A DNA stretch of 64,000 bases from Pseudobdellovibrionaceae bacterium. Lineage in GTDB: Bacteria; Bdellovibrionota; Bdellovibrionia; Bdellovibrionales; UBA1609. The notes below the pieces were generated by a model that did not search any database, was not told where the DNA came from, and saw only the letters and a program-made list of their open reading frames with translations. Numbering within the stretch: position 1 is the first letter of the stretch; every line of letters begins with the position of its first letter. Where the stretch lies: positions 152,152 to 216,151 of the forward strand of contig JABJQG010000020.1 in the NCBI GenBank assembly GCA_018663505.1. The letters run 5' to 3'. Positions 1 to 64,000 of the stretch are shown one piece after another. The position numbers and the translations under genes were made by a program.

Positions 1-69
1 ACTTGGGCTCGATATGATAACCCGGTGGCCTAATGACTCTCTTGGTAGAACTACTCACTTCACCTGTCA

Positions 70-501
70 TTACTGTGTACTCACTCCAACATCATGCCAT
101 CCTTCACCCACTAATGTGTCAAAGACAGTGATTAACATTTTATATGTCACTCCGTTTTCTGTATTTAAAACAAGATCTTTTCTTTTTGGATACTTGGATC
201 TCCAAACCTGAAGTGCAGTGATAAAAGAAGCTTTATTCACTTCACCAGATAAATGAGGAATAACATTCCCTTTTGTGTTCTCTGCCATTTCAACACCTTT
301 AGTTAAAATAGTAACGGTAAGGTTAACTTGGTTTTTTGGTGGTGGCGAAGCTTCGTCCGATGCCGTGGAAGCAGAGGTGTTTGTTGATAGTGCACTAATA
401 TTATTCCAAACAGCAGTCAAAAGGAGCATCACCACTAAAAGGGCAAACAAGCCTATAAAGGGTGTCATATTCAGCTCTACATTAACCTTTTTTTTTGCCA
501 T
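70..501 (-). CDS. ExbD/TolR-family biopolymer transport protein
   Basis: 143 aa. Basic N-terminus plus a single TM (NMTPFIGLFALLVVMLLL) and a periplasmic C-terminal domain, typical of ExbD/TolR. Lies 4 nt downstream of a MotA/TolQ/ExbB gene. Confidence 0.75.
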   Translation of the reverse strand: MAKKKVNVELNMTPFIGLFALLVVMLLLTAVWNNISALSTNTSASTASDEASPPPKNQVNLTVTILTKGVEMAENTKGNVIPHLSGEVNKASFITALQVWRSKYPKRKDLVLNTENGVTYKMLITVFDTLVGEGWHDVGVSTQ

Positions 502-505
502 ATAC

Positions 506-1141
506 TTAGAACTTACCTTTATTTGATAAAATAAAATTTAGTGTGGCCACCGCTGACTCGTGCATATCATCAATAATTCCCTGTGCTAGGTTATTTAAAT
601 AACCAAAAAAACCTAATAATGGAATGGCAACCACAAGCCCAAATGCAGTTGTATTCATGGCCATAGCAATAGAGTTTGATAACATTGTTGCTTTTTCGGC
701 TGGTGCCACATTTGCAACCGCAGCAAATGCCCCAATAAGACCAGTAACAGTTCCTAATAAGCCAAGTAGAGTAGCAATATTCGAAAGTGTTGCAAGTAGT
801 CCAATTCGTTTTTCAAGACGGGGAACTTCCCTCAATGCCACGGCATCCATAGCGGTTTGAACTTCTTCTGACTCTCCTTGATTTTTTACAGCCACAAGAC
901 CAGCTCTTATAATTCTAGCAAGTGGTGCACGTGTTTGAGATGCGGCAGAAATAGCCTCATCTAATCGACCTTTAAGAATATAATGATTAATTCTTTTTAA
1001 GACTTCATTTTTGTTAATATTTGCCGCGGCCAACAGAACTATAAATCGTTCCACCGTTATGGCTATTCCCACCAACGAACTAGCTAAAATTGTGTGCATA
1101 AAAAAACCACCGTCATTATATGCCTGTAATAAATCACCCAT
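506..1141 (-). CDS. MotA/TolQ/ExbB-family proton channel protein
   Basis: 211 aa with 3 TM segments. C-terminal block LATLSNIATLLGLLGTVTGLIGAF..MNTTAFGLVVAIP matches the MotA/TolQ/ExbB signature region. Confidence 0.8.
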   Translation of the reverse strand: MGDLLQAYNDGGFFMHTILASSLVGIAITVERFIVLLAAANINKNEVLKRINHYILKGRLDEAISAASQTRAPLARIIRAGLVAVKNQGESEEVQTAMDAVALREVPRLEKRIGLLATLSNIATLLGLLGTVTGLIGAFAAVANVAPAEKATMLSNSIAMAMNTTAFGLVVAIPLLGFFGYLNNLAQGIIDDMHESAVATLNFILSNKGKF

Positions 1142-1265
1142 AGAACCCTCACTTTATAGTTCGTCTATGGGATTGATTTTAGCACTACGCCATGAAGGTT
1201 TAACTACAAAAGCAAGTTTTAGACTTTAGGCTATGCACAAAAGCACGTAGAGATCCGTAGATTCT

Positions 1266-3374
1266 CTAAAAACGTCCAAAGGGGAAGCCAATATTAGGCT
1301 GAGTTGCTTCGCCATTTTTGGCTTTGGGAAAACGCATACGCTTAAACACTTTTAATACACAATTATTAAGTTCATCAGATCTTTGTACACTAGACTTTTT
1401 AACTTTTGCCCAGGAAACCTTACCCGAAGGTTTAATTTTCCATTCGTACTCAATCCGACCTCCTAAACTTGGGTTATTTAAAAGCGCACGCTCATAACAG
1501 GAAGATATTTTACCAACATTTTTTCTAACCACAGTCATCACTTGCTTCTGTGAAAGGCCCTCTCTTCTGGATATTTTCATTAAAGTAGGGGTTCCCACAA
1601 CTGTGGCCGCCACACCTTCGCCTCGACCACCGGCGCGCCCCTTAATACCTTGAACACCATAGCCCTTACCAGTACCATAACCTTTACCAAAAGTTTTAAG
1701 ACTCCCCGATCCTCCGCCAGCAACTAGTTTCCCACCCTTTGCTTTTATAGCTCCTAAAACGGAATTTGCTTTCATCTTACCAGGCATCCCACCTGCATTT
1801 TTGTTAATATTTATTGATACAGCCTTATTTGAAGGGTTCGGGGTAGCTTTCCCTAAAGCCCCCAGGGCTGCTAATGCTCCAACATTTTTAACTGACTTTT
1901 TGTTCGATACCTTACCTCTAAATGGTCGACTAGCAACAGTTTTAGTTTTCACTGTAAAAGGCCATTTATTAATTTTTTTCATGCGTTTACTTTTACGAAC
2001 AACTATTTTTTTAGGTTTGTATTTTAACTTTTTACGTACAACTTTCTTACGTTTAACTGCTTTAAGTTTTTTTCTTTTCAGTGGTTTCTTTTTTACAACT
2101 TTTTTAATTTCAGGAGGTTTTACTACTTTAGGCTTTACTTCTATTTTTTTCTTTTTCGGAATCAAAAGTTTCGCCACCCTTGGAGGTAGATTTTTTACTT
2201 TGGGCACATCAAGAGTTGGCGCAAAAACTAAAGCAATAAGTAAAAATAAAATATGAAGTATTCCTGAGCCTTGCAGTGTTTTCTTAAAAAGCTTCTCTGG
2301 AATTAAAAATTTAATTTGTGAAAATGGTTTAGGTGCTTCTATATGGCGTAATTCTAACTGAATGTTTTCATCAATAAAAATAGAACAGGCTTGGTTATAT
2401 TTTAGCCTCAGTATTGCTAGTTTTTTTTTGTGGTTTATTTCTGAGACACTCTGTATCTCACTAACAACGTTATTATCAAGATCTGTTACTTGCCCGCGAG
2501 AGCGCATTGGCAAATGACATCGGGTAGACCTTCCATCAAACTGAGCGAGTTCCATGGTTCTTTTTAAACTTGGTACATAAAAACCATGTTCGGGATGAGA
2601 GCTTATACTCAGCACATCACCCTTTCTAAAGACTTGAGTATCTAATATAACCCCTCTCCAGAGCAAACGCCCTTCCAGAGCATGTTTGTCCAAAGGCACT
2701 CTCTGCACAAACTGCCCCTGCTGTTGAAAGCCATGGGGTCTCTGTACCGGAGGTGATTTTTTCCTTTCACTCACTGAAGATGATGCCTTAGGTCGCCCCT
2801 CTAACCCTTTATTGTGTTTCTCATCTTCGTTCTTTTCATATTGCTCATAAGAAATTACATGCTCTATCACAGGATCTGCTTCAGCTGACGGATGACTTCC
2901 CGTGTTTAAAGGTGGTGGTGTTTCATCAATGGTATAGTTATCATCTAAGACTGTAACTTCATCTAGTGTTCTTTGTGGATCAATTGAGTCCGACTCATTG
3001 AATGATTTTTTCGCTTCACTAAATTCTGAGTCATGCACATCTGGCTCTTGCTTTGGCTCACTTTGCATAACTTTAATAATTATTTTGAGTTCACCAATGT
3101 GAACAGTACAAACATCCTTTAAAGGCAAGTTAAATACCTGATTGCCATTAAGAAGGATCCCTGATTCACTTTGTGTATCCACAATACACAGCTGTGAACC
3201 TATGGGCAGAATACTAGCATGTTGAGCTGATACCCAAGAGTATTCACTTAAACAAATATCACACAGTCTATCACTGCCCAATGTAATGGGAAATTTTGAG
3301 AAAGCTTCATTACAAACCATCTTCTCTTTATAGAAAATTTGTATATGAACTGATTGTTTTGCCGTCTTCATCAT
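1266..3374 (-). CDS. FHA-domain / single-TM / Lys-rich spacer / TonB-C (AgmX/PglI-type) C-terminal domain protein
   Basis: 702 aa. N-terminal FHA-like block (ITLGSD..CDICL..VSAQHASI..DTQSESGILLNGNQV). TM segment ILHILFLLIALVFAP. Extreme K/P/V-rich spacer. C-terminus VMTVVRKNVGKISSCYERALLNNPSLGGRIEYEWKIKPSGKV..FPKAKNG resembles TonB-C/AgmX-type domains. Confidence 0.65.
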   Translation of the reverse strand: MMKTAKQSVHIQIFYKEKMVCNEAFSKFPITLGSDRLCDICLSEYSWVSAQHASILPIGSQLCIVDTQSESGILLNGNQVFNLPLKDVCTVHIGELKIIIKVMQSEPKQEPDVHDSEFSEAKKSFNESDSIDPQRTLDEVTVLDDNYTIDETPPPLNTGSHPSAEADPVIEHVISYEQYEKNEDEKHNKGLEGRPKASSSVSERKKSPPVQRPHGFQQQGQFVQRVPLDKHALEGRLLWRGVILDTQVFRKGDVLSISSHPEHGFYVPSLKRTMELAQFDGRSTRCHLPMRSRGQVTDLDNNVVSEIQSVSEINHKKKLAILRLKYNQACSIFIDENIQLELRHIEAPKPFSQIKFLIPEKLFKKTLQGSGILHILFLLIALVFAPTLDVPKVKNLPPRVAKLLIPKKKKIEVKPKVVKPPEIKKVVKKKPLKRKKLKAVKRKKVVRKKLKYKPKKIVVRKSKRMKKINKWPFTVKTKTVASRPFRGKVSNKKSVKNVGALAALGALGKATPNPSNKAVSININKNAGGMPGKMKANSVLGAIKAKGGKLVAGGGSGSLKTFGKGYGTGKGYGVQGIKGRAGGRGEGVAATVVGTPTLMKISRREGLSQKQVMTVVRKNVGKISSCYERALLNNPSLGGRIEYEWKIKPSGKVSWAKVKKSSVQRSDELNNCVLKVFKRMRFPKAKNGEATQPNIGFPFGRF

Positions 3375-3699
3375 GGTGCATCTCTAAGTTAAAGACTTCT
3401 CGGTATTTCTCTAATAATTTTAAAGGTAAATCAAGCCAGCCAGCCATAGTGCCAGGCTCTAAATTCAAGTTATAACTCGATTAAAAGCTAGGTGTTGAAT
3501 GTAGGGGCTTGGAGGAGGTCGAAGATTTTACTCTGATCACACCGTGTATTATTCAAAATTACACAGAATATATTACAATTCGGTAATGATAATTTTCACA
3601 TTCCTAATTACTCTTCCAATATCTTTGAAATGCTTAATATCATTAGTTATTATTTGATTTAAAATTACATTTTTCTAATATTAAAACTAAAGGACCAAC

Positions 3700-4722
3700 A
3701 TGCTATTTGAAATACGCCGAAGGAATTTTATAAAAATAATGACAGTTTCCCTTATCATTTGGCCTTCACTCTCTTTTGCTAAACCAGTTTTTGAAACATG
3801 TACCAATGAATCTTGTGTAAATTTAGAAGAATTTTCAAGCACCATGACAACAGTTATGAACGAAGTGCCTGAGTTAGAGTGGGTCTTTGGCTTTATTAGA
3901 AAAATTCAACTCTCTGACACGCTAAAATCTAATGCCGATGTTAAAATAAAAAGGTTAAAGACTGGTCAAATATTTTTTGATTTAATTATATCAACAAAAG
4001 CATATGTACTTAAAGATAATATTAGTAAAATTTTAAATTCAAAAGAGGTCACTGTTTTTGGAAATTCCATTGCAGACCCTCCTCAGTATTTAATTGAATT
4101 ACCGTCTAAATATCCCGGCTTATTTTATATTACAATACATGAACTTGGTCATATTGTAGATCACCTATTTGGAGTCAACCAGTTACAATGTGCAACTCCA
4201 AAAATTGAATCAGTGGCTATCTACCCCGTTTTACATGCAGTAACACGATCACTAAATAAAAAAGAGATTCAATTTTCTGATGTGGATTGTGTTACACTAA
4301 AAAATAGCTTTAGCGCTGTATCCTGGAGCAAATTTTTAGTTAAACCTCAAGGAGTTGGCGTCTATGTAAGAACCCCAAAATCCGATCATACACTGCTAGA
4401 CAAAGTCTGTTATTATGAGAATTGTAACAAAAATGTAACCTGGACCCAAAAAGAAGTTTATGAACTCTATGATTTTTTAATAGCATCCTCATTTACAACA
4501 CTGTATTCAGCAAATTTCTCTACCCTTGAAGAATTTGGGGAGGCCTTTGTTATTAATTATTTAGCTATGTATACAGAGAATTCCACCTACACAGTCAATT
4601 TTAAAAATCATAAGGGCATTGATTTTCTTAACAAAATTAATGAACCTAACTACATTGCAAAACGTAATTTATTATCCTCTATCCTTGAGAACATAGAAGA
4701 ACGATCTAATCATTTAAAATAG
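3700..4722 (+). CDS. secreted hypothetical protein with HEXXH zinc-metalloprotease motif
   Basis: 340 aa. Signal-like N-terminus (IMTVSLIIWPSLSFA). Single HELGH motif (ITIHELGHIVDH). No other family recognised. Confidence 0.4.
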   Translation: MLFEIRRRNFIKIMTVSLIIWPSLSFAKPVFETCTNESCVNLEEFSSTMTTVMNEVPELEWVFGFIRKIQLSDTLKSNADVKIKRLKTGQIFFDLIISTKAYVLKDNISKILNSKEVTVFGNSIADPPQYLIELPSKYPGLFYITIHELGHIVDHLFGVNQLQCATPKIESVAIYPVLHAVTRSLNKKEIQFSDVDCVTLKNSFSAVSWSKFLVKPQGVGVYVRTPKSDHTLLDKVCYYENCNKNVTWTQKEVYELYDFLIASSFTTLYSANFSTLEEFGEAFVINYLAMYTENSTYTVNFKNHKGIDFLNKINEPNYIAKRNLLSSILENIEERSNHLK

Positions 4723-4762
4723 AAACATAGAACTTGTAATTAAATTTAAAGAGAATCTAGAG

Positions 4763-6892
4763 TTAACAAAGGCACAGGGCTCTTAAGACAAGCTTTGCAT
4801 ACACCTTTTCCTTTAAATTAGATGGATTATGAAGGTTCATTCTTTTAAGAAGCGGCAAATGACCTGCAGAGGGCTTGCCTACAAGAAACAAACTCATTAA
4901 TAATTTCACCGTCTTTGCTCTATTACCCAATTGGGATTTTAAGTATTTCAAAGCTTTGCCTAATTTAATTTCTTCGGAAGTAAAGTCAGTACCAAAAGGA
5001 AAAGCTTGAAATTGGTTATGCTCTTTATATCTGCCTAGCACAGTTTTATAGCTCTGTGGATAATTGTTACAAAACTCACTGGGGAGCACATAATTGATTC
5101 CAACCTTATTATGGTTCTTAGCCTCTGTAAGGAGGCTCTTTTGGAACCGAGAGTCCGCTACCTTAATTAATGCAACGGCTACCTCTTCATCGGTTTTAGC
5201 CCTTAAATCTGCTATGCCATACTCCGTAATTACTACGTCTCTCAAATGTTTTGGAATGGTACAATGACCATAATTAAAAACTATATTGGACTCGTTTTGT
5301 CCTTTGTTGTTTATCCTAATACTGCGTAACTGCAAAATAGACCTAGCGTCAGGTAATTCATGTGCCATGGCAACAAAATTATATTGCCCACCTACACCAC
5401 TTATTTGTGTGCCGTCATCTAAAGCATCAGAGCTCACACTGCCATTAAGAGTGACCTTCATACAAGTATTAATAAAACGGCCATTCTTTCTTTGCAGGCG
5501 ATCTATGGTCTCATGACCATAGAGATGATTAATTTGTGAAATCCTCTTCATGCGAATCAATTTTCTTTGCTCAATAGGTAAATCCTTGAGAAATTGATAA
5601 AATTTTTGTTCACCAACAAAAAAACCTGCATGTGCTACAGCTCCATTGCGAAGCCTCTCACCTAACACCTCTTGTGGTAGTTCATCCACCTGTGCTTTTA
5701 TTTTTTCACCTGACTCCATTTTCAAAAGACCATCAGACCACTGCACTGATTTATTAAAGATTCCAAATTCTTTTAAGAATTCAAAATCTTCCTTGCTGAG
5801 GTTAAAGCCAATAGCCTTATGTTCATACAAACGTTGTAGCATATTTTTATCAACAATTTCTGAAATGACATTTTTATTCAATAAACGCTGTAATATTACA
5901 GAGTCATAGACTTTTTTCTTCAAAATATTTGAAGTAAAAAGGTGAACGAAGCTGTCTACAAACATTTCGGTGGCCGCAAACAACCCTACTTTAAATCTTT
6001 CAAAGCTTCCGTAGTTTGAAATAATGGGGTATTTATCCCCTGTAATATTAACTGCCTCAAGTATTTTCCTATACTCTAAATTATCATTTTCTCGCAAACA
6101 TAAGGCGTACACCAAAGCATCACCCAAAGAACCAATGCCTATTTGAATTTCACCATCATCTTTTACTAAAGTAGATGCATAAAGACCAATCATATAATCA
6201 GCGTCACTCACCGACATTTTAGGCAAACCAAAAATTCTAAAATCAAAACTTCTATTGTCTAGTGCAGCATCAAAAAATTCTGGTGCAACAATAGATTCCC
6301 CATACATAAATGGTAACTCTTGATTAACCTGTGCCACTACCATTATATTTTTATTCTGCTCGCGAAGTTCTTCCACTATATCCACTGTGATATCAGGGTT
6401 ACAGCTGAGGCTAAATACCTCGTCACCATTAACTTCTCCCTTGCTAACTTGCTGACAAATAACGTTAACACCTCTGCTTATAATATCTCGAGCCACATGA
6501 GTGTAGTTTGATGACAAATAACATTGTTGAGCACTAGAAACTGTTTTTAGTTTTCCCGGGGCAAAATAGAATTCTATAACTTTAATGTTTCCTGGCAAGC
6601 TATGGTTCTGTCTGTCTGTATCGTAATCTAAGTTGGGATAGTTACCAAAAACACGATCAACAAATGGTTCTAAGAATTTTTTTTCAAGGTCACTTTTACC
6701 AATAGGCTTTTGTAAAGTGAGGGCCGTCAAAATAGTTAATTCTATCTCTTTATCAACTTTAGCCCTTGCATATATTGAATTAATTATAGAATTCGCTTTT
6801 CCGGCACCCAAAGGTGTGGCCAGGGTTATATTTTTTCCCACTTTTTGAATTATACTCTCTGTTATCATTTCTAAATCTTGATATTTTTGCAT
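4763..6892 (-). CDS. acetyl-CoA hydrolase/transferase-family protein (long form)
   Basis: 709 aa. N-terminal ATPLGAGKAN and C-terminal GVGGQYNFVAMAHELPDARSIL blocks resemble CoA-transferase family I / acetyl-CoA hydrolase. Confidence 0.55.
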   Translation of the reverse strand: MQKYQDLEMITESIIQKVGKNITLATPLGAGKANSIINSIYARAKVDKEIELTILTALTLQKPIGKSDLEKKFLEPFVDRVFGNYPNLDYDTDRQNHSLPGNIKVIEFYFAPGKLKTVSSAQQCYLSSNYTHVARDIISRGVNVICQQVSKGEVNGDEVFSLSCNPDITVDIVEELREQNKNIMVVAQVNQELPFMYGESIVAPEFFDAALDNRSFDFRIFGLPKMSVSDADYMIGLYASTLVKDDGEIQIGIGSLGDALVYALCLRENDNLEYRKILEAVNITGDKYPIISNYGSFERFKVGLFAATEMFVDSFVHLFTSNILKKKVYDSVILQRLLNKNVISEIVDKNMLQRLYEHKAIGFNLSKEDFEFLKEFGIFNKSVQWSDGLLKMESGEKIKAQVDELPQEVLGERLRNGAVAHAGFFVGEQKFYQFLKDLPIEQRKLIRMKRISQINHLYGHETIDRLQRKNGRFINTCMKVTLNGSVSSDALDDGTQISGVGGQYNFVAMAHELPDARSILQLRSIRINNKGQNESNIVFNYGHCTIPKHLRDVVITEYGIADLRAKTDEEVAVALIKVADSRFQKSLLTEAKNHNKVGINYVLPSEFCNNYPQSYKTVLGRYKEHNQFQAFPFGTDFTSEEIKLGKALKYLKSQLGNRAKTVKLLMSLFLVGKPSAGHLPLLKRMNLHNPSNLKEKVYAKLVLRALCLC

Positions 6893-7062
6893 AATTCCCC
6901 CAAATAAAAATGAAAATCAATGTCACTAATCTAGTAAATCTAGCACAATATTTATTATTATTGAAATAATTACTTTGATGCTACACACATTTTCAAAATC
7001 TATATTCTTATAACTAGCAAGACCCTACGTATGGTAGATTATCTCAAAGCCAGGGAGCTCAG

Positions 7063-8265
7063 ATGATATATTTAAAACCAATAATTTTTAGTTTCTACAT
7101 TGCACTCATTTCCTTATATATCTTTGGTTATAAAGGTGGGTATAGCAAAGAGGGTAAAATACAACAAAACGATGATCTAAAAATATTAAAAAATTTCAGC
7201 TCTATTATTGGCCTCTTTGTTTTTACTATATTGTCCATTTATACATTTACTGATTATGAAATACTCACTCTAGTACATAAAAATACTGCTGTATCTCTTA
7301 TGGGTTGTGCCATTTCTGCTGCTGGCGCAATGATCTTCTTTTTCGCTAAACAACAACTTGGACAAAGCTTCAGTCCTTGCAGTAAAGCATATGTACCAAA
7401 AGATCTGGTGACCACGGGGCTCTATGGCCAAGTACGGCACCCCATATATACTGGGAATCTCATTTTTATGTTTGGAAGTTTCCTAGCCATTGGCTCCATT
7501 TATTTATTAATTCTCACTATAGCCCTCTATTTTATCTACAAAGTTTCAATGAGGTATGAAGAAAAGGGACTGCTCAAAGCATTTAAAAACTATAAACATT
7601 ATCAATGTTATACTCCTCAAATATTTATGTTGCTATCATATTGGAAAAAATATTTCAGCATTTATAAAAAACAAATCTCATCTGAAAATGAGCTCTTAGA
7701 GTTTGCCCATAGATTTCATAGTATTGGTGGTGTAAAAATTGACACAACTTACCTTAAAAATGCCAAGACTTATGGCATCTATAGACGTGGTAATCATAGT
7801 TTAGTTGCTGGATACATAATTAATTCGTCTCAAGAGCTTAGGTACTTAAAACTTATTCCCAAAGAAGAGCTAGCCCGCTTACCCTTTATCCAAAACAATG
7901 TTGGCAACTTTAGTGAGATTACCTGTATTTGGCGCATGGAAAAATTTTCGAAACATGACAACTTTTACTTTTATCTACATTCAATGATGGATGCATTTTT
8001 CGCAGGTAAAAAATATATAATTGGTGGAACCAATAACCTTAAAATATTGAAAATTCAAATGTTGCCCTTATCACGTTTAATATGGCACGGAACAAAACGA
8101 AACGCAGATTACCCAGTATGGATATATACGGAGCAACGTTGGCTTGCTATGATAAAGTTCCTTTTTTTTGCCACTCCCTTTGAGGCTGTACGTAGATATA
8201 AACGTGAACTTGAGATGAGAATGAGACGTGTTTGGTCTAAACAAAAGACCAGGCCCTTGACATAA
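7063..8265 (+). CDS. isoprenylcysteine carboxyl methyltransferase (ICMT/PEMT)-like membrane domain fused to an uncharacterised ~200 aa C-terminal domain
   Basis: 400 aa. Multi-TM N-terminal half carries the ICMT/PEMT signature LVTTGLYGQVRHPIYTGNLIFMFG. The soluble C-terminal half has no motif I recognise. Confidence 0.6.
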   Translation: MIYLKPIIFSFYIALISLYIFGYKGGYSKEGKIQQNDDLKILKNFSSIIGLFVFTILSIYTFTDYEILTLVHKNTAVSLMGCAISAAGAMIFFFAKQQLGQSFSPCSKAYVPKDLVTTGLYGQVRHPIYTGNLIFMFGSFLAIGSIYLLILTIALYFIYKVSMRYEEKGLLKAFKNYKHYQCYTPQIFMLLSYWKKYFSIYKKQISSENELLEFAHRFHSIGGVKIDTTYLKNAKTYGIYRRGNHSLVAGYIINSSQELRYLKLIPKEELARLPFIQNNVGNFSEITCIWRMEKFSKHDNFYFYLHSMMDAFFAGKKYIIGGTNNLKILKIQMLPLSRLIWHGTKRNADYPVWIYTEQRWLAMIKFLFFATPFEAVRRYKRELEMRMRRVWSKQKTRPLT

Positions 8266-8377
8266 AAGTAAAGTCCTTACTAACAATCTGTAATCATGGT
8301 TCAGCCTTTTGTCTTAAGTCTGAACTTATTAAAATTACATTTAGTTTAAAAGAGAGAGTAGATTATAATTATTTGAT

Positions 8378-8788
8378 ATGATGATCGTGAAAACACAAAT
8401 TTTTAATATACTCGGGTGTCTTTCATTTCTCCTTGGGTTAGTAGGGGTTTTTTTACCTATTCTTCCTACCACACCATTTATACTACTTGCTTCATTTTTT
8501 TTCTCAAAAGGCTCGCCTCGATTTTATAAATGGATCACAAATTTAAAATACTTCGGTGAAAAAATTAAAGCTTGGGATAAATATGGCATTATTGATAAAC
8601 CATCAAAAATAATTGCTTCCTTAACACTCATAATTATATTGCTAAATTTAATTTTTTTTTTTAGTTATGCCTATTGGCTTAAATGCCTATTTGTAATCAC
8701 ATTTTTAGCTGTTCTCCTATTTATCAATACTCGACCAAACTCGCCCACACATATAGTAAAATCACAACAATCAAAACATGTTAATTAA
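8378..8788 (+). CDS. DUF454 (YbaN-like) inner-membrane protein
   Basis: 136 aa. LPILPTTPFILLASFFFSKGSPRFYKWI is the characteristic DUF454 N-terminal motif. Confidence 0.7.
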   Translation: MMIVKTQIFNILGCLSFLLGLVGVFLPILPTTPFILLASFFFSKGSPRFYKWITNLKYFGEKIKAWDKYGIIDKPSKIIASLTLIIILLNLIFFFSYAYWLKCLFVITFLAVLLFINTRPNSPTHIVKSQQSKHVN

Positions 8789-8866
8789 ATGCTTAACACA
8801 TAATGTATTTAAAAATTTAAACAACAATGATAGCTTTATTCAAATCTATAAAATAAGGGGAAACAC

Positions 8867-9502
8867 TTGGATTTTGATTATTGGGAAGAAATATTTATCA
8901 AAAAGATGAAACAAGTGACAAAAGGAGAAGACCCAGCCCATGACTTCTTGCATTTTTTTAGGGTTGTCAAAATGGCGAAAAAATTTTGCTCCTTAGAAAA
9001 CGCCCAATTAGAAGTTGTACTCCCCTCAGCTTGGCTACACGATTTAGTTATTGTACCAAAAGATGACCCTCGCCGATCACAAGCTTCCAGATTGTCAGCT
9101 GATGCGGCTATTGAATATTTGTCGCACATTAATTATCCAAAACAATACTTCAATCAAATTGCTCATACTATTTCTGCTCATAGTTTTTCAGCAAACATCC
9201 CTACTGAATCCGTAGAAGCCGAAATCATCCAGGATGCTGATCGTTTAGATGGAGTTGGGGCTATAGGCATAGCTCGATGTTTTGCCACTGCTGGTTTGTT
9301 AAAAAGAAGTTTTTATTCGCAAGCAGATCCTTTTTGCCAATCCCGATTAGCTGATGATAAAACTTTTACAGTGGACCATTTTTACAACAAACTCTTTAAA
9401 ACTGTGGGTACATTAAAAACTGATTCTGCTAAAAAAGAAGGGCAGCGCAGAGCTGGGGTTATGGAAGCATATTTAAAAAATTTATCATTAGAAATCCAGT
9501 AA
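8867..9502 (+). CDS. HD-domain phosphohydrolase
   Basis: 211 aa. H..HD..D pattern: HDFLHFFRV, AWLHDL, QDADRLDGVGAIGIARCF. Confidence 0.75.
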   Translation: MDFDYWEEIFIKKMKQVTKGEDPAHDFLHFFRVVKMAKKFCSLENAQLEVVLPSAWLHDLVIVPKDDPRRSQASRLSADAAIEYLSHINYPKQYFNQIAHTISAHSFSANIPTESVEAEIIQDADRLDGVGAIGIARCFATAGLLKRSFYSQADPFCQSRLADDKTFTVDHFYNKLFKTVGTLKTDSAKKEGQRRAGVMEAYLKNLSLEIQ

Positions 9503-9529
9503 CTATTAATTAACTTTAAGAGATTTAAT

Positions 9530-9952
9530 ATGAGCCCTAAGGTTAAGAAGAAAACTAAAAAAAACCTTAAATCTTCAAAAGTATTTCACTTAATTTGGGT
9601 TTTTAACCCTATCTTGGATTTACCATCATTCTATACTAAAAGGATGTTTGGCGGACTGGCTGCATATGTTCATGATAAGCTTGTGTTCGTGTTAACTGAG
9701 AAACCAGGGGATCGACAGTTTAAAAATAAAACTTTTGACTATGATATCTGGGACGGGGTCATGTTACCCACTGATAAAGAGCATCACAGTTCTATAATTA
9801 AATCTTATCCAGAATTAATTCCTCACCCTGTACTTGGCAAATGGCTTTATTTACAAGCCAACTTGCCTAATTTCGAAGAGATCGCTACTGAAATTGGAGA
9901 GCAAATAGCCAAGAACCACCCACACTTTGGTGTTTACCCTAAGATAAAGTAA
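9530..9952 (+). CDS. hypothetical protein, possible TfoX N-terminal-like domain
   Basis: 140 aa. KRMFGGLAAYVHDKLVFVL resembles the TfoX_N core. Weak call. Confidence 0.35.
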   Translation: MSPKVKKKTKKNLKSSKVFHLIWVFNPILDLPSFYTKRMFGGLAAYVHDKLVFVLTEKPGDRQFKNKTFDYDIWDGVMLPTDKEHHSSIIKSYPELIPHPVLGKWLYLQANLPNFEEIATEIGEQIAKNHPHFGVYPKIK

Positions 9953-9990
9953 ATAAAGACTAAGCTGTAAACGGATCCATTCTATTAAAA

Positions 9991-10019
9991 ACAGAAAAAG
10001 CCCCTCAGGGCTTATTTTC
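9991..10019. terminator. bidirectional rho-independent terminator candidate
   Basis: Hairpin AAGCCC-CTCA-GGGCTT at 9998-10013. Followed by ATTTTC on the + strand. On the - strand it is followed by TTTTTCTGTTTTT, the stronger U-tract. Confidence 0.55.
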
Positions 10020-10236
10020 AGATAGGATTATTTGAAGGGGTTGTTGAAGCTTATAAGAGTTTGGGGATCCCCAAGTCGGCCTGTGAACCAGTACCTTAGC
10101 TTCGGCGGGTTACATGCTCAATTATAGGGGTTTTTCTAAAAACATCCACTGATGCCGTAGACAGCTGAAACGGTAAGGCGTCAGTGTATTGAAATTTTTA
10201 CATATATATAAGGAAAATTGATCTCTATATTGGTCT

Positions 10237-11475
10237 TTAGATCTCTTTTTCTAAGTGGTCACAGATCATTTCTGCAATTTTTGATTTACCAGTGGCCTTT
10301 ACTTGGCCCTTAGCCCACACAAAATAGGCCACCTGTTGTCCCTCAGGCCCTTTGTCCTCACCTCGATTAGCTACCACCGCATGATGACCTTTCTGAATCC
10401 TCTGCTGAGCAATATCCATAAGCTCTGTGTGTGAGAGATTTTCTTCGTATTTAAAGCTAACTATCTTTGAATGAGGTGAGCAGTCATAAATTAAATCCAC
10501 AACTTTATCGGTACTTATGAGGTCAATTGATCTCAACTCACCCTGACTCTTGGTTTTACCTTCTAAAACTACCTTAGGCTGATAATCAGCCACTGCTGCT
10601 GACAATATAGAGAATTCTGGGTTATGATTTTTAACCCAGTTCACACAATAGTCTTTATAATCCTCGTAGCTACTCACTCGATTTACATTTAAATAAGTGG
10701 GTACTTGAATTTTTGAACCACTCAGTAAGTAATGAACATTTGCTCCTCTTAAGTGCAGCTCCTTAGACAGCTCCATACCCAGTTTTCCTGTAAAAATATT
10801 TGTAATTCTTCTAATGGAATCAATGGCCACGGGTGTGTTACCGCCTGTAACAAATATACTTTTACCTTTTAATTTAGATTGGCTTAAAACTCTAATACAT
10901 TCAGAAACAATAGTATCAATATTTGGTAAATTATTTTTACCAAAATCCTGACGTGGTTTAATAAACTGAACCCCTAATTGACTTAATTTCTTCATATTTT
11001 CTGTTAAAATAGAATTATGCATATCCCCATGCATTGTTGGAGCAATGAGTGCTTGAACATTTCCACGCTCAACATTCCCTATGACAGCAGCCATAGTTGT
11101 GGGAATTAAACTGTCAGCAGTGCCTGAAGCAATTTTATTAATAGTGTTATAGGTAGCAGGGGCAATTAAAAATAAATCAAAGGTCTCTTTAGAGTTGAGA
11201 TGCTCTGCCCGAGGTGTTAACCCTGTGATAATTGGTCTATCTGAACTCCACTCTAGACTATCCGCAGCCGCATATTTTAGGGCTTCGCTAGATGCATAGA
11301 TTGTAATTTTAGCGCCATGTCTACGTAGTTCTCTTGCTAAAAGTGGAGCCTTCATGGAGGCTACACCACCACAAATCATTAAGGCAATATTTTTACCTTC
11401 TAAATGATTTGATAAACTAAAAACATCATGATCTGAAAGATTTGATTTTTTAGGTGGGGTAAAATCCCATGTCAT
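10237..11475 (-). CDS. coaBC: bifunctional phosphopantothenoylcysteine decarboxylase / phosphopantothenate-cysteine ligase
   Basis: 412 aa. N-terminal flavoprotein block (NIALMICGGVASMKAPLLARELRRHGA). C-terminal DFP ligase block (FVTGGNT..IDSIRRITNIFTGKLG). Confidence 0.85.
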   Translation of the reverse strand: MTWDFTPPKKSNLSDHDVFSLSNHLEGKNIALMICGGVASMKAPLLARELRRHGAKITIYASSEALKYAAADSLEWSSDRPIITGLTPRAEHLNSKETFDLFLIAPATYNTINKIASGTADSLIPTTMAAVIGNVERGNVQALIAPTMHGDMHNSILTENMKKLSQLGVQFIKPRQDFGKNNLPNIDTIVSECIRVLSQSKLKGKSIFVTGGNTPVAIDSIRRITNIFTGKLGMELSKELHLRGANVHYLLSGSKIQVPTYLNVNRVSSYEDYKDYCVNWVKNHNPEFSILSAAVADYQPKVVLEGKTKSQGELRSIDLISTDKVVDLIYDCSPHSKIVSFKYEENLSHTELMDIAQQRIQKGHHAVVANRGEDKGPEGQQVAYFVWAKGQVKATGKSKIAEMICDHLEKEI

Positions 11476-12482
11476 AATTTCAATCCCTTAAGCTTAAATA
11501 AACGTGAAACTGAATAAACTCGGTTAACAACTTGGTTTAATTTTTCGTTTTCCATCATCTGAAGCATTGCAAACTCTGAGGGGTGGTTTTGTTTTAAATA
11601 ATTAAAGCAAAGTTTTTCAATCTCATCCACGTTTTTACAATACTTTCCGTTAAGCCTAACATAACTCATACAAATATTAAAAATATTAATGACAAATGTA
11701 GGGACTTTTTGCCTTTTGTTAAAAACAAAATCTAAGTTCTGTTTAATATCCCCATTGTCTTTTACAATATGATCCTTATCTAAGTTTAAACACGCATGAT
11801 TAACACCGTCAAAAACCACAGGCTCGCCCTGTTGCTCTAAGTGCATAGTGCTCAAGCTGAGCTCTAAATCATCTGTGGCATCTAATTTGATCCATTTACC
11901 ATTTAAAAAAACCTGAGCATACACATGATTAGATTCATCGCTTACAAGGTGATAGAATCTCTTAAATCCTAAAGGTCCAAAATACTCCTTGGTTTTTACC
12001 CGCATGACAGAAAATCCCGAATTAAAGCCAGAACTTCTTAAAAGGGAAACTAAAACATTTGCTTTATTTAAACAAGAACCGAAACCTTTAACTATAGTAC
12101 GCGAGGCATTATCCTTATTTAAACCAACTTGATATTTAATTTTATTTTTTGTCCAATTAAATATGACCTTTACTTTTTCTTTATCACAAGTAAGACCTGC
12201 TGTGAGTTCAAAACTAATATCTTTAATCATCTGTGAGTGGACATCAGTAAACTCACTTTCTAATAATAAACTTTTGCACGGTTTATCAGTTTGCTCAATA
12301 AATCTATTCTTAAAAGTGTTTGGAATCTCTTGAGAAAACTCTGTGGGTTGACTTATGGTATCAACTTGAACCTCTAGCAAACCGGGTTCAAGCCCTATAC
12401 CGTCAATATTACTGATCAACTGGGATTCTCCGTTTTCACTCACTTCGTTCATATTTAAAATTTCCACTATATGTTCTGACAA
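11472..12482 (-). CDS. transglutaminase-like (Cys-His-Asp core) domain protein
   Basis: 336 aa. GFGSCLNKANVLVSLLRSSGF (Cys), HVYAQVFLNGKWIKLDATDD (His/Asp). Its stop overlaps the coaBC start by 4 nt. Confidence 0.7.
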   Translation of the reverse strand: MSEHIVEILNMNEVSENGESQLISNIDGIGLEPGLLEVQVDTISQPTEFSQEIPNTFKNRFIEQTDKPCKSLLLESEFTDVHSQMIKDISFELTAGLTCDKEKVKVIFNWTKNKIKYQVGLNKDNASRTIVKGFGSCLNKANVLVSLLRSSGFNSGFSVMRVKTKEYFGPLGFKRFYHLVSDESNHVYAQVFLNGKWIKLDATDDLELSLSTMHLEQQGEPVVFDGVNHACLNLDKDHIVKDNGDIKQNLDFVFNKRQKVPTFVINIFNICMSYVRLNGKYCKNVDEIEKLCFNYLKQNHPSEFAMLQMMENEKLNQVVNRVYSVSRLFKLKGLKL

Positions 12483-12763
12483 TACTTACTCTTTTCAAAA
12501 AATGTTTATTAGTGATTTTAAACATCAAAATACAGCTTATAAACAAAGGTTCATCTTATGTTTATACTCGGAAAGACATTTCACATTTTCAAGCAAATAG
12601 CTAAGTCCTAGATGAATGTTAGTAATAAGACTTAACTAAATTCATAAGGAACTGTGTATAGTTTTGACACTAATTTAGTCTTAGTTAATGAGAATTCTGC
12701 ATTAAGATATTCGTTTGATATTAATTGTATCAAAATGGGTAAATATCGGAAACTACTGTATAA

Positions 12764-14107
12764 TTGTTCTCAATTTCCCGACCAGTCAAAGGTATGAAAA
12801 ATAAAATATTTAATACAAATACAATAAGAAATCAAATCTATAAGGATTGGGTTTTGCACAACCAAAGTAGGTATGCGAAAAGTTATTCCATCTTTCCAAT
12901 TGCGGTTATGACTCTTTTGATTTTTTTTGACTTATTTGCATTAGATAACCCTAGACCATTTCTTATAATTAGAGCCGTTTCCATTGTTTTATTATCTATT
13001 AACAGTGTCAGTGTATTTTTTTTGTTAAATAAATTAAAAAATGATAATCAAAAATATATAGCCACTACTATTTCACTAATGACAACAGGTGTGATCTTAA
13101 TTACAGATTACCTTATTTTTTCATTTTACTTGAAGCACAATGCTTTTTTCTCTTACTTTACCGGTCTGCTACTTATAACCGCCTTTACAACTTTTTTAGC
13201 ATATAGACTCAGAAGAACACAGATATATTTCTCAATATTTTGTACAATCACAGGACTTTTATCTTTTTATTCCATAGAACATGTTAATTTTAAAATCATA
13301 TATCTTATTACTATTTTTGTTAGCATATTTATGTCCACTTACTTTAGAGCTGAGTTTGTTAAAACTTTAGAAAATAGATACCTTAGCTTAAAAGCCATTG
13401 TTCCAAAACGAATTGCAAAATACATGATTACACATAATAGCCCAGACATAGAGGGTGCTTTCGAAGGTAAAAATAGGTTCGTGGTGTGTTTATGCTCAGA
13501 CTGGCGAAATTATCAACAAATCCTAGAACAGTATCCTCCCGAGTATATCACAAAAGTTACTGAAGAGTTTTATGATAAAGTTTTCGCTAAACTTGATGAA
13601 ATATCACCCGATGGCCAATACTTCCCTAATTGGACGGCTGACGAACTCTTTATAGTATTTTATAGCGAATCCAAGGAGTACGACCAAAAAATTGTTAATG
13701 AATCCTTACTATTTGCTAAAGCCCTTGCGGGAGAAATCTTTCTAGAAGTCCGATATGACTTTGATGTGGATCTAAAATATGATATCGGAATGGCATCAGG
13801 GGTAGGCTTTCTTGGAGTACAAGGCCCTAAGAAACTTAAAAAAACAACCATTACATCTGAAGCTGCCGGAGTTTCAAAGCGTTTAGAAACAGAAGCTAAG
13901 GAACTCAGAAAAGTGGATCCCACAAATGCAAACCCAGTGCTTCTGTTGGACCAAACCCTATACATTGCTTCTCTGGAAGATAAGGTTTTCACATCAAAAG
14001 AGTTCCAAGAAATAAACGCCAGCACCAAAAATATTTTAGGAAAACGTTTTTATAAAATACAAAATTCCTATTTAGATATTTTTAATATTGTTAAAAAAAT
14101 ATCTTGA
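12764..14107 (+). CDS. multi-TM protein with C-terminal class III nucleotidyl-cyclase-like (possibly degenerate) domain
   Basis: 447 aa from a TTG start; ATG at 12794 (MKNKIF) is the more likely start. About 6 TM segments. The C-terminal domain aligns by eye to cyclase blocks: FVVCLCSDWRNY, TADELFIVF, IGMASGVGFLGVQGP, SEAAGVSKRLE. Confidence 0.45.
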   Translation: MFSISRPVKGMKNKIFNTNTIRNQIYKDWVLHNQSRYAKSYSIFPIAVMTLLIFFDLFALDNPRPFLIIRAVSIVLLSINSVSVFFLLNKLKNDNQKYIATTISLMTTGVILITDYLIFSFYLKHNAFFSYFTGLLLITAFTTFLAYRLRRTQIYFSIFCTITGLLSFYSIEHVNFKIIYLITIFVSIFMSTYFRAEFVKTLENRYLSLKAIVPKRIAKYMITHNSPDIEGAFEGKNRFVVCLCSDWRNYQQILEQYPPEYITKVTEEFYDKVFAKLDEISPDGQYFPNWTADELFIVFYSESKEYDQKIVNESLLFAKALAGEIFLEVRYDFDVDLKYDIGMASGVGFLGVQGPKKLKKTTITSEAAGVSKRLETEAKELRKVDPTNANPVLLLDQTLYIASLEDKVFTSKEFQEINASTKNILGKRFYKIQNSYLDIFNIVKKIS

Positions 14108-14142
14108 AAATATGTGTAATTTTCGATTAAGAATAATTTTTT

Positions 14143-14174
14143 ATTCAGCCAAGCCAAAAGCCTGAATTTTATTT
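14143..14174 (+). terminator. rho-independent terminator candidate
   Basis: Imperfect hairpin ATTCAGCC-N9-GCCTGAAT followed by TTTTATTT, about 36 nt after the stop of the 12764..14107 gene. Confidence 0.4.
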
Positions 14175-14205
14175 CAAATCACCCGAGGACTATTTCAATT
14201 CCCAT

Positions 14206-14619
14206 TTACAACTGTGGCATCATAAAAAACAAGGCCATTCCTGAAATAGAAGAAAAAATCCAGATAGCAAGAGTGACCTTAGCTAATTTTCTATGTTTTG
14301 CCAATTGTTGAGTTACCCCCCAGTAAACCGAAGGAACACTAAGTATTGCCGAACTCATAGCTGCAAGTATATGAAGAATTAAAAATATGAAGAAAGGTTT
14401 TAGCCATAAACCAAAATGTTCCCGCATATCACTTTTTACAATGGCAAACCCATGACTGTATCGGTGTTCTACAAATAGAGTAACTAATACTATGGACATA
14501 AACAGAGCTAGGAACATACAAAACTTATGCAAGGTCACTTTTTTATTTCGAATGGCCCAATATCCAAAAAGTAAAAATACTAAGCTAAAAGCATTAAAAA
14601 TAAGAGTAAAAATAGGCAT
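14206..14619 (-). CDS. DUF420-family membrane protein (cytochrome oxidase-associated, CtaM-like)
   Basis: 137 aa with 4 TM segments. FNAFSLVFLLFGYWAIRNKKVTLHKFCMFLALFMS fits the DUF420 N-terminal pattern. Sits at the distal end of the cox cluster. Confidence 0.6.
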   Translation of the reverse strand: MPIFTLIFNAFSLVFLLFGYWAIRNKKVTLHKFCMFLALFMSIVLVTLFVEHRYSHGFAIVKSDMREHFGLWLKPFFIFLILHILAAMSSAILSVPSVYWGVTQQLAKHRKLAKVTLAIWIFSSISGMALFFMMPQL

Positions 14620-14646
14620 ACAACCTCCTATGGAGTGAAGATATAA

Positions 14647-15195
14647 TCATTGATTTATCATATCAAGTATTGTTTTAAGCTTCACACTGTTCACGGGACC
14701 CTTTATATGAAGTAAAACAGAGTTATCTACACCTAACAAAAAGCTTTGTGGTAATGCTGAAACACTCATACTTCTCTGTAACCCTTCTGTAAAATCAAAA
14801 TAAAGTGGGTAAATATTATCCTTAACTTTACCTGATGATTTTAAATCAGCCTCTGTATCGGATGTTGCCACAGAAAGAAACTCAACTTTGTTTTTAGGCA
14901 GTGCCCTCCATAGCTCCACAAGAACTGCACGCTCTGTTGCACACACACCGCACCACGATGCCCAAAAATTAATAAACTTAATTTTACTATTATTTATAAG
15001 TAAACTTGCCTGTACCTTTTTGTTTTTAGCGAAGTCTTCATGTAGTCGAACTAATTGGAGGTTAGAGTTCACGTTGTAATAATTTAGTTTCTGTTCATCA
15101 ATCAGTTGAAAAATTATAAAACCAATGACTGATAAAATCAGAGTTGCAACTATTAATCTGGAGGAGTTCATCTGTAAATACAGGTTTGTTTTCAC
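14647..15195 (-). CDS. TlpA/ResA-like thioredoxin-fold thiol:disulfide oxidoreductase
   Basis: 182 aa. N-terminal TM anchor and a WCGVC active site (NFWASWCGVCATE). Confidence 0.75.
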   Translation of the reverse strand: MKTNLYLQMNSSRLIVATLILSVIGFIIFQLIDEQKLNYYNVNSNLQLVRLHEDFAKNKKVQASLLINNSKIKFINFWASWCGVCATERAVLVELWRALPKNKVEFLSVATSDTEADLKSSGKVKDNIYPLYFDFTEGLQRSMSVSALPQSFLLGVDNSVLLHIKGPVNSVKLKTILDMINQ

Positions 15196-15198
15196 TAT

Positions 15199-15429
15199 TT
15201 ATTCTTGAGTGTTTGTACTGCTAGCATCAGCATCATTGAGTTGCTTGATTTTTTTTCTTACAAAAATACCCACACCAGCTAGCATAGCTAATGGAACAAG
15301 CGTCATTAGTATGGTCGTTGCCATATAAACCATACGACTTCCATCTTCCCCAAAACCACATACTGCGCAAGCAAGCAAAGATTGAGGTAAGGTTAAAAAA
15401 GTAAGAATAAATATAGTTTTTAAATTCAT
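15199..15429 (-). CDS. small exported/membrane protein with CxxC motif
   Basis: 76 aa. Signal-like N-terminus ending LLACAVCGFGEDGS, then a C-terminal TM. Only 3 nt from the TlpA-like gene. Confidence 0.5.
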   Translation of the reverse strand: MNLKTIFILTFLTLPQSLLACAVCGFGEDGSRMVYMATTILMTLVPLAMLAGVGIFVRKKIKQLNDADASSTNTQE

Positions 15430-15475
15430 AATAATACTGTCCTTTTATTGATCACAGCAAAAACTGCTTCAATGT

Positions 15476-16057
15476 TTAGCTAAAATAAACCAAACCATAC
15501 AACAGAGGCCATACACCAACAATGAAAAACCAAAATATTTGCAATATATAGATACCGTTTATACCTAAATGCCCTTTTTTTAAATTAACATATCCATATA
15601 ACAACACAAAAGCACCAATTAGGGCATGAGCACCGTGAGAGCCAATAATAAGAAAAAATAGAGCGCTAAAAATACCTGATTTAACAGTCAATCCATAACT
15701 CATTAAACTTACCCATTCATAACCTTGAATAGCTACAAAAGTGAGGCCCAATAAACTGGACACTAATACTAATTTTGAACTTGTGGAAACATCCGTCTTT
15801 GAATACTTTTTTGCCGCTAAAAATAAGAACACTCCGCTTAGAAGCAAAATAAAAGTATTCACCCCTGTCATGGCCACTGGTAAGGTGATGTTGTTTGGAA
15901 GCTCCCAGCCCCCTCTATCTTTTCTGATGACTAAAAATGAGCTAATCAGGCCGATAAAGAACATCACTTCTGTGATAACAAAGATCATCATAGCAAATAT
16001 ATTACTTGGTATGATTGGTTTTCTACGAGTTATTTGTGAACCGAGTACATTTTCCAT
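15476..16057 (-). CDS. heme-copper oxidase subunit III-like protein (second copy)
   Basis: 193 aa with 5 TM segments. GYEWVSL, FFLIIGSHGAHALIG and WFFIVGVWPLLYGLVY parallel subunit III blocks. Confidence 0.7.
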   Translation of the reverse strand: MENVLGSQITRRKPIIPSNIFAMMIFVITEVMFFIGLISSFLVIRKDRGGWELPNNITLPVAMTGVNTFILLLSGVFLFLAAKKYSKTDVSTSSKLVLVSSLLGLTFVAIQGYEWVSLMSYGLTVKSGIFSALFFLIIGSHGAHALIGAFVLLYGYVNLKKGHLGINGIYILQIFWFFIVGVWPLLYGLVYFS

Positions 16058-16105
16058 TATTACCTCTTTTAAATGCCTCCGCTAATTGTTAATCAAGATG
16101 TGGTA

Positions 16106-16435
16106 TTAGTGCGAAGCCTTTGTTTTTTCAACTTTATAAACTTTCTTTTCCCAATGCTGCCCCTTAGAGTTCATTACATCTCCGGCAACTCCGAAGTAGA
16201 ATAGAACACAGGCAAGAAACATTGAGCCTAACATATAGCTTACTATTTTCTTTTCAACATTTAAGTGCATAAATTCTTTAGCCACCACAAATGCCTTCAC
16301 ACCAGCAATTCCAAAAGCTGTAATGAGGGTTAACCAACGAATTTCAAAGGCGGGTCCAATAACTGAAATTGCAAATAGAACCAATAATAAGAACCAAACT
16401 TTTACATATTTTTTAGGTGAAGATCCTGCGCTCAT
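16106..16435 (-). CDS. cytochrome c oxidase subunit IV-like small membrane protein
   Basis: 109 aa with 3 TM segments. Position between the subunit III genes and the KYVKVWFLLLVLFAISV / KEFMHL blocks fit the prokaryotic subunit IV family. Confidence 0.6.
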   Translation of the reverse strand: MSAGSSPKKYVKVWFLLLVLFAISVIGPAFEIRWLTLITAFGIAGVKAFVVAKEFMHLNVEKKIVSYMLGSMFLACVLFYFGVAGDVMNSKGQHWEKKVYKVEKTKASH

Positions 16436-16458
16436 TTATAATATCCTTATTTAAAACG

Positions 16459-17037
16459 TTATTTTGCAATATATAATAGTGGAAATAGAAAAATCCAAAC
16501 AATATCAACAAAGTGCCAATAAAGCCCAATAAGCTCTGCTCTATGCATATTTTTACCCTTTTTAAGGTCAAATGAAATGAAGGCCATAATCACCACCCCA
16601 CCAATAATATGAAGCCCATGAATGCCGGCTGCCACATAATAGAAGGACCAAAACAAACTTTTACTAATTGTATAACCTTGAGCTATTTCATGAGTCCATT
16701 CGTAAGATTTAAAACACAAAAATAAGGCACCACCTAGTATTGTTAGCCACATATATTTAAATGCTTTATCTCGGTCCCCTTTTTCTGCCCAATAATGCGA
16801 TAAGACCACAAACAAACTAGATGTTAAAAGAACAAAAGTGTTGGTAGCACCAATGACTACATTTGTATGTTCGGCTTCATTGGCCCAATCACCATGTAGT
16901 AATCTCATCATAATATAACTGGCTAAAAGACCGCCGAAAATGACAATCTCAGATCCTATAAGCCACCATACGGCTAGCTTTCCTGTTAGAATGCCTGTGG
17001 CACTTCTTCTTGTTGCTATTGGTTGAACTATACCCAC
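16459..17037 (-). CDS. ctaE: cytochrome c oxidase subunit III
   Basis: 192 aa. SYEWTHE, FYYVAAGIHGLHIIGG, YWHFVDIVWIFLFPLLY. Confidence 0.85.
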   Translation of the reverse strand: MGIVQPIATRRSATGILTGKLAVWWLIGSEIVIFGGLLASYIMMRLLHGDWANEAEHTNVVIGATNTFVLLTSSLFVVLSHYWAEKGDRDKAFKYMWLTILGGALFLCFKSYEWTHEIAQGYTISKSLFWSFYYVAAGIHGLHIIGGVVIMAFISFDLKKGKNMHRAELIGLYWHFVDIVWIFLFPLLYIAK

Positions 17038-17063
17038 CGCTTTTATCTCCTTTTAAAACTTAA

Positions 17064-18743
17064 TTAAGACTCTTCGTTTTGTGGCCAATAATCATCTTTA
17101 CGGCCTTCCATTTTTCCATATTCATAAGGCCCACGATAACATGTGGGAAGTTCCTTAAAGTTTCCGTGTGGAGCTGGTGATGTTGCCACCCATTCCAAAG
17201 TATTAGCTTTCCATGGGTTATTTCCCGCGATTTTTCCTTTTTTCCAACTGGTTACAAAGTTGTAGAGAAAAGGTATTTGGGAAACAAGCATTGCTATTAA
17301 GCCCATAGTAGCAACCACTCGCAAGTTCTGCATTCCGTCTGTGGCTAACTGAGGAAAGTTTTCATAGTTATAAATCCGACGATGTTGCCCAGAGGCCCCT
17401 AATATAAATAATGGGATAAAAATTATATTAAAAGAAATTACTGTTCCCCAGAAGTGTATTTTACCTAAGGTTTCATTCATTAAGCGCCCAAACATTTTTG
17501 GGTACCAATAGTAGATAGCTGCAAACACAGAAATAATGGCTATGGGAACAAATGTATAATGAAAATGTGCTAATACAAAGTATGTGTCGTGGAAATATAT
17601 ATCAGATCCACTTGCCCCTAAAAATATACCAGTAACCCCACCTAGTAAAAACTCAACCAAAAAAGCTAATGCAAATAACATGGCTGTGGTGAACTCAATG
17701 GACCCTTTATACAAAGTAGCAATGTATACAAAACACATTTCAGCTATGGGAATAGAAATAATTACTGTGGTTACAGTAAAAATATTAGCCATTCTAGGAT
17801 CTATACCAGATACAAACTGATGATGGGCCCATACAAAGAAACTCAAAATACCCGTTGCTATAGCTGTATTTAAAACAGTTTTATAAGCAAATAATTTTTT
17901 ACGAGAAAATGTAGTCATAACCTCAGCAACGATGCCCATTGCTGGCAGAAGAACCACATATACTTCTGGGTGACCAAAGAACCAAAATAAATGCTGCCAC
18001 AAAACCGGGTCGCCACCCTTTGCCGGATCAAAGAAACCGATGCTCATGGTTTGATCTAATAAAAGCATTATAGCCCCAGCTATTAACGGCCCCACTGATG
18101 CCATAAATAAAATTGAAGCTAAAACAATCATCCATACAACTATTGGAATGTCGTACATCTTCATACCAGGTGCGCGCGAGTTCATTAAAGTTGTGATAAA
18201 ATTAATTCCACCCATTAAAAAGGCTACAAACTCTAAAGCAACTGCCACTAACCACAAGATAGATCCCCATGGGGTTAAGTTATAGTTCGCATTGGCTGAC
18301 AAGGGAGGATATGCCGTCCATGCTCCACCAAATCCGCCACCCTGAACAAAGAAGGATGCGATTAATACTAACGCAGAAATCAAGAAGATCTGGTAAGACA
18401 ATCTGTTAAGTCGTGGAAAAACCATATCATCACAACCAATCATTAGCGGAATCAAGAAGTTCCCAAAGGCTGCAATTAGAACGGGCATGGCCACCCAGAA
18501 AATCATAATTGAACCATGGTTAGTAACTAAAGCATTGTATTCTGCAGAGTTCACTATACCCCAGCCCAAAACTTCTGCTCCAGGAAAGGCCAATTGCATA
18601 CGAAATACATATACAAAAAATCCACCAATTAAAGCCATTAACATTCCAGTAAATAGGTACTGCATGCCAATTACTTTATGGTCCACGGAAAAAATATATT
18701 TTTCCCAAATACTTTGTTCGTGATGATCGTGATCGTTACTCAT
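17064..18743 (-). CDS. ctaD: cytochrome c oxidase subunit I
   Basis: 559 aa. WFFGHPEVYVVLLPAMG, HHQF, YFVLAHFHY: canonical heme-copper oxidase subunit I ligand blocks. Confidence 0.95.
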   Translation of the reverse strand: MSNDHDHHEQSIWEKYIFSVDHKVIGMQYLFTGMLMALIGGFFVYVFRMQLAFPGAEVLGWGIVNSAEYNALVTNHGSIMIFWVAMPVLIAAFGNFLIPLMIGCDDMVFPRLNRLSYQIFLISALVLIASFFVQGGGFGGAWTAYPPLSANANYNLTPWGSILWLVAVALEFVAFLMGGINFITTLMNSRAPGMKMYDIPIVVWMIVLASILFMASVGPLIAGAIMLLLDQTMSIGFFDPAKGGDPVLWQHLFWFFGHPEVYVVLLPAMGIVAEVMTTFSRKKLFAYKTVLNTAIATGILSFFVWAHHQFVSGIDPRMANIFTVTTVIISIPIAEMCFVYIATLYKGSIEFTTAMLFALAFLVEFLLGGVTGIFLGASGSDIYFHDTYFVLAHFHYTFVPIAIISVFAAIYYWYPKMFGRLMNETLGKIHFWGTVISFNIIFIPLFILGASGQHRRIYNYENFPQLATDGMQNLRVVATMGLIAMLVSQIPFLYNFVTSWKKGKIAGNNPWKANTLEWVATSPAPHGNFKELPTCYRGPYEYGKMEGRKDDYWPQNEES

Positions 18744-18868
18744 AAAATCTAACTTCCTTCTTTAATTTTTTAAACACTCTTAACTAAATACTTTCATCTC
18801 ATTTTGTGGATTCATTTCTTAACTATGTATAAGCAATGAATTTCATAGGTACCAATAGGAACCCAAAT

Positions 18869-19558
18869 TTACTGCACTTGGCTTAGTGTTTCCCCTTGTC
18901 CATTTACAGATTGAATCCATTTATTATGATCCTCTTCGCTTTCTACATATAGTTGAGAACCCATAATACCATGACCTATGCCACACATTTCTGCGCACTG
19001 AATATCATACTGCCCTGTCTTAATAGGTTTAAACCAACCTGTAATAACCCGTCCAGGAACAGCATCTTGCTTTAAACGAAACACAGGAATAGAAAAACTA
19101 TGCATTACATCCTCAGATTCTAATTTAAAGTGATAAGTTGTGTTTACCTTTAAATGCAGCTCATCAATCATTTCAATGTCATCTTCTGTTCCTAATTGTT
19201 TGTCTGCTCCCGGGTGTACAAACTTCCATGACCATTGGTAACCTACAACTCTTATGGTCTCGTCTGGTTGAGGAAAATCCTGTTTCACATTATACCAAAC
19301 TTTTACGGCAAAAAAGATAATCACAATATCGCAAACTAAAACGGCAATGTGGGGCCAATGTACCCACTTAACTAACTCAGGCTCTTCCCCAGTGATATAC
19401 TCTGATTGGGCTTGGTTTTTACGTGAATATTTAAAAATAAAGTAAAAGAGGACAAATTCGGCTACAAAAAACCAAAAACCAGCGAGAACGGCAATTATAA
19501 TAATTAAGCCGTCAATGTCAGCTGCAAAACTTGAAGCTTGTTCGATTAAAAAATTCAC
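18869..19558 (-). CDS. ctaC: cytochrome c oxidase subunit II (CuA, no fused cytochrome c domain)
   Basis: 229 aa with 2 N-terminal TM segments. CuA site: DVMHSFSIP ... CAEMCGIGHGIM. Confidence 0.9.
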   Translation of the reverse strand: MNFLIEQASSFAADIDGLIIIIAVLAGFWFFVAEFVLFYFIFKYSRKNQAQSEYITGEEPELVKWVHWPHIAVLVCDIVIIFFAVKVWYNVKQDFPQPDETIRVVGYQWSWKFVHPGADKQLGTEDDIEMIDELHLKVNTTYHFKLESEDVMHSFSIPVFRLKQDAVPGRVITGWFKPIKTGQYDIQCAEMCGIGHGIMGSQLYVESEEDHNKWIQSVNGQGETLSQVQ

Positions 19559-19583
19559 TTTAGATTTCCTTTATTATTAATTG

Positions 19584-19694
19584 TTATCGAATCACAAAAA
19601 TGTAAGCGGCTAGCGAGTACAAAACAACGCCAATTACGGTTAGATAAAATAATTTGCGGGACACCTTTGTTGCTTCGTCCATATCTTCTTTCAT
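19584..19694 (-). CDS. candidate 36-aa single-TM micro-protein between the cytochrome c and coxII genes
   Basis: Hand-translated, below the ORF-track size cutoff: MKEDMDEATKVSRKLFYLTVIGVVLYSLAAYIFVIR. Hydrophobic core, and fills the gap in a tightly packed operon. Confidence 0.35.
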   Translation of the reverse strand: MKEDMDEATKVSRKLFYLTVIGVVLYSLAAYIFVIR

Positions 19695-19719
19695 GAATCT
19701 CTATCCTTATTTAAATATG

Positions 19720-20367
19720 TTATTTTTTAAGAGTTTTAATATATGAAATGACATTATCAATGGCAGCATCATCCGCAAGAGTCATAGCCATAGGGGCCAT
19801 AGTTGCCCCAATAGGATCTTTGGCAGGATTTGCCGCCCTGACTTGATGTTTAAAATTTTGTAACTGTTGTTTAATATACCAGTCACTGAGGTTAGCTAAA
19901 GCTGGAGCATTCATAGCTTTATTGCCTTCACCATTTACACCATGACAAGCCATGCACATTGCATAGCTTCCCTGACCAGCTTCAGGGTTACCCGCCGTAA
20001 TCATATGTTTGATATTTTTTGTTTTAGGCAAGGAGGAAACATAAGTAGCTACCTTGTCCACATCACCTTTGTATCTTAGGGTTTTAGCCATTGGGCGCAT
20101 TCTTAAACCAGCAATATCTTTTGTATGCATACCCCGCACACCATTTTTAAAATTTTTTAATTGGCGAACAATATACCATTTTTCCATACCTGCAATGGCT
20201 GGAGCTTTTAGTTTATAAGCCCCTTCACCTTGCATGCCATGGCACTGCGTACAAAGCTTAAACAAAGCCTCACCTTTTGATTTTGCCATTAAGTTTTGAG
20301 AGAGAACCAATTGAAGAACAATAGATATAAATAAAGTAAGCAACACTAACTTTGCCTTAGCCGTCAT
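19720..20367 (-). CDS. diheme c-type cytochrome (c4-like)
   Basis: 215 aa. Signal peptide and two CxxCH motifs (CTQCHG, CMACHG). Confidence 0.8.
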   Translation of the reverse strand: MTAKAKLVLLTLFISIVLQLVLSQNLMAKSKGEALFKLCTQCHGMQGEGAYKLKAPAIAGMEKWYIVRQLKNFKNGVRGMHTKDIAGLRMRPMAKTLRYKGDVDKVATYVSSLPKTKNIKHMITAGNPEAGQGSYAMCMACHGVNGEGNKAMNAPALANLSDWYIKQQLQNFKHQVRAANPAKDPIGATMAPMAMTLADDAAIDNVISYIKTLKK

Positions 20368-20665
20368 ACACGAACCTCCGATGTTCCTGAATGTAAAAGG
20401 AAACTTTAATTCTGTCTACGACTGAGATAAGTCATTAATGCGTGGTGTTGCCATTAGCAATGTGCAGAAAATTCAAAAATTGTTTAATGAACGAGCAATG
20501 AATTCCACCAACAATGGAAATACTTAACAACAGAAAAAAGTGAATTACAAAAACTTAATGTGGTTTGCATGAAAAAAATAAGATACGAAGATTTTTCTAC
20601 AACCACAACACTATAACCAGTATTGTGTTGTGGATACCAAAGTATATCCTTACCTATTTTACTAT

Positions 20666-22612
20666 TTACTGCACCACCAAAGCTTCGTCACAAATACTAG
20701 TATGAGCAGCGTCCTGCATATAACCTAACCCACCGTCAGTAGCGGCTCCCCCTCCAGCGAGACCATAAAAAGTGTCCACCACAAAATCAGCTGATGCTAG
20801 ACTATTTCCACAATAAGAAATTTCGGCGACTCCTCCGCTACCTCCACCCCCAAAATCAGTACTAGTCCCTCCTCCTCCACCGGAAACATCAACATTGATA
20901 GAGGGTGTGCCTGCGTCTTTTTCTAGTAATGTTAGATGCACGCTACCTCCGGCTCCACCACCAGACACCCCAGAAATTACATCACCACCTAGTGCTTTGA
21001 TACTCACGCTTCCTGTGCCTGTAATTCGTCCAATATGAAGAATAATTATTCCACCACCACTTCCTCCAGAAAAACCGCCATCGGAACCTCCTGCTCCACC
21101 CATAACGGCTTTTTGATCTGTCATAATTAAACAAGGACCGTTGTTACAATAATCAATGGCTATCCCACCAACTGCCACAGGGTTACCACCTGATCCGGTG
21201 CCGCCAAGGTTTGCATTTCCACCTCCGCCAGCTCCAAGCGCACTTGCTCCACCACCACTACTATTATTGGCTGAATTGCTAGTAGTACCCAACCCTTGAA
21301 AACCGGTTCCTTGACCAAGGATACCCTCAAAGCCTTTAGAGGACGCGTCAAATATTATATCACCACCAGCTAGGTTAAGCTCTTTGATACGCATAACAAT
21401 AACTCCACCAACCTCAGAACCTCCAGAAAAATCAAAAGCATTTACATCTATAGTCAACGTACCACCCGTCACATTAATTTTATTAAAGTTTGGCACACGC
21501 ATCATCTGAATTTTACACCAGGTGTTTGCTGACCCAGAAAAGTTATCTGCATCAGAAATTGCCGTGTTATTATATGACACAGCAAAAGAAGGGTCTCCTA
21601 TTGGGGCGTCCAAAGAAATATCCATCCCCCCATTTGAAACACTAGATATTTTTGAGAAGCCATGACTTCCACGGTAAAGTCTACCACCGCAAGTATTGTC
21701 AGAGTCAGGCCCTCCTCCCGTATTGTATCCAGCCACTACATGCCAAAATACCTCATCACCGGCCTCAAAATGATCGGCAGTGGAGGCTGCGGCTAATTGA
21801 ACCGTGTCCCCTGTACTATTAATATTCATTACTTTAAACTGAGATGAGAAGGTCTTTGATGATGGATTACTTACAGATGTCCCTACCATAGTAAAACCAA
21901 TATTTGCTGCATCAGCATAACCATGAGTGCCTAATGTTAAGTTTGAATTTACAGCAATGGAAAAATCCCCATCACGGCCATCACCAAACATTGAAGCTAA
22001 AGGCTGAGAGACATCATTATCATTCCCACCATCTCCCACATTAAACATATCGCACTTATTAAATTTCTTTGTGCTATCTAAAGCTGGAGTCATTGCCACA
22101 ACTATTTCCCCTGGAAAAAGATTGATCTTTTTCTCTGCTAAAATATGCGGGAAAGAAAGGTTAGCAAAATCTAAATTTCCATCTACAAAACTACTGCAGC
22201 CTCCGTTTTGTGCCTGTAATCCAACTAAATAAATGGTTCTATCATCTCCTGCCGGTACATCAATTGCCACTTCCCCCCCAGCAGGTATAAACCCTACATT
22301 AGGTCCAAAACGCATCATTTCTTGTTTAGTTGTGCCGTGCTCAGCTGAGCAAGAGCTGTGATTCATCTCCGCCTCTGGTCCTCCTACAAAAACCGCATAA
22401 CAATTGATTTCTGATAATCTCGTTGGGTCCAAAGCATCGTTCCAACTTGTAGCCGCTTGAGCTGCCACGATGGAAGTATTTGAAGAAATTTGTGCTGTGG
22501 GCAATCGAAATTTTAGAGTGGTTCTTTCGCCTACTGTGCGAGAACAACCTAATAGCCCAACTAAAGACACTGAAAGTAAAATATAAAATACATTTTTCAT
22601 TATACGCTCCAC
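20666..22612 (-). CDS. large lipoprotein with glycine-rich C-terminal repeat region
   Basis: 648 aa. Lipobox LLGCS (start more likely MKNVF at 22600). The C-terminal ~200 aa is dominated by GG/GGxGG runs (GGGASALGAGGGGNANLGGTGSGG, GGGGGTSTDFGGGGSGG). Confidence 0.6.
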   Translation of the reverse strand: MERIMKNVFYILLSVSLVGLLGCSRTVGERTTLKFRLPTAQISSNTSIVAAQAATSWNDALDPTRLSEINCYAVFVGGPEAEMNHSSCSAEHGTTKQEMMRFGPNVGFIPAGGEVAIDVPAGDDRTIYLVGLQAQNGGCSSFVDGNLDFANLSFPHILAEKKINLFPGEIVVAMTPALDSTKKFNKCDMFNVGDGGNDNDVSQPLASMFGDGRDGDFSIAVNSNLTLGTHGYADAANIGFTMVGTSVSNPSSKTFSSQFKVMNINSTGDTVQLAAASTADHFEAGDEVFWHVVAGYNTGGGPDSDNTCGGRLYRGSHGFSKISSVSNGGMDISLDAPIGDPSFAVSYNNTAISDADNFSGSANTWCKIQMMRVPNFNKINVTGGTLTIDVNAFDFSGGSEVGGVIVMRIKELNLAGGDIIFDASSKGFEGILGQGTGFQGLGTTSNSANNSSGGGASALGAGGGGNANLGGTGSGGNPVAVGGIAIDYCNNGPCLIMTDQKAVMGGAGGSDGGFSGGSGGGIIILHIGRITGTGSVSIKALGGDVISGVSGGGAGGSVHLTLLEKDAGTPSINVDVSGGGGGTSTDFGGGGSGGVAEISYCGNSLASADFVVDTFYGLAGGGAATDGGLGYMQDAAHTSICDEALVVQ

Positions 22613-22934
22613 CTTTATTATTAAACCTATCGGCCTTTAGTCCAGGGGGCTTTAATAGTATTTATATATGAGCTAATACGCTGACGTACATTTCGAAACC
22701 AATACGCATAAAACATGGCTTATATAAAGGCAATCACCGAGTCGCCTAAATCAATACTAAAAAATCATTTTGAAATAGTTTTCACTGTTTCAAAATGATT
22801 CGTATCAAAATCGCTCTACACAGGAGAGAGCAGCAAAGCTGTTACGTTATTCATAATTTTAATCAGAATGTTCGTCATTAATACTAGCAGTCATCAGACG
22901 ACGAGTTTAACCTACTTGTGAAAAAAGTAGGTTG

Positions 22935-24485
22935 CTATAATGTAGCCTGGGGTGAAGAGCTTTGTGCTGAAACCATTTTTACTCTTCTTGGCCCCCCATT
23001 CTCAAGGACTTCAGGGCTTACTACAGAGGCCATACTTTGAAAATTTGCAATAAATTTATTTGCTAACTCATTCACAACTTCACCTGTGGGCATAGCTAAC
23101 CACTTTGGATCTACACCAGGACAGGTTGTGGGAACTTGAAAACCAAAAACGGGATGATCTTGCATAGGTTGCTTTTCCAGTTCACCGTTTTGTATCATGG
23201 ATAAAATTTGTCGACTCACTTGAATTGGAAATCTTTTTCCACCAGCATATCCACCAACCCAGCCGGTATTTAACAACCAAACTGTGGCGTTATTTTCTGC
23301 CGCTTTTTCTGCAAGAAGCTGTGCATACTCCGATGGGTGCCTGGGCATAAATGGAGCACCAAAACAGGCACTAAAAGTGGCTGTTGGTTCTGTAACACCT
23401 AGTTCTGTACCGGCAACCTTAGCCGTATAACCTGACATAAAATGATACTGAGCTTGGTTAAAATCTAACTTAGACACAGCTGGTAAAGCACCAAAAGCGT
23501 CGGCAGTTAAAAACACAATTGTTTTGGGCTGACTAGATTCTTTTGATTGGTCAAAAACATTTTCAAGGGCTGTAATATCATAGGACCCACGTGTGTTTTC
23601 TGTTTTTGTAGAGTCACAAAAATCAACTGTTCTTTTATCAGAATCATAGACAACGTTTTCTAACATAGCGCCAAATCTATTAGTTGCTCCATAAATCTCA
23701 GGTTCACTTTCTTCACATAAATCGATAAGCTTAGCGTAACAGCCTCCCTCTAGATTAGAAAGACCACGCTTGGACCAAATAATTTCATCGTCACCAATAA
23801 TAGATCTGGTTTTATCTGCAGACAATGTGGTTTTTCCAGTACCTGAAAGACCAAATAGCACGCAAGATTCTGTACCATCAGGCTGACTGTTGGCTGAGGA
23901 GTGCATAGGAAAAATTCCCACTTCTGGCATTAAGTAATTACAAACACTAAATGCACCTTTTTTAATTTCGCCAGCATAAGCTGTGCCACAAATACCAATT
24001 TTTTTATCCACAAGGTCTAAAACAATTAAGGTTTCTTGTGAAAAATCTAAACCTAAATCTGATACAGAGTCATAAGGACAGTGAAACACTTCGATAGACT
24101 TATCAATTTGAATTTCTTTGGAAATCTCATCAATCACAGCATCACGAAACATATTTTGAGCAAATAATATATGATGAGGTGATTTTGACTTTACAGTGAT
24201 AGGGAAGCAACCCACATAACCAGACATGGAGTAGTTCTTGTTGTCCTCAATATTTTTCTCTAAAGCGGCAAAGAACTTTTGCGAAAAACCATAATCAATA
24301 GGTTGGTTTACCTTGCCCCAATCCACAGTTTCAGCCACTTCTGGACGCTGAACCACATATCTAAACTTAGCAGCTCGACCTGTAAAAACACCCGTATCTA
24401 CCATTAACGCCCCATCTTTTGAGAGTTTACCTAAACCTAACTTTAATGATTCTTCTATCATGGAGTATTTACACACACTGGCCAC
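22935..24485 (-). CDS. pckA: phosphoenolpyruvate carboxykinase (ATP)
   Basis: 516 aa. FGLSGTGKTTLSAD kinase-1a motif, IGDDEI, NTGWVGG. Confidence 0.92.
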   Translation of the reverse strand: MASVCKYSMIEESLKLGLGKLSKDGALMVDTGVFTGRAAKFRYVVQRPEVAETVDWGKVNQPIDYGFSQKFFAALEKNIEDNKNYSMSGYVGCFPITVKSKSPHHILFAQNMFRDAVIDEISKEIQIDKSIEVFHCPYDSVSDLGLDFSQETLIVLDLVDKKIGICGTAYAGEIKKGAFSVCNYLMPEVGIFPMHSSANSQPDGTESCVLFGLSGTGKTTLSADKTRSIIGDDEIIWSKRGLSNLEGGCYAKLIDLCEESEPEIYGATNRFGAMLENVVYDSDKRTVDFCDSTKTENTRGSYDITALENVFDQSKESSQPKTIVFLTADAFGALPAVSKLDFNQAQYHFMSGYTAKVAGTELGVTEPTATFSACFGAPFMPRHPSEYAQLLAEKAAENNATVWLLNTGWVGGYAGGKRFPIQVSRQILSMIQNGELEKQPMQDHPVFGFQVPTTCPGVDPKWLAMPTGEVVNELANKFIANFQSMASVVSPEVLENGGPRRVKMVSAQSSSPQATL

Positions 24486-24767
24486 CTTGTTAAATAAATT
24501 AATATGTTAAATATATGTTAATAATTTTGATAAATATTTCTATCAAAATCTTTATGCAATTACCAAGAAAAAGTGAGTACAGGAATTTTTTTCGCAAGTT
24601 TTAACCTGTTTTCAATTTGCCTTTGCATGGCGACGTTATTCAGCATTTATATGTGTTATTATGTAGTTATGAGCTTTATCTCAATCTACACTCTACAGAC
24701 CATCTAAATGGCTTCCCATTTTTGATGATTTTAAAATCAGCAAGGCCCGAAAAAGCCAATGCGTAGA

Positions 24768-25202
24768 TTAATACTCGGCCTCATGTGTTCGGGTCATATC
24801 GCTAAAACCACCACCGTTTTCCACATTGGTAAAACCAGCTCCTTGCAGAATTCTACGAGCTCGGCTAGCCCTTGCTCCAACAGCGCAATAGACTATCACT
24901 TTTTTTGAAAAGTCTCCGGCAAGGTATTTATCTTTAATCTCGCCCAAACGAGCCGAAACTTGAGAAAGAGGAATATGTAAGGCCCCTTTTACATGACCAG
25001 AATTCCATTCTCCCATTGTACGTACATCAATAATTATTGGTGCGGTGGCTTTTGATTTTTCACCATTCTCATTTTTTGTAACTGCGGGCGAGGCTTTCTT
25101 TTTGATTTGTACAGGATTTTTGACACCATCACTACTTTTAGAAGTACAAGCCACACTGAAAATTACAATCATAAACACTAAAGTTAATTTTACTTTTTTC
25201 AT
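24768..25202 (-). CDS. rhodanese-domain lipoprotein
   Basis: 144 aa. Lipobox FSVAC. Rhodanese active-site loop YCAVGARASR. Confidence 0.75.
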   Translation of the reverse strand: MKKVKLTLVFMIVIFSVACTSKSSDGVKNPVQIKKKASPAVTKNENGEKSKATAPIIIDVRTMGEWNSGHVKGALHIPLSQVSARLGEIKDKYLAGDFSKKVIVYCAVGARASRARRILQGAGFTNVENGGGFSDMTRTHEAEY

Positions 25203-25281
25203 TAGAGACCTTTTTATTAAGATTTAACATTTAAGAATAGAGCACCATCAACATTATAACTATATAATATTAAATCACAAA

Positions 25282-26202
25282 CTAAAATAACCATTTGTCT
25301 ATAACAGGTATTGCCACAAAGATCAGAAGACTATGGTTAATCCAATGAAAAAATGGGCGCCATGTTTGAGGAGTTTGGATTTTATAAAAATTATAGAAAT
25401 GATAGGTCACAAGGGCAAACACAGGTACAATTATGCCTAAAAATACCAAGTCTATATGAACAAAAACTGGAGAAAGCATAACTAAAAACACATAAGCTAA
25501 ATAATACTTCAACATGTAAAGTAAGGTCATTTGATTGCCATGGGTCACTGGTAACACAGGGACTCCCCCCTGGGCATAATCCTCTTTATAACGAATGGCC
25601 AAACTCCAGTAATGGGGCATTTGCCAGAGAAAAATTAAGCTAAATAAATAAAGACTCTCCATGGAGAAAACAAAACCGCCAGCTGCCACAAAAGCAGTAA
25701 TTGCTGGCAACGCCCCCGGAATAGCCCCAGGAACAGCTGCAAAAGCCCAGTTTGGCTTTAAAATATATGTGTATATTACATTGTAAAAAACAGCCGTAAC
25801 TAAACCAATGAGCGCTGCTAATGGAGACACAATATACAGTAAATAAAGACCAATCAGCAAAAAAGAGAGGGACAGAGTCAATGCCTTTTGCATGGAAATA
25901 ACCCCTAAAGGTAAGGGTCTTTTTTGCGTCCTTGGCATCTTTAAATCCATAGGAACTTCCTGAATTTGATTTAAAGCAAAACTGCCCATAGATAAAAGCA
26001 TCAAACCAAATATCGTGAACGAGAATTGAGCCACATGAAAACTGTTCCCTTGAGGAAAACCATAACCAAAACCTGCCACACCACTTAGAACAACAAAATA
26101 TACAAGAGGCATTTTTGTGAGGTTATGAATCATTTCTAATTGTTGTCGAAAAGACAAGGCCACATGGGTGTGGTCGGATTTTAAAACTTGTTCTTGGCTC
26201 AA
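25282..26202 (-). CDS. ctaB: protoheme IX farnesyltransferase (heme O synthase)
   Basis: 306 aa polytopic UbiA-family protein. MPRTQKRPLP and WQMPHYWSLAI blocks. Lies beside cytochrome genes. Confidence 0.85.
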   Translation of the reverse strand: MSQEQVLKSDHTHVALSFRQQLEMIHNLTKMPLVYFVVLSGVAGFGYGFPQGNSFHVAQFSFTIFGLMLLSMGSFALNQIQEVPMDLKMPRTQKRPLPLGVISMQKALTLSLSFLLIGLYLLYIVSPLAALIGLVTAVFYNVIYTYILKPNWAFAAVPGAIPGALPAITAFVAAGGFVFSMESLYLFSLIFLWQMPHYWSLAIRYKEDYAQGGVPVLPVTHGNQMTLLYMLKYYLAYVFLVMLSPVFVHIDLVFLGIIVPVFALVTYHFYNFYKIQTPQTWRPFFHWINHSLLIFVAIPVIDKWLF

Positions 26203-26229
26203 AGCTTATCCTTAGTTATTTTTCGTCAT

Positions 26230-26266
26230 ATAAAAACAAAAAAAGGGCCTGAAAACAAGCCCTTTT
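26230..26266 (-). terminator. rho-independent terminator candidate after the cytochrome c gene
   Basis: Hairpin AAAGGGC-N10-GCCCTTT at 26242-26265. On the - strand it is followed by TTTTTTTGTTTTT. Confidence 0.6.
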
Positions 26267-26309
26267 CTCTATTTATCTAAGCCCTTCATTCACTGAAGGT
26301 AATAGCGAT

Positions 26310-26633
26310 TTATTTCATTTTTGCGTAGTAAGCAGAAACGTTAGCCATATCAGCATCTGATAAAGGCTTAGCCATTGCTGACATTAGAGGGTCTTTACGT
26401 TTGCCAGATTTAAAATCTTTAAGTTGCTTTACCATATAAGCTTCTTTTTGTCCTGCAAGGTTTGGATAGATTGCCTGAGCAGAAATACCTTTTAATCCAT
26501 GACAAGCCATACAAGTAGCTGATTTAGCTTTACCTTTTGCCGCATCACCTTTTGCAAGTACTGTTGAAGATAACCCTAACGCCATTAGAATAATCATTAA
26601 TAATTTCATATTTAACTCCTTCTTATGTTCCAT
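26310..26633 (-). CDS. class I monoheme c-type cytochrome
   Basis: 107 aa. Signal peptide (likely start MKLLMI at 26609), a single CMACHG motif and a distal Met. Confidence 0.8.
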   Translation of the reverse strand: MEHKKELNMKLLMIILMALGLSSTVLAKGDAAKGKAKSATCMACHGLKGISAQAIYPNLAGQKEAYMVKQLKDFKSGKRKDPLMSAMAKPLSDADMANVSAYYAKMK

Positions 26634-26915
26634 TCATTTATATTTCCTCAATAATATAAGGGATATTTATAAAGATACAATATAAATTACTGATCCTTGT
26701 ATTTTCACTACGTGTGACTGGCGCACATAAACCTATAATCAGCAGCTCTTGAAATAATTCTAAAAACAGCCTTAAAATTGTGCATGTTTAATTAAGCTAA
26801 ATTTAATTTTTTATTCTTCAAAGAAGCCCTTCACCACTGCGGATACGGCGGTGTTAAGCTTAGGAAATAAAAGAGTTTTTGACATATTGCATCCGCAAAA
26901 GATGCCTGGCACCTT

Positions 26916-27593
26916 TTATGGTGAGGTACTGGCTTGCTCGCCGTTATGCATGGCTGTGTAGATATCTCTTATTAAACTAATGTGAGTTTCTTCCAGGTCT
27001 TTGCGACGACCCACTACTGATAAAATATAGTTTGTTTCTGCACGATAGTTGGCGATAAACTCAGGATCAGCCCTTGCAAAATCTGAGGTATTATCCCACC
27101 GATCGGCCAACTTCACTAGCAAGGAGCTTAGAGGGATCTTTAACAATTTTTGACCCAAGTACTTTGCTTTACCTATTTTTTTACTTTGTGTTTTATCTGA
27201 AGATAAATCATTTACAATATTAGCTATACGCAAACCAAAAAGGTATTTTAGCTGTTTAAAGTTGGCTGATGTGTCTTCAATAATATCATGAAGATAGGAA
27301 GCCGCAATGAGTTCGGCATCATTCGTTATAGTTTTCATCTTCTTGGCCACCCTCACTGGATGAGTGACATAAGGCATTTTGTCAAATTTGCGAACTTGGC
27401 CTTCGTGCATTTTTTTTGCAAATATAATTGCCTTTTTCATCAAGGCTTTTCCCTCTAAAGAATCAGTGGTAACTAGGTCCACAACAAAAGATTTTACTGA
27501 AAAGAATTCCCCGCAGGTTTGAGCTCTTAAAACAGCACTTGAACCAACGATGAATAATACGAAAATAATCTTCTCAAGTCCTGTGTGCATCAT
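26916..27593 (-). CDS. SpoT/RelA-type HD-domain protein ((p)ppGpp-hydrolase-like) with N-terminal signal/anchor
   Basis: The track ORF extends to 27752. I place the start at the tandem ATG ATG at 27593/27590 (MMHTGLEKIIFVLFIVGSSAVLRAQ). HD block: HEGQVRKFDKMPYVTHPVRVA..AASYLHDIIEDT..FG..IANIVNDLS. Confidence 0.7.
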   Translation of the reverse strand: MMHTGLEKIIFVLFIVGSSAVLRAQTCGEFFSVKSFVVDLVTTDSLEGKALMKKAIIFAKKMHEGQVRKFDKMPYVTHPVRVAKKMKTITNDAELIAASYLHDIIEDTSANFKQLKYLFGLRIANIVNDLSSDKTQSKKIGKAKYLGQKLLKIPLSSLLVKLADRWDNTSDFARADPEFIANYRAETNYILSVVGRRKDLEETHISLIRDIYTAMHNGEQASTSP

Positions 27594-27739
27594 AACTTCA
27601 TTGAAGTACCAACACTCCCCAGCCCAAGCAATAATACCACAATAGAGAGCACTATTTACAATGGTATGTGATTTTTTGTAATGATTCTTATAGGTGAAAT
27701 TTTGTGATTTTAGGCTTAGATTTTGCTCTATGTACGTAT

Positions 27740-28900
27740 ATGGCAATAACACGAGACCCCCTCACTTCTTTTATTGTACTTCTGTGTCTAATTTCTAGGT
27801 ATTGTACTACAAAAATTGTCATCCTTCTTTTAATATTGGTAAATCTATTTAGCTTTACAGCTCAAGCAAAGTTACACACTGGCCATAGTGTTGATCTTGG
27901 GGGCGAGGCCTACTCTGTGGTAGAACTTCTTGCCGAGACCGGTGAGGGTCAGGTTTTTAGAGTTATCAACAACAAGACAGGGGTAGAATTCGTATTAAAA
28001 GAATACCATTATACAACCGACCACTATGGCCGGTACACCACATACTTCCGTAAAAATAGGCGCATTAGACTCGCACAAAAATACACTAATCTGAAAAAAC
28101 TGAAACAAAGTATGGACAATGACCCTCGGCCAATAATTGGTTTACAAAAGATTATCGCCCTTAAATTAGAAAAAAATAGCCTGCTAGAACTTTCTCCATT
28201 GGCTAATTCTAGTTTTAGAGATCGACTGAAAAACAAAAACCTAAGTAATCTAAAACTTAAAAAAAATCAAGGCGTTAAGGAGCTGGAACTCAAAATTGAT
28301 ACTCTATATAGATTGTTTAAACAGTCCGTACTGACCGTTGAAACTTTACATACCTATGGTTTCCTCCACCTTGACATTAAGCCAGCCAACTTTTTAGTTT
28401 ACGAACAATTTTTACAACAGATATACTTATCAGACTATGGTTCCATTCAGCGTATAGGCAGCAAAGAGACTAAAATAAATACATCTACATTTTTTGCCCC
28501 TCCAGAATTACTTCATGAAAGTAGCGAAGAAAATATTGTGAGAAAAAATTTGCCGCCAGATATTTCTGCCGATTATTTTAGCTTAGCTAAAACCTGGCTC
28601 ATTATATTCTCTGATCTAGATTCAAAGTTTTACAATTATTGGGGGGTAAATAACGATCTTGAAGTCTTGAACAAACGCTATGAAAAATATAAAAATAAAC
28701 ATATTCTAAAATTTAAAAACAAGTTGCCTTATCATTCGTGGATAAAATTAAACAGTCTTCTTACTTTTATTGATGCTGTGTTCATTGAGGACCCAAAGCA
28801 GAGACTTAGAAATCTAGCAAATAAAAAAAATGAAATTTTCAACACTCTTCCTCGTGAACGTCCTTTATTAAACATAAACAAATGTGTTCTTTTATTTTAA
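27740..28900 (+). CDS. Ser/Thr protein-kinase-like protein with N-terminal signal/anchor
   Basis: The track ORF starts at 27704; M at 27740 is likelier. Hydrophobic N-terminus ending FSFTAQA. Gly-loop-like ETGEGQVFRV, VLKE, catalytic loop LHLDIKPANFLV, SDYGS in the DFG position, FAPPE in the APE position. Confidence 0.6.
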   Translation: MAITRDPLTSFIVLLCLISRYCTTKIVILLLILVNLFSFTAQAKLHTGHSVDLGGEAYSVVELLAETGEGQVFRVINNKTGVEFVLKEYHYTTDHYGRYTTYFRKNRRIRLAQKYTNLKKLKQSMDNDPRPIIGLQKIIALKLEKNSLLELSPLANSSFRDRLKNKNLSNLKLKKNQGVKELELKIDTLYRLFKQSVLTVETLHTYGFLHLDIKPANFLVYEQFLQQIYLSDYGSIQRIGSKETKINTSTFFAPPELLHESSEENIVRKNLPPDISADYFSLAKTWLIIFSDLDSKFYNYWGVNNDLEVLNKRYEKYKNKHILKFKNKLPYHSWIKLNSLLTFIDAVFIEDPKQRLRNLANKKNEIFNTLPRERPLLNINKCVLLF

Positions 28901-29050
28901 AGTTTTCTTGCCTCCCCTTCTGACTCTAAGAGGCTATACTCAACTCATCTACATTACGAAACTGTAATGTTTACGCCTAACTTTTAGACAAGATTTTTCA
29001 ATATTACATAAACATACTTTCTTCATTTATATGATCACAAAAATGGTATT

Positions 29051-30139
29051 ATGATGTGGCTTGATAATAACTACAACAAACCGGAGTTGTACAAAATGAT
29101 GAGAATGCTATCTAGCCATAGGCTTAAAATTTCCCTTTACCTGATTTGCTTAAGTGCATGTTTAATATTCTCACAGCAAACATTTGCCCAGAAGGCTTGT
29201 TACAATTTTTTCTCGCCAACCAGGAGTATAACTGAACAGCCTGGACAATATGATAATGCATTTAAAGATTTAAAAAAGGCCCTTCCCATGTACAGGAAGA
29301 ATGCCACAGATAACTTTGATACAAAAGAAAAAGTCCACAAACTTTTGGTTGAACTTACGTCTCAAGTTCAAGTGCTTCGAGCATTTAAATCAAATATCCC
29401 TCGTGAGCTTACCAACAACATTGCCATCACAAAGTATCTAACAAACCTGTTACAAACCAGACTGAAGGAGCTAGAAACTGATTATCTTAAATTAAAAAAT
29501 GAAGAAATGCTACTGGAGTCCTACAGTAACACTCTTTTAATGTGGAAAAGAACTCTATCCAGCCTACAAATTGCTCTAAAGTCAAACCATATAGTCAATG
29601 CAAACAGCACCTTAGAAAATATTATCGGCAAGAAACATTATGAAGACTTTATGCAGTCATCCAACTTAAACCATAAAGACAAACTTACCCACTTATTTAT
29701 CCCCTTAGTGGAATCCTTACCCAATAAAAAACAAACTCTTATTGATGTTTTTTTTGTTGAAAAAGGGGATGTGCTGGATAGAAACACAAGTGCTCTACTG
29801 CTGTTTAAAATTCAATTCTACAAAGATCTCAATCACTACTTTCGTACAAATCAAATAAATATGGAAATAGCCCCTTACTTTACTGGTAATGGGCGTATTA
29901 ACAAGAATATTCTTAAAAAACTTAAAGCTAATTTTACTCCATACTATAATGAACTCAATGCTATTTTTGTGAAACAAACCACTCGTCAAGTCAAGTTTGA
30001 CAGACATACGAGAGAATCGAAACATTTAGTACGACATGCGAAAAATTCTCAAGATAGAAGTGCAAATGATACACGACATAATAAGAAATATCGAAAAGAT
30101 CATAAACATGGTGATCCTGACCTAAAAAATTATAGATAA
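29051..30139 (+). CDS. secreted hypothetical protein with basic C-terminal tail
   Basis: 362 aa. Probable start at 29096 (MMRMLSSHRLKISLYLICLSACLIFSQQTFA). No recognised domain. Confidence 0.5.
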   Translation: MMWLDNNYNKPELYKMMRMLSSHRLKISLYLICLSACLIFSQQTFAQKACYNFFSPTRSITEQPGQYDNAFKDLKKALPMYRKNATDNFDTKEKVHKLLVELTSQVQVLRAFKSNIPRELTNNIAITKYLTNLLQTRLKELETDYLKLKNEEMLLESYSNTLLMWKRTLSSLQIALKSNHIVNANSTLENIIGKKHYEDFMQSSNLNHKDKLTHLFIPLVESLPNKKQTLIDVFFVEKGDVLDRNTSALLLFKIQFYKDLNHYFRTNQINMEIAPYFTGNGRINKNILKKLKANFTPYYNELNAIFVKQTTRQVKFDRHTRESKHLVRHAKNSQDRSANDTRHNKKYRKDHKHGDPDLKNYR

Positions 30140-30276
30140 CCCGTCTAAATAAAATGACAGCTAATTTTCCATATAAGCTCAGCCTATACTGACTGTAAGC
30201 TGTTCTTGAACAGTGATCTATGGTTGATTCCCCACCTTTTTGCCCCTAGGTTCTCCTTAGGAGCGGGGGCGGATCC

Positions 30277-31965
30277 ATGGGGAAACATTTAGTTGTTATA
30301 TATTCAATATTTTTTTTGAGTCTTTTTATTGGCTCGAATTCATCTAAATATACTGAATCAACTGAGTCTCAATTAGCTGAAACTTTTGAACTTTTTATTA
30401 TCCTCAATGAGGGTGTTGACCTCAAAAATTTAAATAAATCTCAAGTGGAAAAACTTCTTGATTGCTCTTCTTGCACTATTTTATATACTTACAAAGAACT
30501 TGGAATGTTGCTCATCGCACCCACCCCTGGCGCAGAGCTCAGTCAGCTCCACAGGAATGCAAATATTTTAAATACATTTCCAAATATTAAAGCGCAACAA
30601 ACTTCATCTACAAATACTTCCATGGACAAGTACAGTCCTGAACTACACCCTCATGACCCTAGAAAAGATAAACCTTTAAAAACTACTTCTAACCCCAGTG
30701 GTTGGGCCCGTGAAATGGTGAATGCTCCCACTAGCCCTACAGCGCCTCAAGGAAAAAATATAAAAATTTTAATCATTGATTCTGGCATTGATAAAAATTC
30801 TGAGGCGTTTAAACACAGTGAAATCATTGGTAAAGATTTTGTGGAAGATGAAAATAGTAAAAATGCACCTTATGAATATTTTGATCATGATGGCCATGGG
30901 ACTCAGGTTGCAGGTATCATTGCAGGCCAGTCCTCCTATATAAAAGGCATAGCTCCAAAAGTAAAACTGTATATTGCTAGAGCCTGTATTAAAGAGGATT
31001 GCTCTTTGAGTTCTGTGACCTACGCTATTAATTGGGGTCTTGAAAATAATGTAGAAATTATTAATATGTCCTTGGGTTGGGACCTTCCCACACGCTCCGG
31101 TGATATTGTTTACAAAAGACTTTATAATAAAGGTGTCACTGTGGTTGCAGCCGCGGGTAACGATGCTGAATCTACGTTTTATCAAAATGGAGAGCTTTCC
31201 TACCCTGCCAATTATAAAGAAACAATCGCCGTGGGATCTGTTGCTTCAGATTTCCAACCCTCAGCATTTTCACAAAATGGTGAGCTACTGACTTTACTGG
31301 CTCCTGGAGAGCAAATACTTTCTGCGGCTCCTAAAGGCACCGGTAGAGTGTCTCATCTGGAAATAAAAGTGGGCAATGATATAACACAAACCCCTAACCT
31401 TAGAATGGAGGGTTCTGCTAGAAATCATACTCCTGTGGATGCAGCTATTGCTTGGGTCAATGATATACATAATATTACAGAAAATCTTTCTGGAAAGATT
31501 GCACTCATTGCAAGAGGAACATTTCATTTTAAGGAAATGGCAGAGGTGGTATCAAACCACGGAGCCTCTGCCTTAATTGTGTATGATAATCTGAATGACA
31601 ATCAAATCACATTAGGTCGACTTAACTACGAGAAGCCATATGATGTTCAAATCCCCGTCATAATGATCTCTAGACAGTCTGGGGAGAGAATTCTTGCGAG
31701 TATAACGAACAACCAAGAGGCTTATGCCCAATTAGTTACAAAAACGGTTAACTATGAACTTGAGGATGGCACCTCCTTTTCAACACCCTTTGTTACTGGC
31801 GCTATTGCTCTTATAAAATCCATTGATCACACAGTTACTCCGTCAGAAATAAAAAATATCCTTACATCTACAGCCAGTAAAATATCAGTGGATTCTAATT
31901 TTTCAGGAGCTGGGGTATTAAATATTAAAGCCGCTATTGAGCAAACAAAAAGACTTTTGAACTAG
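30277..31965 (+). CDS. subtilisin-family (S8) serine protease with inserted PA domain
   Basis: 562 aa. Catalytic triad blocks ILIIDSGID, HGTQVAGII, GTSFSTPFVTGAIAL. PA-like insert GKIALIARGTFHFKEMAEVVSNHGASALIVYDN. Confidence 0.9.
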   Translation: MGKHLVVIYSIFFLSLFIGSNSSKYTESTESQLAETFELFIILNEGVDLKNLNKSQVEKLLDCSSCTILYTYKELGMLLIAPTPGAELSQLHRNANILNTFPNIKAQQTSSTNTSMDKYSPELHPHDPRKDKPLKTTSNPSGWAREMVNAPTSPTAPQGKNIKILIIDSGIDKNSEAFKHSEIIGKDFVEDENSKNAPYEYFDHDGHGTQVAGIIAGQSSYIKGIAPKVKLYIARACIKEDCSLSSVTYAINWGLENNVEIINMSLGWDLPTRSGDIVYKRLYNKGVTVVAAAGNDAESTFYQNGELSYPANYKETIAVGSVASDFQPSAFSQNGELLTLLAPGEQILSAAPKGTGRVSHLEIKVGNDITQTPNLRMEGSARNHTPVDAAIAWVNDIHNITENLSGKIALIARGTFHFKEMAEVVSNHGASALIVYDNLNDNQITLGRLNYEKPYDVQIPVIMISRQSGERILASITNNQEAYAQLVTKTVNYELEDGTSFSTPFVTGAIALIKSIDHTVTPSEIKNILTSTASKISVDSNFSGAGVLNIKAAIEQTKRLLN

Positions 31966-32011
31966 TATCTAAATCGCGTTTCATGTCAGGCTCAATGTAA
32001 TAACAACACTA

Positions 32012-32827
32012 CTAATATGTTTTCTTTAATCGACTTTCATATACCAGTTTTTTAACCCGATCTTTAAGGGCTCGCCTCAAAGCTTTATCAAACTCAGCAA
32101 AACCATGTGATTTTTCTACAAAATAAAATGCATTTTTATTTATAAAACTAATCAGATCTGATCTTTCAGCAGCATTGGACATCATGATAACGGGAATTGT
32201 AATTTTCAAGCTAGACAAGGTATCCAGCACTAATGTTCCTTGCTCATCTGGCAAATGAAAGTCACAAAAAATAGTATGCAGATCTAAGTTGTTTCTGATT
32301 AGTTCTAGGCCTTCTTTAACTGTTCCTGCCACTTGTACATGATATTTGTCATCACTATAATAGGTTTGGAAAGCCTCACCAAGTACACTATCATCATCAA
32401 CAACAAGAAGCTTACAAGCATAATCGCGCTCAATTTTATTTGTATTTTTCTCGCTTTCAAAGCTGTTTGGTACAACAAGAGGAATTAGCTCGACACCATT
32501 ATTTAAACTACCTTGTAGACTCGTCACACCTTTAAGAAAGTAATCAACATAGGCAGCCGGCATATCCTCTTTAGTGTCCAAAGAATTGAGCGCTTCTTCC
32601 ATTTGATGAATGTAATGACTCTCTTTTTCAAAATTAAACATTCCTAAAGAGCCCTTAAGAGAGTGAAAGCAGTTAAATAATTTTTGATATTCATTGTTAA
32701 AAGTGGTGTTCTTCTTTTCAATAGAAATTAGCATTGCCTCGGCTTGCTCTAACAAATCCGTAGCATCGAGCTTAAACTCATTTAACATCTCCTCATCTAA
32801 CAATTCATCATTCTGGTTCATTTTCAA
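32012..32827 (-). CDS. HPt domain + response-regulator receiver fusion protein
   Basis: 271 aa. HPt signature FHSLKGSLGMF. Receiver block KLLVVDDD ... IFCDFHLPDEQG. Confidence 0.7.
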   Translation of the reverse strand: MKMNQNDELLDEEMLNEFKLDATDLLEQAEAMLISIEKKNTTFNNEYQKLFNCFHSLKGSLGMFNFEKESHYIHQMEEALNSLDTKEDMPAAYVDYFLKGVTSLQGSLNNGVELIPLVVPNSFESEKNTNKIERDYACKLLVVDDDSVLGEAFQTYYSDDKYHVQVAGTVKEGLELIRNNLDLHTIFCDFHLPDEQGTLVLDTLSSLKITIPVIMMSNAAERSDLISFINKNAFYFVEKSHGFAEFDKALRRALKDRVKKLVYESRLKKTY

Positions 32828-34379
32828 CTTCTCCCTTGTTATAGGGTAAGGAAATATTAATTTCTGACCCTTTATTCACTTCTGATGAAACTTCTATTTT
32901 ACCACCTGATTTTTTAACAATTTGTTCCACCATTGCCAATCCAAAGCCTGTGCCCTCAGATTGTGAATACATGATATCAAATATTTTTTCTATATCTTCA
33001 TCTTTAATGCCACAGCCATTATCCGAAACAACAATATTAAACTTACCCCATTCATTATCACAAAGGTGAATTTCAATAGTTCCTTGCTCAGGCTGTAATT
33101 TCTCCACAGCATCCACTGAGTTCTTCACTAAATTTAAAATGATGTACTCTAGGTTTTCTTTACTAATTGCAAATTCTTTTACATATTTGCCCCGTAAGCT
33201 TTCATTCAGAAATATATTAATATTACGGTAGGAAAGGTTCTTTTTTATTATTTCAATAATGTCATTAACAGTAATACAAATATCAAACTCTGTGCAATCC
33301 CCCTCAGTTCCAGATTTCATGGTAGAATAGACACTATCCAAAATTTTCAAAACATCCCTAAGGCGTGTTTTTGTTTTTTTACAAATAACATCAAATTTAT
33401 CTTGATTCATGCTTCCCACATTTTTAAATGCATCCATAAATAAAACTAAAGAAGCTAGTGGACCCTTCACATCGTGAGCTAAAGCTGAGGACAATGAGTT
33501 AAGAGCTAACATTTTAGACATATGAATTGTTTTCTCTTGGGTCTTTGCTAGTTCTTCAACTTTTAATGCATACAAATTTTTATAGGAGTCCTCTATCCAC
33601 TTATTTTCTGTAACATCTTGTCGAATTGAAAAATATTTTATAATCTCACCATTGTTACCAAGAATTGGTATTATGGTAGAAAACACCCAATAAAAAGAAC
33701 CGTCTTTCTTCTTATTTTTGATCTCGCCAGCCCAGATATTTTTGTTTTTCAAGGTCTTCCACATGTTCTTAAAAAATTCCTGATCATGTTCACCTGAATT
33801 CACTATACGATGATCTTTACCTAAAAGTTCAGCTTCAGTATACTGAGATACATTACAGAACTTTGAATTAGCACTTAAAATTAGTCCTTTCTCATCGGTT
33901 ACACTGACCAGGCATGTGAGATCAATTGCGCTTCTATAGAAATCCACCGCTGGAATAAAATTGTACTGAATAGTTTGATCTGTTAGATTTGTTTTTTTAA
34001 ACTCCTCATACATGCTTTTTGATTTTAAGAAGTACTTTAATGTAGATACAAACTGATTATCTTGTACAGGTTTTGTTAAGTAAAAATCTGGCCCAGTTTT
34101 TAGTGCACTATCAAAGGTTTGTTGATCATCGTAAGCTGTAAGGAATACAACCTTAGAGTCTGATTTTTGCTTTATCTCACGGGCAAGATCTATTCCACTG
34201 GAAGCACATCCTAAAAAAATATCTAAAATGGCTAAGTCATAGGACTCTCTCTGTATAGCATCAGATGCCGTTTGGTAATCTAAAAATTTATCAACCTTTA
34301 TAGAGTCAAATGACTCGTTTATCAGTTCATAATAGTTTTCTAATACGATAGGGTCATCTTCCACTAATAGTACATTCAT
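32808..34379 (-). CDS. hybrid receiver-PAS-histidine kinase
   Basis: 523 aa. N-terminal receiver (MNVLLVEDD..DLAILDIFL), PAS region, H-box SALAHDVKGPL, and N/G boxes (NLVKNSVDA, DNGCGI, GTGFGL). Confidence 0.85.
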   Translation of the reverse strand: MNVLLVEDDPIVLENYYELINESFDSIKVDKFLDYQTASDAIQRESYDLAILDIFLGCASSGIDLAREIKQKSDSKVVFLTAYDDQQTFDSALKTGPDFYLTKPVQDNQFVSTLKYFLKSKSMYEEFKKTNLTDQTIQYNFIPAVDFYRSAIDLTCLVSVTDEKGLILSANSKFCNVSQYTEAELLGKDHRIVNSGEHDQEFFKNMWKTLKNKNIWAGEIKNKKKDGSFYWVFSTIIPILGNNGEIIKYFSIRQDVTENKWIEDSYKNLYALKVEELAKTQEKTIHMSKMLALNSLSSALAHDVKGPLASLVLFMDAFKNVGSMNQDKFDVICKKTKTRLRDVLKILDSVYSTMKSGTEGDCTEFDICITVNDIIEIIKKNLSYRNINIFLNESLRGKYVKEFAISKENLEYIILNLVKNSVDAVEKLQPEQGTIEIHLCDNEWGKFNIVVSDNGCGIKDEDIEKIFDIMYSQSEGTGFGLAMVEQIVKKSGGKIEVSSEVNKGSEINISLPYNKGEVENEPE

Positions 34380-34473
34380 AAAGTCCCTTTTTTAAATTAC
34401 TTAGTGAGCTCTTGTATGTATTTATGATTACAAAGTAACAACTTTTCAATAATAAGAACAATATAAATATTAT

Positions 34474-35814
34474 TCAACATGGAATTGTCAACATTACTGC
34501 CCTTTGGTCTTCAGCTAAAGCAAATTTATCATAAGGAATATTTAACGAGTGAGTCACTTTCGTAACCATTTGTGCATCAATATTTTCATATTTCGCCTTA
34601 AGCCTTTGGGAGAATAAGTCAATGAGCTTAAGTCCCATCCCCTGTGTCTTACCATGAGGCATACATATTTTGGGTATTTTTTTATAATAATCGCCTGAAT
34701 CAAAATATAATATTTTGAAACTACCCTTAGCTTCACCAAAAAATAATGTTGGAGCAATAGTTATGTCATCCAGTGAAACTCTAGCCTTACCTGTGTTAGT
34801 CAGCAACTCGTTCACAATAAGTCCCAACCAAAAAGCCGAATCAAAGCTAAGTGCAGTTGCCTGTTCAGTGTGGAAATACAGATTCTTCTTTATGGCGAAG
34901 CTGTAACTAGAAAATAGAACTTGCACCAGTTGTGCAAAGTATACTTTGTCAGACTCATTATACTTATACAAAAAGTTATTTACAGTGCTAAAACTTTGAA
35001 GTCGATTTTTTATTTGATCCAAAGCCCCGGAGATTCGCTCGTCAGCATAGGTTCTCTGCTCTAGGGAAAGCAGACTTATTGTCATTTGAAAGTTATTTTT
35101 TACCCTATGAACAATCTCCCTTAAAAGAGCATCTTTTTCTGTGCTATCACTTACAACGCCCAATATCCTGTCTTTATCTAGCTCTAAGCAAACTACATTA
35201 AAGTGCTTCTCATCACGGCTGATATCCAGATTCCCTCGCCCGCCCACTATGATTTTTCCTAGTTCTCTTTTTAATTTCACCAAGTAGTCTTTAGGAAATA
35301 TATCCAGAAAGCTCTGTCCCATTAATTCCTTTTGGGAGGCGGCCATTTCCTTTGGGTTATAAACCTCTTGAATATTAAATTTCTTATCCATAACAATGTA
35401 AGAGAACGGCGAACTTGAGATCAGCATTTTGTTAAATTTGGCCTTTTCTAAAACCTGAATATTCTTAATCCTTAATTCTTCTTCAAATAGAGCTAATTGC
35501 TCTAAAAGCCGTAACTCAATTTCAAAAAGGCTCCTATGCATAGATCTTTCTTTTAAAAAATTCCTTAAATTTTCTGAGGAACCTTCTAGTGCGTAGGTCA
35601 GTGGGCGGATCACCCTGTTGGCATAAAAAAGCACCACGACAATCACCATCAGGATATTTTTAATCAAATCTAATACTGTAAGAGAAATAGGATCTGTAAT
35701 GGTAAAAACAGATAAGAACACTACACGCAATATTGCAAATAACACACTCACTGCTATGATCGTTAGCACAAACCGTAAAATCCATTGATTTCTTCTATTA
35801 ACCATTACAATCAC
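34474..35814 (-). CDS. membrane sensor histidine kinase, HisKA_2 (HWE-like) type
   Basis: 446 aa. TM segments, a PAS-like region, and H-box EIVHRVKNNFQMTISLLSLE. Confidence 0.75.
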   Translation of the reverse strand: MIVMVNRRNQWILRFVLTIIAVSVLFAILRVVFLSVFTITDPISLTVLDLIKNILMVIVVVLFYANRVIRPLTYALEGSSENLRNFLKERSMHRSLFEIELRLLEQLALFEEELRIKNIQVLEKAKFNKMLISSSPFSYIVMDKKFNIQEVYNPKEMAASQKELMGQSFLDIFPKDYLVKLKRELGKIIVGGRGNLDISRDEKHFNVVCLELDKDRILGVVSDSTEKDALLREIVHRVKNNFQMTISLLSLEQRTYADERISGALDQIKNRLQSFSTVNNFLYKYNESDKVYFAQLVQVLFSSYSFAIKKNLYFHTEQATALSFDSAFWLGLIVNELLTNTGKARVSLDDITIAPTLFFGEAKGSFKILYFDSGDYYKKIPKICMPHGKTQGMGLKLIDLFSQRLKAKYENIDAQMVTKVTHSLNIPYDKFALAEDQRAVMLTIPC

Positions 35815-35875
35815 TTGTCTTAACTGTTGCCCAGTTTATTTGTTCAATATAGCATAAAGCAAACATTGGACATTT

Positions 35876-37822
35876 ATGACCCTACCACTCAACCATAAAT
35901 TGAATCATATTGGTGTAGCTGCTATCTATATTTTGTACGATACATTACATAATAATCTTACTGGTGGTGTCAACACCAATATAGAGTCCATAGCCCACTT
36001 CGGGTTAGCCTCGGGGTTCAGCTTCTACTTATTTTATTTGTACGGCTATCGTTACTTTGCAACAATTTTCATAAGCATTACCGCGAGTCACAGCTTTTTC
36101 CTAAACGGCAATGTGCTTTCAGCCTTTATTGAAGCCTCATCAATAACAACCTATGGCTTAGTTGGCAGCCTTATTCTTTCAAAATACACCTCTAAGTCGC
36201 ATTCTATTTTTACTTACCCAAAGGATGTGCAATTTTTTATATTTAGTGCACTAGGTGCCTCATTGACACCTTTTATTTTAAGCCTATCAAAATCATTATT
36301 TGAAAGCGCAGATTCCTTTAACTTATTTCTTTCACTAAAGTGGGCTACTCTCTCCAGTTTATCCTACTTTTCAGGGGCTCTCATTCTCACTCCACTTTTA
36401 CTTGTTTGGCATAATCCTTTTACATTAAAAAAGTCTGTGAAAAAAAACATTATTACTTTTTTAAGGCAAATTGCGCAAAGGTACACTAATTTCCTGTACT
36501 ACTTCATATTACTTGTTATTTGTGACTTCGTATTTTTTAGATATGTATTTTCCGCTAGTTACCCCAATTACCCTCTAGCATACCTCCCCTTTATCATGCT
36601 AATTTGGGCCAGCTTTAAATACAGCTATCGCCAGGTCGCCGTGATTACATTTATTATTTCCTTCTCAGCCCTATTTGGCACCATACATGGCCATGGCCCT
36701 TTTCACTTTAGCACCCCCTATATTAATACTTTATTGGCGCACCTCTTTTTAATAGTTACCTCTTTATCTGGACTCATTATCGTATCGTACCTTGCTGAAA
36801 AAGCACTCATTCAAAATAAAATAAATATTGAAAAAGAACACTATCGACTAAGTCAAAGCTTTGCTAATGTTGGCACCTGGGTATGGAAAATTGAAACGGG
36901 TGAGAGGTTCTGGTCAGAAAGAATTACGTCACTTCTTGGTTACCAAAAATCCACCCCTGAAGCCACTTACCCTAACTTCATTAAGGCGGTACACCCTGAG
37001 GACCGGAGTCTTGTTGAATCCGCAATCCAAAACTGTATTGAAAAAAATCTAGATTATGACATAAAGCATCGTGTTATCTGGGATGACAATAGCGTGCATT
37101 GGCTTCATGAAAAAGGGAGCGTTACTAGAGACCTAAACGGACAAGCTCTGGATATGATTGGCACCATCTCCGATATTACAATTAATAAGTCCTTCGAAGA
37201 AAAAATACAAAGCCAACTTAATGAGAAAAACATACTCCTTCGTGAGGTACACCATCGAGTAAAAAATAATTTGCAAACTATAATTTCACTCATCGCTATG
37301 CAAACAAATAATTCTCAAAGCCAAGAAGTCCAAGACATTTTTAAAGGGTTGCAATCTCGGTTGTTAACTATTGCTATGGTCCACAAACAGCTATATGACA
37401 AAGAAAACACATCCTCTGTTAACCTATATCAATTTATTAATGAGCTTATGGAGCATGCCTCGAGCCTTTTTGATTTTGACCAAAACAATATTAATTTAAC
37501 TCAGCTCAACAAGAACTTATTGTTAGATTTAGATAGAGTTATTGCTTGTGGGCTCATAATTAACGAGCTCATTACCAACTCGTTAAAACATATTTTTCCA
37601 CTCAATAATGGTTTACAGATCCAACTGACTATAGATAATAAAGATAAGGAAATTCTAGTATCTTATACTGATAATGGTCCAGGAAGTCAGGACCACGCCA
37701 CCTCTGACAACCCCTCTCACCTTGGGTTAAAGCTTATCAGTTTACTGAGCCAACAACTTCAGGCCAAGCATACTTTAAACCTCAAACATAGTTGCGATTT
37801 TCAAATGAGGTTCAAGGCATGA
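35876..37822 (+). CDS. MASE1-like membrane domain + PAS + HisKA_2-type histidine kinase
   Basis: 648 aa. About 8 TM segments at the N-terminus, PAS (WVWKIETGERFWSERI), H-box EVHHRVKNNLQTIISLIAMQ, ATPase blocks NELITNSLKH, DNGPG, GLKLI. Confidence 0.8.
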   Translation: MTLPLNHKLNHIGVAAIYILYDTLHNNLTGGVNTNIESIAHFGLASGFSFYLFYLYGYRYFATIFISITASHSFFLNGNVLSAFIEASSITTYGLVGSLILSKYTSKSHSIFTYPKDVQFFIFSALGASLTPFILSLSKSLFESADSFNLFLSLKWATLSSLSYFSGALILTPLLLVWHNPFTLKKSVKKNIITFLRQIAQRYTNFLYYFILLVICDFVFFRYVFSASYPNYPLAYLPFIMLIWASFKYSYRQVAVITFIISFSALFGTIHGHGPFHFSTPYINTLLAHLFLIVTSLSGLIIVSYLAEKALIQNKINIEKEHYRLSQSFANVGTWVWKIETGERFWSERITSLLGYQKSTPEATYPNFIKAVHPEDRSLVESAIQNCIEKNLDYDIKHRVIWDDNSVHWLHEKGSVTRDLNGQALDMIGTISDITINKSFEEKIQSQLNEKNILLREVHHRVKNNLQTIISLIAMQTNNSQSQEVQDIFKGLQSRLLTIAMVHKQLYDKENTSSVNLYQFINELMEHASSLFDFDQNNINLTQLNKNLLLDLDRVIACGLIINELITNSLKHIFPLNNGLQIQLTIDNKDKEILVSYTDNGPGSQDHATSDNPSHLGLKLISLLSQQLQAKHTLNLKHSCDFQMRFKA

Positions 37823-38196
37823 AAGCAGATGACATAGTATTAATCATTGAGGACAATGCCTTAATCGCCTCAGGCACACAACTTATGTTGGAAGAAATGG
37901 GTTATACTCAAGTACTAATTGCAAATATAGCCAGCGAAGCTGAAAAACTTTTTACTCAATTTAATCCAGCGTTGGCCCTCATCGATATTGCAATCGGTGA
38001 GGAGCACATAGATGGAATACACTTGGCCCATAAGCTGAATGCTAGTAACAAAGCGCAAGTGAAAATAATTTTCATTAGCGCTTATAATGATAAAGCCAAC
38101 TTAGAGCGCATAAAAGAAATTAAAGGTTCATTATTTTTAGAGAAACCATTTTCTATATCTCAATTAAAATCCATTATATCAAAAGCTATGGATTAA
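37819..38196 (+). CDS. stand-alone response-regulator receiver protein
   Basis: Start placed at the ATG at 37819 (MKADDIVLIIEDN), giving an ATGA overlap with the kinase stop. LALIDIAI acceptor-Asp context and ISAY..K blocks. Confidence 0.75.
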   Translation: MKADDIVLIIEDNALIASGTQLMLEEMGYTQVLIANIASEAEKLFTQFNPALALIDIAIGEEHIDGIHLAHKLNASNKAQVKIIFISAYNDKANLERIKEIKGSLFLEKPFSISQLKSIISKAMD

Positions 38197-38212
38197 AAAG
38201 CATGGGATCTAA

Positions 38213-38632
38213 TTATTTCTTACGAATAGCCACCGTAAGCCGAGAGACGCAAATTAAATTATCTGAATCATCAAAAATTTCCATGCCCCAGACTTGGGTG
38301 GTTACACCTCGATGTATTGGTCGGCCCACACCTCGTACAGATCCTGAGCGCACAGCCTTTATATGATTGGCGTTCACTTCGATACCAAAAGCGGCGTACT
38401 TATCCATATCCACTGTAAGGTTAGCCGCCACACTGCCAATGCTTTCTGCTAGCACTACACTGGCTCCGCCATGTAAATAACCGTAAGGTTGATGTGTTTT
38501 TTCGCACACAGGCATGGTTGCTGTTATGCTATGATCGGTGATTTCTGTGAAAACTATATCCAAATACTTAAGCATACACTTTGAGTTAAAAGCATTTACT
38601 TCTGGTAGGCTCATTTTTTTAAACCAAATCAT
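38213..38632 (-). CDS. PaaI/YbdB/YdiI-type hotdog-fold thioesterase
   Basis: 139 aa. QPYGYLHGGASVVLAESIGS is the family signature. Confidence 0.8.
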   Translation of the reverse strand: MIWFKKMSLPEVNAFNSKCMLKYLDIVFTEITDHSITATMPVCEKTHQPYGYLHGGASVVLAESIGSVAANLTVDMDKYAAFGIEVNANHIKAVRSGSVRGVGRPIHRGVTTQVWGMEIFDDSDNLICVSRLTVAIRKK

Positions 38633-38662
38633 AACAACTCCTTTTTAATTTAAAAAACACTT

Positions 38663-39433
38663 TTAATACCTGTAGGTGCCTTGGTATAAAAATGTAGATT
38701 TCCCATCTAAGATACTAGAAACGTAGCCACCAAAAGCCATGTTGTGCTGCCAGTTCTTATCTTTTTTCCAAGTGAAATTAATGGTGTTTTGCTCGGAATG
38801 ATTTCTCACCTCAATTGCCGTTGCTTTAATATGTAAAGCACTTACAACCCACTTATCATTAATAAAATAGCCCGCAAGATGCTGGTCGATGTGAATTTTA
38901 TCACCACTATGTTTTAACACAAGACCTGTGGAGGAATCCATAAAGTCGGATTGAAATTCGTCTCTCTGAGAGACACTATGGCGGACCAATTTTAGTTTAT
39001 AAAAAACAGATTTATACTTATAGGCCCCATGAAATTCTATAAAATTTTTATCCACACCGCCTATACAGTGATAAGTTTCACAATCATAAGCTGAGTACTC
39101 TTTATTGTTAAACGAGGTGGCTTTACCCAGTTTGATCCCAATAAATGAAATGGGAAAAAGAGCCACCTCTGCTTTTAAAGCATTAAAAGTTCCGGCTGTG
39201 TAAAAAGTGGCTGAAGGTGCCACAAAACCATGCTTGAAATTGGGTTGCGCCTCTGCCCCCTGATCTCCCCATATGATGTATTTTTTTTCGCCCTTAGCAG
39301 AAACCACTCCACCTATGGGGAATGTCCTAAAACCGCCATTTAATTCGTATTTTACGGGTTCGGCCTGCATTAGCATGGGCACAATGAGCATCCAAAATGT
39401 AACAACTTTAACAATCATAGCCATGTTTAACAT
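38663..39433 (-). CDS. secreted hypothetical protein, possible outer-membrane beta-barrel
   Basis: 256 aa. Signal peptide, alternating-hydrophobicity strands, aromatic C-terminus (..GTYRY). Confidence 0.4.
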   Translation of the reverse strand: MLNMAMIVKVVTFWMLIVPMLMQAEPVKYELNGGFRTFPIGGVVSAKGEKKYIIWGDQGAEAQPNFKHGFVAPSATFYTAGTFNALKAEVALFPISFIGIKLGKATSFNNKEYSAYDCETYHCIGGVDKNFIEFHGAYKYKSVFYKLKLVRHSVSQRDEFQSDFMDSSTGLVLKHSGDKIHIDQHLAGYFINDKWVVSALHIKATAIEVRNHSEQNTINFTWKKDKNWQHNMAFGGYVSSILDGKSTFLYQGTYRY

Positions 39434-39554
39434 AAAACACCCATTCCCTTTCTATTAAAAATCTTCACCCCTTGCTTTTTAAAAACACTTTGTGCAATGA
39501 TCAATGAAATAGCACTTAACACATACCGTAATTTGAATTTTAAAAGGGGGACTT

Positions 39555-39896
39555 ATGAAATTCTTAATATCAGCAGCAATATTACTTGCCATCGCAAACA
39601 CAGCACAAGCAAGGGACTTAAAAATTCTAAGCTTTGTGAGGATTAATCCAGCAACAACCCAGGATCAAGCCCATGAGGTATGTGGTCAGGTTATTGGCCA
39701 AGTCACAGTGAATGACAGACTACTAGTCACGGCCGATCCTGGTAAGTATGAAGGGTTCTATGTAACATTACCCACAGAAAAAGGTTATTTCTGTCAAATT
39801 ATTAGATCTTTACATGGACGAGTTCAAGTAGAGCTTAAATCCTTTGCATCTACTCGTAGCGTGATTAGAACAGCCTCTTCTGGTTTAAAAAGATAA
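39555..39896 (+). CDS. small secreted hypothetical protein
   Basis: 113 aa. Signal peptide MKFLISAAILLAIANTAQA. Confidence 0.5.
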   Translation: MKFLISAAILLAIANTAQARDLKILSFVRINPATTQDQAHEVCGQVIGQVTVNDRLLVTADPGKYEGFYVTLPTEKGYFCQIIRSLHGRVQVELKSFASTRSVIRTASSGLKR

Positions 39897-39905
39897 TTGA
39901 TTTTG

Positions 39906-39930
39906 AAAAAGGCAAATGTTGCCTTTTTCT
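39906..39930. terminator. bidirectional rho-independent terminator between convergent genes
   Basis: 10 bp stem AAAAAGGCAA-ATG-TTGCCTTTTT. A- and T-runs flank it on both strands. Confidence 0.7.
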
Positions 39931-39938
39931 GTTACACT

Positions 39939-40544
39939 CTAGAAACAGGTCTTTCTTATGTAAGCGGGACCTGCTTTTCTTTGAACTTCAATCCATCTCT
40001 CATCGATTTGTTGTGTCCATAGCTTCTTTTTCTTTTTAGCTATACCCACTTTACTGCCGTCAACACTTGCAATAGATCTCATGTTGCAGTCTCTGGATAA
40101 TCGACGAAATTTTCCTTTATATTTTTTCTTTTTTGCCTGAGCCACATTTCTTTTTACCACCGGCTTAGCTTGCTTAACCACTAAAGGTGCTTTAGCTTTC
40201 ACAACTGGCGGAGCAACTTTTGGCTGTGGAGGCAGTACTTCTTTTTTAGCAACAACTGGTGCAGAAGCTTTTTCTTCATTTTCTGCCACCTGCTCCTCTT
40301 CTTCTTCATCTACAGGATCCTCTTCATCGTCCTCTTCCACATCCGCATACATATCGTCATCATCAGCATCATCTTCTGCATAGTCGTCATCTTCATCATC
40401 AGAGTACTCTGTTTCTTTAACGTTAGAGTCAGCAAGAAGAGTTTCAAAAATAATCTGCTCCTGTGCTATTGTATTTGGCGCAAAAGCCAACGTTAGAGAT
40501 AAAGCAAAAAATGTGAACAATGTGATTCTTATTTTATTTAGCAT
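39939..40544 (-). CDS. secreted protein with poly-acidic tract, Pro/Lys/Val-rich tract and possible SH3b-like C-terminus
   Basis: 201 aa. Signal peptide, DDEDDDYAEDDADDDDMYADVEEDDEEDPVDEEEEE, then PPQPKVAPPVVKAKAPLVVKQAKPVVK. Confidence 0.5.
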   Translation of the reverse strand: MLNKIRITLFTFFALSLTLAFAPNTIAQEQIIFETLLADSNVKETEYSDDEDDDYAEDDADDDDMYADVEEDDEEDPVDEEEEEQVAENEEKASAPVVAKKEVLPPQPKVAPPVVKAKAPLVVKQAKPVVKRNVAQAKKKKYKGKFRRLSRDCNMRSIASVDGSKVGIAKKKKKLWTQQIDERWIEVQRKAGPAYIRKTCF

Positions 40545-40750
40545 AACGGGTCTCCCTTATTTATGCCTTACATAACGGCATTCCTGCTGTGGGAGTTAAT
40601 GGTTGAGTTGTAATGCTGACCATGGTCTAGGTAAATGACACAGCGGATTTATAAAAGTACGCTGACATGGACTTGAAAAGTAAGTAGAGTATTTGCAAAA
40701 GTAATTGTTAAAATATTTTCCAAATCTGAGACTTAAAAAAGGAGATCTCC

Positions 40751-41254
40751 ATGAAAAAACTACTCCTCGTTGTAGTTAGTGCCCTAAGTTTAAACATTGC
40801 CCAAGCCGCTGTATTTGCTGAGTCAGCCAGCCAGTCTCATAAGGATTCCGTTTATGGAAAACTTGGTTTTTCTCGTGGTGGCCTTGCTATAGCTGGCGAA
40901 TTTGAAAGAAATGTAAATCGTACTTATAGCCTCGGAGCCATTCTGCATATCCAACCTAAAGACGATACTGCTGGAGCCGCTGGTCTTACAGCCATTGGTG
41001 GGTACGTTGGGATGCATATTTTTAAAAGAAGCTGGGACTTTTATGTAAAACCTGGGTTTGGAATACTTATGGCAGACTCCGGGAGCAATAAAGAAACAGC
41101 TTTAGGCCCTCAGTTTAATATGGGTGTAAAGTTTCAGTATTCAAAAGACATTGCCTTTGGCATGGAACGGTCCACTTTTCACGGTTGGTTAGCCAGTGAC
41201 TTTAAAGGAATGATCACTGATGTGGTAATGGCTACTTTTCAGTATGGACTTTAA
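40751..41254 (+). CDS. small outer-membrane beta-barrel protein (OmpW/OmpA-beta-barrel-like)
   Basis: 167 aa. Signal peptide ..NIAQA and an amphipathic strand pattern with Gly/aromatic girdles. Confidence 0.45.
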   Translation: MKKLLLVVVSALSLNIAQAAVFAESASQSHKDSVYGKLGFSRGGLAIAGEFERNVNRTYSLGAILHIQPKDDTAGAAGLTAIGGYVGMHIFKRSWDFYVKPGFGILMADSGSNKETALGPQFNMGVKFQYSKDIAFGMERSTFHGWLASDFKGMITDVVMATFQYGL

Positions 41255-41406
41255 AAATTTTTTACTTTGAAAGAGTGTTTTTTTAGCGCTCTCTCAGATC
41301 CTTACACTTGCTTGTCATTTGGAGCTCAGTGTTTCAACTATACATTGAGCCATCTTGAATCTAACTCTGGCTGATTGTTAAATAAGTAACATTTAAAGGA
41401 GTTTCC

Positions 41407-41760
41407 ATGAAAAGCTTTATATCCATTGGTGCAGGGCTTGCTGCCTTAGCTGTGATTATCGGTGCTTTTGGTGCCCATGCTCTAAAGGCTTCTCTCACAG
41501 CATATGAGTTAGGAATTTTCTCCACAGGCTCTGACTACCATTTTTTCCACGCCTTAGCTCTTGTCTTGCTCGGTATTTTTAATAAAGGGCCTAAGTGGCC
41601 TGGCTATGCTTTTATTGCAGGAATACTCTTATTTTCTGGCAGCCTTTACGCCATTGCCATTTTACATTTGCCTAAACTTGGTATGATTACACCTTTGGGT
41701 GGACTTGCGTTTATTGTGGGCTGGGTGGGGTTTGCAATGAGTGCTCATAAAGCTAAATAA
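41407..41760 (+). CDS. DUF423 (YgdD-like) membrane protein
   Basis: 117 aa with 4 TM segments. Contains the GAFGAHAL motif. Confidence 0.8.
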   Translation: MKSFISIGAGLAALAVIIGAFGAHALKASLTAYELGIFSTGSDYHFFHALALVLLGIFNKGPKWPGYAFIAGILLFSGSLYAIAILHLPKLGMITPLGGLAFIVGWVGFAMSAHKAK

Positions 41761-41763
41761 TAG

Positions 41764-42096
41764 TTATAGTTTCCGGCAAACCGCTTGAACAATAGCACCT
41801 GGCTCACCGCTATTTATTGCATGAGCAACCAATTTTGAACCTGGTGTAAAAATAGTTGTAGATGCACCATATGAGTGACTTATTGATATAGTATAAGTCT
41901 CCTCACCTGTTGATTGTGTGGCTTTAAAAATTCTAAATCTGAAATCACCGAGGGTTGTATTAATAGTATTATTACCGTCAAAAACAAAATCAGAGTCCAA
42001 GTTCACACGGTTGTTTTTTACCTTCAATTTACAATTATAAGATGCAAATGCTGCTGAAGTTTGCATTAACAGAAATAATATAACTATTGTTTTCAT
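41764..42096 (-). CDS. small secreted hypothetical protein (P-palindrome-associated)
   Basis: 110 aa. Signal peptide MKTIVILFLLMQTSAAFA. Palindrome P1 lies 78 nt upstream. Confidence 0.55.
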   Translation of the reverse strand: MKTIVILFLLMQTSAAFASYNCKLKVKNNRVNLDSDFVFDGNNTINTTLGDFRFRIFKATQSTGEETYTISISHSYGASTTIFTPGSKLVAHAINSGEPGAIVQAVCRKL

Positions 42097-42174
42097 AGTT
42101 CCCCCTCTTAGTTTTTATCACATAAACACTATCCGTCTGTAATCTGCAGAGTCAAATAACATTAAAATAAACTA

Positions 42175-42190
42175 TGGGCAAACTTGCCCA
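42175..42190 (-). promoter_or_regulatory. P1: 16 bp palindrome TGGGCAA-NN-TTGCCCA, candidate operator
   Basis: Read towards the 41764..42096 gene it is GTGGGCAAGTTTGCCCATAGTTTATT. This is nearly identical to P4 including the asymmetric 3' flank. Confidence 0.55.
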
Positions 42191-42720
42191 CATTCATTTA
42201 ACAATTGATAAATAACATACTGGTTTACTAGAGAGGAATGGTTAGAAAACTACCCTGCTGGGTTTTCAAAAATGCATAAGTAAACCTAACTTTAAACTGG
42301 ATTAGGGTAAACATCAATAATTCAACTGAGGTTGAGTTATTTTTATATAGTGTGGAAATTATTTATGAAAAGATTTTTAAAACTTAGGATTCTCTCTTCT
42401 ATATCAAAAATAATTCTTGATGATCTTCCAGAAGTAGACTCCAAGTTTAAAATGTAGGAAAGGCACGTTCACTTGGAATTTTTTACAATTGATAGATTTA
42501 AAACACTAATCAGCTAATTTTGATTTTCGGTTCTGAAACGCTGATATCCAATCTTTCCGATATTTTAAAGCTAGCGTTCGTGATCAAATATTAAGAAATC
42601 ATTTGTTATAATGTACATTATTTTTACAACTCAAGATATTTTACAAGATGTCCATATAAACAAGAAAGTTTTATATAAATTTGATATTATAGTAAAAATT
42701 AAATTTCTTAGGAGATATAT

Positions 42721-43161
42721 TTGAAAAATATTATAGTATTATTAACCTTAATTTTTGGAGTATACCCAACTTATGTTTTTGCAACAGAGAACGCTTTGGA
42801 TACAGCTGGTGATATTTTAAAACATCAAACTCTTAAAAATTATGTAAGTGAGAACCTTCAAGTTGACCCCTCATCTGTTTATTACTTTTTTGCAGGTATT
42901 AGACCCATCAAATATGGAACTAAGAACCAAATTCGTACCAGTGAGCACCTTCTTACTTACACTCATTCATACTATGATAATACATTATGCCAATTGAAAG
43001 TTACGACCCGAAAGCCATTAGTTGAGACTGTTATTGTTCCCAAAAATAAGCAGTTTCAAATTGAAAAACTTTGTTGGCCTTCAAAACCAGGAGTTTTAGA
43101 TTCTAATGATCCTACATTTGAGAGTCTAACTAAAGAACCTTTTATAAATTTATTTTACTGA
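42721..43161 (+). CDS. small secreted hypothetical protein
   Basis: 146 aa from a TTG start preceded by AGGAG. Signal peptide ..YVFA. Confidence 0.5.
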   Translation: MKNIIVLLTLIFGVYPTYVFATENALDTAGDILKHQTLKNYVSENLQVDPSSVYYFFAGIRPIKYGTKNQIRTSEHLLTYTHSYYDNTLCQLKVTTRKPLVETVIVPKNKQFQIEKLCWPSKPGVLDSNDPTFESLTKEPFINLFY

Positions 43162-43183
43162 TTAAAAAAATAAGAGGCCTAGC

Positions 43184-44128
43184 TTACTTCACAACAAAAA
43201 GACCTGACCCCCAAGTTCCAATAACTAGTAAATTACTTTTTGTCTTAACATGAACCACAGGTATTTGAGCTAAACTATGTTTGTATACACCTGTTGCTAA
43301 ATTCAAATTTATAAGACCATTATCCCAAGTTCCTAAGATTAATTCACCTGAACTTAGATACGAAGCCGATGAAAAAGATTTTGAAATTCCAGGGAATTTA
43401 AGTTCTTCCCACTCTTCTTCTTTATTGGTAGAACGTAAAACTCCTTTTTTCTCTGAGACAACAACTACTTCATTTATGTTTAATGGATTTACTTCGGCAA
43501 AAAATGGAGACTCAATTTCAATAATGGAGTTCCATGTGTTTCCAGAGTCTTTAGATAGGTAAACTCTACCATCCAAAGATGAAGCTGTTATCACCTGACC
43601 ACTTGCCAGCACATTTAATGACCAAAAAAATTCATTGGGTACCTTTAACTTTTTCCAATTTAAACCACCATCAATGCTTTTAAATAGTCCACTATCTGAT
43701 GTGGCAAGATACACTTCTAAAGGAGAACTTTCCACAATTTTTATATCCCTTATATCAGAAGAAGAAATTGTCTTTGATTTCTTAAAACTATTTCCATTAT
43801 CCATTGATAGAAATAAGCCATGCTTCCACGTGCCTGCAAGAATTAATTTAGGAGTATATGCTACGGATTGAACGTCGGTGGCTTGGGGTGACAGTGGTTT
43901 ACCACTGTTCAGGACTTTCCAAGTTTTCCCAAAATTTCTACTTTCATAAACAAATGCTGAGCCAACGGCGGCCCCCTTGTTTCCAACTAAAATTTTATTT
44001 GTACTTTGATAATCAAGGCTTAATGAACGAACAACTTTCCCTTTAAGGCTATGAATAACTTCTGCTGTACTAGAAAAAGTGAAAAGAAATAAAGATAAAA
44101 AAATATTAAACTTTAAAAAAATAATCAT
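43184..44128 (-). CDS. BNR/Asp-box repeat beta-propeller protein, secreted
   Basis: 314 aa. Repeated SxDxGxTW-type boxes: SRNFGKTW, SMDNGNSF, SIDGGLNW, SKDSGNTW. Confidence 0.7.
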   Translation of the reverse strand: MIIFLKFNIFLSLFLFTFSSTAEVIHSLKGKVVRSLSLDYQSTNKILVGNKGAAVGSAFVYESRNFGKTWKVLNSGKPLSPQATDVQSVAYTPKLILAGTWKHGLFLSMDNGNSFKKSKTISSSDIRDIKIVESSPLEVYLATSDSGLFKSIDGGLNWKKLKVPNEFFWSLNVLASGQVITASSLDGRVYLSKDSGNTWNSIIEIESPFFAEVNPLNINEVVVVSEKKGVLRSTNKEEEWEELKFPGISKSFSSASYLSSGELILGTWDNGLINLNLATGVYKHSLAQIPVVHVKTKSNLLVIGTWGSGLFVVK

Positions 44129-44303
44129 ACTAACCCCTTAGCTTTATTGAATATACAATTTATTTCTGCCAACATGATAACCTTATTTCGTTTCTAGAAC
44201 ACTATCATACTCCGTAGTTATAATGGCACAAAAAATCATTAAGAATTTTTCCAATGTAGTCCCTTGAAAATTAAGCGTTAACTCATTTTATTCAAGCCAC
44301 TAT

Positions 44304-44582
44304 TTATTTATCATCTGTGCCTAGACATCTAAAGGCAGCGGACACTTCAATATGACTGTATGTACCTACACAGCGATTAGAAGTATTCCACTCAGAGACT
44401 TGCTCTACTTCTGATTTACACTTACTTTCAGCGTCTTTTATAGCAATAAGTATCGCTGATTTAACATGTTCATTGTCTCCACATGGTATACTCATATTTT
44501 CTCCTGATGAACCAACGATAAGATCAATTGCGTGTAAATTTATAGATGTTAATATTATCAAAGCTTGCATTAATTTAAACAT
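44304..44582 (-). CDS. small secreted Cys-containing hypothetical protein
   Basis: The track ORF extends to 44687. ATG at 44582 has AAAGGAG 6 nt upstream and begins a signal peptide (MFKLMQALIILTSINLHA). Confidence 0.5.
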   Translation of the reverse strand: MFKLMQALIILTSINLHAIDLIVGSSGENMSIPCGDNEHVKSAILIAIKDAESKCKSEVEQVSEWNTSNRCVGTYSHIEVSAAFRCLGTDDK

Positions 44583-44759
44583 GGTAACTCCTTTATTATT
44601 TTTTATACTGTCTCCCAAGAGTAGATATAAATATAATAAGTAATCTTTATTACTATGATAGTTATAATTAATGATTAAAAACCCCAATACACTGATTAAT
44701 TTTTCACATCAACCCTGTGCTTTAAGGTATGTTTTAGCAGCTTAGACTTGGCTCTGAAC

Positions 44760-44779
44760 AACCTATACTGTTTTAGTGA
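44760..44779. repeat. left copy of a 20 nt inverted repeat (AACCTATACTGTTTTAGTGA)
   Basis: Its reverse complement occurs at 45953..45972 with 19/20 identity. The pair brackets the 45014..45706 gene. Confidence 0.7.
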
Positions 44780-45013
44780 CAAAGAGTCCTTTATGACCAC
44801 GGCCTTGATTAACGATATTTCTTTCTAAAAATTATTAATTTTACGAGAAAATCAAAATGTAGTTAAACTCACTATAATTTAAAAGTTCCATAAAAATCTA
44901 ATCAACGGGGCGCACTCCAATAGACATAGTTCTATTCGTTATGTCTGATTAACGAGGTAACAATTAATCTTCAGATATTTTTTATAAAATTTTGCATATT
45001 ACTAAAGTATCTA

Positions 45014-45706
45014 TCAATGACAAACTTTTGGATTGCAGTCAAAATTGAAAGGGTCACGACAATATCTTCCAGGGTGAAAATCCCATGAAACAGGTGTGAA
45101 TTCAAAATCAAACTGCTTTAACTCTTTATTCGAGTCCGCTTTATAAAAAATCATAGATGCTGTATTTTTTAAAGTCTGTCCAAAATCGCTGCTCCAAATT
45201 AACAAATTTAAGTCTGGGTCAAAAACAGGTCGAACATTCAAGTCTTCGGTGTAGGGAAAATAGTTAGGTAACCATGTATACTCAATTGAATCAAACTCAA
45301 GCCAATAGGAAGGGGTGGCATCAAAACGGGCATGATGAGGGCTTAAATCAGAGTTCATATATGCTACTAATCGATAGATGTCTTTAAACTTCAAGCGTTC
45401 ACTATTTGCTGAAGAAAAATCTCCTTCATAATTTATTTCTACTCCAAGTCCACCGGAGTACTGTTTACCTCTAAGACTAATAAGTCCTTTTTCTAGCACT
45501 AGTTCGCGAGGTTCATTTTTATCACAGTAAACAGGTCTAAATCGATGATTACCTTTTGGTAACCAAGAACACCCTTTTGAATAAACGCTTATTTTAAAAT
45601 TAGTTGAAACGAAAGTAGGATCTTGACATCTTATCTGAGAAAGATCTGAGTTACTGGCCCATGAAAATGTTGAATAGATTAGTATCAAAATAATAAAAAA
45701 CTTCAT
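45014..45706 (-). CDS. secreted hypothetical protein (P-palindrome-associated)
   Basis: The track ORF extends to 45760. The start at 45706 gives signal peptide MKFFIILILIYSTFSWA. Palindrome P2 lies 93 nt upstream. Confidence 0.55.
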   Translation of the reverse strand: MKFFIILILIYSTFSWASNSDLSQIRCQDPTFVSTNFKISVYSKGCSWLPKGNHRFRPVYCDKNEPRELVLEKGLISLRGKQYSGGLGVEINYEGDFSSANSERLKFKDIYRLVAYMNSDLSPHHARFDATPSYWLEFDSIEYTWLPNYFPYTEDLNVRPVFDPDLNLLIWSSDFGQTLKNTASMIFYKADSNKELKQFDFEFTPVSWDFHPGRYCRDPFNFDCNPKVCH

Positions 45707-45799
45707 ACCGTTTCCCCTAGTAAAGCAATAACTATAAGATTCAAGGATGCATACAATCACAGAATTTTATTTTTAACAATACCATGAGAGTAAATATTG

Positions 45800-45815
45800 C
45801 GGGCAACTTTGCCAA
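45800..45815 (-). promoter_or_regulatory. P2: palindrome variant TTGGCAAAGTTGCCCG, candidate operator
   Basis: Read towards the gene it is ACGTTGGCAAAGTTGCCCGCAATA. This matches P5 at 23 of 24 positions. Confidence 0.5.
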
Positions 45816-45952
45816 CGTATTTATTTTTCACGTCAACAACCCAATCTCAAATATCCAAAATTTTATTTTAAGGTACTGAGATCGAGATATTTTAAGTTTT
45901 CTGTGTTTTAAAACTGGTGTTTGAGATCAAATATTATGGAAATCTTATTTTC

Positions 45953-45972
45953 TCACTAACACAGTATAGGTT
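45953..45972. repeat. right copy of the 20 nt inverted repeat
   Basis: TCACTAACACAGTATAGGTT is the reverse complement of 44760..44779 with one mismatch. Confidence 0.7.
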
Positions 45973-46028
45973 ATGCAAGAATTTCCTTATGTAGTTCAAA
46001 ATCACCGAAAAGCGCAGGCTTTCTGTTC

Positions 46029-46048
46029 CAACCTGTTTATTTATCATT
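46029..46048 (+). repeat. E1: 20-mer CAACCTGTTTATTTATCATT shared by LRR gene upstream regions
   Basis: Identical 20-mer at 47437..47456. Both copies sit 25-28 nt upstream of a P palindrome. Confidence 0.75.
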
Positions 46049-46073
46049 GGGTTTTAAATTGAAAAATTAACTG

Positions 46074-46089
46074 CGGGCAGGATTGCCCA
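46074..46089 (+). promoter_or_regulatory. P3: degenerate palindrome CGGGCAGGATTGCCCA, candidate operator
   Basis: 70 nt upstream of the LRR gene start. Followed by TAGATTT, like P1 and P4. Confidence 0.45.
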
Positions 46090-46159
46090 TAGATTTTTTT
46101 AAATCTATTTGACGTTGAGAATATAATTTGTTCTTTCATCCTCAAACCAAGGGGGAAAT

Positions 46160-47068
46160 ATGATAAAAAAAATATTTACAATCACAGCATTATTAAGTTT
46201 TACGTTAAATGTCCAGGCACATATAAAAGTAACACCTGGAAAGTGCTTTCAGTTTAACATGCTTGGAAATGGTTTAGAGATCACACATTATGACACGTCA
46301 TGCTCAAAGGATGTTGTAATACCACGTGAGGCGAGCGGGAGAGAAGTTGTAAGCATTGGGGAGTCTGCTTTTAGTCGACAAGAGCTGACCTCAATATTAA
46401 TCCCAGAAAGCATCAAGGTAATTAAGTCATGGGCATTTGCTAGTAATAAGCTAAAAACAGTTGAAATTCCAGACAGCGTGACGAAAATCGGTGAAGAGGC
46501 ATTTAATAGAAATAATCTGGAGTCTGTTAAGATTGGAGTGGGCTTAACTGAAATTGAGTATGGTACCTTTGCTCGCAACAGACTAACCTCAATCGATATT
46601 CCAGGTAATGTAAAAGTTATTGGGTGGGAAGCATTTACTGATAATATGTTAGGTACGTTGGTATTACCGTATGGAGTTACGAATATTGAAAGAGATGCAT
46701 TTAGCTACAATAAATTAACTTATGTTTATCTTCCTGATAGTGTTAGATCGATTAAACATCAAGCATTTCTAAAAAATAATCTTATCACCATAAATCTCCC
46801 TGATAGCCTAACATACCTTGGAGGAAGTGCTTTTGCTTATAATGACCTAGTTTCAATTGTAATACCTGTGGGGATCACAAAAATTAGAAGAGCTACATTT
46901 CTTTCAAATAAATTAAGATCAATTGTAATTCCAGATAGTGTAACCTCTATTGCGGAAAGGGCTTTTTCATATAATTATTTAAGAACAGTTGAAATTCCAG
47001 CTAACACTTCGATCAATGAGCAAGGGTTTGATTCATTTGATGATTTTGTCAAAATTATTAGAAGATGA
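46160..47068 (+). CDS. BspA-type leucine-rich repeat (LRR_5) protein, secreted
   Basis: 302 aa. Signal peptide. About 10 tandem ~23-aa repeats of the type IPxSVxxIGxxAFxxNxLxS. Confidence 0.8.
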   Translation: MIKKIFTITALLSFTLNVQAHIKVTPGKCFQFNMLGNGLEITHYDTSCSKDVVIPREASGREVVSIGESAFSRQELTSILIPESIKVIKSWAFASNKLKTVEIPDSVTKIGEEAFNRNNLESVKIGVGLTEIEYGTFARNRLTSIDIPGNVKVIGWEAFTDNMLGTLVLPYGVTNIERDAFSYNKLTYVYLPDSVRSIKHQAFLKNNLITINLPDSLTYLGGSAFAYNDLVSIVIPVGITKIRRATFLSNKLRSIVIPDSVTSIAERAFSYNYLRTVEIPANTSINEQGFDSFDDFVKIIRR

Positions 47069-47125
47069 AATTAATAAAACGATTATTTAAGGGTTGTATA
47101 CTGCCTAACATTTGTAATCATAACC

Positions 47126-47156
47126 CTTGTTTTCCACGAAGGTTTTCATCGAAAAG
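47126..47156 (+). repeat. C1: 31 nt module CTTGTTTTCCACGAAGGTTTTCATCGAAAAG
   Basis: 31/31 identical to 56781..56811. Both copies lie just downstream of + strand secreted-protein genes. Confidence 0.8.
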
Positions 47157-47182
47157 CACAGTTGAAATGATTGGTAGCTAAT

Positions 47183-47219
47183 GCACAGGCCATGAAAAAA
47201 ATCGTGGCTATCAATCAAG
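47183..47219 (+). repeat. D1: 37 nt module with hairpin GCCAYGA-A6-TCGTGGC
   Basis: GCACAGGCCATGAAAAAAATCGTGGCTATCAATCAAG. Second copy at 48323..48359 (35/37). Each lies 80-115 nt after an LRR gene stop. Confidence 0.75.
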
Positions 47220-47375
47220 TAGTTTGACCTGCGCCCCTCTGCTGAGACACTGTCCAGGATTCATTCAGGTTTATAGTTAAATTTTGAATGCTAAATCTTT
47301 CTAATAAATCGGTGGACTTTTTCTAAACTAGTAAATTTAGATACCTGAAAATCAATGTTTTGAATCACAGAGAAG

Positions 47376-47432
47376 AAAGGTACTGACACACTTCTGAGAC
47401 ACGGTGGGTCTCAGAAGTGTGTCAGTACCTTT
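47376..47432. repeat. B1: type B perfect hairpin (25 bp stem, 7 nt loop)
   Basis: AAAGGTACTGACACACTTCTGAGAC-ACGGTGG-GTCTCAGAAGTGTGTCAGTACCTTT. I verified the arm complementarity base by base. Confidence 0.9.
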
Positions 47433-47436
47433 CCTT

Positions 47437-47456
47437 CAACCTGTTTATTTATCATT
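47437..47456 (+). repeat. E2: second copy of the 20-mer CAACCTGTTTATTTATCATT
   Basis: Identical to 46029..46048. Confidence 0.75.
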
Positions 47457-47484
47457 TGTTTTCCGACTGTGAAAAAAATATAGG

Positions 47485-47500
47485 TGGGCAAACTTGCCCA
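47485..47500 (+). promoter_or_regulatory. P4: 16 bp palindrome TGGGCAAACTTGCCCA, candidate operator
   Basis: 128 nt upstream of the second LRR gene. Perfect 7 bp arms. The flank ATAGTTTATT is shared with P1. Confidence 0.55.
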
Positions 47501-47628
47501 TAGTTTATTGTAGATCAATTTTTGTTTTCATCTACTCTTATGATATATTACATTTTAAGAGCGTGATTAAAATTTTCTACTCTTGAATAAATATTTAGAA
47601 AATATGAACAAAATGAAAAGGATATTTT

Positions 47629-48240
47629 ATGAAAGAAATTATTTTTGGATTAACACTTTTGACCTCACTGATATCATTTGGGGAGGTACCTGGCAGTACT
47701 GAACATATTGAGCCTGGCGCCTTTTCTAGCCTAATATCTCTTGAGCAGGTCGATCTTAGCAACGCAAGCTCACCGACCACCCCTACTGAGTGTTTTCAAT
47801 TTGCTGAACTCGAAAACGATATTATTATTACTGCTTATTTTCAATGGAGGGGTGATGAATGCACAAAGGATGTTTCAATACCTTCTCATATTAATGGTAA
47901 AAGAGTTACCACTATCGGGTATAAAGCACTTAATGAATTAGGGCTTACATCTTTGAAACTACCTAATACTATAACTTTAATTGAAGGTTATGCATGCTCT
48001 CAAAACAACATCAAAGACTTGGTAATACCGAGCAGTGTCATTTTTATTGGCTATGGTGCTTTTTTAAATAATCCTCAACTATCTAAGTTGACTCTTTCTG
48101 GTCAACTTAAAGTGATTAGCAATCGGGCATTCAGAGATACTAATTTAAGTACTATAGAAGTTTTCCATTTAACACAAGAGAACTCAGATTCGTTTGATGA
48201 CGACGTAGAAATTGTAAAGAAATATACTCGTGAATTTTAG
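47629..48240 (+). CDS. BspA-type leucine-rich repeat (LRR_5) protein, secreted (short paralog)
   Basis: 203 aa. Shares ECFQF..C.KDV.IP....G..V..IG and a C-terminal DSFDD.V.I block with the 46160 gene. Confidence 0.75.
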   Translation: MKEIIFGLTLLTSLISFGEVPGSTEHIEPGAFSSLISLEQVDLSNASSPTTPTECFQFAELENDIIITAYFQWRGDECTKDVSIPSHINGKRVTTIGYKALNELGLTSLKLPNTITLIEGYACSQNNIKDLVIPSSVIFIGYGAFLNNPQLSKLTLSGQLKVISNRAFRDTNLSTIEVFHLTQENSDSFDDDVEIVKKYTREF

Positions 48241-48322
48241 AATTAAAAGCTTGTAACTCAAATGACTTGGTATCAACCTAATCTTGGACCGATGAACTAA
48301 GAGAAAGTGATCGGTCCGTAAA

Positions 48323-48359
48323 GCACAGGCCACGAAAAAAATCGTGGCTATGAATCAAG
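48323..48359 (+). repeat. D2: second copy of the 37 nt D module
   Basis: GCACAGGCCACGAAAAAAATCGTGGCTATGAATCAAG. Confidence 0.75.
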
Positions 48360-48399
48360 GATTTTCCACAATTAATATTGCTCAAAAATTCATAGTTAC

Positions 48400-49815
48400 T
48401 TAATCGAGCAAATCATCTAACACATCAGAGATTTCTTTTTTTATTTGCTGATGTCCATTTTTAGAAGCCTCATTTAACGAACTAAATCCGAAATGTTTTA
48501 GAAGCATCTTCCTCTGAGGTAAGCTCAATAGATATCTTATAGCTTGTAAATTTCCTTTGGCTGACATTATATTAAGCACAGATCTATTGCTATTGCCAAC
48601 AGCCAAAATATTTGCCCCACCCTCAATAGCTAGTTTGATCCCCGCTAAATTGTTGTTGTGAGCTTCTAGTAATAGTTCGATATTATTTACATTCTCTGCC
48701 AGCTTATCCATGCCCAAAAGACTGCTATATTCTTCAAGCCAGCCCCCAAGACCCCTAAGACTCCGCGCTCCTTCCCAGTATGCAAGTACAAGCTTTCTAT
48801 CATTAAATTCAATCGAAGAACCGTCACAAGACTGTTTTTCGACCACTGATTCAACTCGAAGCCTTTTACGTTCAGCGGCATTTAAGGTGCTTATCATTTC
48901 TATAAATGCGATCGACTTCTCACTGACAGGTGTATATCTTACTTTTTCAATAATTTCCCAAAAGGTTTTGTACTCAGGTTCATGCATATATGGACCCAGG
49001 CTTTCATAATCATACCCATTATTTATTTTACAATTTATTTCTTCGCCATTAGAAGAAGTGAAGCAAAGTCCACGTCTATAAATAAACATTTTCCTTAGTC
49101 CTAACAAAACCTTATTAATCTCTTTAAGTGTTAGAATATCATGCAAGCTTTTTTCGAGATCATCATACATCCAGCTCAAATGACTCTGTCTTATTTCAGT
49201 GAATGGTATAAAGAATTTTTTAAAGGATTCTCTGGCTTTTCGAGTTAGAGGGCAGATATTTTTAAGGGGAAGGCCTTCAATAATTGGATCCATACTATAT
49301 GCCCTTATGGAAGCTAACGCCTCATGGTTGTTTTTCACTGGTTTGAATAACTCCCAATATACAGAATTAAAATCCACGGCATCATTAGCTGAATTGTAGG
49401 GTTTATTATATGATATGAATTTATTTAAAAGTTTATTTATGAGTTCATCAGAAATACTTTGATAGTTCTTGTTTAAGTTTCTTTTTCTATAAAAATAATT
49501 TAAGTCATAGTAAAGGTTTAAAAGAAAGAAATGATCAGAAAATACATAACCATTTTGATGTGGACTATGTGCGTATGTATGTGCTGAATGCTTCCCTGTA
49601 ATAAAAAAATCTCTGAGACTGGGATCTATGAATTTATCAGGACTATCTGCTCCTAAAGATATAAGTAAATCTCTCCCATTCAAAGTGCGGCTAGAATGCC
49701 CTCGGCCCACCAAGGGTCCTATAACAAAATTTTGATATGATCTATCATAGGCTGTTGCATTTTGTAAAAAGAGAAAGAAGGAGTAAAAAAAGATTAGGTT
49801 AAATTTATAGTTCAT
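48400..49815 (-). CDS. secreted hypothetical protein with C-terminal ankyrin-like repeats
   Basis: 471 aa. Signal peptide ..LQNATA. C-terminal LLEAHNNNLAGIKLAIEGGANILAVGNSNRSVLNIMSAKGNLQAIRYLL is ANK-like. Confidence 0.5.
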   Translation of the reverse strand: MNYKFNLIFFYSFFLFLQNATAYDRSYQNFVIGPLVGRGHSSRTLNGRDLLISLGADSPDKFIDPSLRDFFITGKHSAHTYAHSPHQNGYVFSDHFFLLNLYYDLNYFYRKRNLNKNYQSISDELINKLLNKFISYNKPYNSANDAVDFNSVYWELFKPVKNNHEALASIRAYSMDPIIEGLPLKNICPLTRKARESFKKFFIPFTEIRQSHLSWMYDDLEKSLHDILTLKEINKVLLGLRKMFIYRRGLCFTSSNGEEINCKINNGYDYESLGPYMHEPEYKTFWEIIEKVRYTPVSEKSIAFIEMISTLNAAERKRLRVESVVEKQSCDGSSIEFNDRKLVLAYWEGARSLRGLGGWLEEYSSLLGMDKLAENVNNIELLLEAHNNNLAGIKLAIEGGANILAVGNSNRSVLNIMSAKGNLQAIRYLLSLPQRKMLLKHFGFSSLNEASKNGHQQIKKEISDVLDDLLD

Positions 49816-50097
49816 TCTATCCGTCCAATTTATAAAGGCTTTAAAGTATTCATTACCAATATTTGGAATAAAGTTAACACGAATTGACCTTGATTGTGTC
49901 TGCGTAAAAAGTTCGTTTTATCTTTTTTCTGGTGATTTTTCTTGGGTCGAAGATATTTTGACTATGAAGTCCTGCTTGTAGTCCCCTACTTTTTATCCTG
50001 TATCTATTTAATAGCTCAGCTAAACTGATATGCACAAAACCCAGTAAGCTCTTCTATGAGCGTAGGAGTACCACTTCTATTGATGACTAGACTGTTG

Positions 50098-52236
50098 TTA
50101 ATTTTCTTTTAACAGTCCACTTTGACAGATTTTCTGTTGATACACAGGAAGTAAACTAAAGTTTTTCTTACATGTTGGGAGGTTATTTTTTACTGCTTGT
50201 TTAAATAGCCTTTCACTTTCTGAAGGCGGTTCATTTTCTGCCGTCTGAAAAGGCTTACTTGATCTGTAGAGACTATAGAATTTACTGGGAGTACTTAATA
50301 AATCAATAATAAAATTTTCGTCTTCAGCCTCTGCTGTTTTCACTGAATTACCGTAAGACAAAATTTTATCTGTACCCACGGTAACTCCCACACCTGAATA
50401 CATTGCTACACTATCTGCAGCCAATTGAGATTCATTATTTTCATTATTTTTGTTATAGTTATTTGCAGTAATGGCTGTCCCTGTTGTGATTAAACCTAAA
50501 CTAAGTTTATCCTTACCTGAAACTTTTTTAAATAGGCTACCATCTTTAAATTTACTCACAGGATCCTTGGCCGCTTTTACAGCAGCTAGACTAAAACTTT
50601 TAGCTTTCACTCCCATTGCTTCCATCAGGCGTTGCCCACTAATAGGTTTTATTTTTTTAGCAGTCTCAATGGGCCGAATAATCTTCAAGCCATTACTTAA
50701 TGTACTAAACCCCAGTTTGCCCCATTTAACCTGTGGAAGAAGCGATGCTATGGCAATTAAGGCTCCAGCACTGTCTGAAAGAATATTTCTTAATTCATCA
50801 CTAGATTTTTTATCAGAGACTCGGTCTAAGTATTCACAAAGTTTGTCACTTAATGCTGGATTTATGATAATTGCAGCAATACTTTCGTTGGGATAGTATT
50901 TAAAATTTTCCACTAAACGTTTTAATGAGTCGTCTATCTGACCTTCTATTGAAGTCGGCAGGTAGTCCAGCTCCATCCTTTGAAGGTTTTTTTTTCGAGT
51001 GTTCCTTGGGTTTCGTTTTTTATTAGCATTTTCATTTAAAGAAAGGACTTCATTAACCTTATCAAAGGATTGCTGTGCCTGCTCACTAGAGTAATTCAAT
51101 GCACTTTTTAGTCCTTTTAGTCTTTTCTGTAAGAGTTCTTCATATCTGTGGGCACCATATTCTGGGGCATACTGATCATAACTATGTTCTTGAGTACCTA
51201 TGGAGCCTTGGACCTTAACCCTCTTAATTACTTTTTTCTTTTTTTCATCTTCTAATAAAAACTCAAGCGCAATATTATAAGGAGAATCTCCTAACTCCTT
51301 AAGGATAAGCTTGGAAAGATGACGAGAGTTTCCAATCTTATTACTTACATCTTTTCCATCTACTACAAGATAAGATCTAACCTTTTGAGTAGCAGGGCTA
51401 TAGTCAGCATATGCTTTGCATCGAGGGTAACAACTTAATAACTTTCCATCACCCAATAATTTAAGTTTAACTTTCAATTTTTTATTAAGGGCCTTTAATT
51501 TTAAATTCTCCAATTGGTTCGCAAACTTGGCTATCCTTTCATATCTACTTTCAAAATCTACATGCAGATCAGAAAAATTATCATATTCACTTCCCTGGTA
51601 AAAGTACCCTTCTTTTTTCTCACACGAAAACTCAAAGTAAGTATCTTTTTTTTCGGAATATTTGTATTTCATAAAAGGTCGATCTTCACACTTATTATAT
51701 TTTAAAAACTCATATTCCTCTAAAACAGCACTTAGTGAACTAATATCATTTGCATTCTCAGAAGTAACTGCATCTAAACTTTGTAAGTTAATTTTTTCAA
51801 GATTTATTGCGTCTTCTGCTGGACTTGATAATTCTTCAGAAAATTCAAACTTTATAGTATCTATTTCAACTTGATTGTTCCTGAGGTTTCGTTTATGCAG
51901 CTCACAACTATTATAAGAACCCATTTTGCTAAGGGTAGAAGCGAAACTTTTAAGCTCTTTTCTTGTGCATATCATAAATTTGTTATACAATTTTTCTGAA
52001 AAATTGATCCTCTCCTTTAAATTTTTAAAAAGAGAATATCTCTCTTCGGACTGTTTGCCGCCTTTGGCTTTCAATTTTTCAATTTCCACATCAATTTGTC
52101 TTTTCATTTCTGGCACATTAATTTTTTCAATTGGGTAATTATCAAGAACATGCATTAGAGCTAAACTGTCATCCGCAAAAATTGAATAACTAAAAACTAA
52201 AAAAACTAAAGAGAGTAGGTATTTCCTTAAGAACAT
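50098..52236 (-). CDS. large secreted hypothetical protein
   Basis: 712 aa. Signal peptide MFLRKYLLSLVFLVFSYSIFA. Lys/Glu-rich, no recognised domain. Confidence 0.55.
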   Translation of the reverse strand: MFLRKYLLSLVFLVFSYSIFADDSLALMHVLDNYPIEKINVPEMKRQIDVEIEKLKAKGGKQSEERYSLFKNLKERINFSEKLYNKFMICTRKELKSFASTLSKMGSYNSCELHKRNLRNNQVEIDTIKFEFSEELSSPAEDAINLEKINLQSLDAVTSENANDISSLSAVLEEYEFLKYNKCEDRPFMKYKYSEKKDTYFEFSCEKKEGYFYQGSEYDNFSDLHVDFESRYERIAKFANQLENLKLKALNKKLKVKLKLLGDGKLLSCYPRCKAYADYSPATQKVRSYLVVDGKDVSNKIGNSRHLSKLILKELGDSPYNIALEFLLEDEKKKKVIKRVKVQGSIGTQEHSYDQYAPEYGAHRYEELLQKRLKGLKSALNYSSEQAQQSFDKVNEVLSLNENANKKRNPRNTRKKNLQRMELDYLPTSIEGQIDDSLKRLVENFKYYPNESIAAIIINPALSDKLCEYLDRVSDKKSSDELRNILSDSAGALIAIASLLPQVKWGKLGFSTLSNGLKIIRPIETAKKIKPISGQRLMEAMGVKAKSFSLAAVKAAKDPVSKFKDGSLFKKVSGKDKLSLGLITTGTAITANNYNKNNENNESQLAADSVAMYSGVGVTVGTDKILSYGNSVKTAEAEDENFIIDLLSTPSKFYSLYRSSKPFQTAENEPPSESERLFKQAVKNNLPTCKKNFSLLPVYQQKICQSGLLKEN

Positions 52237-52557
52237 AAGCTCTATTTCGGTGACTTTTTTTTAAAACAAAATAGGCAACAGGAAACACGACTAAGGGCCA
52301 TGCAAATGAAGATAAGGTGTAACCCTGGAACTCTGCCTGTCACCTTTGCTTCACCCGGGAAGACTCTCAACTTGTTATACTGGCTGGACCTCACACTTAC
52401 TACGAAATTCAGTGATTTGGTTGAGTTCTTGAATTACCCCTAATGCTCCTCTAAAAGGGTAATTTCTAGACAGTTTGGTGACAATTATTGGCTTAACAAA
52501 TTAATTGATTAATCCATTAATTTTATTTGAAAATAGCAGGTCTAGAAACAATGTTTA

Positions 52558-52573
52558 TGGCCTTTGCCTTGCA
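52558..52573 (+). promoter_or_regulatory. sigma-54-like -24/-12 element TGGCCTTTGCCTTGCA
   Basis: GG and GC are at the canonical spacing of TGGCAC-N5-TTGCA. Lies about 40 nt upstream of the ATG at 52614. No enhancer-binding protein gene is visible in the window. Confidence 0.3.
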
Positions 52574-52613
52574 TATTAAAATGTATGGTTTTAAACAAAT
52601 TGAGTAAAATGAG

Positions 52614-53777
52614 ATGAATTTAATGACAATAATACCCAATTCTAAAAAAATTAGATGGGTCCTTCTGCTATTTATAGTTTTTTTACAAGCATTACCATAT
52701 AAAGCACATTCTTCTTTAAGTTGTAAGATACTTTTTTCTGGACTTAAAATCTCTGAATTTGGTGATGGAGGGGTTACAGTAAACAATGTCGCTGTTACAG
52801 GAAAATACGAATACAATACCTATACTGTAGCACAAAATCTGAAATTAAAAACAGAAGAACTTACTGAGTGGGCTTCCAATGACTTAAAAGTTCTTTCCAT
52901 AGCTGAAGGGGTTAGTGGCCTATTGCCAACAATGCTAAGTTACGGTGTCAATGCTAAAGCATTAGACTTATGGTACAATGGTAAGGATTACGTTAATAAT
53001 CATATAGGTATTCAAATGTTTGAATTTGTCCAAAATTATAGAAATTACCTAATTCGTGGAGATGCCAGATCAATGCCCATTGAAAGTAATTCTATTGATA
53101 TAGTTCTAAGTCATAGACTTTTTAATAACATAAATAATAATTCTGTAATGGAAGTCGTTTACGATGTCCTTAGAATATTAAAACCTGGAGGAGAAGCTCG
53201 ATTTGATGCTAGTCCTGAAACCGCAAAATACGTTTTGAGAGAATTAGATTTAATTGAACAAAAAGATACAATTTCTTCATTTGAAAATAATTTACTCATT
53301 ATAAAAAAATTAGGTTCAAGAAAGGTTCATGAAATCAGTTTTCCAAAACAGAAGTCCATTCATATTTCACAGATCACACCAATTGTCCTCGATCTTTCTA
53401 TCGAGAGAATTGACAAAGATGACATTGGTTCAATTCATATATCAAAGCTTAGGCCCCTTGAAAAAAAGTCTGATCACCATGAGGATAATTATTCAAAATT
53501 AGACGAATCTATGTTTTCAGATTATTTTTATGTTGCCATGAAGGCAGGTGATATATTAAATATTCATGGGGTTACTAATGAATATGCAAAGGGAATTAAG
53601 ATTTTAACTGAGGCGATTTATGATGGCATTTTTGATATTAAAATTGTAAAAGACCCTTTTATTCCTAAAAAAATTGTTAACACAGATAATAAAAGTATTT
53701 CTGACACAGGGCTAACTGATTTTAGCCATCAGTTTTCTGATTTAGGTATATTAACTATAGAACGTAAAAAAAACTAA
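52614..53777 (+). CDS. class I SAM-methyltransferase-like protein with signal-like N-terminus and unknown C-terminal half
   Basis: 387 aa. VLSIAEGVSGLLP (atypical motif I), SIDIVLSHRLFNNI and VLRILKPGGEARF resemble Methyltransf_11-type blocks. Confidence 0.45.
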   Translation: MNLMTIIPNSKKIRWVLLLFIVFLQALPYKAHSSLSCKILFSGLKISEFGDGGVTVNNVAVTGKYEYNTYTVAQNLKLKTEELTEWASNDLKVLSIAEGVSGLLPTMLSYGVNAKALDLWYNGKDYVNNHIGIQMFEFVQNYRNYLIRGDARSMPIESNSIDIVLSHRLFNNINNNSVMEVVYDVLRILKPGGEARFDASPETAKYVLRELDLIEQKDTISSFENNLLIIKKLGSRKVHEISFPKQKSIHISQITPIVLDLSIERIDKDDIGSIHISKLRPLEKKSDHHEDNYSKLDESMFSDYFYVAMKAGDILNIHGVTNEYAKGIKILTEAIYDGIFDIKIVKDPFIPKKIVNTDNKSISDTGLTDFSHQFSDLGILTIERKKN

Positions 53778-53836
53778 ATTTATTTTTTAGTGATAACCAT
53801 TATCCCATCAAAATAAAAATTTATATTAAAATCTAA

Positions 53837-53886
53837 GTTCCAACTTATTTATGGGATGCAGTGAGTCCCAAAAGTGAGCTGGCACT
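53837..53886. repeat. A1: type A hairpin, degraded left arm
   Basis: Intact loop and right arm: ..TATGGGATGCAGTGAGTCCCAAAAGTGAGCTGGCAC. The left arm reads GTTCCAACTTATTT, about 10/14 identical to the consensus arm. Confidence 0.7.
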
Positions 53887-53924
53887 TTTGCATTTTGGGC
53901 TGTCGAGCATGTAGAAAATACACG

Positions 53925-53940
53925 TTGGCAAACTTGCCCG
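53925..53940 (+). promoter_or_regulatory. P5: palindrome variant TTGGCAAACTTGCCCG, candidate operator
   Basis: 90 nt upstream of the third LRR locus. ACGTTGGCAAACTTGCCCGCAATA matches P2. Confidence 0.5.
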
Positions 53941-54030
53941 CAATAAATTTATAAAAACTTTTCAATTAACCCAAATTAGAATCAACTCGTGTTAGAATAT
54001 GTCAAATTAATTTAAATCAAGGAAAATTAT

Positions 54031-54519
54031 ATGATTAAGATTGTTGTCAGTCTAATAACATTAGTTAATATCTTTGCCTATGCCGACACTGACTACAAAA
54101 TGCAGGTAATATCAAGCCCAAAAAGTTGCTTTGACTATTATGTATGGAACGATGAAGTTAGAATTAGAGGCTTTAAGAAAAATGGGTTTAATAATACGAA
54201 TTGTTTTCCAGACCTTGTTATTCCTTCAGAAATAGATGGGAAAAAAGTTAGTATTATTTAAGATTCTGCGTTTATAGCTAAAGGGCTTAACTCTGTCATC
54301 ATTTCAGAATATGTGATGTATATTGGAGAATGTGCGTTTTGTGACAATATTCATCTTAGCTCGGTGATATTTTCTGATAGTGCCGCATTATCAATAATAG
54401 GAAGATGGGCATTCATAAATACTAACTTAACGTCTGTAGATGTCCCCTCACATGTTTGGTTTAGAACAAAAGGAACTTTTGAAGACGCCGTTATCATAAC
54501 TAGAAGTAACAGATATTAA
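54031..54519 (+). pseudogene. BspA-type LRR paralog interrupted by one in-frame TAA
   Basis: Track ORFs 54031..54261 and 54313..54519 are in the same frame. Read through TAA (54259-54261) the sequence is ..IDGKKVSII*DSAFIAKGLNSVIISEYVMYIGECAF.., a continuous LRR_5 repeat. Confidence 0.7.
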
Positions 54520-54567
54520 TTTTTTATCTGCATTTGTTTTTTTAAGTCAATTATTTGAAGGAGTAAT

Positions 54568-55701
54568 ATGAAACAGTTTAATTTTTTAATTATTATGTTT
54601 ATTGTTTTCTTACTAAACATTAATTCAGCCTATTCAAATGGCAGCTTTGGTATTAGTTACTCAATAAATATGCCGATAATCCCACAAAAGAAGACAATGT
54701 CTGATAGGTTCGCTTTTTATCAATTTCACAGAGAAGCTATGGGGATCAAAGATAAATATATTGATTATATTTGGGATTACTTAAATAAAAATATTGCTGA
54801 AAACCCTGGTCATACAACTTATGACGAAATAAAGTTAGCTTATATAGATATACTCACAATAACTCAAAAAGAGCCAGATTATGATTATAATAGGTGGTTT
54901 CTAGGCGTCTTGAGATCTCATTACTCCGATGAATATCCCCGTGATTCAGAAAAAAGCTTAATGTTAAATGTGAGTTTTGATGTCAGCCGTATCATTGATG
55001 AAGAGTTCCAATCTAAAATGAAAAGCTTAGCTTTTATATACCCCACATGTCGCATTACAGATAAGAGCAAAACAATGGCATTTAAGCTTCTGGATCATAT
55101 TATTGATATGGAGTCAAAATATAGTAATTTTCTTGCTGGGGACTTTGATTATTATGATTTTGGTATAGATCCTATTTTTCGTGCTGCGCACAAAAAAAAG
55201 AAAATGATCCTAGAGTTTTCTAAATATGAAAACTGCAACAAACCCATTGACAATTTTTGGTCACCTGAGTCACGAGTAATTTATGGTTTGGATAAAATAT
55301 TTCGAGATCTACTGGGGGAAGCCCAATACACTATAACTAAGGCACAAACAGGTATAGACGAATCCTCATGGTTTTCTGAAGAAAGGTCTAGTTATAAAAA
55401 AATGTTAGCTCGAGCACAATATCTCCAAAAAGAATTAACCACCTTACCTGAACTCCATACTGAGTATCTCCCAAAGTTTCTTAAGGCTTACGAAGAAGCT
55501 TTGATCGAGAACAAAGACCAAGCAAACATTAAGTCATCATATTCTGAATTTTATAACAAATCTATAAAGTTTTTTTCAAAGATTTCTTCTAAACCAAAAG
55601 ACGAAAGAAACATTGAGCATTGGAGGCAGTCTCTAGAATCTGCAGCTTTAAATGTGGAATCTTATATTAAAGAAATTAAAACAGACTTGGAGAAGAGATA
55701 A
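54568..55701 (+). CDS. secreted hypothetical protein
   Basis: 377 aa. Signal peptide ..NINSAYS. No recognised domain. Confidence 0.55.
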   Translation: MKQFNFLIIMFIVFLLNINSAYSNGSFGISYSINMPIIPQKKTMSDRFAFYQFHREAMGIKDKYIDYIWDYLNKNIAENPGHTTYDEIKLAYIDILTITQKEPDYDYNRWFLGVLRSHYSDEYPRDSEKSLMLNVSFDVSRIIDEEFQSKMKSLAFIYPTCRITDKSKTMAFKLLDHIIDMESKYSNFLAGDFDYYDFGIDPIFRAAHKKKKMILEFSKYENCNKPIDNFWSPESRVIYGLDKIFRDLLGEAQYTITKAQTGIDESSWFSEERSSYKKMLARAQYLQKELTTLPELHTEYLPKFLKAYEEALIENKDQANIKSSYSEFYNKSIKFFSKISSKPKDERNIEHWRQSLESAALNVESYIKEIKTDLEKR

Positions 55702-56114
55702 TGAAAAAAATACTTTTATTTTTTATACTTCTAACAAATGTTGCCCTAGCTAATGAAAACGAGAGTTCTTTCAGACTTAATTGTATGGTTAACTCCGTTC
55801 AAGATATAAGTAATCAAAGTATATATGAAATTCGATATTCCACTTTAAACGAGTCTGATTTAGGAGAACTTTTTAAAAAAAAGATGAAGCTAGTACAGAG
55901 CCCTAAAGATAAAAAAGAGATTGTAGATCTGAAGCTCCCTGTAGGTGAAGAATTTTACAGCATAGCATTACCAAAGGGTGAATATAATTTTCAGCTAAGG
56001 TTTAGCTTCTGTAGAATATATTGTGATGTTTATGATGCGGACAATCCCAATAGGTGTATAGACTGGGAATGTGCGGAAATGGAGAAAACTGAATTCTGCA
56101 GTGAACGTCCTTGA
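55701..56114 (+). CDS. small secreted Cys-containing hypothetical protein
   Basis: 137 aa. Signal peptide ..NVALA. Its start overlaps the upstream stop (TAATG), suggesting co-translation with 54568..55701. Confidence 0.55.
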   Translation: MKKILLFFILLTNVALANENESSFRLNCMVNSVQDISNQSIYEIRYSTLNESDLGELFKKKMKLVQSPKDKKEIVDLKLPVGEEFYSIALPKGEYNFQLRFSFCRIYCDVYDADNPNRCIDWECAEMEKTEFCSERP

Positions 56115-56125
56115 GCCTGCCCAGT

Positions 56126-56208
56126 AAGCTTAGGTGCCAGCTTACTTAAAGCTTAGGTGCCAGCTTACTTATGGGACGCAGTGAGTCCCATAAGTAAGCT
56201 GGCACCTA
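56126..56208. repeat. A2: type A hairpin with tandem duplication of the left arm
   Basis: The 23 nt unit AAGCTTAGGTGCCAGCTTACTTA occurs twice (56126-56148, 56149-56171). Then TGGGAC-GCAGTGA-GTCCCATAAGTAAGCTGGCACCTA. Confidence 0.9.
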
Positions 56209-56480
56209 GCTACAGTAATCTCTCAAGTATCAGTTTCTCAGAGCCTAAAAATAAAAACCTGTTTATCTAAAATTTATTTTCCGTACAAGTACAAATTCGT
56301 ATTCGTAATTGGAATCGTCTATATACTATACGATTTAGAGTCTATCTCCAGTCGCATAAAATGCTATTGGGTTTTGTTCAAGCTTTTTACACTTAGGTAT
56401 TTTTTTCAATTTTAGTAAATTTCCCCACCTAGAGTATTTAAACTTTGCTATAATGCTTAAAACAGTGAATAGGAGTCTGT

Positions 56481-56765
56481 ATGAGAATCATTTTTTCTTT
56501 AGTTTTTATTTTGTTTTCTATTACATCGAATGCCTCTCAGTATTTCCCTGAATGTGGTGAAAAAGCTGAAAGCTATGCAAAATCAATTGTTTCTGTAGGT
56601 CTTGTACACAAAACAGGTTCAGAGTTTTTGGGAAACAGCATGCTATATTCCAAGGAAAGAGAGTTATCCTTTAAAGTTACGATAGAAGGCAATAGCATTT
56701 GGGAAGTTTACGTTACTAAAAATGACTGCTTGCCTTTAAATTTAAGGCTTTTAGAACGTTTATAA
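56481..56765 (+). CDS. small secreted hypothetical protein
   Basis: 94 aa. Signal peptide ..ITSNAS. Extended -10-like TGCTATAAT at 56446-56454. Confidence 0.5.
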   Translation: MRIIFSLVFILFSITSNASQYFPECGEKAESYAKSIVSVGLVHKTGSEFLGNSMLYSKERELSFKVTIEGNSIWEVYVTKNDCLPLNLRLLERL

Positions 56766-56780
56766 ACCTGAACTAAACCA

Positions 56781-56811
56781 CTTGTTTTCCACGAAGGTTT
56801 TCATCGAAAAG
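56781..56811 (+). repeat. C2: second copy of the 31 nt C module
   Basis: Identical to 47126..47156. Here it abuts hairpin B2 directly. Confidence 0.8.
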
Positions 56812-56861
56812 GTACGGACACACTTCTGAGGTGCCGCGTGTCTCAAAAGTGTGTCCGCACC
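56811..56861. repeat. B2: type B hairpin, imperfect
   Basis: GGTACGGACACACTTCTGAG-GTGCCGCGTG-TCTCAAAAGTGTGTCCGCACC. There are two arm mismatches, and the loop region differs from B1. Confidence 0.75.
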
Positions 56862-56910
56862 TAAGTGTACTATGGGACGCAGTGAGTCCCATAAGTGAGC
56901 TGGCACCTAG
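56862..56910. repeat. A3: type A hairpin with truncated/replaced left arm
   Basis: TATGGGAC-GCAGTGA-GTCCCATAAGTGAGCTGGCACCTAG. Only 8 bp of the left arm is retained, and it is fused to the end of B2. Confidence 0.75.
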
Positions 56911-56923
56911 CTACCTAGATAAA

Positions 56924-57922
56924 CTAAACATTCATTTTTATACGCTTAATTTTATTAGGGAGTTCCTTCCTTAGGTGCTCTAACAACATTGGATTATCTC
57001 TTCTTTGGTAGAGCCAGCCAATCATGCAAATATCTCGTGATAAGACCAGATCAGGAAGAATATCTAAATCTTGATTACTTAAATCAAGATGAGTGTTATA
57101 ACCCATTAGAAGCGCGTCCTTTGCTTGAGCCGCAGCCACATCTCCTATGCGTGAAAAATACATTGTGGATGCATTGAGAATAACAGCTAAATCATACATT
57201 TGAAAACCGTACCCACAGTCATCAAAATCGATGGGGTGTATTATCCCCTTGTGCCAAAGCATATTACCAAAATGTAAATCAGCATGAATTACAGAAAGCT
57301 TTTTTGGGTTATCTAGCTCATATTTTTTCAACTTTAAATAAATCTTCTTTCTAATAGGCTCTAAAACTTTATACTCTTTCGGAAACTCTTTTTTTATGGC
57401 AGATAGAGAACCAAATGTTGGATATTCACCAAGTAATCCTTTGGCATCCCAATATTTTCTATGTATTGATGTAATGGTATTTTTTTGAAGTTTGGCGGTT
57501 AACACACCTATATCAAAAAAATTTTGAGGCTGTTTTTTATATTTAATCTGTCCCTCTTGCCAAAGTAGTACATCACAGTAACGACTTTGCCCTACTTCAG
57601 GTATATATACTTTGGTAAGTAGTTCCCCTGAATTAGATATCAAAGGTTTCTGTATTGGAATATCAGTGTTTTTTGACAAAGAGTTTAGCCACCTTAATTC
57701 TTCTAAAATAGCTTTTTTAGTATGGTAATCATGTCGGTGAATACGCAAAAGGTAACTTTGCTTATTTGTAACTATTTTAAAAGTGGCATTTTCTCCATGA
57801 TTTATAAACTTGAGTTCGTATTTTTTGATTGGATAATGCTTTAATACTTCAACAGCCAAACGCCGCAGTCTTCTCACTTGCGACAAATATGTACTTTCTT
57901 TAAAATTTTTTAGTGAATTCAA
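56924..57922 (-). CDS. aminoglycoside/homoserine-kinase-type phosphotransferase (APH family)
   Basis: 332 aa. VIHADLHFGNMLW (catalytic loop) and IDFDDCGYG (metal-binding) are APH/choline-kinase-fold signatures. Confidence 0.65.
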   Translation of the reverse strand: MNSLKNFKESTYLSQVRRLRRLAVEVLKHYPIKKYELKFINHGENATFKIVTNKQSYLLRIHRHDYHTKKAILEELRWLNSLSKNTDIPIQKPLISNSGELLTKVYIPEVGQSRYCDVLLWQEGQIKYKKQPQNFFDIGVLTAKLQKNTITSIHRKYWDAKGLLGEYPTFGSLSAIKKEFPKEYKVLEPIRKKIYLKLKKYELDNPKKLSVIHADLHFGNMLWHKGIIHPIDFDDCGYGFQMYDLAVILNASTMYFSRIGDVAAAQAKDALLMGYNTHLDLSNQDLDILPDLVLSRDICMIGWLYQRRDNPMLLEHLRKELPNKIKRIKMNV

Positions 57923-58131
57923 TAGAATCTCCCTTAATAGTCATTAAATTATTTTGGTGATTCTTATAATGCCGATTAATTAAGGTCAGAATAAGAGATC
58001 ACAATCTGTGTATTTAAATAACTCATAGTGACCTCCCGTTTAGATGTGTCCATAAAAAATGACAGCTGAAGAATAAACTGTCAAGTCTTGTGTTCGTATA
58101 CAATTAAAATTTAAAAAATGTGATAATTTTA

Positions 58132-58326
58132 TCATTTGTTAATCACCGGAAGTATAAACTCCATATGTGGTAGAAATAAATCGGGCTTGATACGAGATTG
58201 AATATCACCAATGCACTAAGTATTATCATACCCCCAAATTGATTTAGACCGTAATGCTAATTCAGTTAAGTACTTTGCCTTGGAAATATGAGCCGACCTT
58301 ATTTTGATCTTACTTATTGTATTCAT
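58132..58326 (-). pseudogene. GNAT acetyltransferase N-terminal remnant
   Basis: Hand-translated. GGAGG then ATG at 58326: MNTISKIKIRSAHISKAKYLTELALRSKSIWGYDNT, stop TAG at 58218-58216, then CIGDIQSRIKPDLFLPHMEFILPVINK and stop. The ..LALRSK..WGY.. pattern recalls a GNAT subfamily N-terminus. No acetyl-CoA-binding half follows. Confidence 0.35.
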
Positions 58327-58452
58327 TCCCGCCCTCCTATTCAGTAAACTATCCCACACAGCTTTAATTTTCAATAATAAATATTCCACTGAGTACTTGA
58401 ATGTTGATCAAGAAAATGAGGTAATTCATAATGTTTTAGGGGGTGTTCAATT

Positions 58453-58962
58453 GTGAATTTAAAAGCTCAACCAATTATAAGAGTAGCAAAACCAGGAGAT
58501 GAGGCAGGAATACATGATGCACATATGCGTTCCATCAGAGAAGTATGTGTTAAGGATCATGGTCCTGAGGAAATCAAGGGCTGGGGCAACCGAGAACTGG
58601 GCGATAGATGGATTGAGCCCATTAAAGAACATCATGTTTGGATTCTTCAAAAAAATGGAGTCATCGAAGGTTATGCTTTTATGCGAATCTATGAAAATGA
58701 AGACAACAAACATAGTCATATCCATGGGCTTTACTTAACTCCCACTGTTCTTGGACAAGGATTTGGTAAAATATTAATGGAAATGATGCTCGAAAAGGCT
58801 AAAATATCAAAAGTTAGCGTCATCCGTCTTTTTTCTTCAATAACCGCACATGAATTCTATAAAAGCTTTGGGTTTATAGACACTGAACCAAAGAAAACTT
58901 TAGAAATAGGTGGTTACCCAGTAACTAGTTATCCCATGAGTCTGGAAACTTCAGATGTCTAA
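58453..58962 (+). CDS. GNAT-family N-acetyltransferase
   Basis: 169 aa from a GTG start. LGQGFGKILMEMMLEKAK is the acetyl-CoA-binding motif A. Confidence 0.75.
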   Translation: MNLKAQPIIRVAKPGDEAGIHDAHMRSIREVCVKDHGPEEIKGWGNRELGDRWIEPIKEHHVWILQKNGVIEGYAFMRIYENEDNKHSHIHGLYLTPTVLGQGFGKILMEMMLEKAKISKVSVIRLFSSITAHEFYKSFGFIDTEPKKTLEIGGYPVTSYPMSLETSDV

Positions 58963-59503
58963 ACTTGATTTATCCCGAGTGAATATTATTGGGTGTAGTG
59001 GTAGTGGAAAGTCTACATTTGCAAAGCGTTTAGCAAAAATTTTGGATTCTAAATTTATTGAAATGGATTCTATTTATTGGGGAAAAAATTGGTCAGAGCC
59101 CACTGATGAAGAACTGTTTGCTAGAATTCAGAGAGTTGTGGATGGCCAAAAATGGGTATTAGATGGTAACTACACGAGAACAAATTCCGTTAAGTGGCCG
59201 AGAACTACAACTGTAGTTTGGATTGACACTCCTTATTTAAAAACAATTTGGCGAGTAACCACGAGAAGCATTAAAAGATTAATTTTTCATCGTGGAGAAC
59301 TATGGGAAGGCACAGATTGTTATGAAAGTTTTAAGCAAACATTTATGTCAAAGAAGTCTGTAATTCTATGGGCTATAAATCAATATGGTCGTTACAACAA
59401 AAGATATGAGGAGCAAATGACAAACCCACCATTTAAACACTTAAAATTCATTCGTCTAAAGAGCCAGAAAGAAATTGAGTTTTTTTTAACTTCCATTGGA
59501 TGA
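58955..59503 (+). CDS. P-loop kinase-like protein (adenylate-kinase / topology-modulation FlaR-like)
   Basis: 182 aa. Walker A IIGCSGSGKSTFAKRLA. Overlaps the GNAT gene by 8 nt. Confidence 0.55.
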   Translation: MSKLDLSRVNIIGCSGSGKSTFAKRLAKILDSKFIEMDSIYWGKNWSEPTDEELFARIQRVVDGQKWVLDGNYTRTNSVKWPRTTTVVWIDTPYLKTIWRVTTRSIKRLIFHRGELWEGTDCYESFKQTFMSKKSVILWAINQYGRYNKRYEEQMTNPPFKHLKFIRLKSQKEIEFFLTSIG

Positions 59504-59537
59504 TCCTGAATACATTGTTAGGCAATGATGTTCTCTG

Positions 59538-59588
59538 GGTGCCAGCTTACTTATGGGACGCAGTGAGTCCCATAAGTAAGCTGGCACC
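59538..59588. repeat. A4: type A hairpin, perfect (22 bp stem, 7 nt loop)
   Basis: GGTGCCAGCTTACTTATGGGAC-GCAGTGA-GTCCCATAAGTAAGCTGGCACC. Complementarity checked base by base. Lies between convergent genes. Confidence 0.92.
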
Positions 59589-59604
59589 TTGGAGTTTTGG
59601 AGTT

Positions 59605-60408
59605 CTAAAGTTCAAAAAAATCTACGCCATAGGAATAGATCGCCTCGTCCTTTGCAGTAGCAGCAATTTTACGGACATCTTCTATGGCTTGAATGAGGAT
59701 CTCTTTCACTTTATGGCTGTCTGATTTCGAAAAAGTTACAACAGATGAATAATGAAGATTTTCAGGCGAAGAAGTAAGGTGGTCTAGCGCTTTCAAACGC
59801 CAATTACGATGATGGCTCACAATTAAAGGGTTCTCATTTGCTAAATGAATTCTGGCTTGGCCAACGTCATAGCTTCCATTTTTTTTAATAATCAAATTAT
59901 TTTTTTCTAAAAAAATAAGACACTCTTTCACTTTAGAAATAGGTGCCGCCAACTTATTAGCGATAGCTTCTGCTGTTGCATACTCTTTAATTGAAGTCAA
60001 AATATGTGTAGCAGCATAAAGCCAGTTACTGTAGTAGATCAATTGAGCTTTTGGGTTTAATTCATAACCTTCTTTGATCCTTTGGCTCAGCACTTGGCTT
60101 TTATTTGTAATTTCCTTAAGTTTATTTTTTAAATATTTTTTGGTATTAGTGGTACCTGCACGCTGTAATAAAACTAAATTAACAAAATAGTCTGTTTCTA
60201 AATCATTAAGTATAAAATACGCACAAACCCCATAGGCTTGGTCAAAACTTAGGTCAGCATTTTTTGCGAGTATTTTAGACAAATAGGCCTGCTGGCATCC
60301 AATTTCATTTGCTAACGCACTTTGTAACCCTCGGCCTTTGTTGGGCTGAGCTAGTATCAAATCTCTTAGGTAATTCACATAGTTAGAATATAAAAATATA
60401 GTTTTCAT
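59605..60408 (-). CDS. putative HTH regulator, TIGR02147/DUF4423-like family
   Basis: 267 aa. The N-terminal Y..YLRDLI......GRGLQSALANEIGCQQAYLSKIL resembles the HTH region of that family. Recognised from memory only. Confidence 0.45.
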   Translation of the reverse strand: MKTIFLYSNYVNYLRDLILAQPNKGRGLQSALANEIGCQQAYLSKILAKNADLSFDQAYGVCAYFILNDLETDYFVNLVLLQRAGTTNTKKYLKNKLKEITNKSQVLSQRIKEGYELNPKAQLIYYSNWLYAATHILTSIKEYATAEAIANKLAAPISKVKECLIFLEKNNLIIKKNGSYDVGQARIHLANENPLIVSHHRNWRLKALDHLTSSPENLHYSSVVTFSKSDSHKVKEILIQAIEDVRKIAATAKDEAIYSYGVDFFEL

Positions 60409-60468
60409 AACTACTATTATAACTATAAGGAATAAATTATATCAATAATTAATTATAATTAATTTGTC

Positions 60469-60488
60469 TGGCAGCTATACATCTGCCA
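60469..60488. promoter_or_regulatory. inverted repeat TGGCAG-N8-CTGCCA in a divergent promoter region
   Basis: Perfect 6 bp arms. Lies between the putative HTH regulator start (60408) and the secreted-protein gene start (60525). Confidence 0.35.
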
Positions 60489-60524
60489 AGAATTACATTA
60501 AATCATTTTAACGAAGGGGAAAAA

Positions 60525-61490
60525 ATGAAAGTTATATTAATAGTATTATTATTATCAAGCGTAAAGAGTTTTGCCGGTGAGAGCAGTGGAGGAGGCAAAG
60601 GTGTACTTTGCTTAGGGGAAAATGGTCAAATCCAGTCCGTAGAAACATTGGATAGCTTTGAAGCTAAAAATCTTTGGGGTTTGGAGTATGCTGAAGATCA
60701 CATCACTTCGCCCATTCAACAAGCTCAAAATGCATTAAATCATTTAACTAAAAACAGGACCACAAGGTTCGGACGTGATAGGGATAATTTTTACACCTTG
60801 AACGATATTTACTCTAACATGAGGTTACTTGGAGGTGGAGCAAGACCTAAACCCATTGAGGATCATGATAGCCCTCTAGGCCCACCAGAGGGGTGTTCTT
60901 TTGTACAAATTGGTTTAGATACACCACAAACTAACTTTATCGTGAGTAAAAAGTTATGGGAGAAGCTTTCAAATACTGAAAAAGCAGTCCTACTCGTTCA
61001 TGAAACTATATATCGAAGATCAAGGTGGAATTACATAAGTTCTTCAAGACGAATTCGCAAAGCAGTGGCACACGGTTTTGCCAGAACAGAACTAAAACCT
61101 ACAGGTGAAGGCATTCCGTCTGACTATTGGTACTGTATTTCTAATAATGATAAGGTTTCTGGCTACCACAGTTTTTATGCCTATAGCAATAATGACGGGT
61201 TTCTTGTGCTACAATTTGAGGCCTTAGCTGGCATGTGGGTTTTTGATAAAACTCAACTCACTGTTCCTTACAAAGTAAAACCTCATGAATTAGATAAATC
61301 AGCATCACCTGCAGGCTTTGGTATTTATAGGTACACCACTAACTCCGTTATTGATGGCACAGAACCCATTTCAATGTTTATAAGTAAAGAAGGTGTACGC
61401 GAAATAGGTATAGCCTCTACTCATTCTGAACTAGAAGGGCATGGTTTCTCTTGTATTTCGAAAGACTTACTAGATGAGGGCCTAGAGTAA
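60525..61490 (+). CDS. secreted hypothetical protein
   Basis: 321 aa. Signal peptide MKVILIVLLLSSVKSFA. No recognised domain. Confidence 0.55.
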   Translation: MKVILIVLLLSSVKSFAGESSGGGKGVLCLGENGQIQSVETLDSFEAKNLWGLEYAEDHITSPIQQAQNALNHLTKNRTTRFGRDRDNFYTLNDIYSNMRLLGGGARPKPIEDHDSPLGPPEGCSFVQIGLDTPQTNFIVSKKLWEKLSNTEKAVLLVHETIYRRSRWNYISSSRRIRKAVAHGFARTELKPTGEGIPSDYWYCISNNDKVSGYHSFYAYSNNDGFLVLQFEALAGMWVFDKTQLTVPYKVKPHELDKSASPAGFGIYRYTTNSVIDGTEPISMFISKEGVREIGIASTHSELEGHGFSCISKDLLDEGLE

Positions 61491-61651
61491 AAATTATTCA
61501 CAGAGGAGTTTTTTTTAAACAGGAACTCCTTTGATCTCTAACTTTATAGTTATTATTCAAACACTAGTTTTTTTCTAAAAAATATGGACTATTAAGGCTA
61601 AGTGTGCACTTACCTACCCTTTGCTTTAATAGCAACGGGACCTGTGCATTT

Positions 61652-62395
61652 TTATATTGGATCTATAATATATACTTCTAGATCCTTTGTTACTATTAAC
61701 CCTTCTGGTTCTATAGAGATTTCAAATGTTTTTCCCTTTACTTTAAATCTAGAATGATCCAGCGTAAAGGGGTACCCAGGGTCATCATGAATCATTAAAT
61801 CTCCGTTAATTTCTTTTGCTAGTGCTTTCATTTCTTTGATGAGCTGTAAATTTATAATACTTTTTTTTTCACTTGAGACTCGAGTGTCCTCTATGAAATC
61901 AAGATATGGCCTTGCTTCAATATATTCACTAACTAATGTCGCTGCTTTTTGACCCAAGTTGTCTGTTAAACCTAAGTTATTTTCAGGATTAGTCCTAAGT
62001 ACTCTTGGTGTATTTGTCTTCAGCTTTAGTTTTCTCATTATTAAATTTAACTGCTCTAAAATATTACCTTCAACTGTAGCAATCTCAAATGTCGTCAACT
62101 TGTTGTACTCACGCCATCCCTTATTTGAAATATATATTTTATGAGTCTCAAAATTTGAAGTGGCAAGATTTAAAATCTTGTACACCCTACCCATAGAACC
62201 CGTACCCAGTATCTGAGGGCTAGGTTGAGATAGTGCTGCAAACGCTCTTATACATTTATTTTTTGATGTACCTGCTAAGCATGTGACTGAAAATGTCAAT
62301 GCTATACATAATTTACAAAAGGAAATCACAAGGGCCTTAACCTCCTTCAATAAATTAGAGTTAATACTGTAGTTTTGCATCATGAGCAATATCAT
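61652..62395 (-). CDS. secreted hypothetical protein with minimal kinase-like motifs
   Basis: 247 aa. Hydrophobic N-terminus. ILGTGSMGRVYKI (Gly-loop-like), LVSEYIEARPY (hinge-like), MIHDDPGYP, terminal VYIIDPI. Weak call. Confidence 0.4.
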   Translation of the reverse strand: MILLMMQNYSINSNLLKEVKALVISFCKLCIALTFSVTCLAGTSKNKCIRAFAALSQPSPQILGTGSMGRVYKILNLATSNFETHKIYISNKGWREYNKLTTFEIATVEGNILEQLNLIMRKLKLKTNTPRVLRTNPENNLGLTDNLGQKAATLVSEYIEARPYLDFIEDTRVSSEKKSIINLQLIKEMKALAKEINGDLMIHDDPGYPFTLDHSRFKVKGKTFEISIEPEGLIVTKDLEVYIIDPI

Positions 62396-62411
62396 GCATT
62401 AAATATGCCAA

Positions 62412-62455
62412 GGTGCCAGCTTACGGGGACGCAGTGAGTCCCGTAAGTGTGTCCA
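62412..62455. repeat. A5: type A hairpin variant, right arm switches to type B-like sequence
   Basis: GGTGCCAGCTTACGGGGAC-GCAGTGA-GTCCCGTAAGTGTGTCC. Pairing is lost beyond about 10 bp. Confidence 0.7.
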
Positions 62456-62472
62456 TTCCTAGCTTGTCTTTT

Positions 62473-62715
62473 TTAGTCTTTTAAGAAAACATTCTCACTT
62501 TTCAATGAATAACCTTTTTCAAGTAACACTTTAATCTGCTTGGCTTTTTCTCTTCCCAAGTACTCAACGCCAAATCCACTGTAAGTTTCAACTGAATCTT
62601 GTTGCACTGTACATTGTACTGTGAATTGCTCATCTGCCTCTTGGATAACACAGACATCGGCTGCAAAAACCGAGGCTGCATATAAAGTAATTATGATTAG
62701 TATTGCTGATTTCAT
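62473..62715 (-). CDS. small secreted hypothetical protein
   Basis: The track ORF runs to 62829 through hairpin A6. The start at 62715 gives MKSAILIIITLYAASVFA, preceded by a purine-rich RBS. Confidence 0.5.
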   Translation of the reverse strand: MKSAILIIITLYAASVFAADVCVIQEADEQFTVQCTVQQDSVETYSGFGVEYLGREKAKQIKVLLEKGYSLKSENVFLKD

Positions 62716-62771
62716 TTTCCCACCCACCTTTTTGATCTGACACAAGTAACATAGTGCAAAAACAAACAAAA

Positions 62772-62854
62772 GGTGCCAGCTCACTTTTGGGACGCAGTGA
62801 GTCCCATAAGTGAGCTGGCACCTAGGCATTTAAGTGAGCTGGCACCTAGGCATT
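62772..62854. repeat. A6: type A hairpin with tandem duplication of the right arm
   Basis: GGTGCCAGCTCACTTTTGGGAC-GCAGTGA-GTCCCA, then the 24 nt unit TAAGTGAGCTGGCACCTAGGCATT twice (62807-62830, 62831-62854). Confidence 0.9.
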
Positions 62855-62949
62855 CGGTACCTAAATGGAGAATGATCTCCGAGGGATTCCGGACGATACC
62901 AGATTATCCACATACCATAAAACATGAGAATAGTAGCTCAGGAGAAAGT

Positions 62950-63390
62950 ATGATAAAAATTATTTTAGTATTATCGCTCGTATTTACAGTCAGTACATCT
63001 TTTGCAGGAGCTATATTTCAAACACAAAACTATGATGGTGTTCAAGTATATGGTGGAGCAACAGAAGATGTGATTATGACTTCATTTAACAAAAACGGAG
63101 TAAATGTTCCTGTAATGATTACTTTAAAAAATAATCATAAAAACCAGCGGGCCATTGACGTTATCAGCAAGGTTGGAGATGAGAATGAAAAGATTGGGAC
63201 TGGTAAATGTGTAATGGCAAAAAAAGCCATAGTATATACATACACTTTAGCTAGTGAAATGAGTGAAGATGGTAGGTCGAGCAAGGTGGTTACCCAAACT
63301 ATTAAACAAATTGAAAATGGTGGCATAATAATTTCAGGTAGTTCAACAAGAACTTGGAGTAATTATGCAAAATTGAAAAAAACCCAATAG
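62950..63390 (+). CDS. small secreted hypothetical protein
   Basis: The track ORF starts at 62773 inside hairpin A6. ATG at 62950 follows GGAG and gives MIKIILVLSLVFTVSTSFA. Confidence 0.5.
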   Translation: MIKIILVLSLVFTVSTSFAGAIFQTQNYDGVQVYGGATEDVIMTSFNKNGVNVPVMITLKNNHKNQRAIDVISKVGDENEKIGTGKCVMAKKAIVYTYTLASEMSEDGRSSKVVTQTIKQIENGGIIISGSSTRTWSNYAKLKKTQ

Positions 63391-63641
63391 AACTTCATTA
63401 TAATTAATATTTTTAAAATATTATATTGCTCATTAAACTTATTCAAATTCTTCTATTTGAGCTTAAACTATATACCCAAATATTTAGGCCGATTTTAGGT
63501 GTTAAAGATCGTTTTCAGAAGATCTATAAAGTACTGATATTAAGGGACTAAACCACCTGCAAATAAATTGAGTTTAAAGGCACCTCCTAACAACAGGTCC
63601 CTTTCAATTCCTAGTAATATATAATATAAATATATAGAAAA

Positions 63642-63692
63642 GGTGCCAGCTCACTTATGAGACGCAGTGAGTCCCATAAGTGAGCTGGCACC
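63642..63692. repeat. A7: type A hairpin, one mismatch
   Basis: GGTGCCAGCTCACTTATGAGAC-GCAGTGA-GTCCCATAAGTGAGCTGGCACC. Confidence 0.9.
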
Positions 63693-63715
63693 TTGAGTAA
63701 CCACTGGGAGGCGGG

Positions 63716-64000
63716 ATGAGAACTTTAATTTCAATTGTATTAGTATTAGTATTTTTTAATTTGAGTGCTAGGGTTGTTTGGCCCAGTGATGATACGAAAA
63801 TTCCACCACGACTTAAACAGCTTGTGGAAATTGAATTGACTAAAAACTGTCCGCGACTTATTTTAAATAACGATGTGGAGCTCTTTCATTTTTCTAAAAA
63901 AAAATATGATGATGATGTGATCTATTTTTTTAGCTTTCGGAACTTTCAGGAAGACTATCATATTCTTGTAGAAGGACAAACCACAGGTCAACTTTCGCCT
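63716..64000 (+). CDS. secreted hypothetical protein, 3'-truncated by the window edge
   Basis: Hand-translated. GGGAGG then ATG at 63716: MRTLISIVLVLVFFNLSARVVWPSDD.. The frame stays open to position 64000. Confidence 0.45.
   Translation, partial: MRTLISIVLVLVFFNLSARVVWPSDDTKIPPRLKQLVEIELTKNCPRLILNNDVELFHFSKKKYDDDVIYFFSFRNFQEDYHILVEGQTTGQLSP

Follow-up and report, generated by a model that had tools for sequence, protein, structure and literature searches.

The window analysed here is a 64,000-nt stretch of DNA from an uncultured marine Bdellovibrio-like bacterium (Pseudobdellovibrionaceae) whose genome derives from metagenomes. It includes a 12-kb variable island that houses five copies of an inverted repeat, P1 to P5, each upstream of a gene start (Table 1). 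The gene downstream of P1 encodes a protein with no family match, and the product of the P2 gene is an orphan that retrieved only itself from 1.84 billion representative proteins. Those downstream of P3, P4 and P5 belong to one leucine-rich-repeat (LRR) family, the P5 product aligning with the other two at E=7e-13 and 3e-12 (blastp). An in-frame TAA means that the P5 gene is a pseudogene unless this stop is read through. No usable orthologues for footprinting were found for the target genes, which are orphans or encode generic LRR proteins, and the locus does not differ at all in other assemblies (100% identity).

Table 1 Inverted-repeat sites, associated elements, target genes and other features of the window.
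Feature	Coordinates	Strand	Details
P1 site, class A	42165..42205 (flanks -15 to +25 included); core 42175-42190	-	TGGGCAAGTTTGCCCA read gene-ward; 0 mismatches; 78 nt 5' of ATG 42096
P1 target gene	41764..42096	-	110 aa; signal-peptide-like N-terminus; no family match
P2 site, class B	45790..45830; core 45800-45815	-	TTGGCAAAGTTGCCCG read gene-ward; 2 mismatches; 93 nt 5' of ATG 45706
P2 extended -10-like element	45823-45830	-	TGAAAAAT, sequence match
P2 target gene	45014..45706	-	230 aa; signal-peptide-like N-terminus; orphan
P3 site	46059..46099; core 46074-46089	+	2 mismatches; 70 nt 5' of ATG 46160
P3 extended -10-like element	46060-46067	+	TGAAAAAT, sequence match
P3 target gene	46160..47068	+	302 aa; BspA-type leucine-rich-repeat, LRR_5 E=2e-54; signal peptide
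P4 site, class A	47470..47510; core 47485-47500	+	0 mismatches; 128 nt 5' of ATG 47629
P4 upstream element	47470-47479	+	TGAAAAAAAT
Hairpin 5' of P4	47375-47433		perfect 26-bp stem; ends 51 nt 5' of P4
P4 target gene	47629..48240	+	203 aa; LRR_5 E=3.5e-20; signal peptide
P5 site, class B	53910..53950; core 53925-53940	+	2 mismatches; 90 nt 5' of ATG 54031
Hairpin 5' of P5	53833-53889		copy of the hairpin repeat; ends 35 nt 5' of P5
P5 target gene	54031..54519	+	LRR paralogue; in-frame TAA at 54259-54261
Further motif match	17923		within cox1 coding sequence; ≤3 mismatches
HTH candidate	59605..60408		TIGR02147 family

Architecture of the repeated block

All five sites were found where the initial annotation had placed them, with 0-2 mismatches to TGGGCAA-NN-TTGCCCA, and the measured distances to the start codons span the 70-128 nt that it gave. 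The core consensus over the five sites is (T/C)(G/T)GGCA(A/G)-NN-TTGCCC(A/G), in which GGCA and TTGCCC are invariant (5/5) and the central dinucleotide varies (GT, AC, GA, AG, AC). The P1 core has a weight-matrix score of 25.5-26.8 bits.

The palindrome is real, but the 16 bp first taken as the unit proved too narrow: the conserved block covers ~40 bp, running from about -15 to +25 relative to the palindrome, and contains the -10-like TGAAAAAT. Within it G at -1 is invariant and a T-rich stretch lies 3' of the core. On the other side, 5-7 nt separate the core from an A-rich element 5' of it that resembles an extended -10 (TGAAAAAT or a variant). Hexamers resembling a -10 element occupy positions -11 to -6 in 5/5 sites (TTAAAT, AAAAAT, AAAATT, AAATAA and GAAAAT), with an adjacent TG in three. 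TGAAAAA(A)(A)T lies at -15/-14 in P2, P3 and P4, hence in both classes; with a background of 0.0044 per window, the chance of finding it in 3/5 sites is ~9e-7.

The flanks divide the sites into classes. Read towards their genes, P1 and P4 carry GTGGGCAA..TTGCCCATAGTTTATT, P2 and P5 carry ACGTTGGCAAA(G/C)TTGCCCGCAATA and P3 carries GCGGGCAGGATTGCCCATAGATTT. The class A flank is ATAGWTT and that of class B GCAATA; the common part is the core and the A-rich upstream element alone. P3 combines a proximal half of class A with a distal half, GCGGGCAG, that resembles the class B proximal half reversed. The flanks had been quoted correctly and face the gene at 5/5 sites; the argument drawn from this orientation is weaker than it appeared (p ~1/8), because one site per flank class sets the direction and leaves three independent sites.

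Distribution of the motif and its target genes

Against 500 dinucleotide-preserving shuffles of the window, exact matches to the palindrome numbered 2 (0.002 expected) and matches with ≤2 mismatches 5 (0.27 expected; no shuffle above 2), while 1.45 Mb of unrelated loci held three matches with ≤2 mismatches. Only 15.5% of the window lies between genes, yet every one of the five sites falls there (probability by chance 9e-5). The sole further match at ≤3 mismatches lies in cox1, in agreement with the earlier statement that the motif is absent from other intergenic DNA of the window. The readable sequence of this genome amounts to ~81 kb (the window and 17 kb of extra flanks). A weight-matrix scan over it set the five sites clearly apart, at 23.5-26.8 bits compared with ≤13.7 bits elsewhere, and this wide gap indicates that there is no continuum of weak sites. 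The scan did not find the motif in the 17 kb of extra flank or in ~90 kb from relatives (non-syntenic loci). Scans of large collections found no motif-carrying relative; this organism itself was not returned either. The motif does not occur at random; it keeps to promoter regions and is oriented.

The target genes had been described as a regulon of exported proteins. This label is non-specific, since signal-peptide-like N-termini occur in ~19/25 island genes and secretion is thus the base rate of the island; secreted-protein genes in the flanking sequence were found without the motif. The clearer association is with LRR_5 genes rather than with secretion: all three in the window carry the motif (hypergeometric 2e-4 for the window, 4e-3 for the island). 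As these three are paralogues, the five target genes, a small set in any case, are not independent.

Candidate operator and competing explanations

Dimeric helix-turn-helix (HTH) regulators bind palindromic operators such as the 16-bp PurR/LacI-family boxes, the 5-6-5 CRP/FNR boxes and the Xre/Cro-type operators. The palindrome is similar to these in its 16-bp length, dyad symmetry, conserved outer half-sites, free centre and presence in several promoter regions. It differs from them in its GGGCAA/TTGCCC half-site with a 2-nt spacer, which is not known to match an established consensus; a literature search gave none, in line with the initial annotation. LacI-family boxes have a central CG that the palindrome lacks, and the PurR box (ACGCAAAC/GTTTGCGT) has GCAAAC in common with it but a half-site gap 2 bp longer.

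Two alternative sigma factors offer partial likenesses. The sigma-54 -24/-12 promoter, TGGCAC-N5-TTGCW, does not tolerate altered spacing. TGGCA and TTGC follow one another in the same order in the palindrome, but as TGGCA-N3-TTGC, with a gap of 3 nt where 6 are needed; being 3 bp too short, it was rejected as a sigma-54 promoter. In Bdellovibrio bacteriovorus, the sigma-28 (FliA) attack-phase promoter is TTAAG-N16-CCGATA (Karunker et al. 2013, PMC3627812), and the sites were compared with this sequence or TAAA-N15-GCCGATAA (PMC3627812). Like sigma-28 promoters, which belong to the same phylum, the sites are directional and lie 5' of non-flagellar surface or secreted-protein genes, and CCCATA of class A matches CCGATA in 5/6 positions. 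Class B reads CCCGCA, however, and TTAA-like pentamers occur at 14-18 nt with no TTAAG at a fixed 16, so that a sigma-28 promoter was also rejected; moreover, the conserved unit here is a dyad, which sigma-28 does not require.

We consider it somewhat probable that the five sites are copies of a ~40-bp cis-regulatory module whose core is a putative operator of a dimeric DNA-binding regulator co-controlling the target genes. Among the readings tested, the dimeric transcription-factor site originally suggested fits best, with conserved half-sites, a free centre, absent hairpin covariation, and sigma-54 and sigma-28 geometries excluded. The 16-bp inverted-repeat core would be the operator, and the regulator, probably of the HTH type and not recognisable in the window, would jointly govern the three LRR_5 genes for surface or secreted proteins together with the two orphan genes for secreted proteins on the island. 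Protein binding, co-regulation and the sign of regulation are what we infer from the sequence. The only HTH candidate of the window, previously put forward as the regulator, gained no support in this role. The other window proteins examined contain no Pfam DNA-binding domain, and a palindrome-binding protein was not identified among window proteins.

Promoter-like sequence flanking the core makes the module directional, and two geometries are conceivable. In the first, TGAAAAAT would be the -10 element and the operator would cover ~+1 to +16, where a repressor would block initiation. In the second, the promoter would lie 3' of the palindrome, which would be an upstream activator site. Judged by sigma-70-like hexamers, the dyad would then be centred near -52, -62 and -72, which is roughly in helical phase; such downstream promoters stand at variable distances, and promoter predictions (37 compared with 51.5 expected in shuffles) are at chance level. 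We lean slightly towards the first, repressor geometry, because the -10-like block is the only one conserved at a fixed distance.

The same block could be a self-contained promoter (extended -10 or alternative sigma) with the palindrome as initial transcribed sequence, for instance a 5'-terminal stabilising stem-loop. The -10-like hexamers in 5/5 sites, the adjacent TG in three and the invariant G at -1 would suit this reading, as would the P4 and P5 modules, which start 51 and 35 nt past terminator-like hairpins and leave just enough room for a promoter. A plain promoter has no need of a GC-rich perfect dyad, though, and neither the sigma-54 spacing nor the sigma-28 consensus is matched. As for a stem-loop, the folding energy of class A sites is -11.7 to -14.9 kcal/mol, but class B hairpins are limited to 4 bp (z-scores -0.7 and -1.6) and covarying pairs are absent, which indicates that an RNA stem is not the conserved feature. 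With no compensatory changes, pair 2-15 broken in 2/5 sites and no match in an Rfam search, an RNA element was rejected; conservation is of sequence, not of hairpin. We therefore regard the self-contained promoter as rather unlikely. That the palindromes are intrinsic terminators or insulators halting read-through into the downstream gene is very improbable. A terminator scan flags the class A sites (5-8 bp stems followed by T-rich tails) and co-oriented genes precede P4 and P5, but P1, P2 and P3 sit between divergent genes, where no upstream gene is co-oriented, class B stems are weak and without a T-tract, and far stronger hairpins already precede P4 and P5.

Other readings take the sites as products of the repeat-rich island. 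All five are confined to 12 kb, and the remaining 69 kb of readable sequence of this genome contain no copy; local spread of a cassette by duplication or gene conversion is therefore inseparable from a true regulon. This confinement would also fit promoter segments that were duplicated locally or spread by gene conversion in a recombination-prone island and survive as relics, the palindrome being carried along without a regulatory role of its own. The island's intergenic DNA is a mosaic of repeats (a 55-nt hairpin family, a 100-nt repeat, a 31-nt exact repeat and a AACCTGTTTATTTATCATT box), and 36-37 nt are 83-84% identical between P1 and P4 and between P2 and P5. Between classes, however, likeness shrinks to the 12-16 bp core and the A-rich element amid unrelated surroundings, neutral decay would not be expected to spare the dyad exactly, and the modules stand at promoter distance in every case, before genes that are not homologous and that lie on either strand; we find such relics improbable. 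The dissimilarity of the classes outside the core and A-rich element, together with the difference in class among the LRR paralogues, points to selection acting on the core and not to recent copying.

The palindromes might also be recombinase or transposase targets, either inversion sites for phase-variable LRR expression or REP/MITE-like mobile hairpins. LRR surface proteins are typical phase-variable cargo, P2 and P3 face one another over a 258-bp segment between divergent genes, as in an invertible promoter, and short palindromic intergenic repeats in an island abundant in hairpin repeats recall REP/MITE elements. Yet the intergenic regions of P1, P4 and P5 contain no partner half-site, three other assemblies spanning P2 and P3 keep the same orientation at 100% identity, terminal repeats and target duplications are absent around the block, and a recombinase gene was not noticed in the island. 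Unlike REP/MITE elements, the palindrome is much shorter than the island's ~55-nt hairpin family, always lies 5' of a gene start and points to it, and is alike between classes in the core only. The initial annotation had named a mobile repeat in any orientation and context as the contrary case; within 81 kb all copies are promoter-proximal and gene-facing, never inside or 3' of genes. Recombination targets are thus highly doubtful.

Implications for gene regulation

The palindrome is one among very many uncharacterised operator-like motifs of uncultured bacteria, a genuine feature of a rather ordinary type whose known extent is the 12-kb island. With the -10-like TGAAAAAT inside the conserved unit, the block may be a promoter-plus-operator cassette instead of a lone operator. 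It is unlikely, though conceivable, that such a portable cassette was grafted, within a hypervariable island, before unrelated genes for secreted proteins that are specific to the lineage: three of LRR adhesin-like type and two orphans. Newly acquired or fast-evolving surface genes would thereby come under a common switch tied, for instance, to predation phase or phase variation and operated by a regulator from a family yet to be characterised.

Roughly one in three attack-phase promoters of B. bacteriovorus lacks a recognised motif (PMC3627812), which makes a new regulatory word in the phylum useful. If the palindrome is a real operator, it would mark out a small group of LRR and orphan secreted proteins under shared control in a marine Pseudobdellovibrionaceae lineage, and the 38-bp module would be a concrete bait for the regulator.

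Five palindromes in gene-facing modules

The initial annotation reported a palindrome, TGGGCAA-NN-TTGCCCA, upstream of five genes, and this observation is confirmed: a pattern search of the window returned the same five sites (P1 to P5) with the same distances to the start codons. The sole further match at up to 3 mismatches lies at 17923, within the cox1 coding sequence. From 500 dinucleotide-preserving shuffles 0.002 exact matches are expected, and 0.27 at up to 2 mismatches versus the 5 observed; no shuffle contained more than 2 at the latter stringency, while 1.45 Mb of unrelated DNA gave 3. Using a weight matrix built from P1 to P5, we obtained scores of 23.5-26.8 bits for the sites themselves and 13.7 bits for the runner-up position in the window. 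The five therefore form a discrete set that lacks a tail of weaker sites. All five are intergenic in a window of which 15.5% is intergenic (chance 9e-5), and at weight-matrix level the window scan found no copy inside or 3' of genes.

The five regions (n=5) were oriented towards their genes and aligned at the palindrome. Conservation extends from about -15 to +25 relative to the palindrome. The core reads (T/C)(G/T)GGCA(A/G)-NN-TTGCCC(A/G), with GGCA and TTGCCC invariant and the central dinucleotide free, and is preceded by an invariant G at -1. An A-rich element, TGAAAAA(A)(A)T, is found at -15/-14 in P2, P3 and P4, with the variants TGTAGAAAAT in P5 and TGTTAAAT in P1; given a background of 0.0044 per 14-nt window, its presence at three of five sites has a probability of ~9e-7. 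The flank nearest the gene divides the sites into class A (ATAGWTT) and class B (GCAATA). Within a class 36-37 nt are 83-84% identical; between the classes only the A-rich element and the core are common. P3 mixes the two types: the distal half, GCGGGCAG, looks like a class B proximal half in reverse. At all five sites the flanks agree with those quoted in the initial annotation and point towards the gene. P1 to P5 are a real, well-delimited cis-element.

Palindromes, repeats and other features of the island and of related loci (window positions unless a locus is named)
Feature	Position	Character	Associated gene or context	Distance to start codon (nt)
P1	42175-42190	class A, 0 mismatches	41764..42096 (-)	78
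P2	45800-45815	class B, 2 mismatches	45014..45706 (-)	93
P3	46074-46089	class A, 2 mismatches	LRR_5 gene at 46160 (+)	70
P4	47485-47500	class A, 0 mismatches	LRR_5 gene at 47629 (+)	128
P5	53925-53940	class B, 2 mismatches	LRR_5 gene at 54031 (+)	90
Hairpin repeat	47375-47433, 53833-53889, 56153-56208, 56808-56862, 56871-56910, 59535-59590, 62417-62464, 62770-62825, 63640-63697	~55-60 nt, near-perfect	mostly 3' of genes
100-nt repeat	47126-47225, 48266-48365	71% identity	just after stop codons
31-nt repeat	47126-47156, 56781-56811	exact	just after stop codons
Box AACCTGTTTATTTATCATT	46030-46057, 47438-47465, 56256-56283		upstream of P3, P4 and the gene at 56481
Long intergenic regions	42197-42720, 44583-45013, 52237-52613, 57923-58452	377-530 nt
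In-frame TAA	54259-54261	after codon 76	LRR gene 54031-54519
Divergent intergenic regions	60409-60524; L113 933-1037; L106 9861-10000	AT-rich TTATAATTAA-like element	TIGR02147/DUF4423 gene
Second palindrome	60472-60491	TGGCAG-N8-CTGCCA	window copy of the divergent region

The variable island and the genes downstream

The first part of the window (1-41 kb) holds core genes, including those for cytochrome oxidase, PEP carboxykinase, ExbBD and two-component sensors. A variable island begins at 41.7 kb, in which most genes lack a family assignment and the long intergenic regions are rich in repeats. Signal-peptide-like N-termini are present in about 19 of the 25 island genes, and more such genes, lacking the motif, are found in 9.5 kb of sequence to the left, so being secreted does not set the five genes apart. 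What distinguishes the motif genes is that they include every LRR_5 gene of the window, three in number (hypergeometric 2e-4 for the window and 4e-3 for the island, the three being paralogues and hence not independent). The homologues retrieved for these three are generic LRR_5 proteins that do not exceed 48% identity, and the two that we traced belong to a Firmicute (P0009) and to a jumbo-phage-like contig (P0013). The 230-aa product of the P2 gene matched itself alone when 1.84 billion representative proteins were searched exhaustively with HMMER, and as an orphan it permits no footprinting. In the P5 gene LRR-like sequence continues in frame beyond an in-frame TAA, and L081, the single further assembly inspected across this position, is identical. 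Either this is a pseudogene or the stop is read through.

The intergenic DNA of the island is a mosaic of shared modules. One is the hairpin repeat, which has one form GGTGCCAGCTYACTTATGGGACGCAGTGAGTCCCATAAGTRAGCTGGCACC and a second variant GGTACTGACACACTTCTGAGAC...GTCTCAGAAGTGTGTCAGTACC; since most copies follow genes, these are REP/MITE-like elements or terminators. Two of the copies immediately precede P4 and P5. The gene at 56481 carries the box AACCTGTTTATTTATCATT upstream and no palindrome. Four intergenic regions stand out by their length; no gene was called in them and Rfam gave no match. They could harbor additional regulatory DNA, gene remnants or small RNAs. About 1.3 kb past the right end of the window a giant gene starts (position 11338 of the retrieved locus L098), which is called at 8811 aa on a JGI contig and whose product has a lipoprotein-like signal at its start.

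Comparative searches and the candidate regulator

A DUF423 protein encoded in the window matches MBT4761161.1 at 100% identity. The locus was also recovered from several marine assemblies and from the 237-kb JGI contig (sample 3300072015), in every case at 100% identity to the window; samples carrying this organism include Saanich Inlet 3300004276/3300004278, ERZ27250242 and ERZ23491573. Relatives' loci retrieved via DUF423 (68-69% identity) were not syntenic and lacked the motif; those retrieved via the TIGR02147 protein (41-56% identity) were likewise not syntenic and had no site. No additional site was found in 7.5 kb to the right and 9.5 kb to the left of the window. A metagenome search with the class A word GGGCARNNTTGCCCATAGWTT gave 9 matches attributable to chance, with unrelated flanks and GC content, and viral-contig searches with both flank classes gave one chance match each, one of them in a herpesvirus-like coding sequence with 60% GC. 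A literature string search for the motif returned no known consensus, and to our knowledge none matches. As the comparative evidence yielded no footprint, our conclusion is limited to the five sites in the ~81 kb read, all of which fall within 12 kb.

The gene at 59605-60408, initially put forward as the only helix-turn-helix candidate, encodes a TIGR02147/DUF4423 protein; no DNA-binding domain was found in the other window proteins examined. Its AlphaFold model (pLDDT 79.8) predicts an Xre-like helix-turn-helix at the N terminus and a winged helix in the middle, with weak fold matches to winged-helix and Xre-type proteins (all E>0.08). In relatives, the candidate gene and a homologue of the secreted-protein gene at 60525 are conserved in divergent orientation. 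Both the window copy of this partner and that in the related locus L113 encode a secreted protein with a GESSGGG motif after the signal peptide, and the candidate gene in L106 also has a divergent neighbor. The GGCAA/TTGCC dyad is absent from the orthologous loci (L106, L107, L108 and L113), and the gene's own divergent promoters share an AT-rich element instead, so this protein is not supported as the regulator of P1 to P5.

Readings of the palindrome and promoter geometry

In favour of an RNA hairpin or intrinsic terminator, the class A sites are flagged by a terminator scan and fold at -11.7 to -14.9 kcal/mol. However, the class B stem has only 4 bp, the five copies contain no compensatory change, pair 2-15 is broken in two of them, and P1 to P3, located between divergent genes, have no co-oriented upstream gene to terminate; Rfam at gathering and relaxed thresholds gave nothing on the motif, and its only hits, to miRNAs on the long hairpin, were spurious. 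Although P2 and P3 face one another over 258 bp, as an inversion site might, no partner half-site accompanies P1, P4 or P5 and independent assemblies show a single arrangement; a mobile element is countered by the lack of any copy within or 3' of a gene in the ~81 kb read. Passive duplication of promoter segments is plausible given the island's mosaic of other repeats, but leaves unexplained why only the dyad and the -10-like element survive between the classes. A sigma-54 promoter was rejected on direct reading (the TGGCA-TTGC gap is 3 nt, not 6). So was a sigma-28 promoter: where the attack-phase consensus of B. bacteriovorus, TTAAG-N16-CCGATA (PMC3627812), has CCGATA, class A has CCCATA with -35-like pentamers at 14-18 nt and class B has CCCGCA.

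Conserved half-sites, a free centre, conservation of sequence rather than structure, restriction to promoters and the link to one gene family all point to a site recognized by a dimeric DNA-binding protein, a reading we hold with slightly better than even confidence. This part of the initial proposal is supported; its extension to a set of exported proteins is not.

Two candidate arrangements may apply. The TGAAAAAT-type hexamer, the only element at a fixed distance from the dyad, ends 5-7 nt before it and could serve as an extended -10. Transcription would then begin within the first palindrome bases, placing the operator at +1 to +16, a repressor position, and the ~40-bp block would be a complete, portable promoter-operator unit. 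Such a unit would explain why the module is oriented, why its distance from the start codon is free and why it lies 35-51 nt after terminator-like hairpins at P4 and P5. Alternatively, the sigma-70-like promoters found downstream by promoter scan and direct reading (P1, TTGACT-16-GATAGT; P3, TTTAAA-18-TATAAT; P5, TGTTAGAAT) would put the dyad centre near -62, -52 and -72, respectively, offsets that differ by about one helical turn, as is the case for upstream activator sites. Promoter-like matches in the region number 37 versus 51.5 in shuffles, fewer than by chance, and sigma-70 prediction is uninformative in such AT-rich DNA.

Judged from sequence, P1 to P5 are most likely a transcription-factor operator in a compact promoter module for LRR and orphan secreted-protein genes. 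The module sits in a variable island of an uncultured marine Bdellovibrio relative, and features of this kind are familiar.

Follow-up and report, generated by a model that had tools for sequence, protein, structure and literature searches.

Intergenic hairpins in a Pseudobdellovibrionaceae genome are probable non-autonomous repeats of a RAYT-like HUH/Y1 lineage of the Bdellovibrionota

Hairpins of two types, A and B, recur in the 64-kb stretch of DNA analyzed here (the window), which comes from a Pseudobdellovibrionaceae MAG. On the sequence evidence, we consider it highly probable that they are non-autonomous double-foot REP/REPIN-like (TIR-dimer) repeats of a Bdellovibrionota-wide RAYT-like HUH/Y1 lineage, and that A and B each have an enzyme of their own. 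The unit consists of two inverted arms of ~22-29 nt set head to head. Each arm is laid out as a foot (AAGGT[A/G]C), ~7 variable positions and a core (CACTT-N-TG-N-GAC), with N5-GC on one side only.

The window holds one perfect B, one imperfect B, four complete A, two A without the outer left arm, one A/B chimera and one solo arm of a third type. All 10 sites are intergenic and lie outside ORFs:

26889-26917, minus strand: solo arm of the third type, AAAAGGTGCCAGGCATCTTTTGCGGATGC, at the 3' end of ORF 26916-27752
47375-47433, strand not assigned: B1, type B; 26-nt arms (47375-47400 and 47408-47433) that are 100% complementary; loop ACGGTGG
53844-53886, minus strand: type A without outer left arm; left remnant CTTATTTATGGGAT, loop GCAGTGA at 53858-53864, right arm at 53865-53886
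56131-56208, minus strand: type A, T11/A41 subtype; core at 56156-56206, loop at 56178-56184
56810-56862, minus strand: B2, imperfect type B; arms GGTACGGACACACTTCTGAGGT and GGTGCGGACACACTTTTGAGAC (reverse complement)
56863-56909, minus strand: A3, type A, abutting B2; loop GCAGTGA at 56879-56885, intact right arm at 56886-56907
59536-59590, minus strand: type A, T11/A41 subtype; 51/51 identity to the core at 56156-56206
62410-62461, minus strand: A5, A/B chimera; A-type left arm GGTGCCAGCTTAC-GGGGAC, loop GCAGTGA, right arm GTCCCGTAAGTG followed by TGTCCATTCC
62770-62847, minus strand: type A; core at 62772-62822, then a tandem partial right arm and flank at 62832-62847
63640-63694, minus strand: type A; single A.C mismatch at position 19

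One ORF, 62773-63390 (GTG start), is listed over the A hairpin at 62770-62847; its true start is most likely later, at the signal-peptide Met.

Both hairpin types had been described in an earlier note on this DNA, and both were recovered, together with their 7-nt loops (GCAGTGA in A, ACGGTGG in B) and the difference between a perfect B1 and an imperfect B2, whose arms are mismatched at positions 4, 16 and the apex. The B1 stem, given there as 25 bp, measures 26 bp. The full form of type A, GGTGCCAGCTCACTTATGGGAC-GCAGTGA-GTCCCATAAGTGAGCTGGCACC, is found at 56154-56208, 59536-59590, 62770-62824 and 63640-63694. Aligned with B, it differs at 7 of 22 arm positions (4, 6, 7, 8, 10, 16 and 19) and has 15 in common, a recount that replaces the 8 and 14 first reported; that each difference is answered by a complementary change in the opposite arm proved correct for all seven. 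Type A itself has a further double change: the copies at 56156 and 59538 carry T11/A41 in place of C11/G41. The composite copies are also as first described: A3, with its left arm reduced to the inner 10-16 nt, directly abuts B2, and A5 combines an A-type left arm with a B-like right arm (GTCCCGTAAGTGTGTCCATTCC) in which the B-like sequence begins at the conserved CACTT/AAGTG core. Ahead of the A core at 56156-56206 stands a tandem partial copy of the left arm and its flank (56131-56148).

The loop GCAGTGA is common to all A copies, and the N5-GC[A/G]-T extension lies on the minus strand in 7/7 A copies and B2 (in the copy at 53844-53886, as the motif N5-GCR-T). Hairpin orientation is constant along the chromosome, regardless of gene direction. 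A single loop and a single orientation throughout the A copies indicate that the whole hairpin, not single arms, was copied. No target duplication was seen at any site in the window, and no insertion polymorphism among five metagenome contigs across the region, which are 99.97-100% identical to the window.

The position of the copies relative to genes bears on a different explanation, in which the hairpins are host RNA elements, either bidirectional terminators or 3' mRNA stabilizers, selected as RNA and having no tie to a transposase. Most copies lie 16-65 nt from gene 3' ends, several of them between convergent genes: the A hairpin at 56131-56208 is 40 nt past the stop of ORF 55701-56114, the convergent gene 56924-57922 has its 3' end 16 nt from A3, and the copy at 59536-59590 is flanked by the convergent genes 58955-59503 and 59605-60408. 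B1, which has two BspA-type LRR genes as neighbors and overlaps no ORF of at least 120 aa, passes a simple terminator scan, as does the A copy at 63640, and REPs are known to influence mRNA stability (PMC3733652, PMC6006769). However, only these two pass the scan, the T tract is missing at most copies, and the chimera lies upstream of a gene, 16 nt from the start of ORF 61652-62395 (minus strand). The orientation is tied to the chromosome and not to gene direction, Rfam gives no match, G.U intermediates are nearly absent, and the same arms bracket Y1 transposase genes. We regard selection as an RNA element as improbable, though the hairpins may have a secondary effect on transcripts.

Dinucleotide shuffles produced no match to either arm (0/100). 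Folded as DNA, the well-paired hairpins reach -27 to -32 kcal/mol with z scores of -10 to -12 (B1, -31.6 kcal/mol, z -10.5; A at 56131-56208, -30.4 kcal/mol, z -12.2; A at 59536-59590, -26.8 kcal/mol, z -10.0). The truncated A copy at 53844-53886 folds no better than shuffles (z -0.7), and in the chimera pairing is confined to the inner stem (z -1.1). Single arms with 6 nt of flank likewise showed no folding beyond shuffles (mean z -0.5; window A and B arms, +0.8 to -0.7). Folding needs the two-arm unit; a single arm is not a palindrome.

Covariation was assessed on 34 distinct elements from the window, Bdellovibrionota MAGs and metagenome contigs. Across this larger set, which the earlier note had called for, 18 of 22 stem pairs covary, and the covariation score was reached by 0/500 shuffles. 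Changes on both sides (234 cells) far exceed wobble (5) and unpaired (26) cells, in favor of the note's reading. In total, 96.5% of cells are paired, compared with 65% in shuffles, a percentage that is inflated because the elements were found through their complementarity. In the foot, every left arm of the 34 elements reads GT at positions 2-3, A or G at position 4 and C at position 5; a relative (L216) has the foot GGTAG. The hairpin fits DNA better than RNA: there are next to no wobble intermediates, and orientation follows the chromosome and not the genes.

Mirrored changes need not reflect stepwise compensation under selection. The hairpin could instead be a head-to-head dimer of one recognition sequence, or its arms could be homogenized by fold-back synthesis, gene conversion or mismatch correction, in which case mirrored changes would be automatic and say little about recognition of a folded strand. 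The two arms around a gene, with 700-900 nt between them, show 100% identity over 20-51 nt, yet arms of different loci are strongly different, and in L205 both arms carry the same extra T (CACTTTTTGGGAC), an insertion suggestive of copying or correction between arms. The scarcity of G.T intermediates beside double changes fits as well, and according to Quentin et al. (2018, PMC6006769) an inverted REP dimer that loses its central part could give rise to a double-foot REP. Against this, most models of copying or correction themselves require the arms to pair within a strand, and the single loop and orientation of the A copies indicate that hairpins were copied whole. There is also one chimera to seven homotypic copies, its junction lying within an arm and not at the loop, and the characterized relatives of the enzyme act on folded single strands. 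This account, which leaves the identity of the elements unchanged, we hold to be possible, though doubtful.

In other Bdellovibrionota the arm consensus AAGGTRC, ~8 variable nt and CTT.. occurs around genes for HUH/Y1 transposases of ~210 aa, in perfect inverted repeats of 20-51 nt. An arm with 3 or 2 differences from B, GGTACGGACACACTT[T/C]TGGGAC, is present in at least 10 Bdellovibrionales or Bacteriovoracales MAGs as 51-nt hairpins, 170-270-nt hairpins and single arms, and arms were found on several contigs per MAG. In L047 an arm adjoins the 3' end of a gene whose product matches NCBIfam REP_Tyr_transpos, and in L118 AAAGGTACGGACACACTTTTCG and its exact inverted copy bracket the transposase gene. 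The MAG ARS45 holds both gene and arm (L047) and a hairpin on another contig (L112), to which the gene-adjacent arm is identical over 22 nt. Longer hairpins share their outer arms with the short ones, and a long element in L108 retains a remnant of the transposase C-terminus. Inverted repeats of 18-51 nt flank the gene at 22 of 28 metagenomic loci with close homologues, and at 18 of the 22 they start with GGT[A/G/T]C; five of the six loci lacking repeats are cut by contig ends. Arm-flanked genes were also found in B. bacteriovorus CP102930 (L204) and in L205, L208, L211, L214 and L216, the arms around the L214 gene being identical to the B2 left arm (GGTACGGACACACTTCTG).

All genes found between paired arms are Y1/HUH, a regularity that weighs against two further readings. 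In one, the hairpins would be MITEs and the arms the duplex-bound terminal inverted repeats of a DDE-type insertion sequence. The arms are indeed long and perfect; their GGTG..CTTA is loosely like IS1 ends, and in L203 an IS4-like DDE gene sits beside a transposase fragment. Yet that insertion sequence has different ends of its own and interrupts the Y1 gene, and no copy is flanked by direct repeats or target-site duplications, so we rate this as very improbable. The copies, imperfect palindromes whose central part varies in length and which lie at the 3' ends of small accessory genes, also resemble attC sites of an integron-type cassette array, which are recognized as folded single strands. 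However, Pfam found no integrase or recombinase among 18 ORFs in 43-64 kb, the genes are on both strands, RYYYAAC/GTTRRRY boxes and extrahelical bases are absent, and the arms are tied to Y1 genes; we give this reading almost no credence.

The transposases share an invariant HUH motif (NHxH), RINHVFGGPYK and the catalytic Y-x3-NP, and carry a ~60-aa C-terminal extension of their own. They match NCBIfam REP_Tyr_transpos (NF047646) at E 1e-17 to 3e-20 and 64-72 bits, under the curated cutoff of 80; the sole PDB relative is 4ER8, the E. coli TnpA-REP (RAYT), at E 3.7e-11. In precomputed hits most members have PF01797 and no other Pfam, and some bear the JGI name 'REP element-mobilizing transposase RayT'. 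The window itself contains no Y1 gene by tblastn and HMM, and the cognate genes described here are those of relatives. Two paralogous enzymes, as the earlier note had anticipated, do exist in relatives: L211 encodes a pair, 29% identical and 3.3 kb apart, one with B-like arms (GGTACGGACAC..) and the other with A-like arms (GGTGCCAGCCAC..). More generally, a quick NJ tree of the transposases, built without support values, splits by arm type, B-like arms falling in one clade and A-like arms in another, in agreement with the proposal of two specificity classes with cognate proteins. The third-type solo arm of the window is similar to arms around clade II transposase genes (L141, L146, L140). Protein and arm distances correlate (rho 0.37; 0/5000 permutations as high), a correlation that physical linkage and shared descent alone could produce.

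The closest known counterparts are the REP/REPIN-RAYT (TnpA-REP) systems, or 'REPtrons' (Bertels & Rainey 2011, PMC3116915; Quentin 2018, PMC6006769). As there, a Y1/HUH gene is bracketed by inverted copies of a short sequence that is also scattered between genes in doublets able to form hairpins; a genome can harbor several families and a separate paralogue for each, repeats and enzyme co-diverge, and clusters, fusions and decayed copies occur with no target duplications. Nunvar 2010, Ton-Hoang 2012 and Messing 2012 (PDB 4ER8) belong to the same literature. The present family differs in its foot (GGT[A/G]C rather than the canonical GT[A/G]G), its asymmetric spacer of only 7 nt (N5-GC), its near-perfect stems of 22-26 bp, and its protein, which falls under the NCBIfam RAYT cutoff and has its own extension. 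A classical REP, moreover, is a 20-40-nt imperfect palindrome, unlike the single arm here.

Double-foot REPs of TnpA-Y1 subclass 2.4 are likewise long hairpins whose two ends carry the tag and its reverse complement. For their origin Quentin et al. (2018, PMC6006769) suggest central deletion of an inverted REP dimer, and gene-flanking arms, long hairpins and 51-nt hairpins are related in this way here. That subclass, however, is mainly cyanobacterial and from Bacteroidetes, with GT[AG]G feet and REP insertions often inside its gene. TIRtrons (Di Nocera et al. 2013, PMC3733652), like the elements here, have one long inverted repeat on each side of the TIRYT gene in place of self-folding REPs, TIRs elsewhere as singles, dimers and groups, and sometimes several TIRYT genes with different TIRs in one genome. 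The described TIRs share GGGGWSAS or are unrelated, none having GGTRC..CTT, and most TIRYTs are in subclass 2.1 with C-terminal HTH/DnaA-like domains, which are absent from the precomputed Pfam hits of the proteins here (PF01797 only).

IS200/IS605 elements (IS608, ISDra2) use HUH/Y1 chemistry, recognize folded ssDNA and insert strand-specifically with no target duplication (for background, PMC6006769). Our enzymes share the chemistry. Membership was rejected, as NCBIfam NF033573 gives 17-22 bits where its cutoff is 55 and the ends here are inverted repeats rather than different subterminal hairpins; in IS200/IS605 it is also the whole element that is multicopy.

We propose that, when the DNA is transiently single-stranded, the unit would fold into a hairpin of 22-26 bp, and that a cognate enzyme would read the foot and variable positions and cut and rejoin the strand, copying the whole hairpin to new intergenic sites with no target duplication. 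A clade I enzyme (arms GGTACGGAC..) would act on type B and a clade II enzyme (arms GGTGCCAG..) on type A. Binding, cutting and rejoining of the folded strand are inferred by homology with E. coli TnpA-REP. Of the original suggestion that a folded single strand of DNA or RNA is recognized, DNA is the better fit, given the near-absence of wobble and the constant orientation, and homology is what points to a folded strand. The arms would stay complementary because the hairpin is copied as a unit and because intrastrand pairing permits selection or correction between them, and truncated, fused and chimeric copies would be products of decay and recombination. The underlying principle is already known, and the hairpin family of the Bdellovibrionota presented here appears to be undescribed.

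Reading the sequence bore out the two hairpin types described in the earlier note, with B1 a perfect and B2 an imperfect copy of type B. A solo arm of a third type also occurs in the window.

Hairpins and arms in the window
47375-47400 and 47408-47433: arms of type B hairpin B1, 26 nt, 100% complementary, loop ACGGTGG
56810-56862: type B hairpin B2, imperfect, N5-GCR-T motif on the minus strand
56154-56208, 59536-59590, 62770-62824 and 63640-63694: type A, complete (GGTGCCAGCTCACTTATGGGAC / GCAGTGA / GTCCCATAAGTGAGCTGGCACC)
53844-53886 and 56863-56909: type A, left arm reduced to its inner part
62410-62461: A/B chimeric copy
26889-26917, minus strand: solo arm of the third type (AAAAGGTGCCAGGCATCTTTTGCGGATGC), at the 3' end of ORF 26916-27752, distant from the hairpin cluster

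All of these sites lie outside real open reading frames, and arm matches were found in 0 of 100 dinucleotide-shuffled controls. Folded as DNA, the intact hairpins reach -27 to -32 kcal/mol (z -10 to -12). No direct repeats flank the window sites. The arms of A and B had been said to differ at eight positions, each matched by a complementary change; every difference is indeed mirrored in the opposite arm, but there are 7 in 22 (positions 4, 6, 7, 8, 10, 16 and 19). A mirrored pair change also occurs inside type A (C11/G41 versus T11/A41, the latter in the copies at 56156 and 59538, which are identical to each other). The chimeric copy that had been reported was recovered at 62410-62461, as was the fusion of an A copy to B2, which the copy at 56863-56909 directly abuts. 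At two places an arm and its flanking bases are partly duplicated in tandem (AAGCTTAGGTGCCAGCTTACTTA twice at 56131-56153, GTGAGCTGGCACCTAGGCATT twice at 62825-62847); doubled arms are also common near transposase genes at other loci (L118, L123, L130, L133, L141, L146 and L211).

To examine covariation we used 34 distinct elements, comprising short hairpins and the left and right arms of long elements and of gene-bearing ones. Standard pairs occupy 96.5% of cells; shuffles give 64.7% and slid partners 32-45%. The observed percentage is inflated because the elements were found through complementarity, while the diversity of pair types per position is not. Changes on both sides occur at 18 of the 22 stem pairs. 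A continuum of unpaired intermediates, which would have counted against compensatory double substitutions between A and B, did not emerge in this larger set: 234 cells are changed on both sides, 5 on one side only (G.U-type), and 26 are unpaired. Wobble intermediates are thus nearly absent, and both arms at locus L205 carry an identical 1-nt insertion; these two features suggest that DNA-level copying or correction, not just stepwise compensation, keeps the arms the same.

The anatomy of the elements points to what is copied. Of about 31 arms, 27 have N5-GC[A/G]-T after ..GAC, and they come from gene-flanking, long and short elements alike; what was called a 7-nt loop is simply N5 plus GC. As 51-nt hairpins carry this motif on one strand only, the unit consists of a 29-nt arm and a 22-nt arm with no bases in between, an arrangement consistent with a long or gene-bearing ancestor that lost its interior at a fixed point. 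In the window the motif lies on the minus strand in 7 of 7 A copies and in B2, regardless of which way the neighbouring genes run. The A copies all have the same loop and orientation, so the whole hairpin is the copied unit. Arms taken singly do not fold, and we rejected the arm as a classical self-folding REP for that reason.

We scanned sequence collections with a 15-base degenerate arm pattern, which is permissive and gives many chance matches (in Streptomyces and others), so that only the Bdellovibrionota matches are usable. Among the matches listed, at least 16 contigs come from Bdellovibrionales or Bacteriovoracales MAGs, where the arm GGTACGGACACACTT[T/C]TGGGAC takes three forms. Viral contigs gave single-arm matches at chance level only.

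Forms of the arm in Bdellovibrionales and Bacteriovoracales MAG contigs
Form 1: 51-nt hairpins with a 7-nt loop (L021, L059, L084, L099, L112)
Form 2: near-perfect 170-270-nt hairpins with the outer arms unchanged (L083, L095, L108, L009)
Form 3: single arms

Further arm types, such as GGTGCCAGGTCC (L095, L053), lie beside or nested in these hairpins. At L095:1141-1331 and L053:1795-1880 the apex of a GGTACGGACAC-type hairpin holds another hairpin, of the GTGCCAGGTCCT.. type, an arrangement suggestive of insertion into hairpin loops.

Genes accompany these arms. In L047, a contig of MAG ARS45, an arm lies directly against the 3' end of a gene, and the C-terminus of the encoded protein matches NCBIfam REP_Tyr_transpos. 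The stop codon of this transposase gene lies within arm-like sequence, GGG TAC TGA C (GGTACTGAC, the outer portion of the window type B arm; L047:7657-7672), and gene end and repeat therefore overlap. The homologue in contig L118 lies between AAAGGTACGGACACACTTTTCG and an exact inverted copy of it, and the long element of L108 still codes for a remnant of the transposase C-terminus. The family comprises 595 cluster representatives (E<1e-10). Its members, of about 210 aa, share an invariant NHxH (HUH), RINHVFGGPYK and Y-x3-NP; they match the RAYT model at E 1e-17 to 3e-20, yet below the model cutoff, and the IS200 model weakly. Among solved structures their one relative is E. coli TnpA-REP (4ER8), and the names already in use are RayT (JGI, some members) and 'transposase' (NCBI, Bdellovibrio bacteriovorus). 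One RAYT-like gene, in L203 (ENA ERZ27250627 k119_106840), has its 5' end cut off by an IS4-like element (DDE_Tnp_1) with a 76-nt sequence repeated at both contig ends.

Inverted repeats 18-51 nt long, most of them 100% identical, flank 22 of 28 close homologue loci in metagenomes, and 5 of the 6 loci that lack them are cut by contig ends. The arms vary among loci around the common pattern A(A)AGGT[A/G]C, about eight variable bases and C(T)TT, which recurs in B. bacteriovorus CP102930 (L204, GGTACGGACTTACTTATGGT) and in L205, L214 and L216, the last with the foot GGTAG. In locus L211, two paralogues with 29% identity lie 3.3 kb apart, one within B-like arms (GGTACGGACACACTTTTGGGAC) and the other within A-like arms (AGGTGCCAGCCACTTTTCCGGGAT). 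A TARA scaffold of 36% GC (L208:3798-10633) packs three RAYT-like paralogues and two arm types into 7 kb; one paralogue is accompanied by mini-palindromes AAAAGGTGCC(N)GGCACCTTTT and two by AAGGCGACACGCGACTTTT arms oppositely oriented relative to the gene, and the N-terminus of the middle paralogue looks degenerate. In a quick NJ tree, GGTACGGAC arms fall in one clade and GGTRCCAG arms in another. Protein and arm distances correlate (rho 0.37; 0 of 5000 permutations as high), a correlation that linkage and shared descent alone could yield. The window's third-type solo arm at 26889-26917 resembles the arms around clade II transposase genes in L141, L146 and L140.

Taken together, we consider it highly probable that the window hairpins are non-autonomous REP/REPIN or TIR-dimer repeats tied to RAYT-like Y1 transposases. 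The hairpins would fold on single-stranded DNA, and the cognate enzyme would recognise and cleave the folded form. A and B are expected to be two families with one paralogue apiece. Integron attC sites, DDE MITEs and plain terminators were considered and rejected. It seems to us rather unlikely that the family is instead an undescribed, phylum-wide Y1 lineage in which the transposase gene sits inside its own hairpin loop, an autonomous 'hairpin transposon' and not a domesticated RAYT. The enzyme itself would then make the 51-nt hairpins, by a cut-and-rejoin reaction taken to be precise and site-fixed because the junction is constant (arm, N5 and GC onto the first base of the other arm). Insertion would be strand-specific, given that 8 of 8 orientable window copies point the same way, and A and B would form a pair of enzyme-hairpin specificities that is naturally orthogonal.

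Under the RAYT reading we infer that both A- and B-type transposase genes exist in the source genome, where a clade I gene with GGTAC[T/G]GACACACTT arms and a clade II gene with GGTGCCAGCTCACTT arms are expected. No such gene of the source MAG was among candidates picked by source and AT-rich composition; the closest in composition, L214 (GC 35%, B-like arms), belongs to a different organism, and its transposase arm, TAAGGTACGGACACACTTCTGGGAC, is nearly type B. Within the window (GC 35.5%; proteins identical to GenBank MBT4761145-MBT4761180), tblastn and the family HMM found no transposase gene, Pfam found no transposase or recombinase among 18 ORFs at 43-64 kb, and Rfam and tRNA scans gave no match. 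Five other contigs carry the region without strain polymorphism or empty sites; being 99.97-100% identical to the window, they are uninformative on both.

The genes around the hairpins look accessory (BspA-type LRR, ankyrin, APH-type kinase, GNAT, DUF4423 and many orphans). B1 is flanked by two paralogous secreted BspA-type leucine-rich-repeat proteins (46160-47068 and 47629-48240), beyond which lie an ankyrin-repeat protein and several orphan secreted proteins, an accessory, effector-like neighbourhood. GC skew runs from -0.05 to -0.17 across 1-48 kb and from +0.01 to +0.05 from 52 kb; its cumulative minimum falls at about 48-52 kb. No complete hairpin lies before 47 kb, and the change in skew could mark the boundary of an island or a landmark of replication. 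A second small repeat, the 14-nt palindrome GGGCAAACTTGCCC, occurs with at most two mismatches at 42176-42189, 45801-45814, 46075-46088, 47486-47499 and 53926-53939 (shuffle mean 0.36 matches, both strands counted), in a conserved A/T-rich context, AAAATA..[CT]R[TG]GGCAAACTTGCCC[AG]C. It looks like a putative regulator binding site, as several copies lie 40-150 nt upstream of gene starts, those of both BspA-type LRR genes included. Past the window end, at about 65.7 kb, a giant gene begins (L119:1-2266); one contig gives its product as 3515 aa, a 237-kb JGI contig from the same organism as 8811 aa, and no Pfam match is recorded for it.

In REPtrons each tnpA-REP gene has its own co-evolving REP family, a genome can hold several families, and 'double-foot' REPs could be products of a central deletion in an inverted dimer (PMC6006769); TIRtrons, with their TIRYTs, have long TIRs that are also found as dimers (PMC3733652). 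Unlike these, the Bdellovibrionota family has a GT[A/G]C foot, arms without a fold of their own, a very short and asymmetric hairpin junction and a different host phylum. Our literature search found no paper describing this hairpin and transposase family or REPs in Bdellovibrio, which is also absent from the accessible part of the Quentin 2018 supplements (PMC6006769). The REP/RAYT-type, double-foot and TIR-dimer principle is already known, and the GT[A/G]C-foot family appears undescribed.

For annotation, these hairpins should not be taken for terminators, small RNAs or CRISPR-like repeats, and they are likely break points of MAG assemblies. The RAYT reading explains a conspicuous repeat set in a little-studied lineage of predatory bacteria, and REP/RAYT-type systems are widespread across Bdellovibrionota, cultured B. 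bacteriovorus included. The enzyme occurs in dozens of variants that each have an arm matched to them perfectly, a clean natural series, and at least one genome has two divergent enzyme-arm pairs side by side. The specificity code of these single-strand DNA enzymes, a GGTRC foot plus about seven variable positions, thereby becomes directly testable.

Follow-up and report, generated by a model that had tools for sequence, protein, structure and literature searches.

A family of hairpin repeats of about 53 bases in an uncultured marine Bdellovibrionaceae bacterium

Short palindromic repeats influence where transcripts end, how genomes rearrange and where assemblies break, and are known best from a few cultured Proteobacteria. 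The REP/BIME and REPIN-RAYT systems of Enterobacteria and Pseudomonas are short, multi-copy extragenic palindromes found past stop codons or between convergent genes; paired changes keep their stems, they form subfamilies, and the element itself encodes no enzyme. REP stems are short and imperfect. MITEs such as the Correia element of Neisseria are intergenic, multi-copy elements with terminal inverted repeats, giving RNA hairpins that are able to affect neighbouring transcripts. Integron attC/CALIN arrays place hairpin-forming repeats between small accessory genes, and bidirectional intrinsic terminators are stable stem-loops right past convergent stops.

Apart from the short, imperfect stem of REP, these features recur in the family of ~53-base hairpins described here, which also has a uniform orientation in the window, as in integron arrays, and in some copies the A-tract and T-tract of bidirectional terminators. 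The window is the whole 64,000-nt stretch of DNA that was analysed. The family is real and previously undescribed; the hairpin sequence strings gave no match in the literature searched, in which no REP-like element was reported for the Bdellovibrionaceae lineage.

Copies in the window and their anatomy

Seven type-A hairpins are located at 53.8-63.7 kb of the window, four intact (A2, A4, A6, A7) and three degenerate (A1, A3, A5). Two type-B hairpins, at 47.4 kb (B1) and 56.8 kb (B2), have the type-A skeleton in common. The features are as follows.

47375-47433, + strand: B1, diverged relative; perfect 26-bp stem, loop ACGGTGG; -31.6 kcal/mol; covariance model 73.8 bits
53835-53887, + strand: A1, degenerate type A; left arm decayed, loop and right arm retained; no stable fold (z = -0.7); 58 nt past the stop of a methyltransferase gene (52614-53777)
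56132-56148, + strand: additional 17-nt module AGGTGCCAGCTTACTTA of the outer arm; partial tandem duplication of 23 nt on the left of A2
56155-56207, + strand: A2, intact; perfect 23-bp stem, loop GCAGTGA; -30.8 kcal/mol, z = -10.5; 41 nt past the stop of a 137-aa gene
56808-56862, no strand assigned: B2, type-B hairpin, AGGTACGGACACACTTCTGAG...CTCAAAAGTGTGTCCGCACCT; abuts A3; covariance model 39 bits
56871-56908, + strand: A3, truncated type A; left arm only 8 nt, inner hairpin, loop and full right arm present; convergent genes either side, 16 nt from the stop of an APH-family kinase gene
59537-59589, + strand: A4, intact with perfect stem; -27.8 kcal/mol, z about -10; 100 % identity with A2 over 52 nt; convergent genes either side, stops 34 and 16 nt away
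62411-62460, + strand: A5, chimeric; left outer arm of type A, inner hairpin shortened but with loop GCAGTGA, right outer arm GTAAGTGTGTCC resembling type B; a - strand 80-aa gene has its stop 13 nt away
62771-62823, + strand: A6, one T.T mismatch; -26.6 kcal/mol; divergent gene starts either side
62831-62847, - strand: additional outer arm module; partial tandem duplication of 24 nt on the right of A6
63641-63693, + strand: A7, one mismatch; -25.3 kcal/mol; 251 nt past a stop codon, next gene start 25 nt downstream

The preliminary description of this DNA had proposed a repeat family of seven copies. A search with the 22-nt arm pattern at up to three mismatches bears this out, giving 10 arm matches in the window vs 0.00 expected from shuffles, and the core GGGACGCAGTGAGTCCC is present at seven window sites. 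The states assigned to the copies also hold: A4 is perfect, A6 and A7 carry one mismatch each, and an arm is decayed, shortened or foreign in A1, A3 and A5. The GCAGTGA loop is on the + strand in 7/7 copies, a shared orientation that is ~1.6 % likely under purely random scatter. With covariance model filters off, no further copy was found in 1-47 kb of the window.

Full copies contain a GC-rich inner hairpin, TGGGAC-GCAGTGA-GTCCCA, flanked on both sides by a 17-nt outer arm module (AGGTGCCAGCTYACTTA). Together these form a 23-bp stem, reaching 33 bp in some copies, with extensions that are not alike between subfamilies. The invariant 7-nt loop noted earlier is retained, whereas the constant stem is 23 bp (foot A-GGTGCC...GGCACC-T) and not 22 bp. 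DNA folds of the intact hairpins range from -25 to -31 kcal/mol, with z around -10. Loop and inner stem deviate from the consensus at 2-3 % of positions vs 8-15 % in the outer arms, a figure that is partly biased because the pattern with which the external loci were found included the loop; the degenerate copies retain this core. The outer arms, in contrast to the conserved inner hairpin and loop, are swapped. Searches of Rfam gave no family at gathering level, and E-value mode returned sub-threshold matches only; almost all of these were miRNA-precursor models, which is to be expected of any long hairpin.

The skeleton AGGT.C....CACTT.TG.GAC is common to B1 and type A. Type B differs from type A at ~7 arm positions with its stem still perfect, and at L009:507-577, on another contig, the foot is the same and the interior different. 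Maintenance of the stem within the family, as had been suggested, is supported: 16 of 29 stem pairs are changed on both sides, a value equalled in none of 500 shuffles and far above that of slid controls. The compensatory T-A to C-G replacement first put forward for it is indeed a paired change seen in the stems, but amounts to essentially one event that two subfamilies inherited; palindrome template-switch correction could be an alternative source. Wobble-pair asymmetry, as a test for RNA-level selection, gave no consistent pattern.

Copies on other contigs and in relatives

A metagenome scan combined with the covariance model recovered at least seven additional type-A copies from four contigs beyond the window's own (L008, L009/L011, L010, L012), so the search for copies outside the window, proposed at the outset, shows that the same organism carries more of them. 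The L010/L012 contig and the 237-kb contig of the window derive from one JGI sample, and a protein encoded on L010/L012 is identical to one named 'MAG: ... Bdellovibrionaceae bacterium' in NCBI. None of the 14 type-A copies lies within a gene, and together they occupy at least four unrelated genomic contexts. On another contig, five copies are spread over 12 kb near mreC, ppiD and a dksA-like gene, in the orientation + - + - -; with copies beside core genes, the family is not confined to the accessory island.

Among species-representative genomes there was one real match, a diverged copy in Bdellovibrionaceae UBA1609, and a match in Leucobacter due to chance. The family was absent from ~90 kb sampled from distant relatives, and viral contigs, plasmids and phages gave no match to the hairpins. 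Presence or absence of copies had been recommended for comparison between strains; all contigs that cover the region are 99.7-100 % identical and show neither insertion polymorphism nor indels, and at such closeness the comparison is uninformative. Gene neighbourhood is not conserved in the closest relatives compared (38-56 % protein identity) and offers no orthologous empty sites, save at mreC-ppiD-S8/PilZ. There the relatives have the S8/PilZ peptidase gene directly after ppiD, and extra genes and hairpins are present here, such that the hairpins of the ppiD contig bracket genes absent from the relatives. Type-A copies were also seen to cluster beside lineage-specific genes.

Position and terminator features

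Most copies lie 6-60 nt past a stop codon, often with convergent genes on either side. As first described, gene 3' ends and convergent spaces predominate: six of the seven window copies, and most external ones, are just 3' of a stop codon or in convergent intergenic space. The divergent promoter position reported for A6 is likewise correct, with gene starts diverging on both sides, and L010a is also located between divergent starts. Together with A7, 25 nt upstream of a gene start, these copies do not fit a simple terminator role. A CTAG foot reminiscent of REP/RAYT elements had been considered conserved. It follows the right arm in A2, A3, A5 and A6 but in 0/7 of the copies from other contigs, and so is not a conserved foot.

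A U-tract is present in A1, A7 (- strand), B1, L008, L009 and L010a/b, and is absent from A2, A3, A5, A6 and A4 (- strand); downstream of A4 on the + strand comes TTGGAGTTTT, which is only moderately T-rich. Many copies have no U-tract toward the upstream gene. In L008, L010b, B1 and A7 (- strand) the stem is preceded by an A-tract and followed by a T-tract. The core part of the window contains U-tract terminators, short and normal, which argues that the hairpin family forms a class apart from the generic terminator of this organism. Upstream of LRR_5 genes, three paralogous regions have conserved flanks that enclose either B1, or A1, or no hairpin, suggesting that the hairpin may be gained or lost as a unit.

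Ordinary transcription terminators, made alike by local duplication and gene conversion and not mobile, would account for the 3'-end location, the A-tract/T-tract arrangement in those four copies, the local clustering (A2 equals A4, and A6 and A7 are 96 % alike) and the paralogous positions of A1 and B1. We nevertheless consider this quite unlikely, given near-identical copies that recur on different contigs in four or more unrelated contexts, the lack of a U-tract on the relevant side of most window copies, and the short U-tract terminators that the core region has of its own. Unlike bidirectional intrinsic terminators, the hairpins are near-exact in sequence at many sites, often without U-tracts, and some are not at 3' ends, being between divergent starts or immediately 5' of a ribosome-binding site.

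Possible modes of multiplication

The window had been described as lacking a mobilising gene, and a Pfam scan of its ORFs of at least 120 aa, nearly all of which were scanned, agrees in finding no RAYT, IS200/IS605 TnpA or integrase. No transposase, integrase or recombinase gene occurs in ~80 kb of contiguous sequence, and Y1_Tnp is missing from the window ORFs covered by the scan, from L008-L012 and from the Pfam lists of ~60 kb of two JGI contigs. Proteins without Pfam assignment near the hairpins gave zero NCBIfam matches; those inspected have signal-peptide-like N-termini, which suggests that they may be secreted. No tRNA or tmRNA was found as an island anchor.

Sequence in A5 switches at the foot of the inner hairpin and not at the spacer. 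The breaks in A5 and in the three partial duplications are all 6 nt outside the spacer, with recurrent breakpoints between ACTTA and TGGGAC, and the partial duplications are regular, at 23-24 nt. Rearrangements are thus recurrent at a single junction.

The conserved inner hairpin and loop combined with rearrangements at the foot are the trace expected of a hairpin-guided single-strand nuclease, as would apply if these were true REP/REPIN elements mobilised by a hairpin-flanked, single-copy RAYT (Y1/HUH transposase) elsewhere. Multi-copy extragenic palindromes at 3' ends, subfamilies resembling amplified masters, and two inverted 22-nt units, arranged like a very compact REPIN, agree with such an origin. 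We still judge it unlikely, because the stems here are long (23-33 bp) and nearly perfect, unlike those of REP, the GTAG-type head is absent, CTAG at the foot lacks conservation, and neither RAYT nor Y1_Tnp appeared in the sequence and Pfam lists searched. The described REPIN-RAYT systems also differ from the family in that its conservation is highest in the loop and inner stem and its host belongs to the Bdellovibrionaceae lineage.

Minimal MITEs, insertion sequences reduced to their two 22-bp terminal inverted repeats with 7 nt between them, would be expected to leave target-site duplications, and no recurring direct repeat was found at any offset, the flanks often being complementary instead. 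No solo arm or IS end with the arm sequence occurs in the 316 kb examined, save the three partial duplications, and no parent IS in the sequence searched; the subfamilies differ in stem extension, and at 53 nt, with 7 nt between repeats, the element is unlike Correia. A MITE origin is therefore very unlikely, even though the perfect terminal inverted repeats (22-23-bp arms) in multiple intergenic copies are as it would predict.

With an invariant, asymmetric 7-nt spacer between inverted arms, the hairpins formally fit a tyrosine-recombinase core (6-8 bp spacer), and direct orientation in 7/7 window copies, small accessory genes in the blocks between copies, and the bracketing on the ppiD contig of genes that relatives lack could point to lox- or attC-like sites of a site-specific recombinase, with blocks of 1-4 genes as exchangeable cassettes. 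This appears highly improbable. The ppiD-contig orientation is mixed, genes are on both strands in no fixed relation to hairpin orientation, and the blocks share no paralogous cassettes, LRR_5 genes excepted. Unlike attC/CALIN sites, the hairpins have no R/L boxes (AAC...GTT; RYYYAAC...GTTRRRY), extrahelical bases or unpaired central spacer, Pfam gave no IntI or integrase, and the ~80 kb has no recombinase gene; in the chimeric A5 the spacer is not the switch point.

The foot breakpoints, the 23-24-nt duplications, the uniform window orientation and the bracketed lineage-specific genes are also compatible with, and do not require, a putative structure-specific DNA enzyme that cuts the hairpin foot. 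The inner hairpin would be its substrate, and blocks of accessory genes would be captured or shuffled in an integron-like manner without IntI or attC; we regard this as a long shot at best.

On balance, the hairpins are probably lineage-specific, dispersed short palindromic repeats resembling REP/REPIN and miniature inverted-repeat elements, perhaps serving as 3' RNA hairpins and copied by a putative enzyme encoded elsewhere. By general kind the family is REP/MITE-like, with membership of REP-RAYT, MITE or attC not established. Strains at least 99.7 % identical show no insertion polymorphism, and mobility of the family is therefore inferred. As dispersed repeats of this kind, copies at mRNA ends would be transcribed from either strand, and the very stable stem-loop would act, in REP-like fashion, as a 3' exonuclease barrier and/or a pause or termination signal, insulating neighbouring genes. 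Multiplication would proceed through a process on the folded strand that recognises the inner hairpin and loop, and the enzyme responsible would have its gene in another part of the genome. Selection would then retain only harmless copies, those in 3' intergenic spaces within loosely packed neighbourhoods of recently acquired genes. As a 3' RNA hairpin the family would be tolerated and may even be put to use.

Being of the same general kind as REP/MITE repeats, the family adds an example without introducing a principle of its own, and the general picture is at present unchanged by it. The case is that of a clean, very stable and lineage-restricted family, its outer arms modular and its inner hairpin conserved, from an uncultured lineage of predatory bacteria. 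The hairpins could serve as a metagenome marker for this population and, if an enzyme partner is found, could show repeat copying outside the RAYT paradigm.

Type-A hairpin copies in the window

The hairpin element is a true repeat, and the preliminary description of it was a good one. Within the window, the 22-nt arm GGTGCCAGCTYACTTATGGGAC is matched 10 times with up to three mismatches, against 0.00 matches in shuffled sequence. Seven sites are marked by the core GGGACGCAGTGAGTCCC, and in all seven the loop GCAGTGA lies on the + strand. Sequence reading and DNA folding confirmed the state described earlier for each of these copies, termed type A. The stem, previously put at 22 bp, has a constant length of 23 bp, since GGTGCC has an A before it that pairs with a T after GGCACC.

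A1, 53835-53887, + strand: left arm decayed, no fold; 58 nt downstream of a stop codon
A2, 56155-56207, + strand: stem perfect by reading and folding; 41 nt downstream of a stop codon
A3, 56871-56908, + strand: most of the left arm gone; convergent genes on either side, kinase stop 16 nt away
A4, 59537-59589, + strand: stem perfect by reading and folding; convergent genes on either side, stops 34 and 16 nt away
A5, 62411-62460, + strand: right arm foreign; - strand stop 13 nt away
A6, 62771-62823, + strand: one mismatch in the stem by reading and folding; flanked by divergent starts
A7, 63641-63693, + strand: one mismatch in the stem by reading and folding; 251 nt downstream of a stop codon, next start 25 nt further on

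The DNA folding energies of A2, A4, A6 and A7 are -25 to -31 kcal/mol (z about -10). When the copies are aligned, 83 % of cells are paired, versus 29-46 % with the partners slid by 1-3 columns, and 16 of 29 pairs have changed on both sides, which none of 500 shuffles reached. The exchange of a T/A for a C/G pair, cited earlier as a compensatory change, is a real paired change. However, it divides type A into two subfamilies, T-A (A2, A4, and the copies L010c and L012b from other contigs) and C-G (A6, A7 and the external copy L008), and thus counts as about one event. Several more compensatory events emerge when type A is compared with the diverged type B. Arm symmetry of this kind may reflect selection on the stem, and it may also result from copying or repair that uses one arm as template for the other.

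The loop and inner stem are the most conserved parts. The loop departs from the consensus at 3.1 % of positions and the right inner stem at 1.2 %, against 14.7 % and 8.0 % for the left and right outer arms, figures that are partly biased by the way the external loci were found. The same pattern is seen within the window, where A1, A3 and A5 retain the core and have decayed or replaced outer arms.

Diverged and dispersed members of the family

A covariance model was built from 15 copies and the whole window scanned with filters off. The matches were the seven type-A copies and two type-B hairpins only.

B1, 47375-47433, + strand: diverged hairpin, covariance model
B2, 56808-56862, no strand assigned: diverged hairpin, covariance model

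B1, with the sequence AGGTACTGACACACTTCTGAGAC-ACGGTGG-GTCTCAGAAGTGTGTCAGTACCT, has in common with type A the skeleton AGGT.C....CACTT.TG.GAC and a similar loop (RCRGTGR). Its arms differ from type A at about seven positions, all of them compensated, so that the 26-bp stem is perfect.

The family is dispersed. The search for copies beyond the window that had been proposed yielded seven further type-A copies on other contigs (loci L008, L009/L011, L010 and L012), through a metagenome pattern scan and the covariance model. Another hairpin (L009:507-577) has the foot of the family (AGGTGCCAGG...CCTGGCACCT) with a different interior and loop. The species-representative collection contained a single diverged copy, that of Bdellovibrionaceae bacterium UBA1609 (L005 4985-5068, the same as L007 3092-3175). 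Its 22-nt arms show 86 % complementarity, and an insertion of about 25 nt separates the left arm from a second left inner stem; this, too, is a rearrangement beside the inner hairpin. No meaningful match came from viral contigs, plasmids, phages, Rfam or the literature, and the roughly 90 kb sampled from relatives, like 8-12 kb of UBA1609, held no further long hairpins of the kind. Several metagenome contigs stop in or beside hairpins (the end of L022, the start of L017 at window position 56835 and the start of L016 at 53910), as expected because repeats break assemblies. NCBI assigns the name 'MAG: ... [Bdellovibrionaceae bacterium]' to proteins identical to those of the window and to PpiD of L010; the contigs that carry them measure 262,952 bp in NCBI, and 237,299 and 153,699 bp in JGI sample 3300072015.

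L012 and L010 both belong to one 153.7-kb contig. The order on it is 849-aa gene, hairpin (+), 346-aa gene, 519-aa gene, hairpin (-), followed by dksA-like, rodA, PBP2, mreC, ppiD, hairpin (+), 245-aa gene, hairpin (-), 108-aa gene, hairpin (-), and then RelA_SpoT and onwards to an S8/PilZ peptidase gene. Because hairpins occur here among dksA-like, mreC and ppiD genes, the family is not limited to the accessory island of the window, and their mixed orientation means that the hairpins do not all point the same way across the genome. Two distant relatives, whose PpiD is 38-39 % identical, have the S8/PilZ peptidase gene directly after ppiD and no hairpins; the hairpins of the target genome therefore bracket lineage-specific genes, near which the copies cluster. 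Upstream of this peptidase gene lies a palindrome, GGACC(T/A)(A/T)GGTCCGAAAAG, common to the distant relatives (L030 11637-11666; L031 about 6724-6745).

The first 40 kb of the window encode core metabolism (cytochrome oxidase, PEPCK, CoaBC, two-component systems) and contain no hairpin of the family, nor do the 10 kb upstream (L023) or 7.5 kb downstream (L015) of the window. Small secreted-looking proteins, LRR_5 proteins and a few enzymes (an APH-family kinase, a GNAT acetyltransferase and a small kinase) make up the accessory part at 40-64 kb. Downstream of the window, beyond genes of 109 and 351 aa, a giant gene called at 8811 aa begins after about 1.6 kb (L015 11338-17171; JGI 237-kb contig), and its region is likewise free of the hairpins.

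Position relative to genes and hairpin presence at LRR_5 loci

The copies are biased towards intergenic 3' positions. Those of the window lie mostly at gene 3' ends or between convergent genes, with A6 divergent, in agreement with the preliminary description, and the external type-A copies lie 6-22 nt from stop codons, four of the seven between convergent genes. The stem of L012b runs 11 bp longer, and the extension includes both convergent stop codons. A 205-aa ORF (62773-63390) was called from a GTG at 62773, inside A6, which is probably an artefact; the true start is likely ATG 62951, with a ribosome-binding site ahead of it and a signal peptide encoded after it. Only some copies (A1, B1, L008, L009, L010a/b) have a U-tract facing the upstream gene, and A2, A3, A5 and A6 have none. 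Ordinary short U-tract terminators are found in the core region of the window, for example at 26238-26269.

Three BspA-type LRR_5 paralogs are present (46160-47068, 47629-48240 and 54031-54519), the third of which, broken by a stop codon in frame near 54259, is a probable pseudogene. Their upstream regions can be aligned. In one of these regions the flanks AATCACAGAGAAG and CTTTCCTTCAACCTGTTTATTTATCATT enclose B1, in another A1 occupies the equivalent place, and in the remaining one (about 46005-46035) the same flanks have just CGCAGG between them. The hairpin thus behaves as an insertion/deletion unit, and its type at a given site can differ. Among the available strains, which are 99.7-100 % identical without indels, there was no hairpin polymorphism.

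Other repeats were noticed in the window. The palindrome (T/G)GGCAAACTTGCCC, about 14-16 nt long and in many cases with ATAGTTTATT after it, occurs five times, at a distance of about 100 nt upstream of LRR_5 genes and genes for small secreted proteins; it has the look of an operator or promoter element that these genes share.

42166-42191, - strand: palindrome
45795-45818, - strand: palindrome
46074-46089: palindrome
47484-47509: palindrome
53922-53945: palindrome

A 31-nt motif, TTGTTTTCCACGAAGGTTTTCATCGAAAAG, is identical at 47126-47156 and 56781-56811, just past two unrelated stop codons, and at 56.8 kb continues directly into B2. A 37-nt repeat (47183-47219 and 48323-48359, 95 % identical) includes a small terminator-like hairpin, GCCACGAAAAAAATCGTGGC.

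A recurrent junction and the class of the family

Three independent partial tandem duplications (56132-56148, 62831-62847 and L008:1842-1858) have a period of 23-24 nt, each repeating exactly the 17-nt outer arm module together with 6-7 nt of the flank outside it. On the inner side all three end at ACTTA|TGGGAC, where the inner hairpin TGGGAC-GCAGTGA-GTCCCA has its foot, and this junction is also the point at which the sequence changes in A3 and A5. This regularity could come from slippage of a polymerase that has stalled at the GC-rich inner hairpin, or from fixed-position cleavage by a hairpin-recognising enzyme. The invariance of the asymmetric 7-nt spacer, the direct orientation of 7/7 window copies and the accessory-gene blocks between them lend some appeal to the hairpins being recombination sites; yet the breakpoints fall 6 nt outside that spacer, orientation is mixed on the second contig, no recombinase gene was found within about 80 kb, and the blocks have no cassette paralogs.

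The best-supported reading is a lineage-specific REP/MITE-like family of palindromic repeats. It differs from REP-RAYT systems in lacking the GTAG head, from attC sites in lacking core sites and extrahelical bases, and from MITEs in that no target-site duplication occurs at any offset around the copies. The flanks tend to complementarity, and several copies have common outer extensions, either GAACTCYW...WRGAGTTC or an A-tract...T-tract. As noted previously for RAYT, TnpA and integrase genes, the window holds no Pfam match to a transposase, integrase or Y1/HUH domain among the scanned ORFs of at least 120 aa (nearly all), and no enzyme gene for the family was found within about 80 kb. The hairpins of such a repeat family would be copied by a trans-acting enzyme recognising the folded inner hairpin. 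At the RNA level each would act as a 3' hairpin, whether stabiliser, terminator or insulator, roles that are established for REP elements. Dispersed extragenic palindromes are a known class, to which this family adds a member from a host lineage that is little studied, and a few of its features merit genome-wide follow-up.
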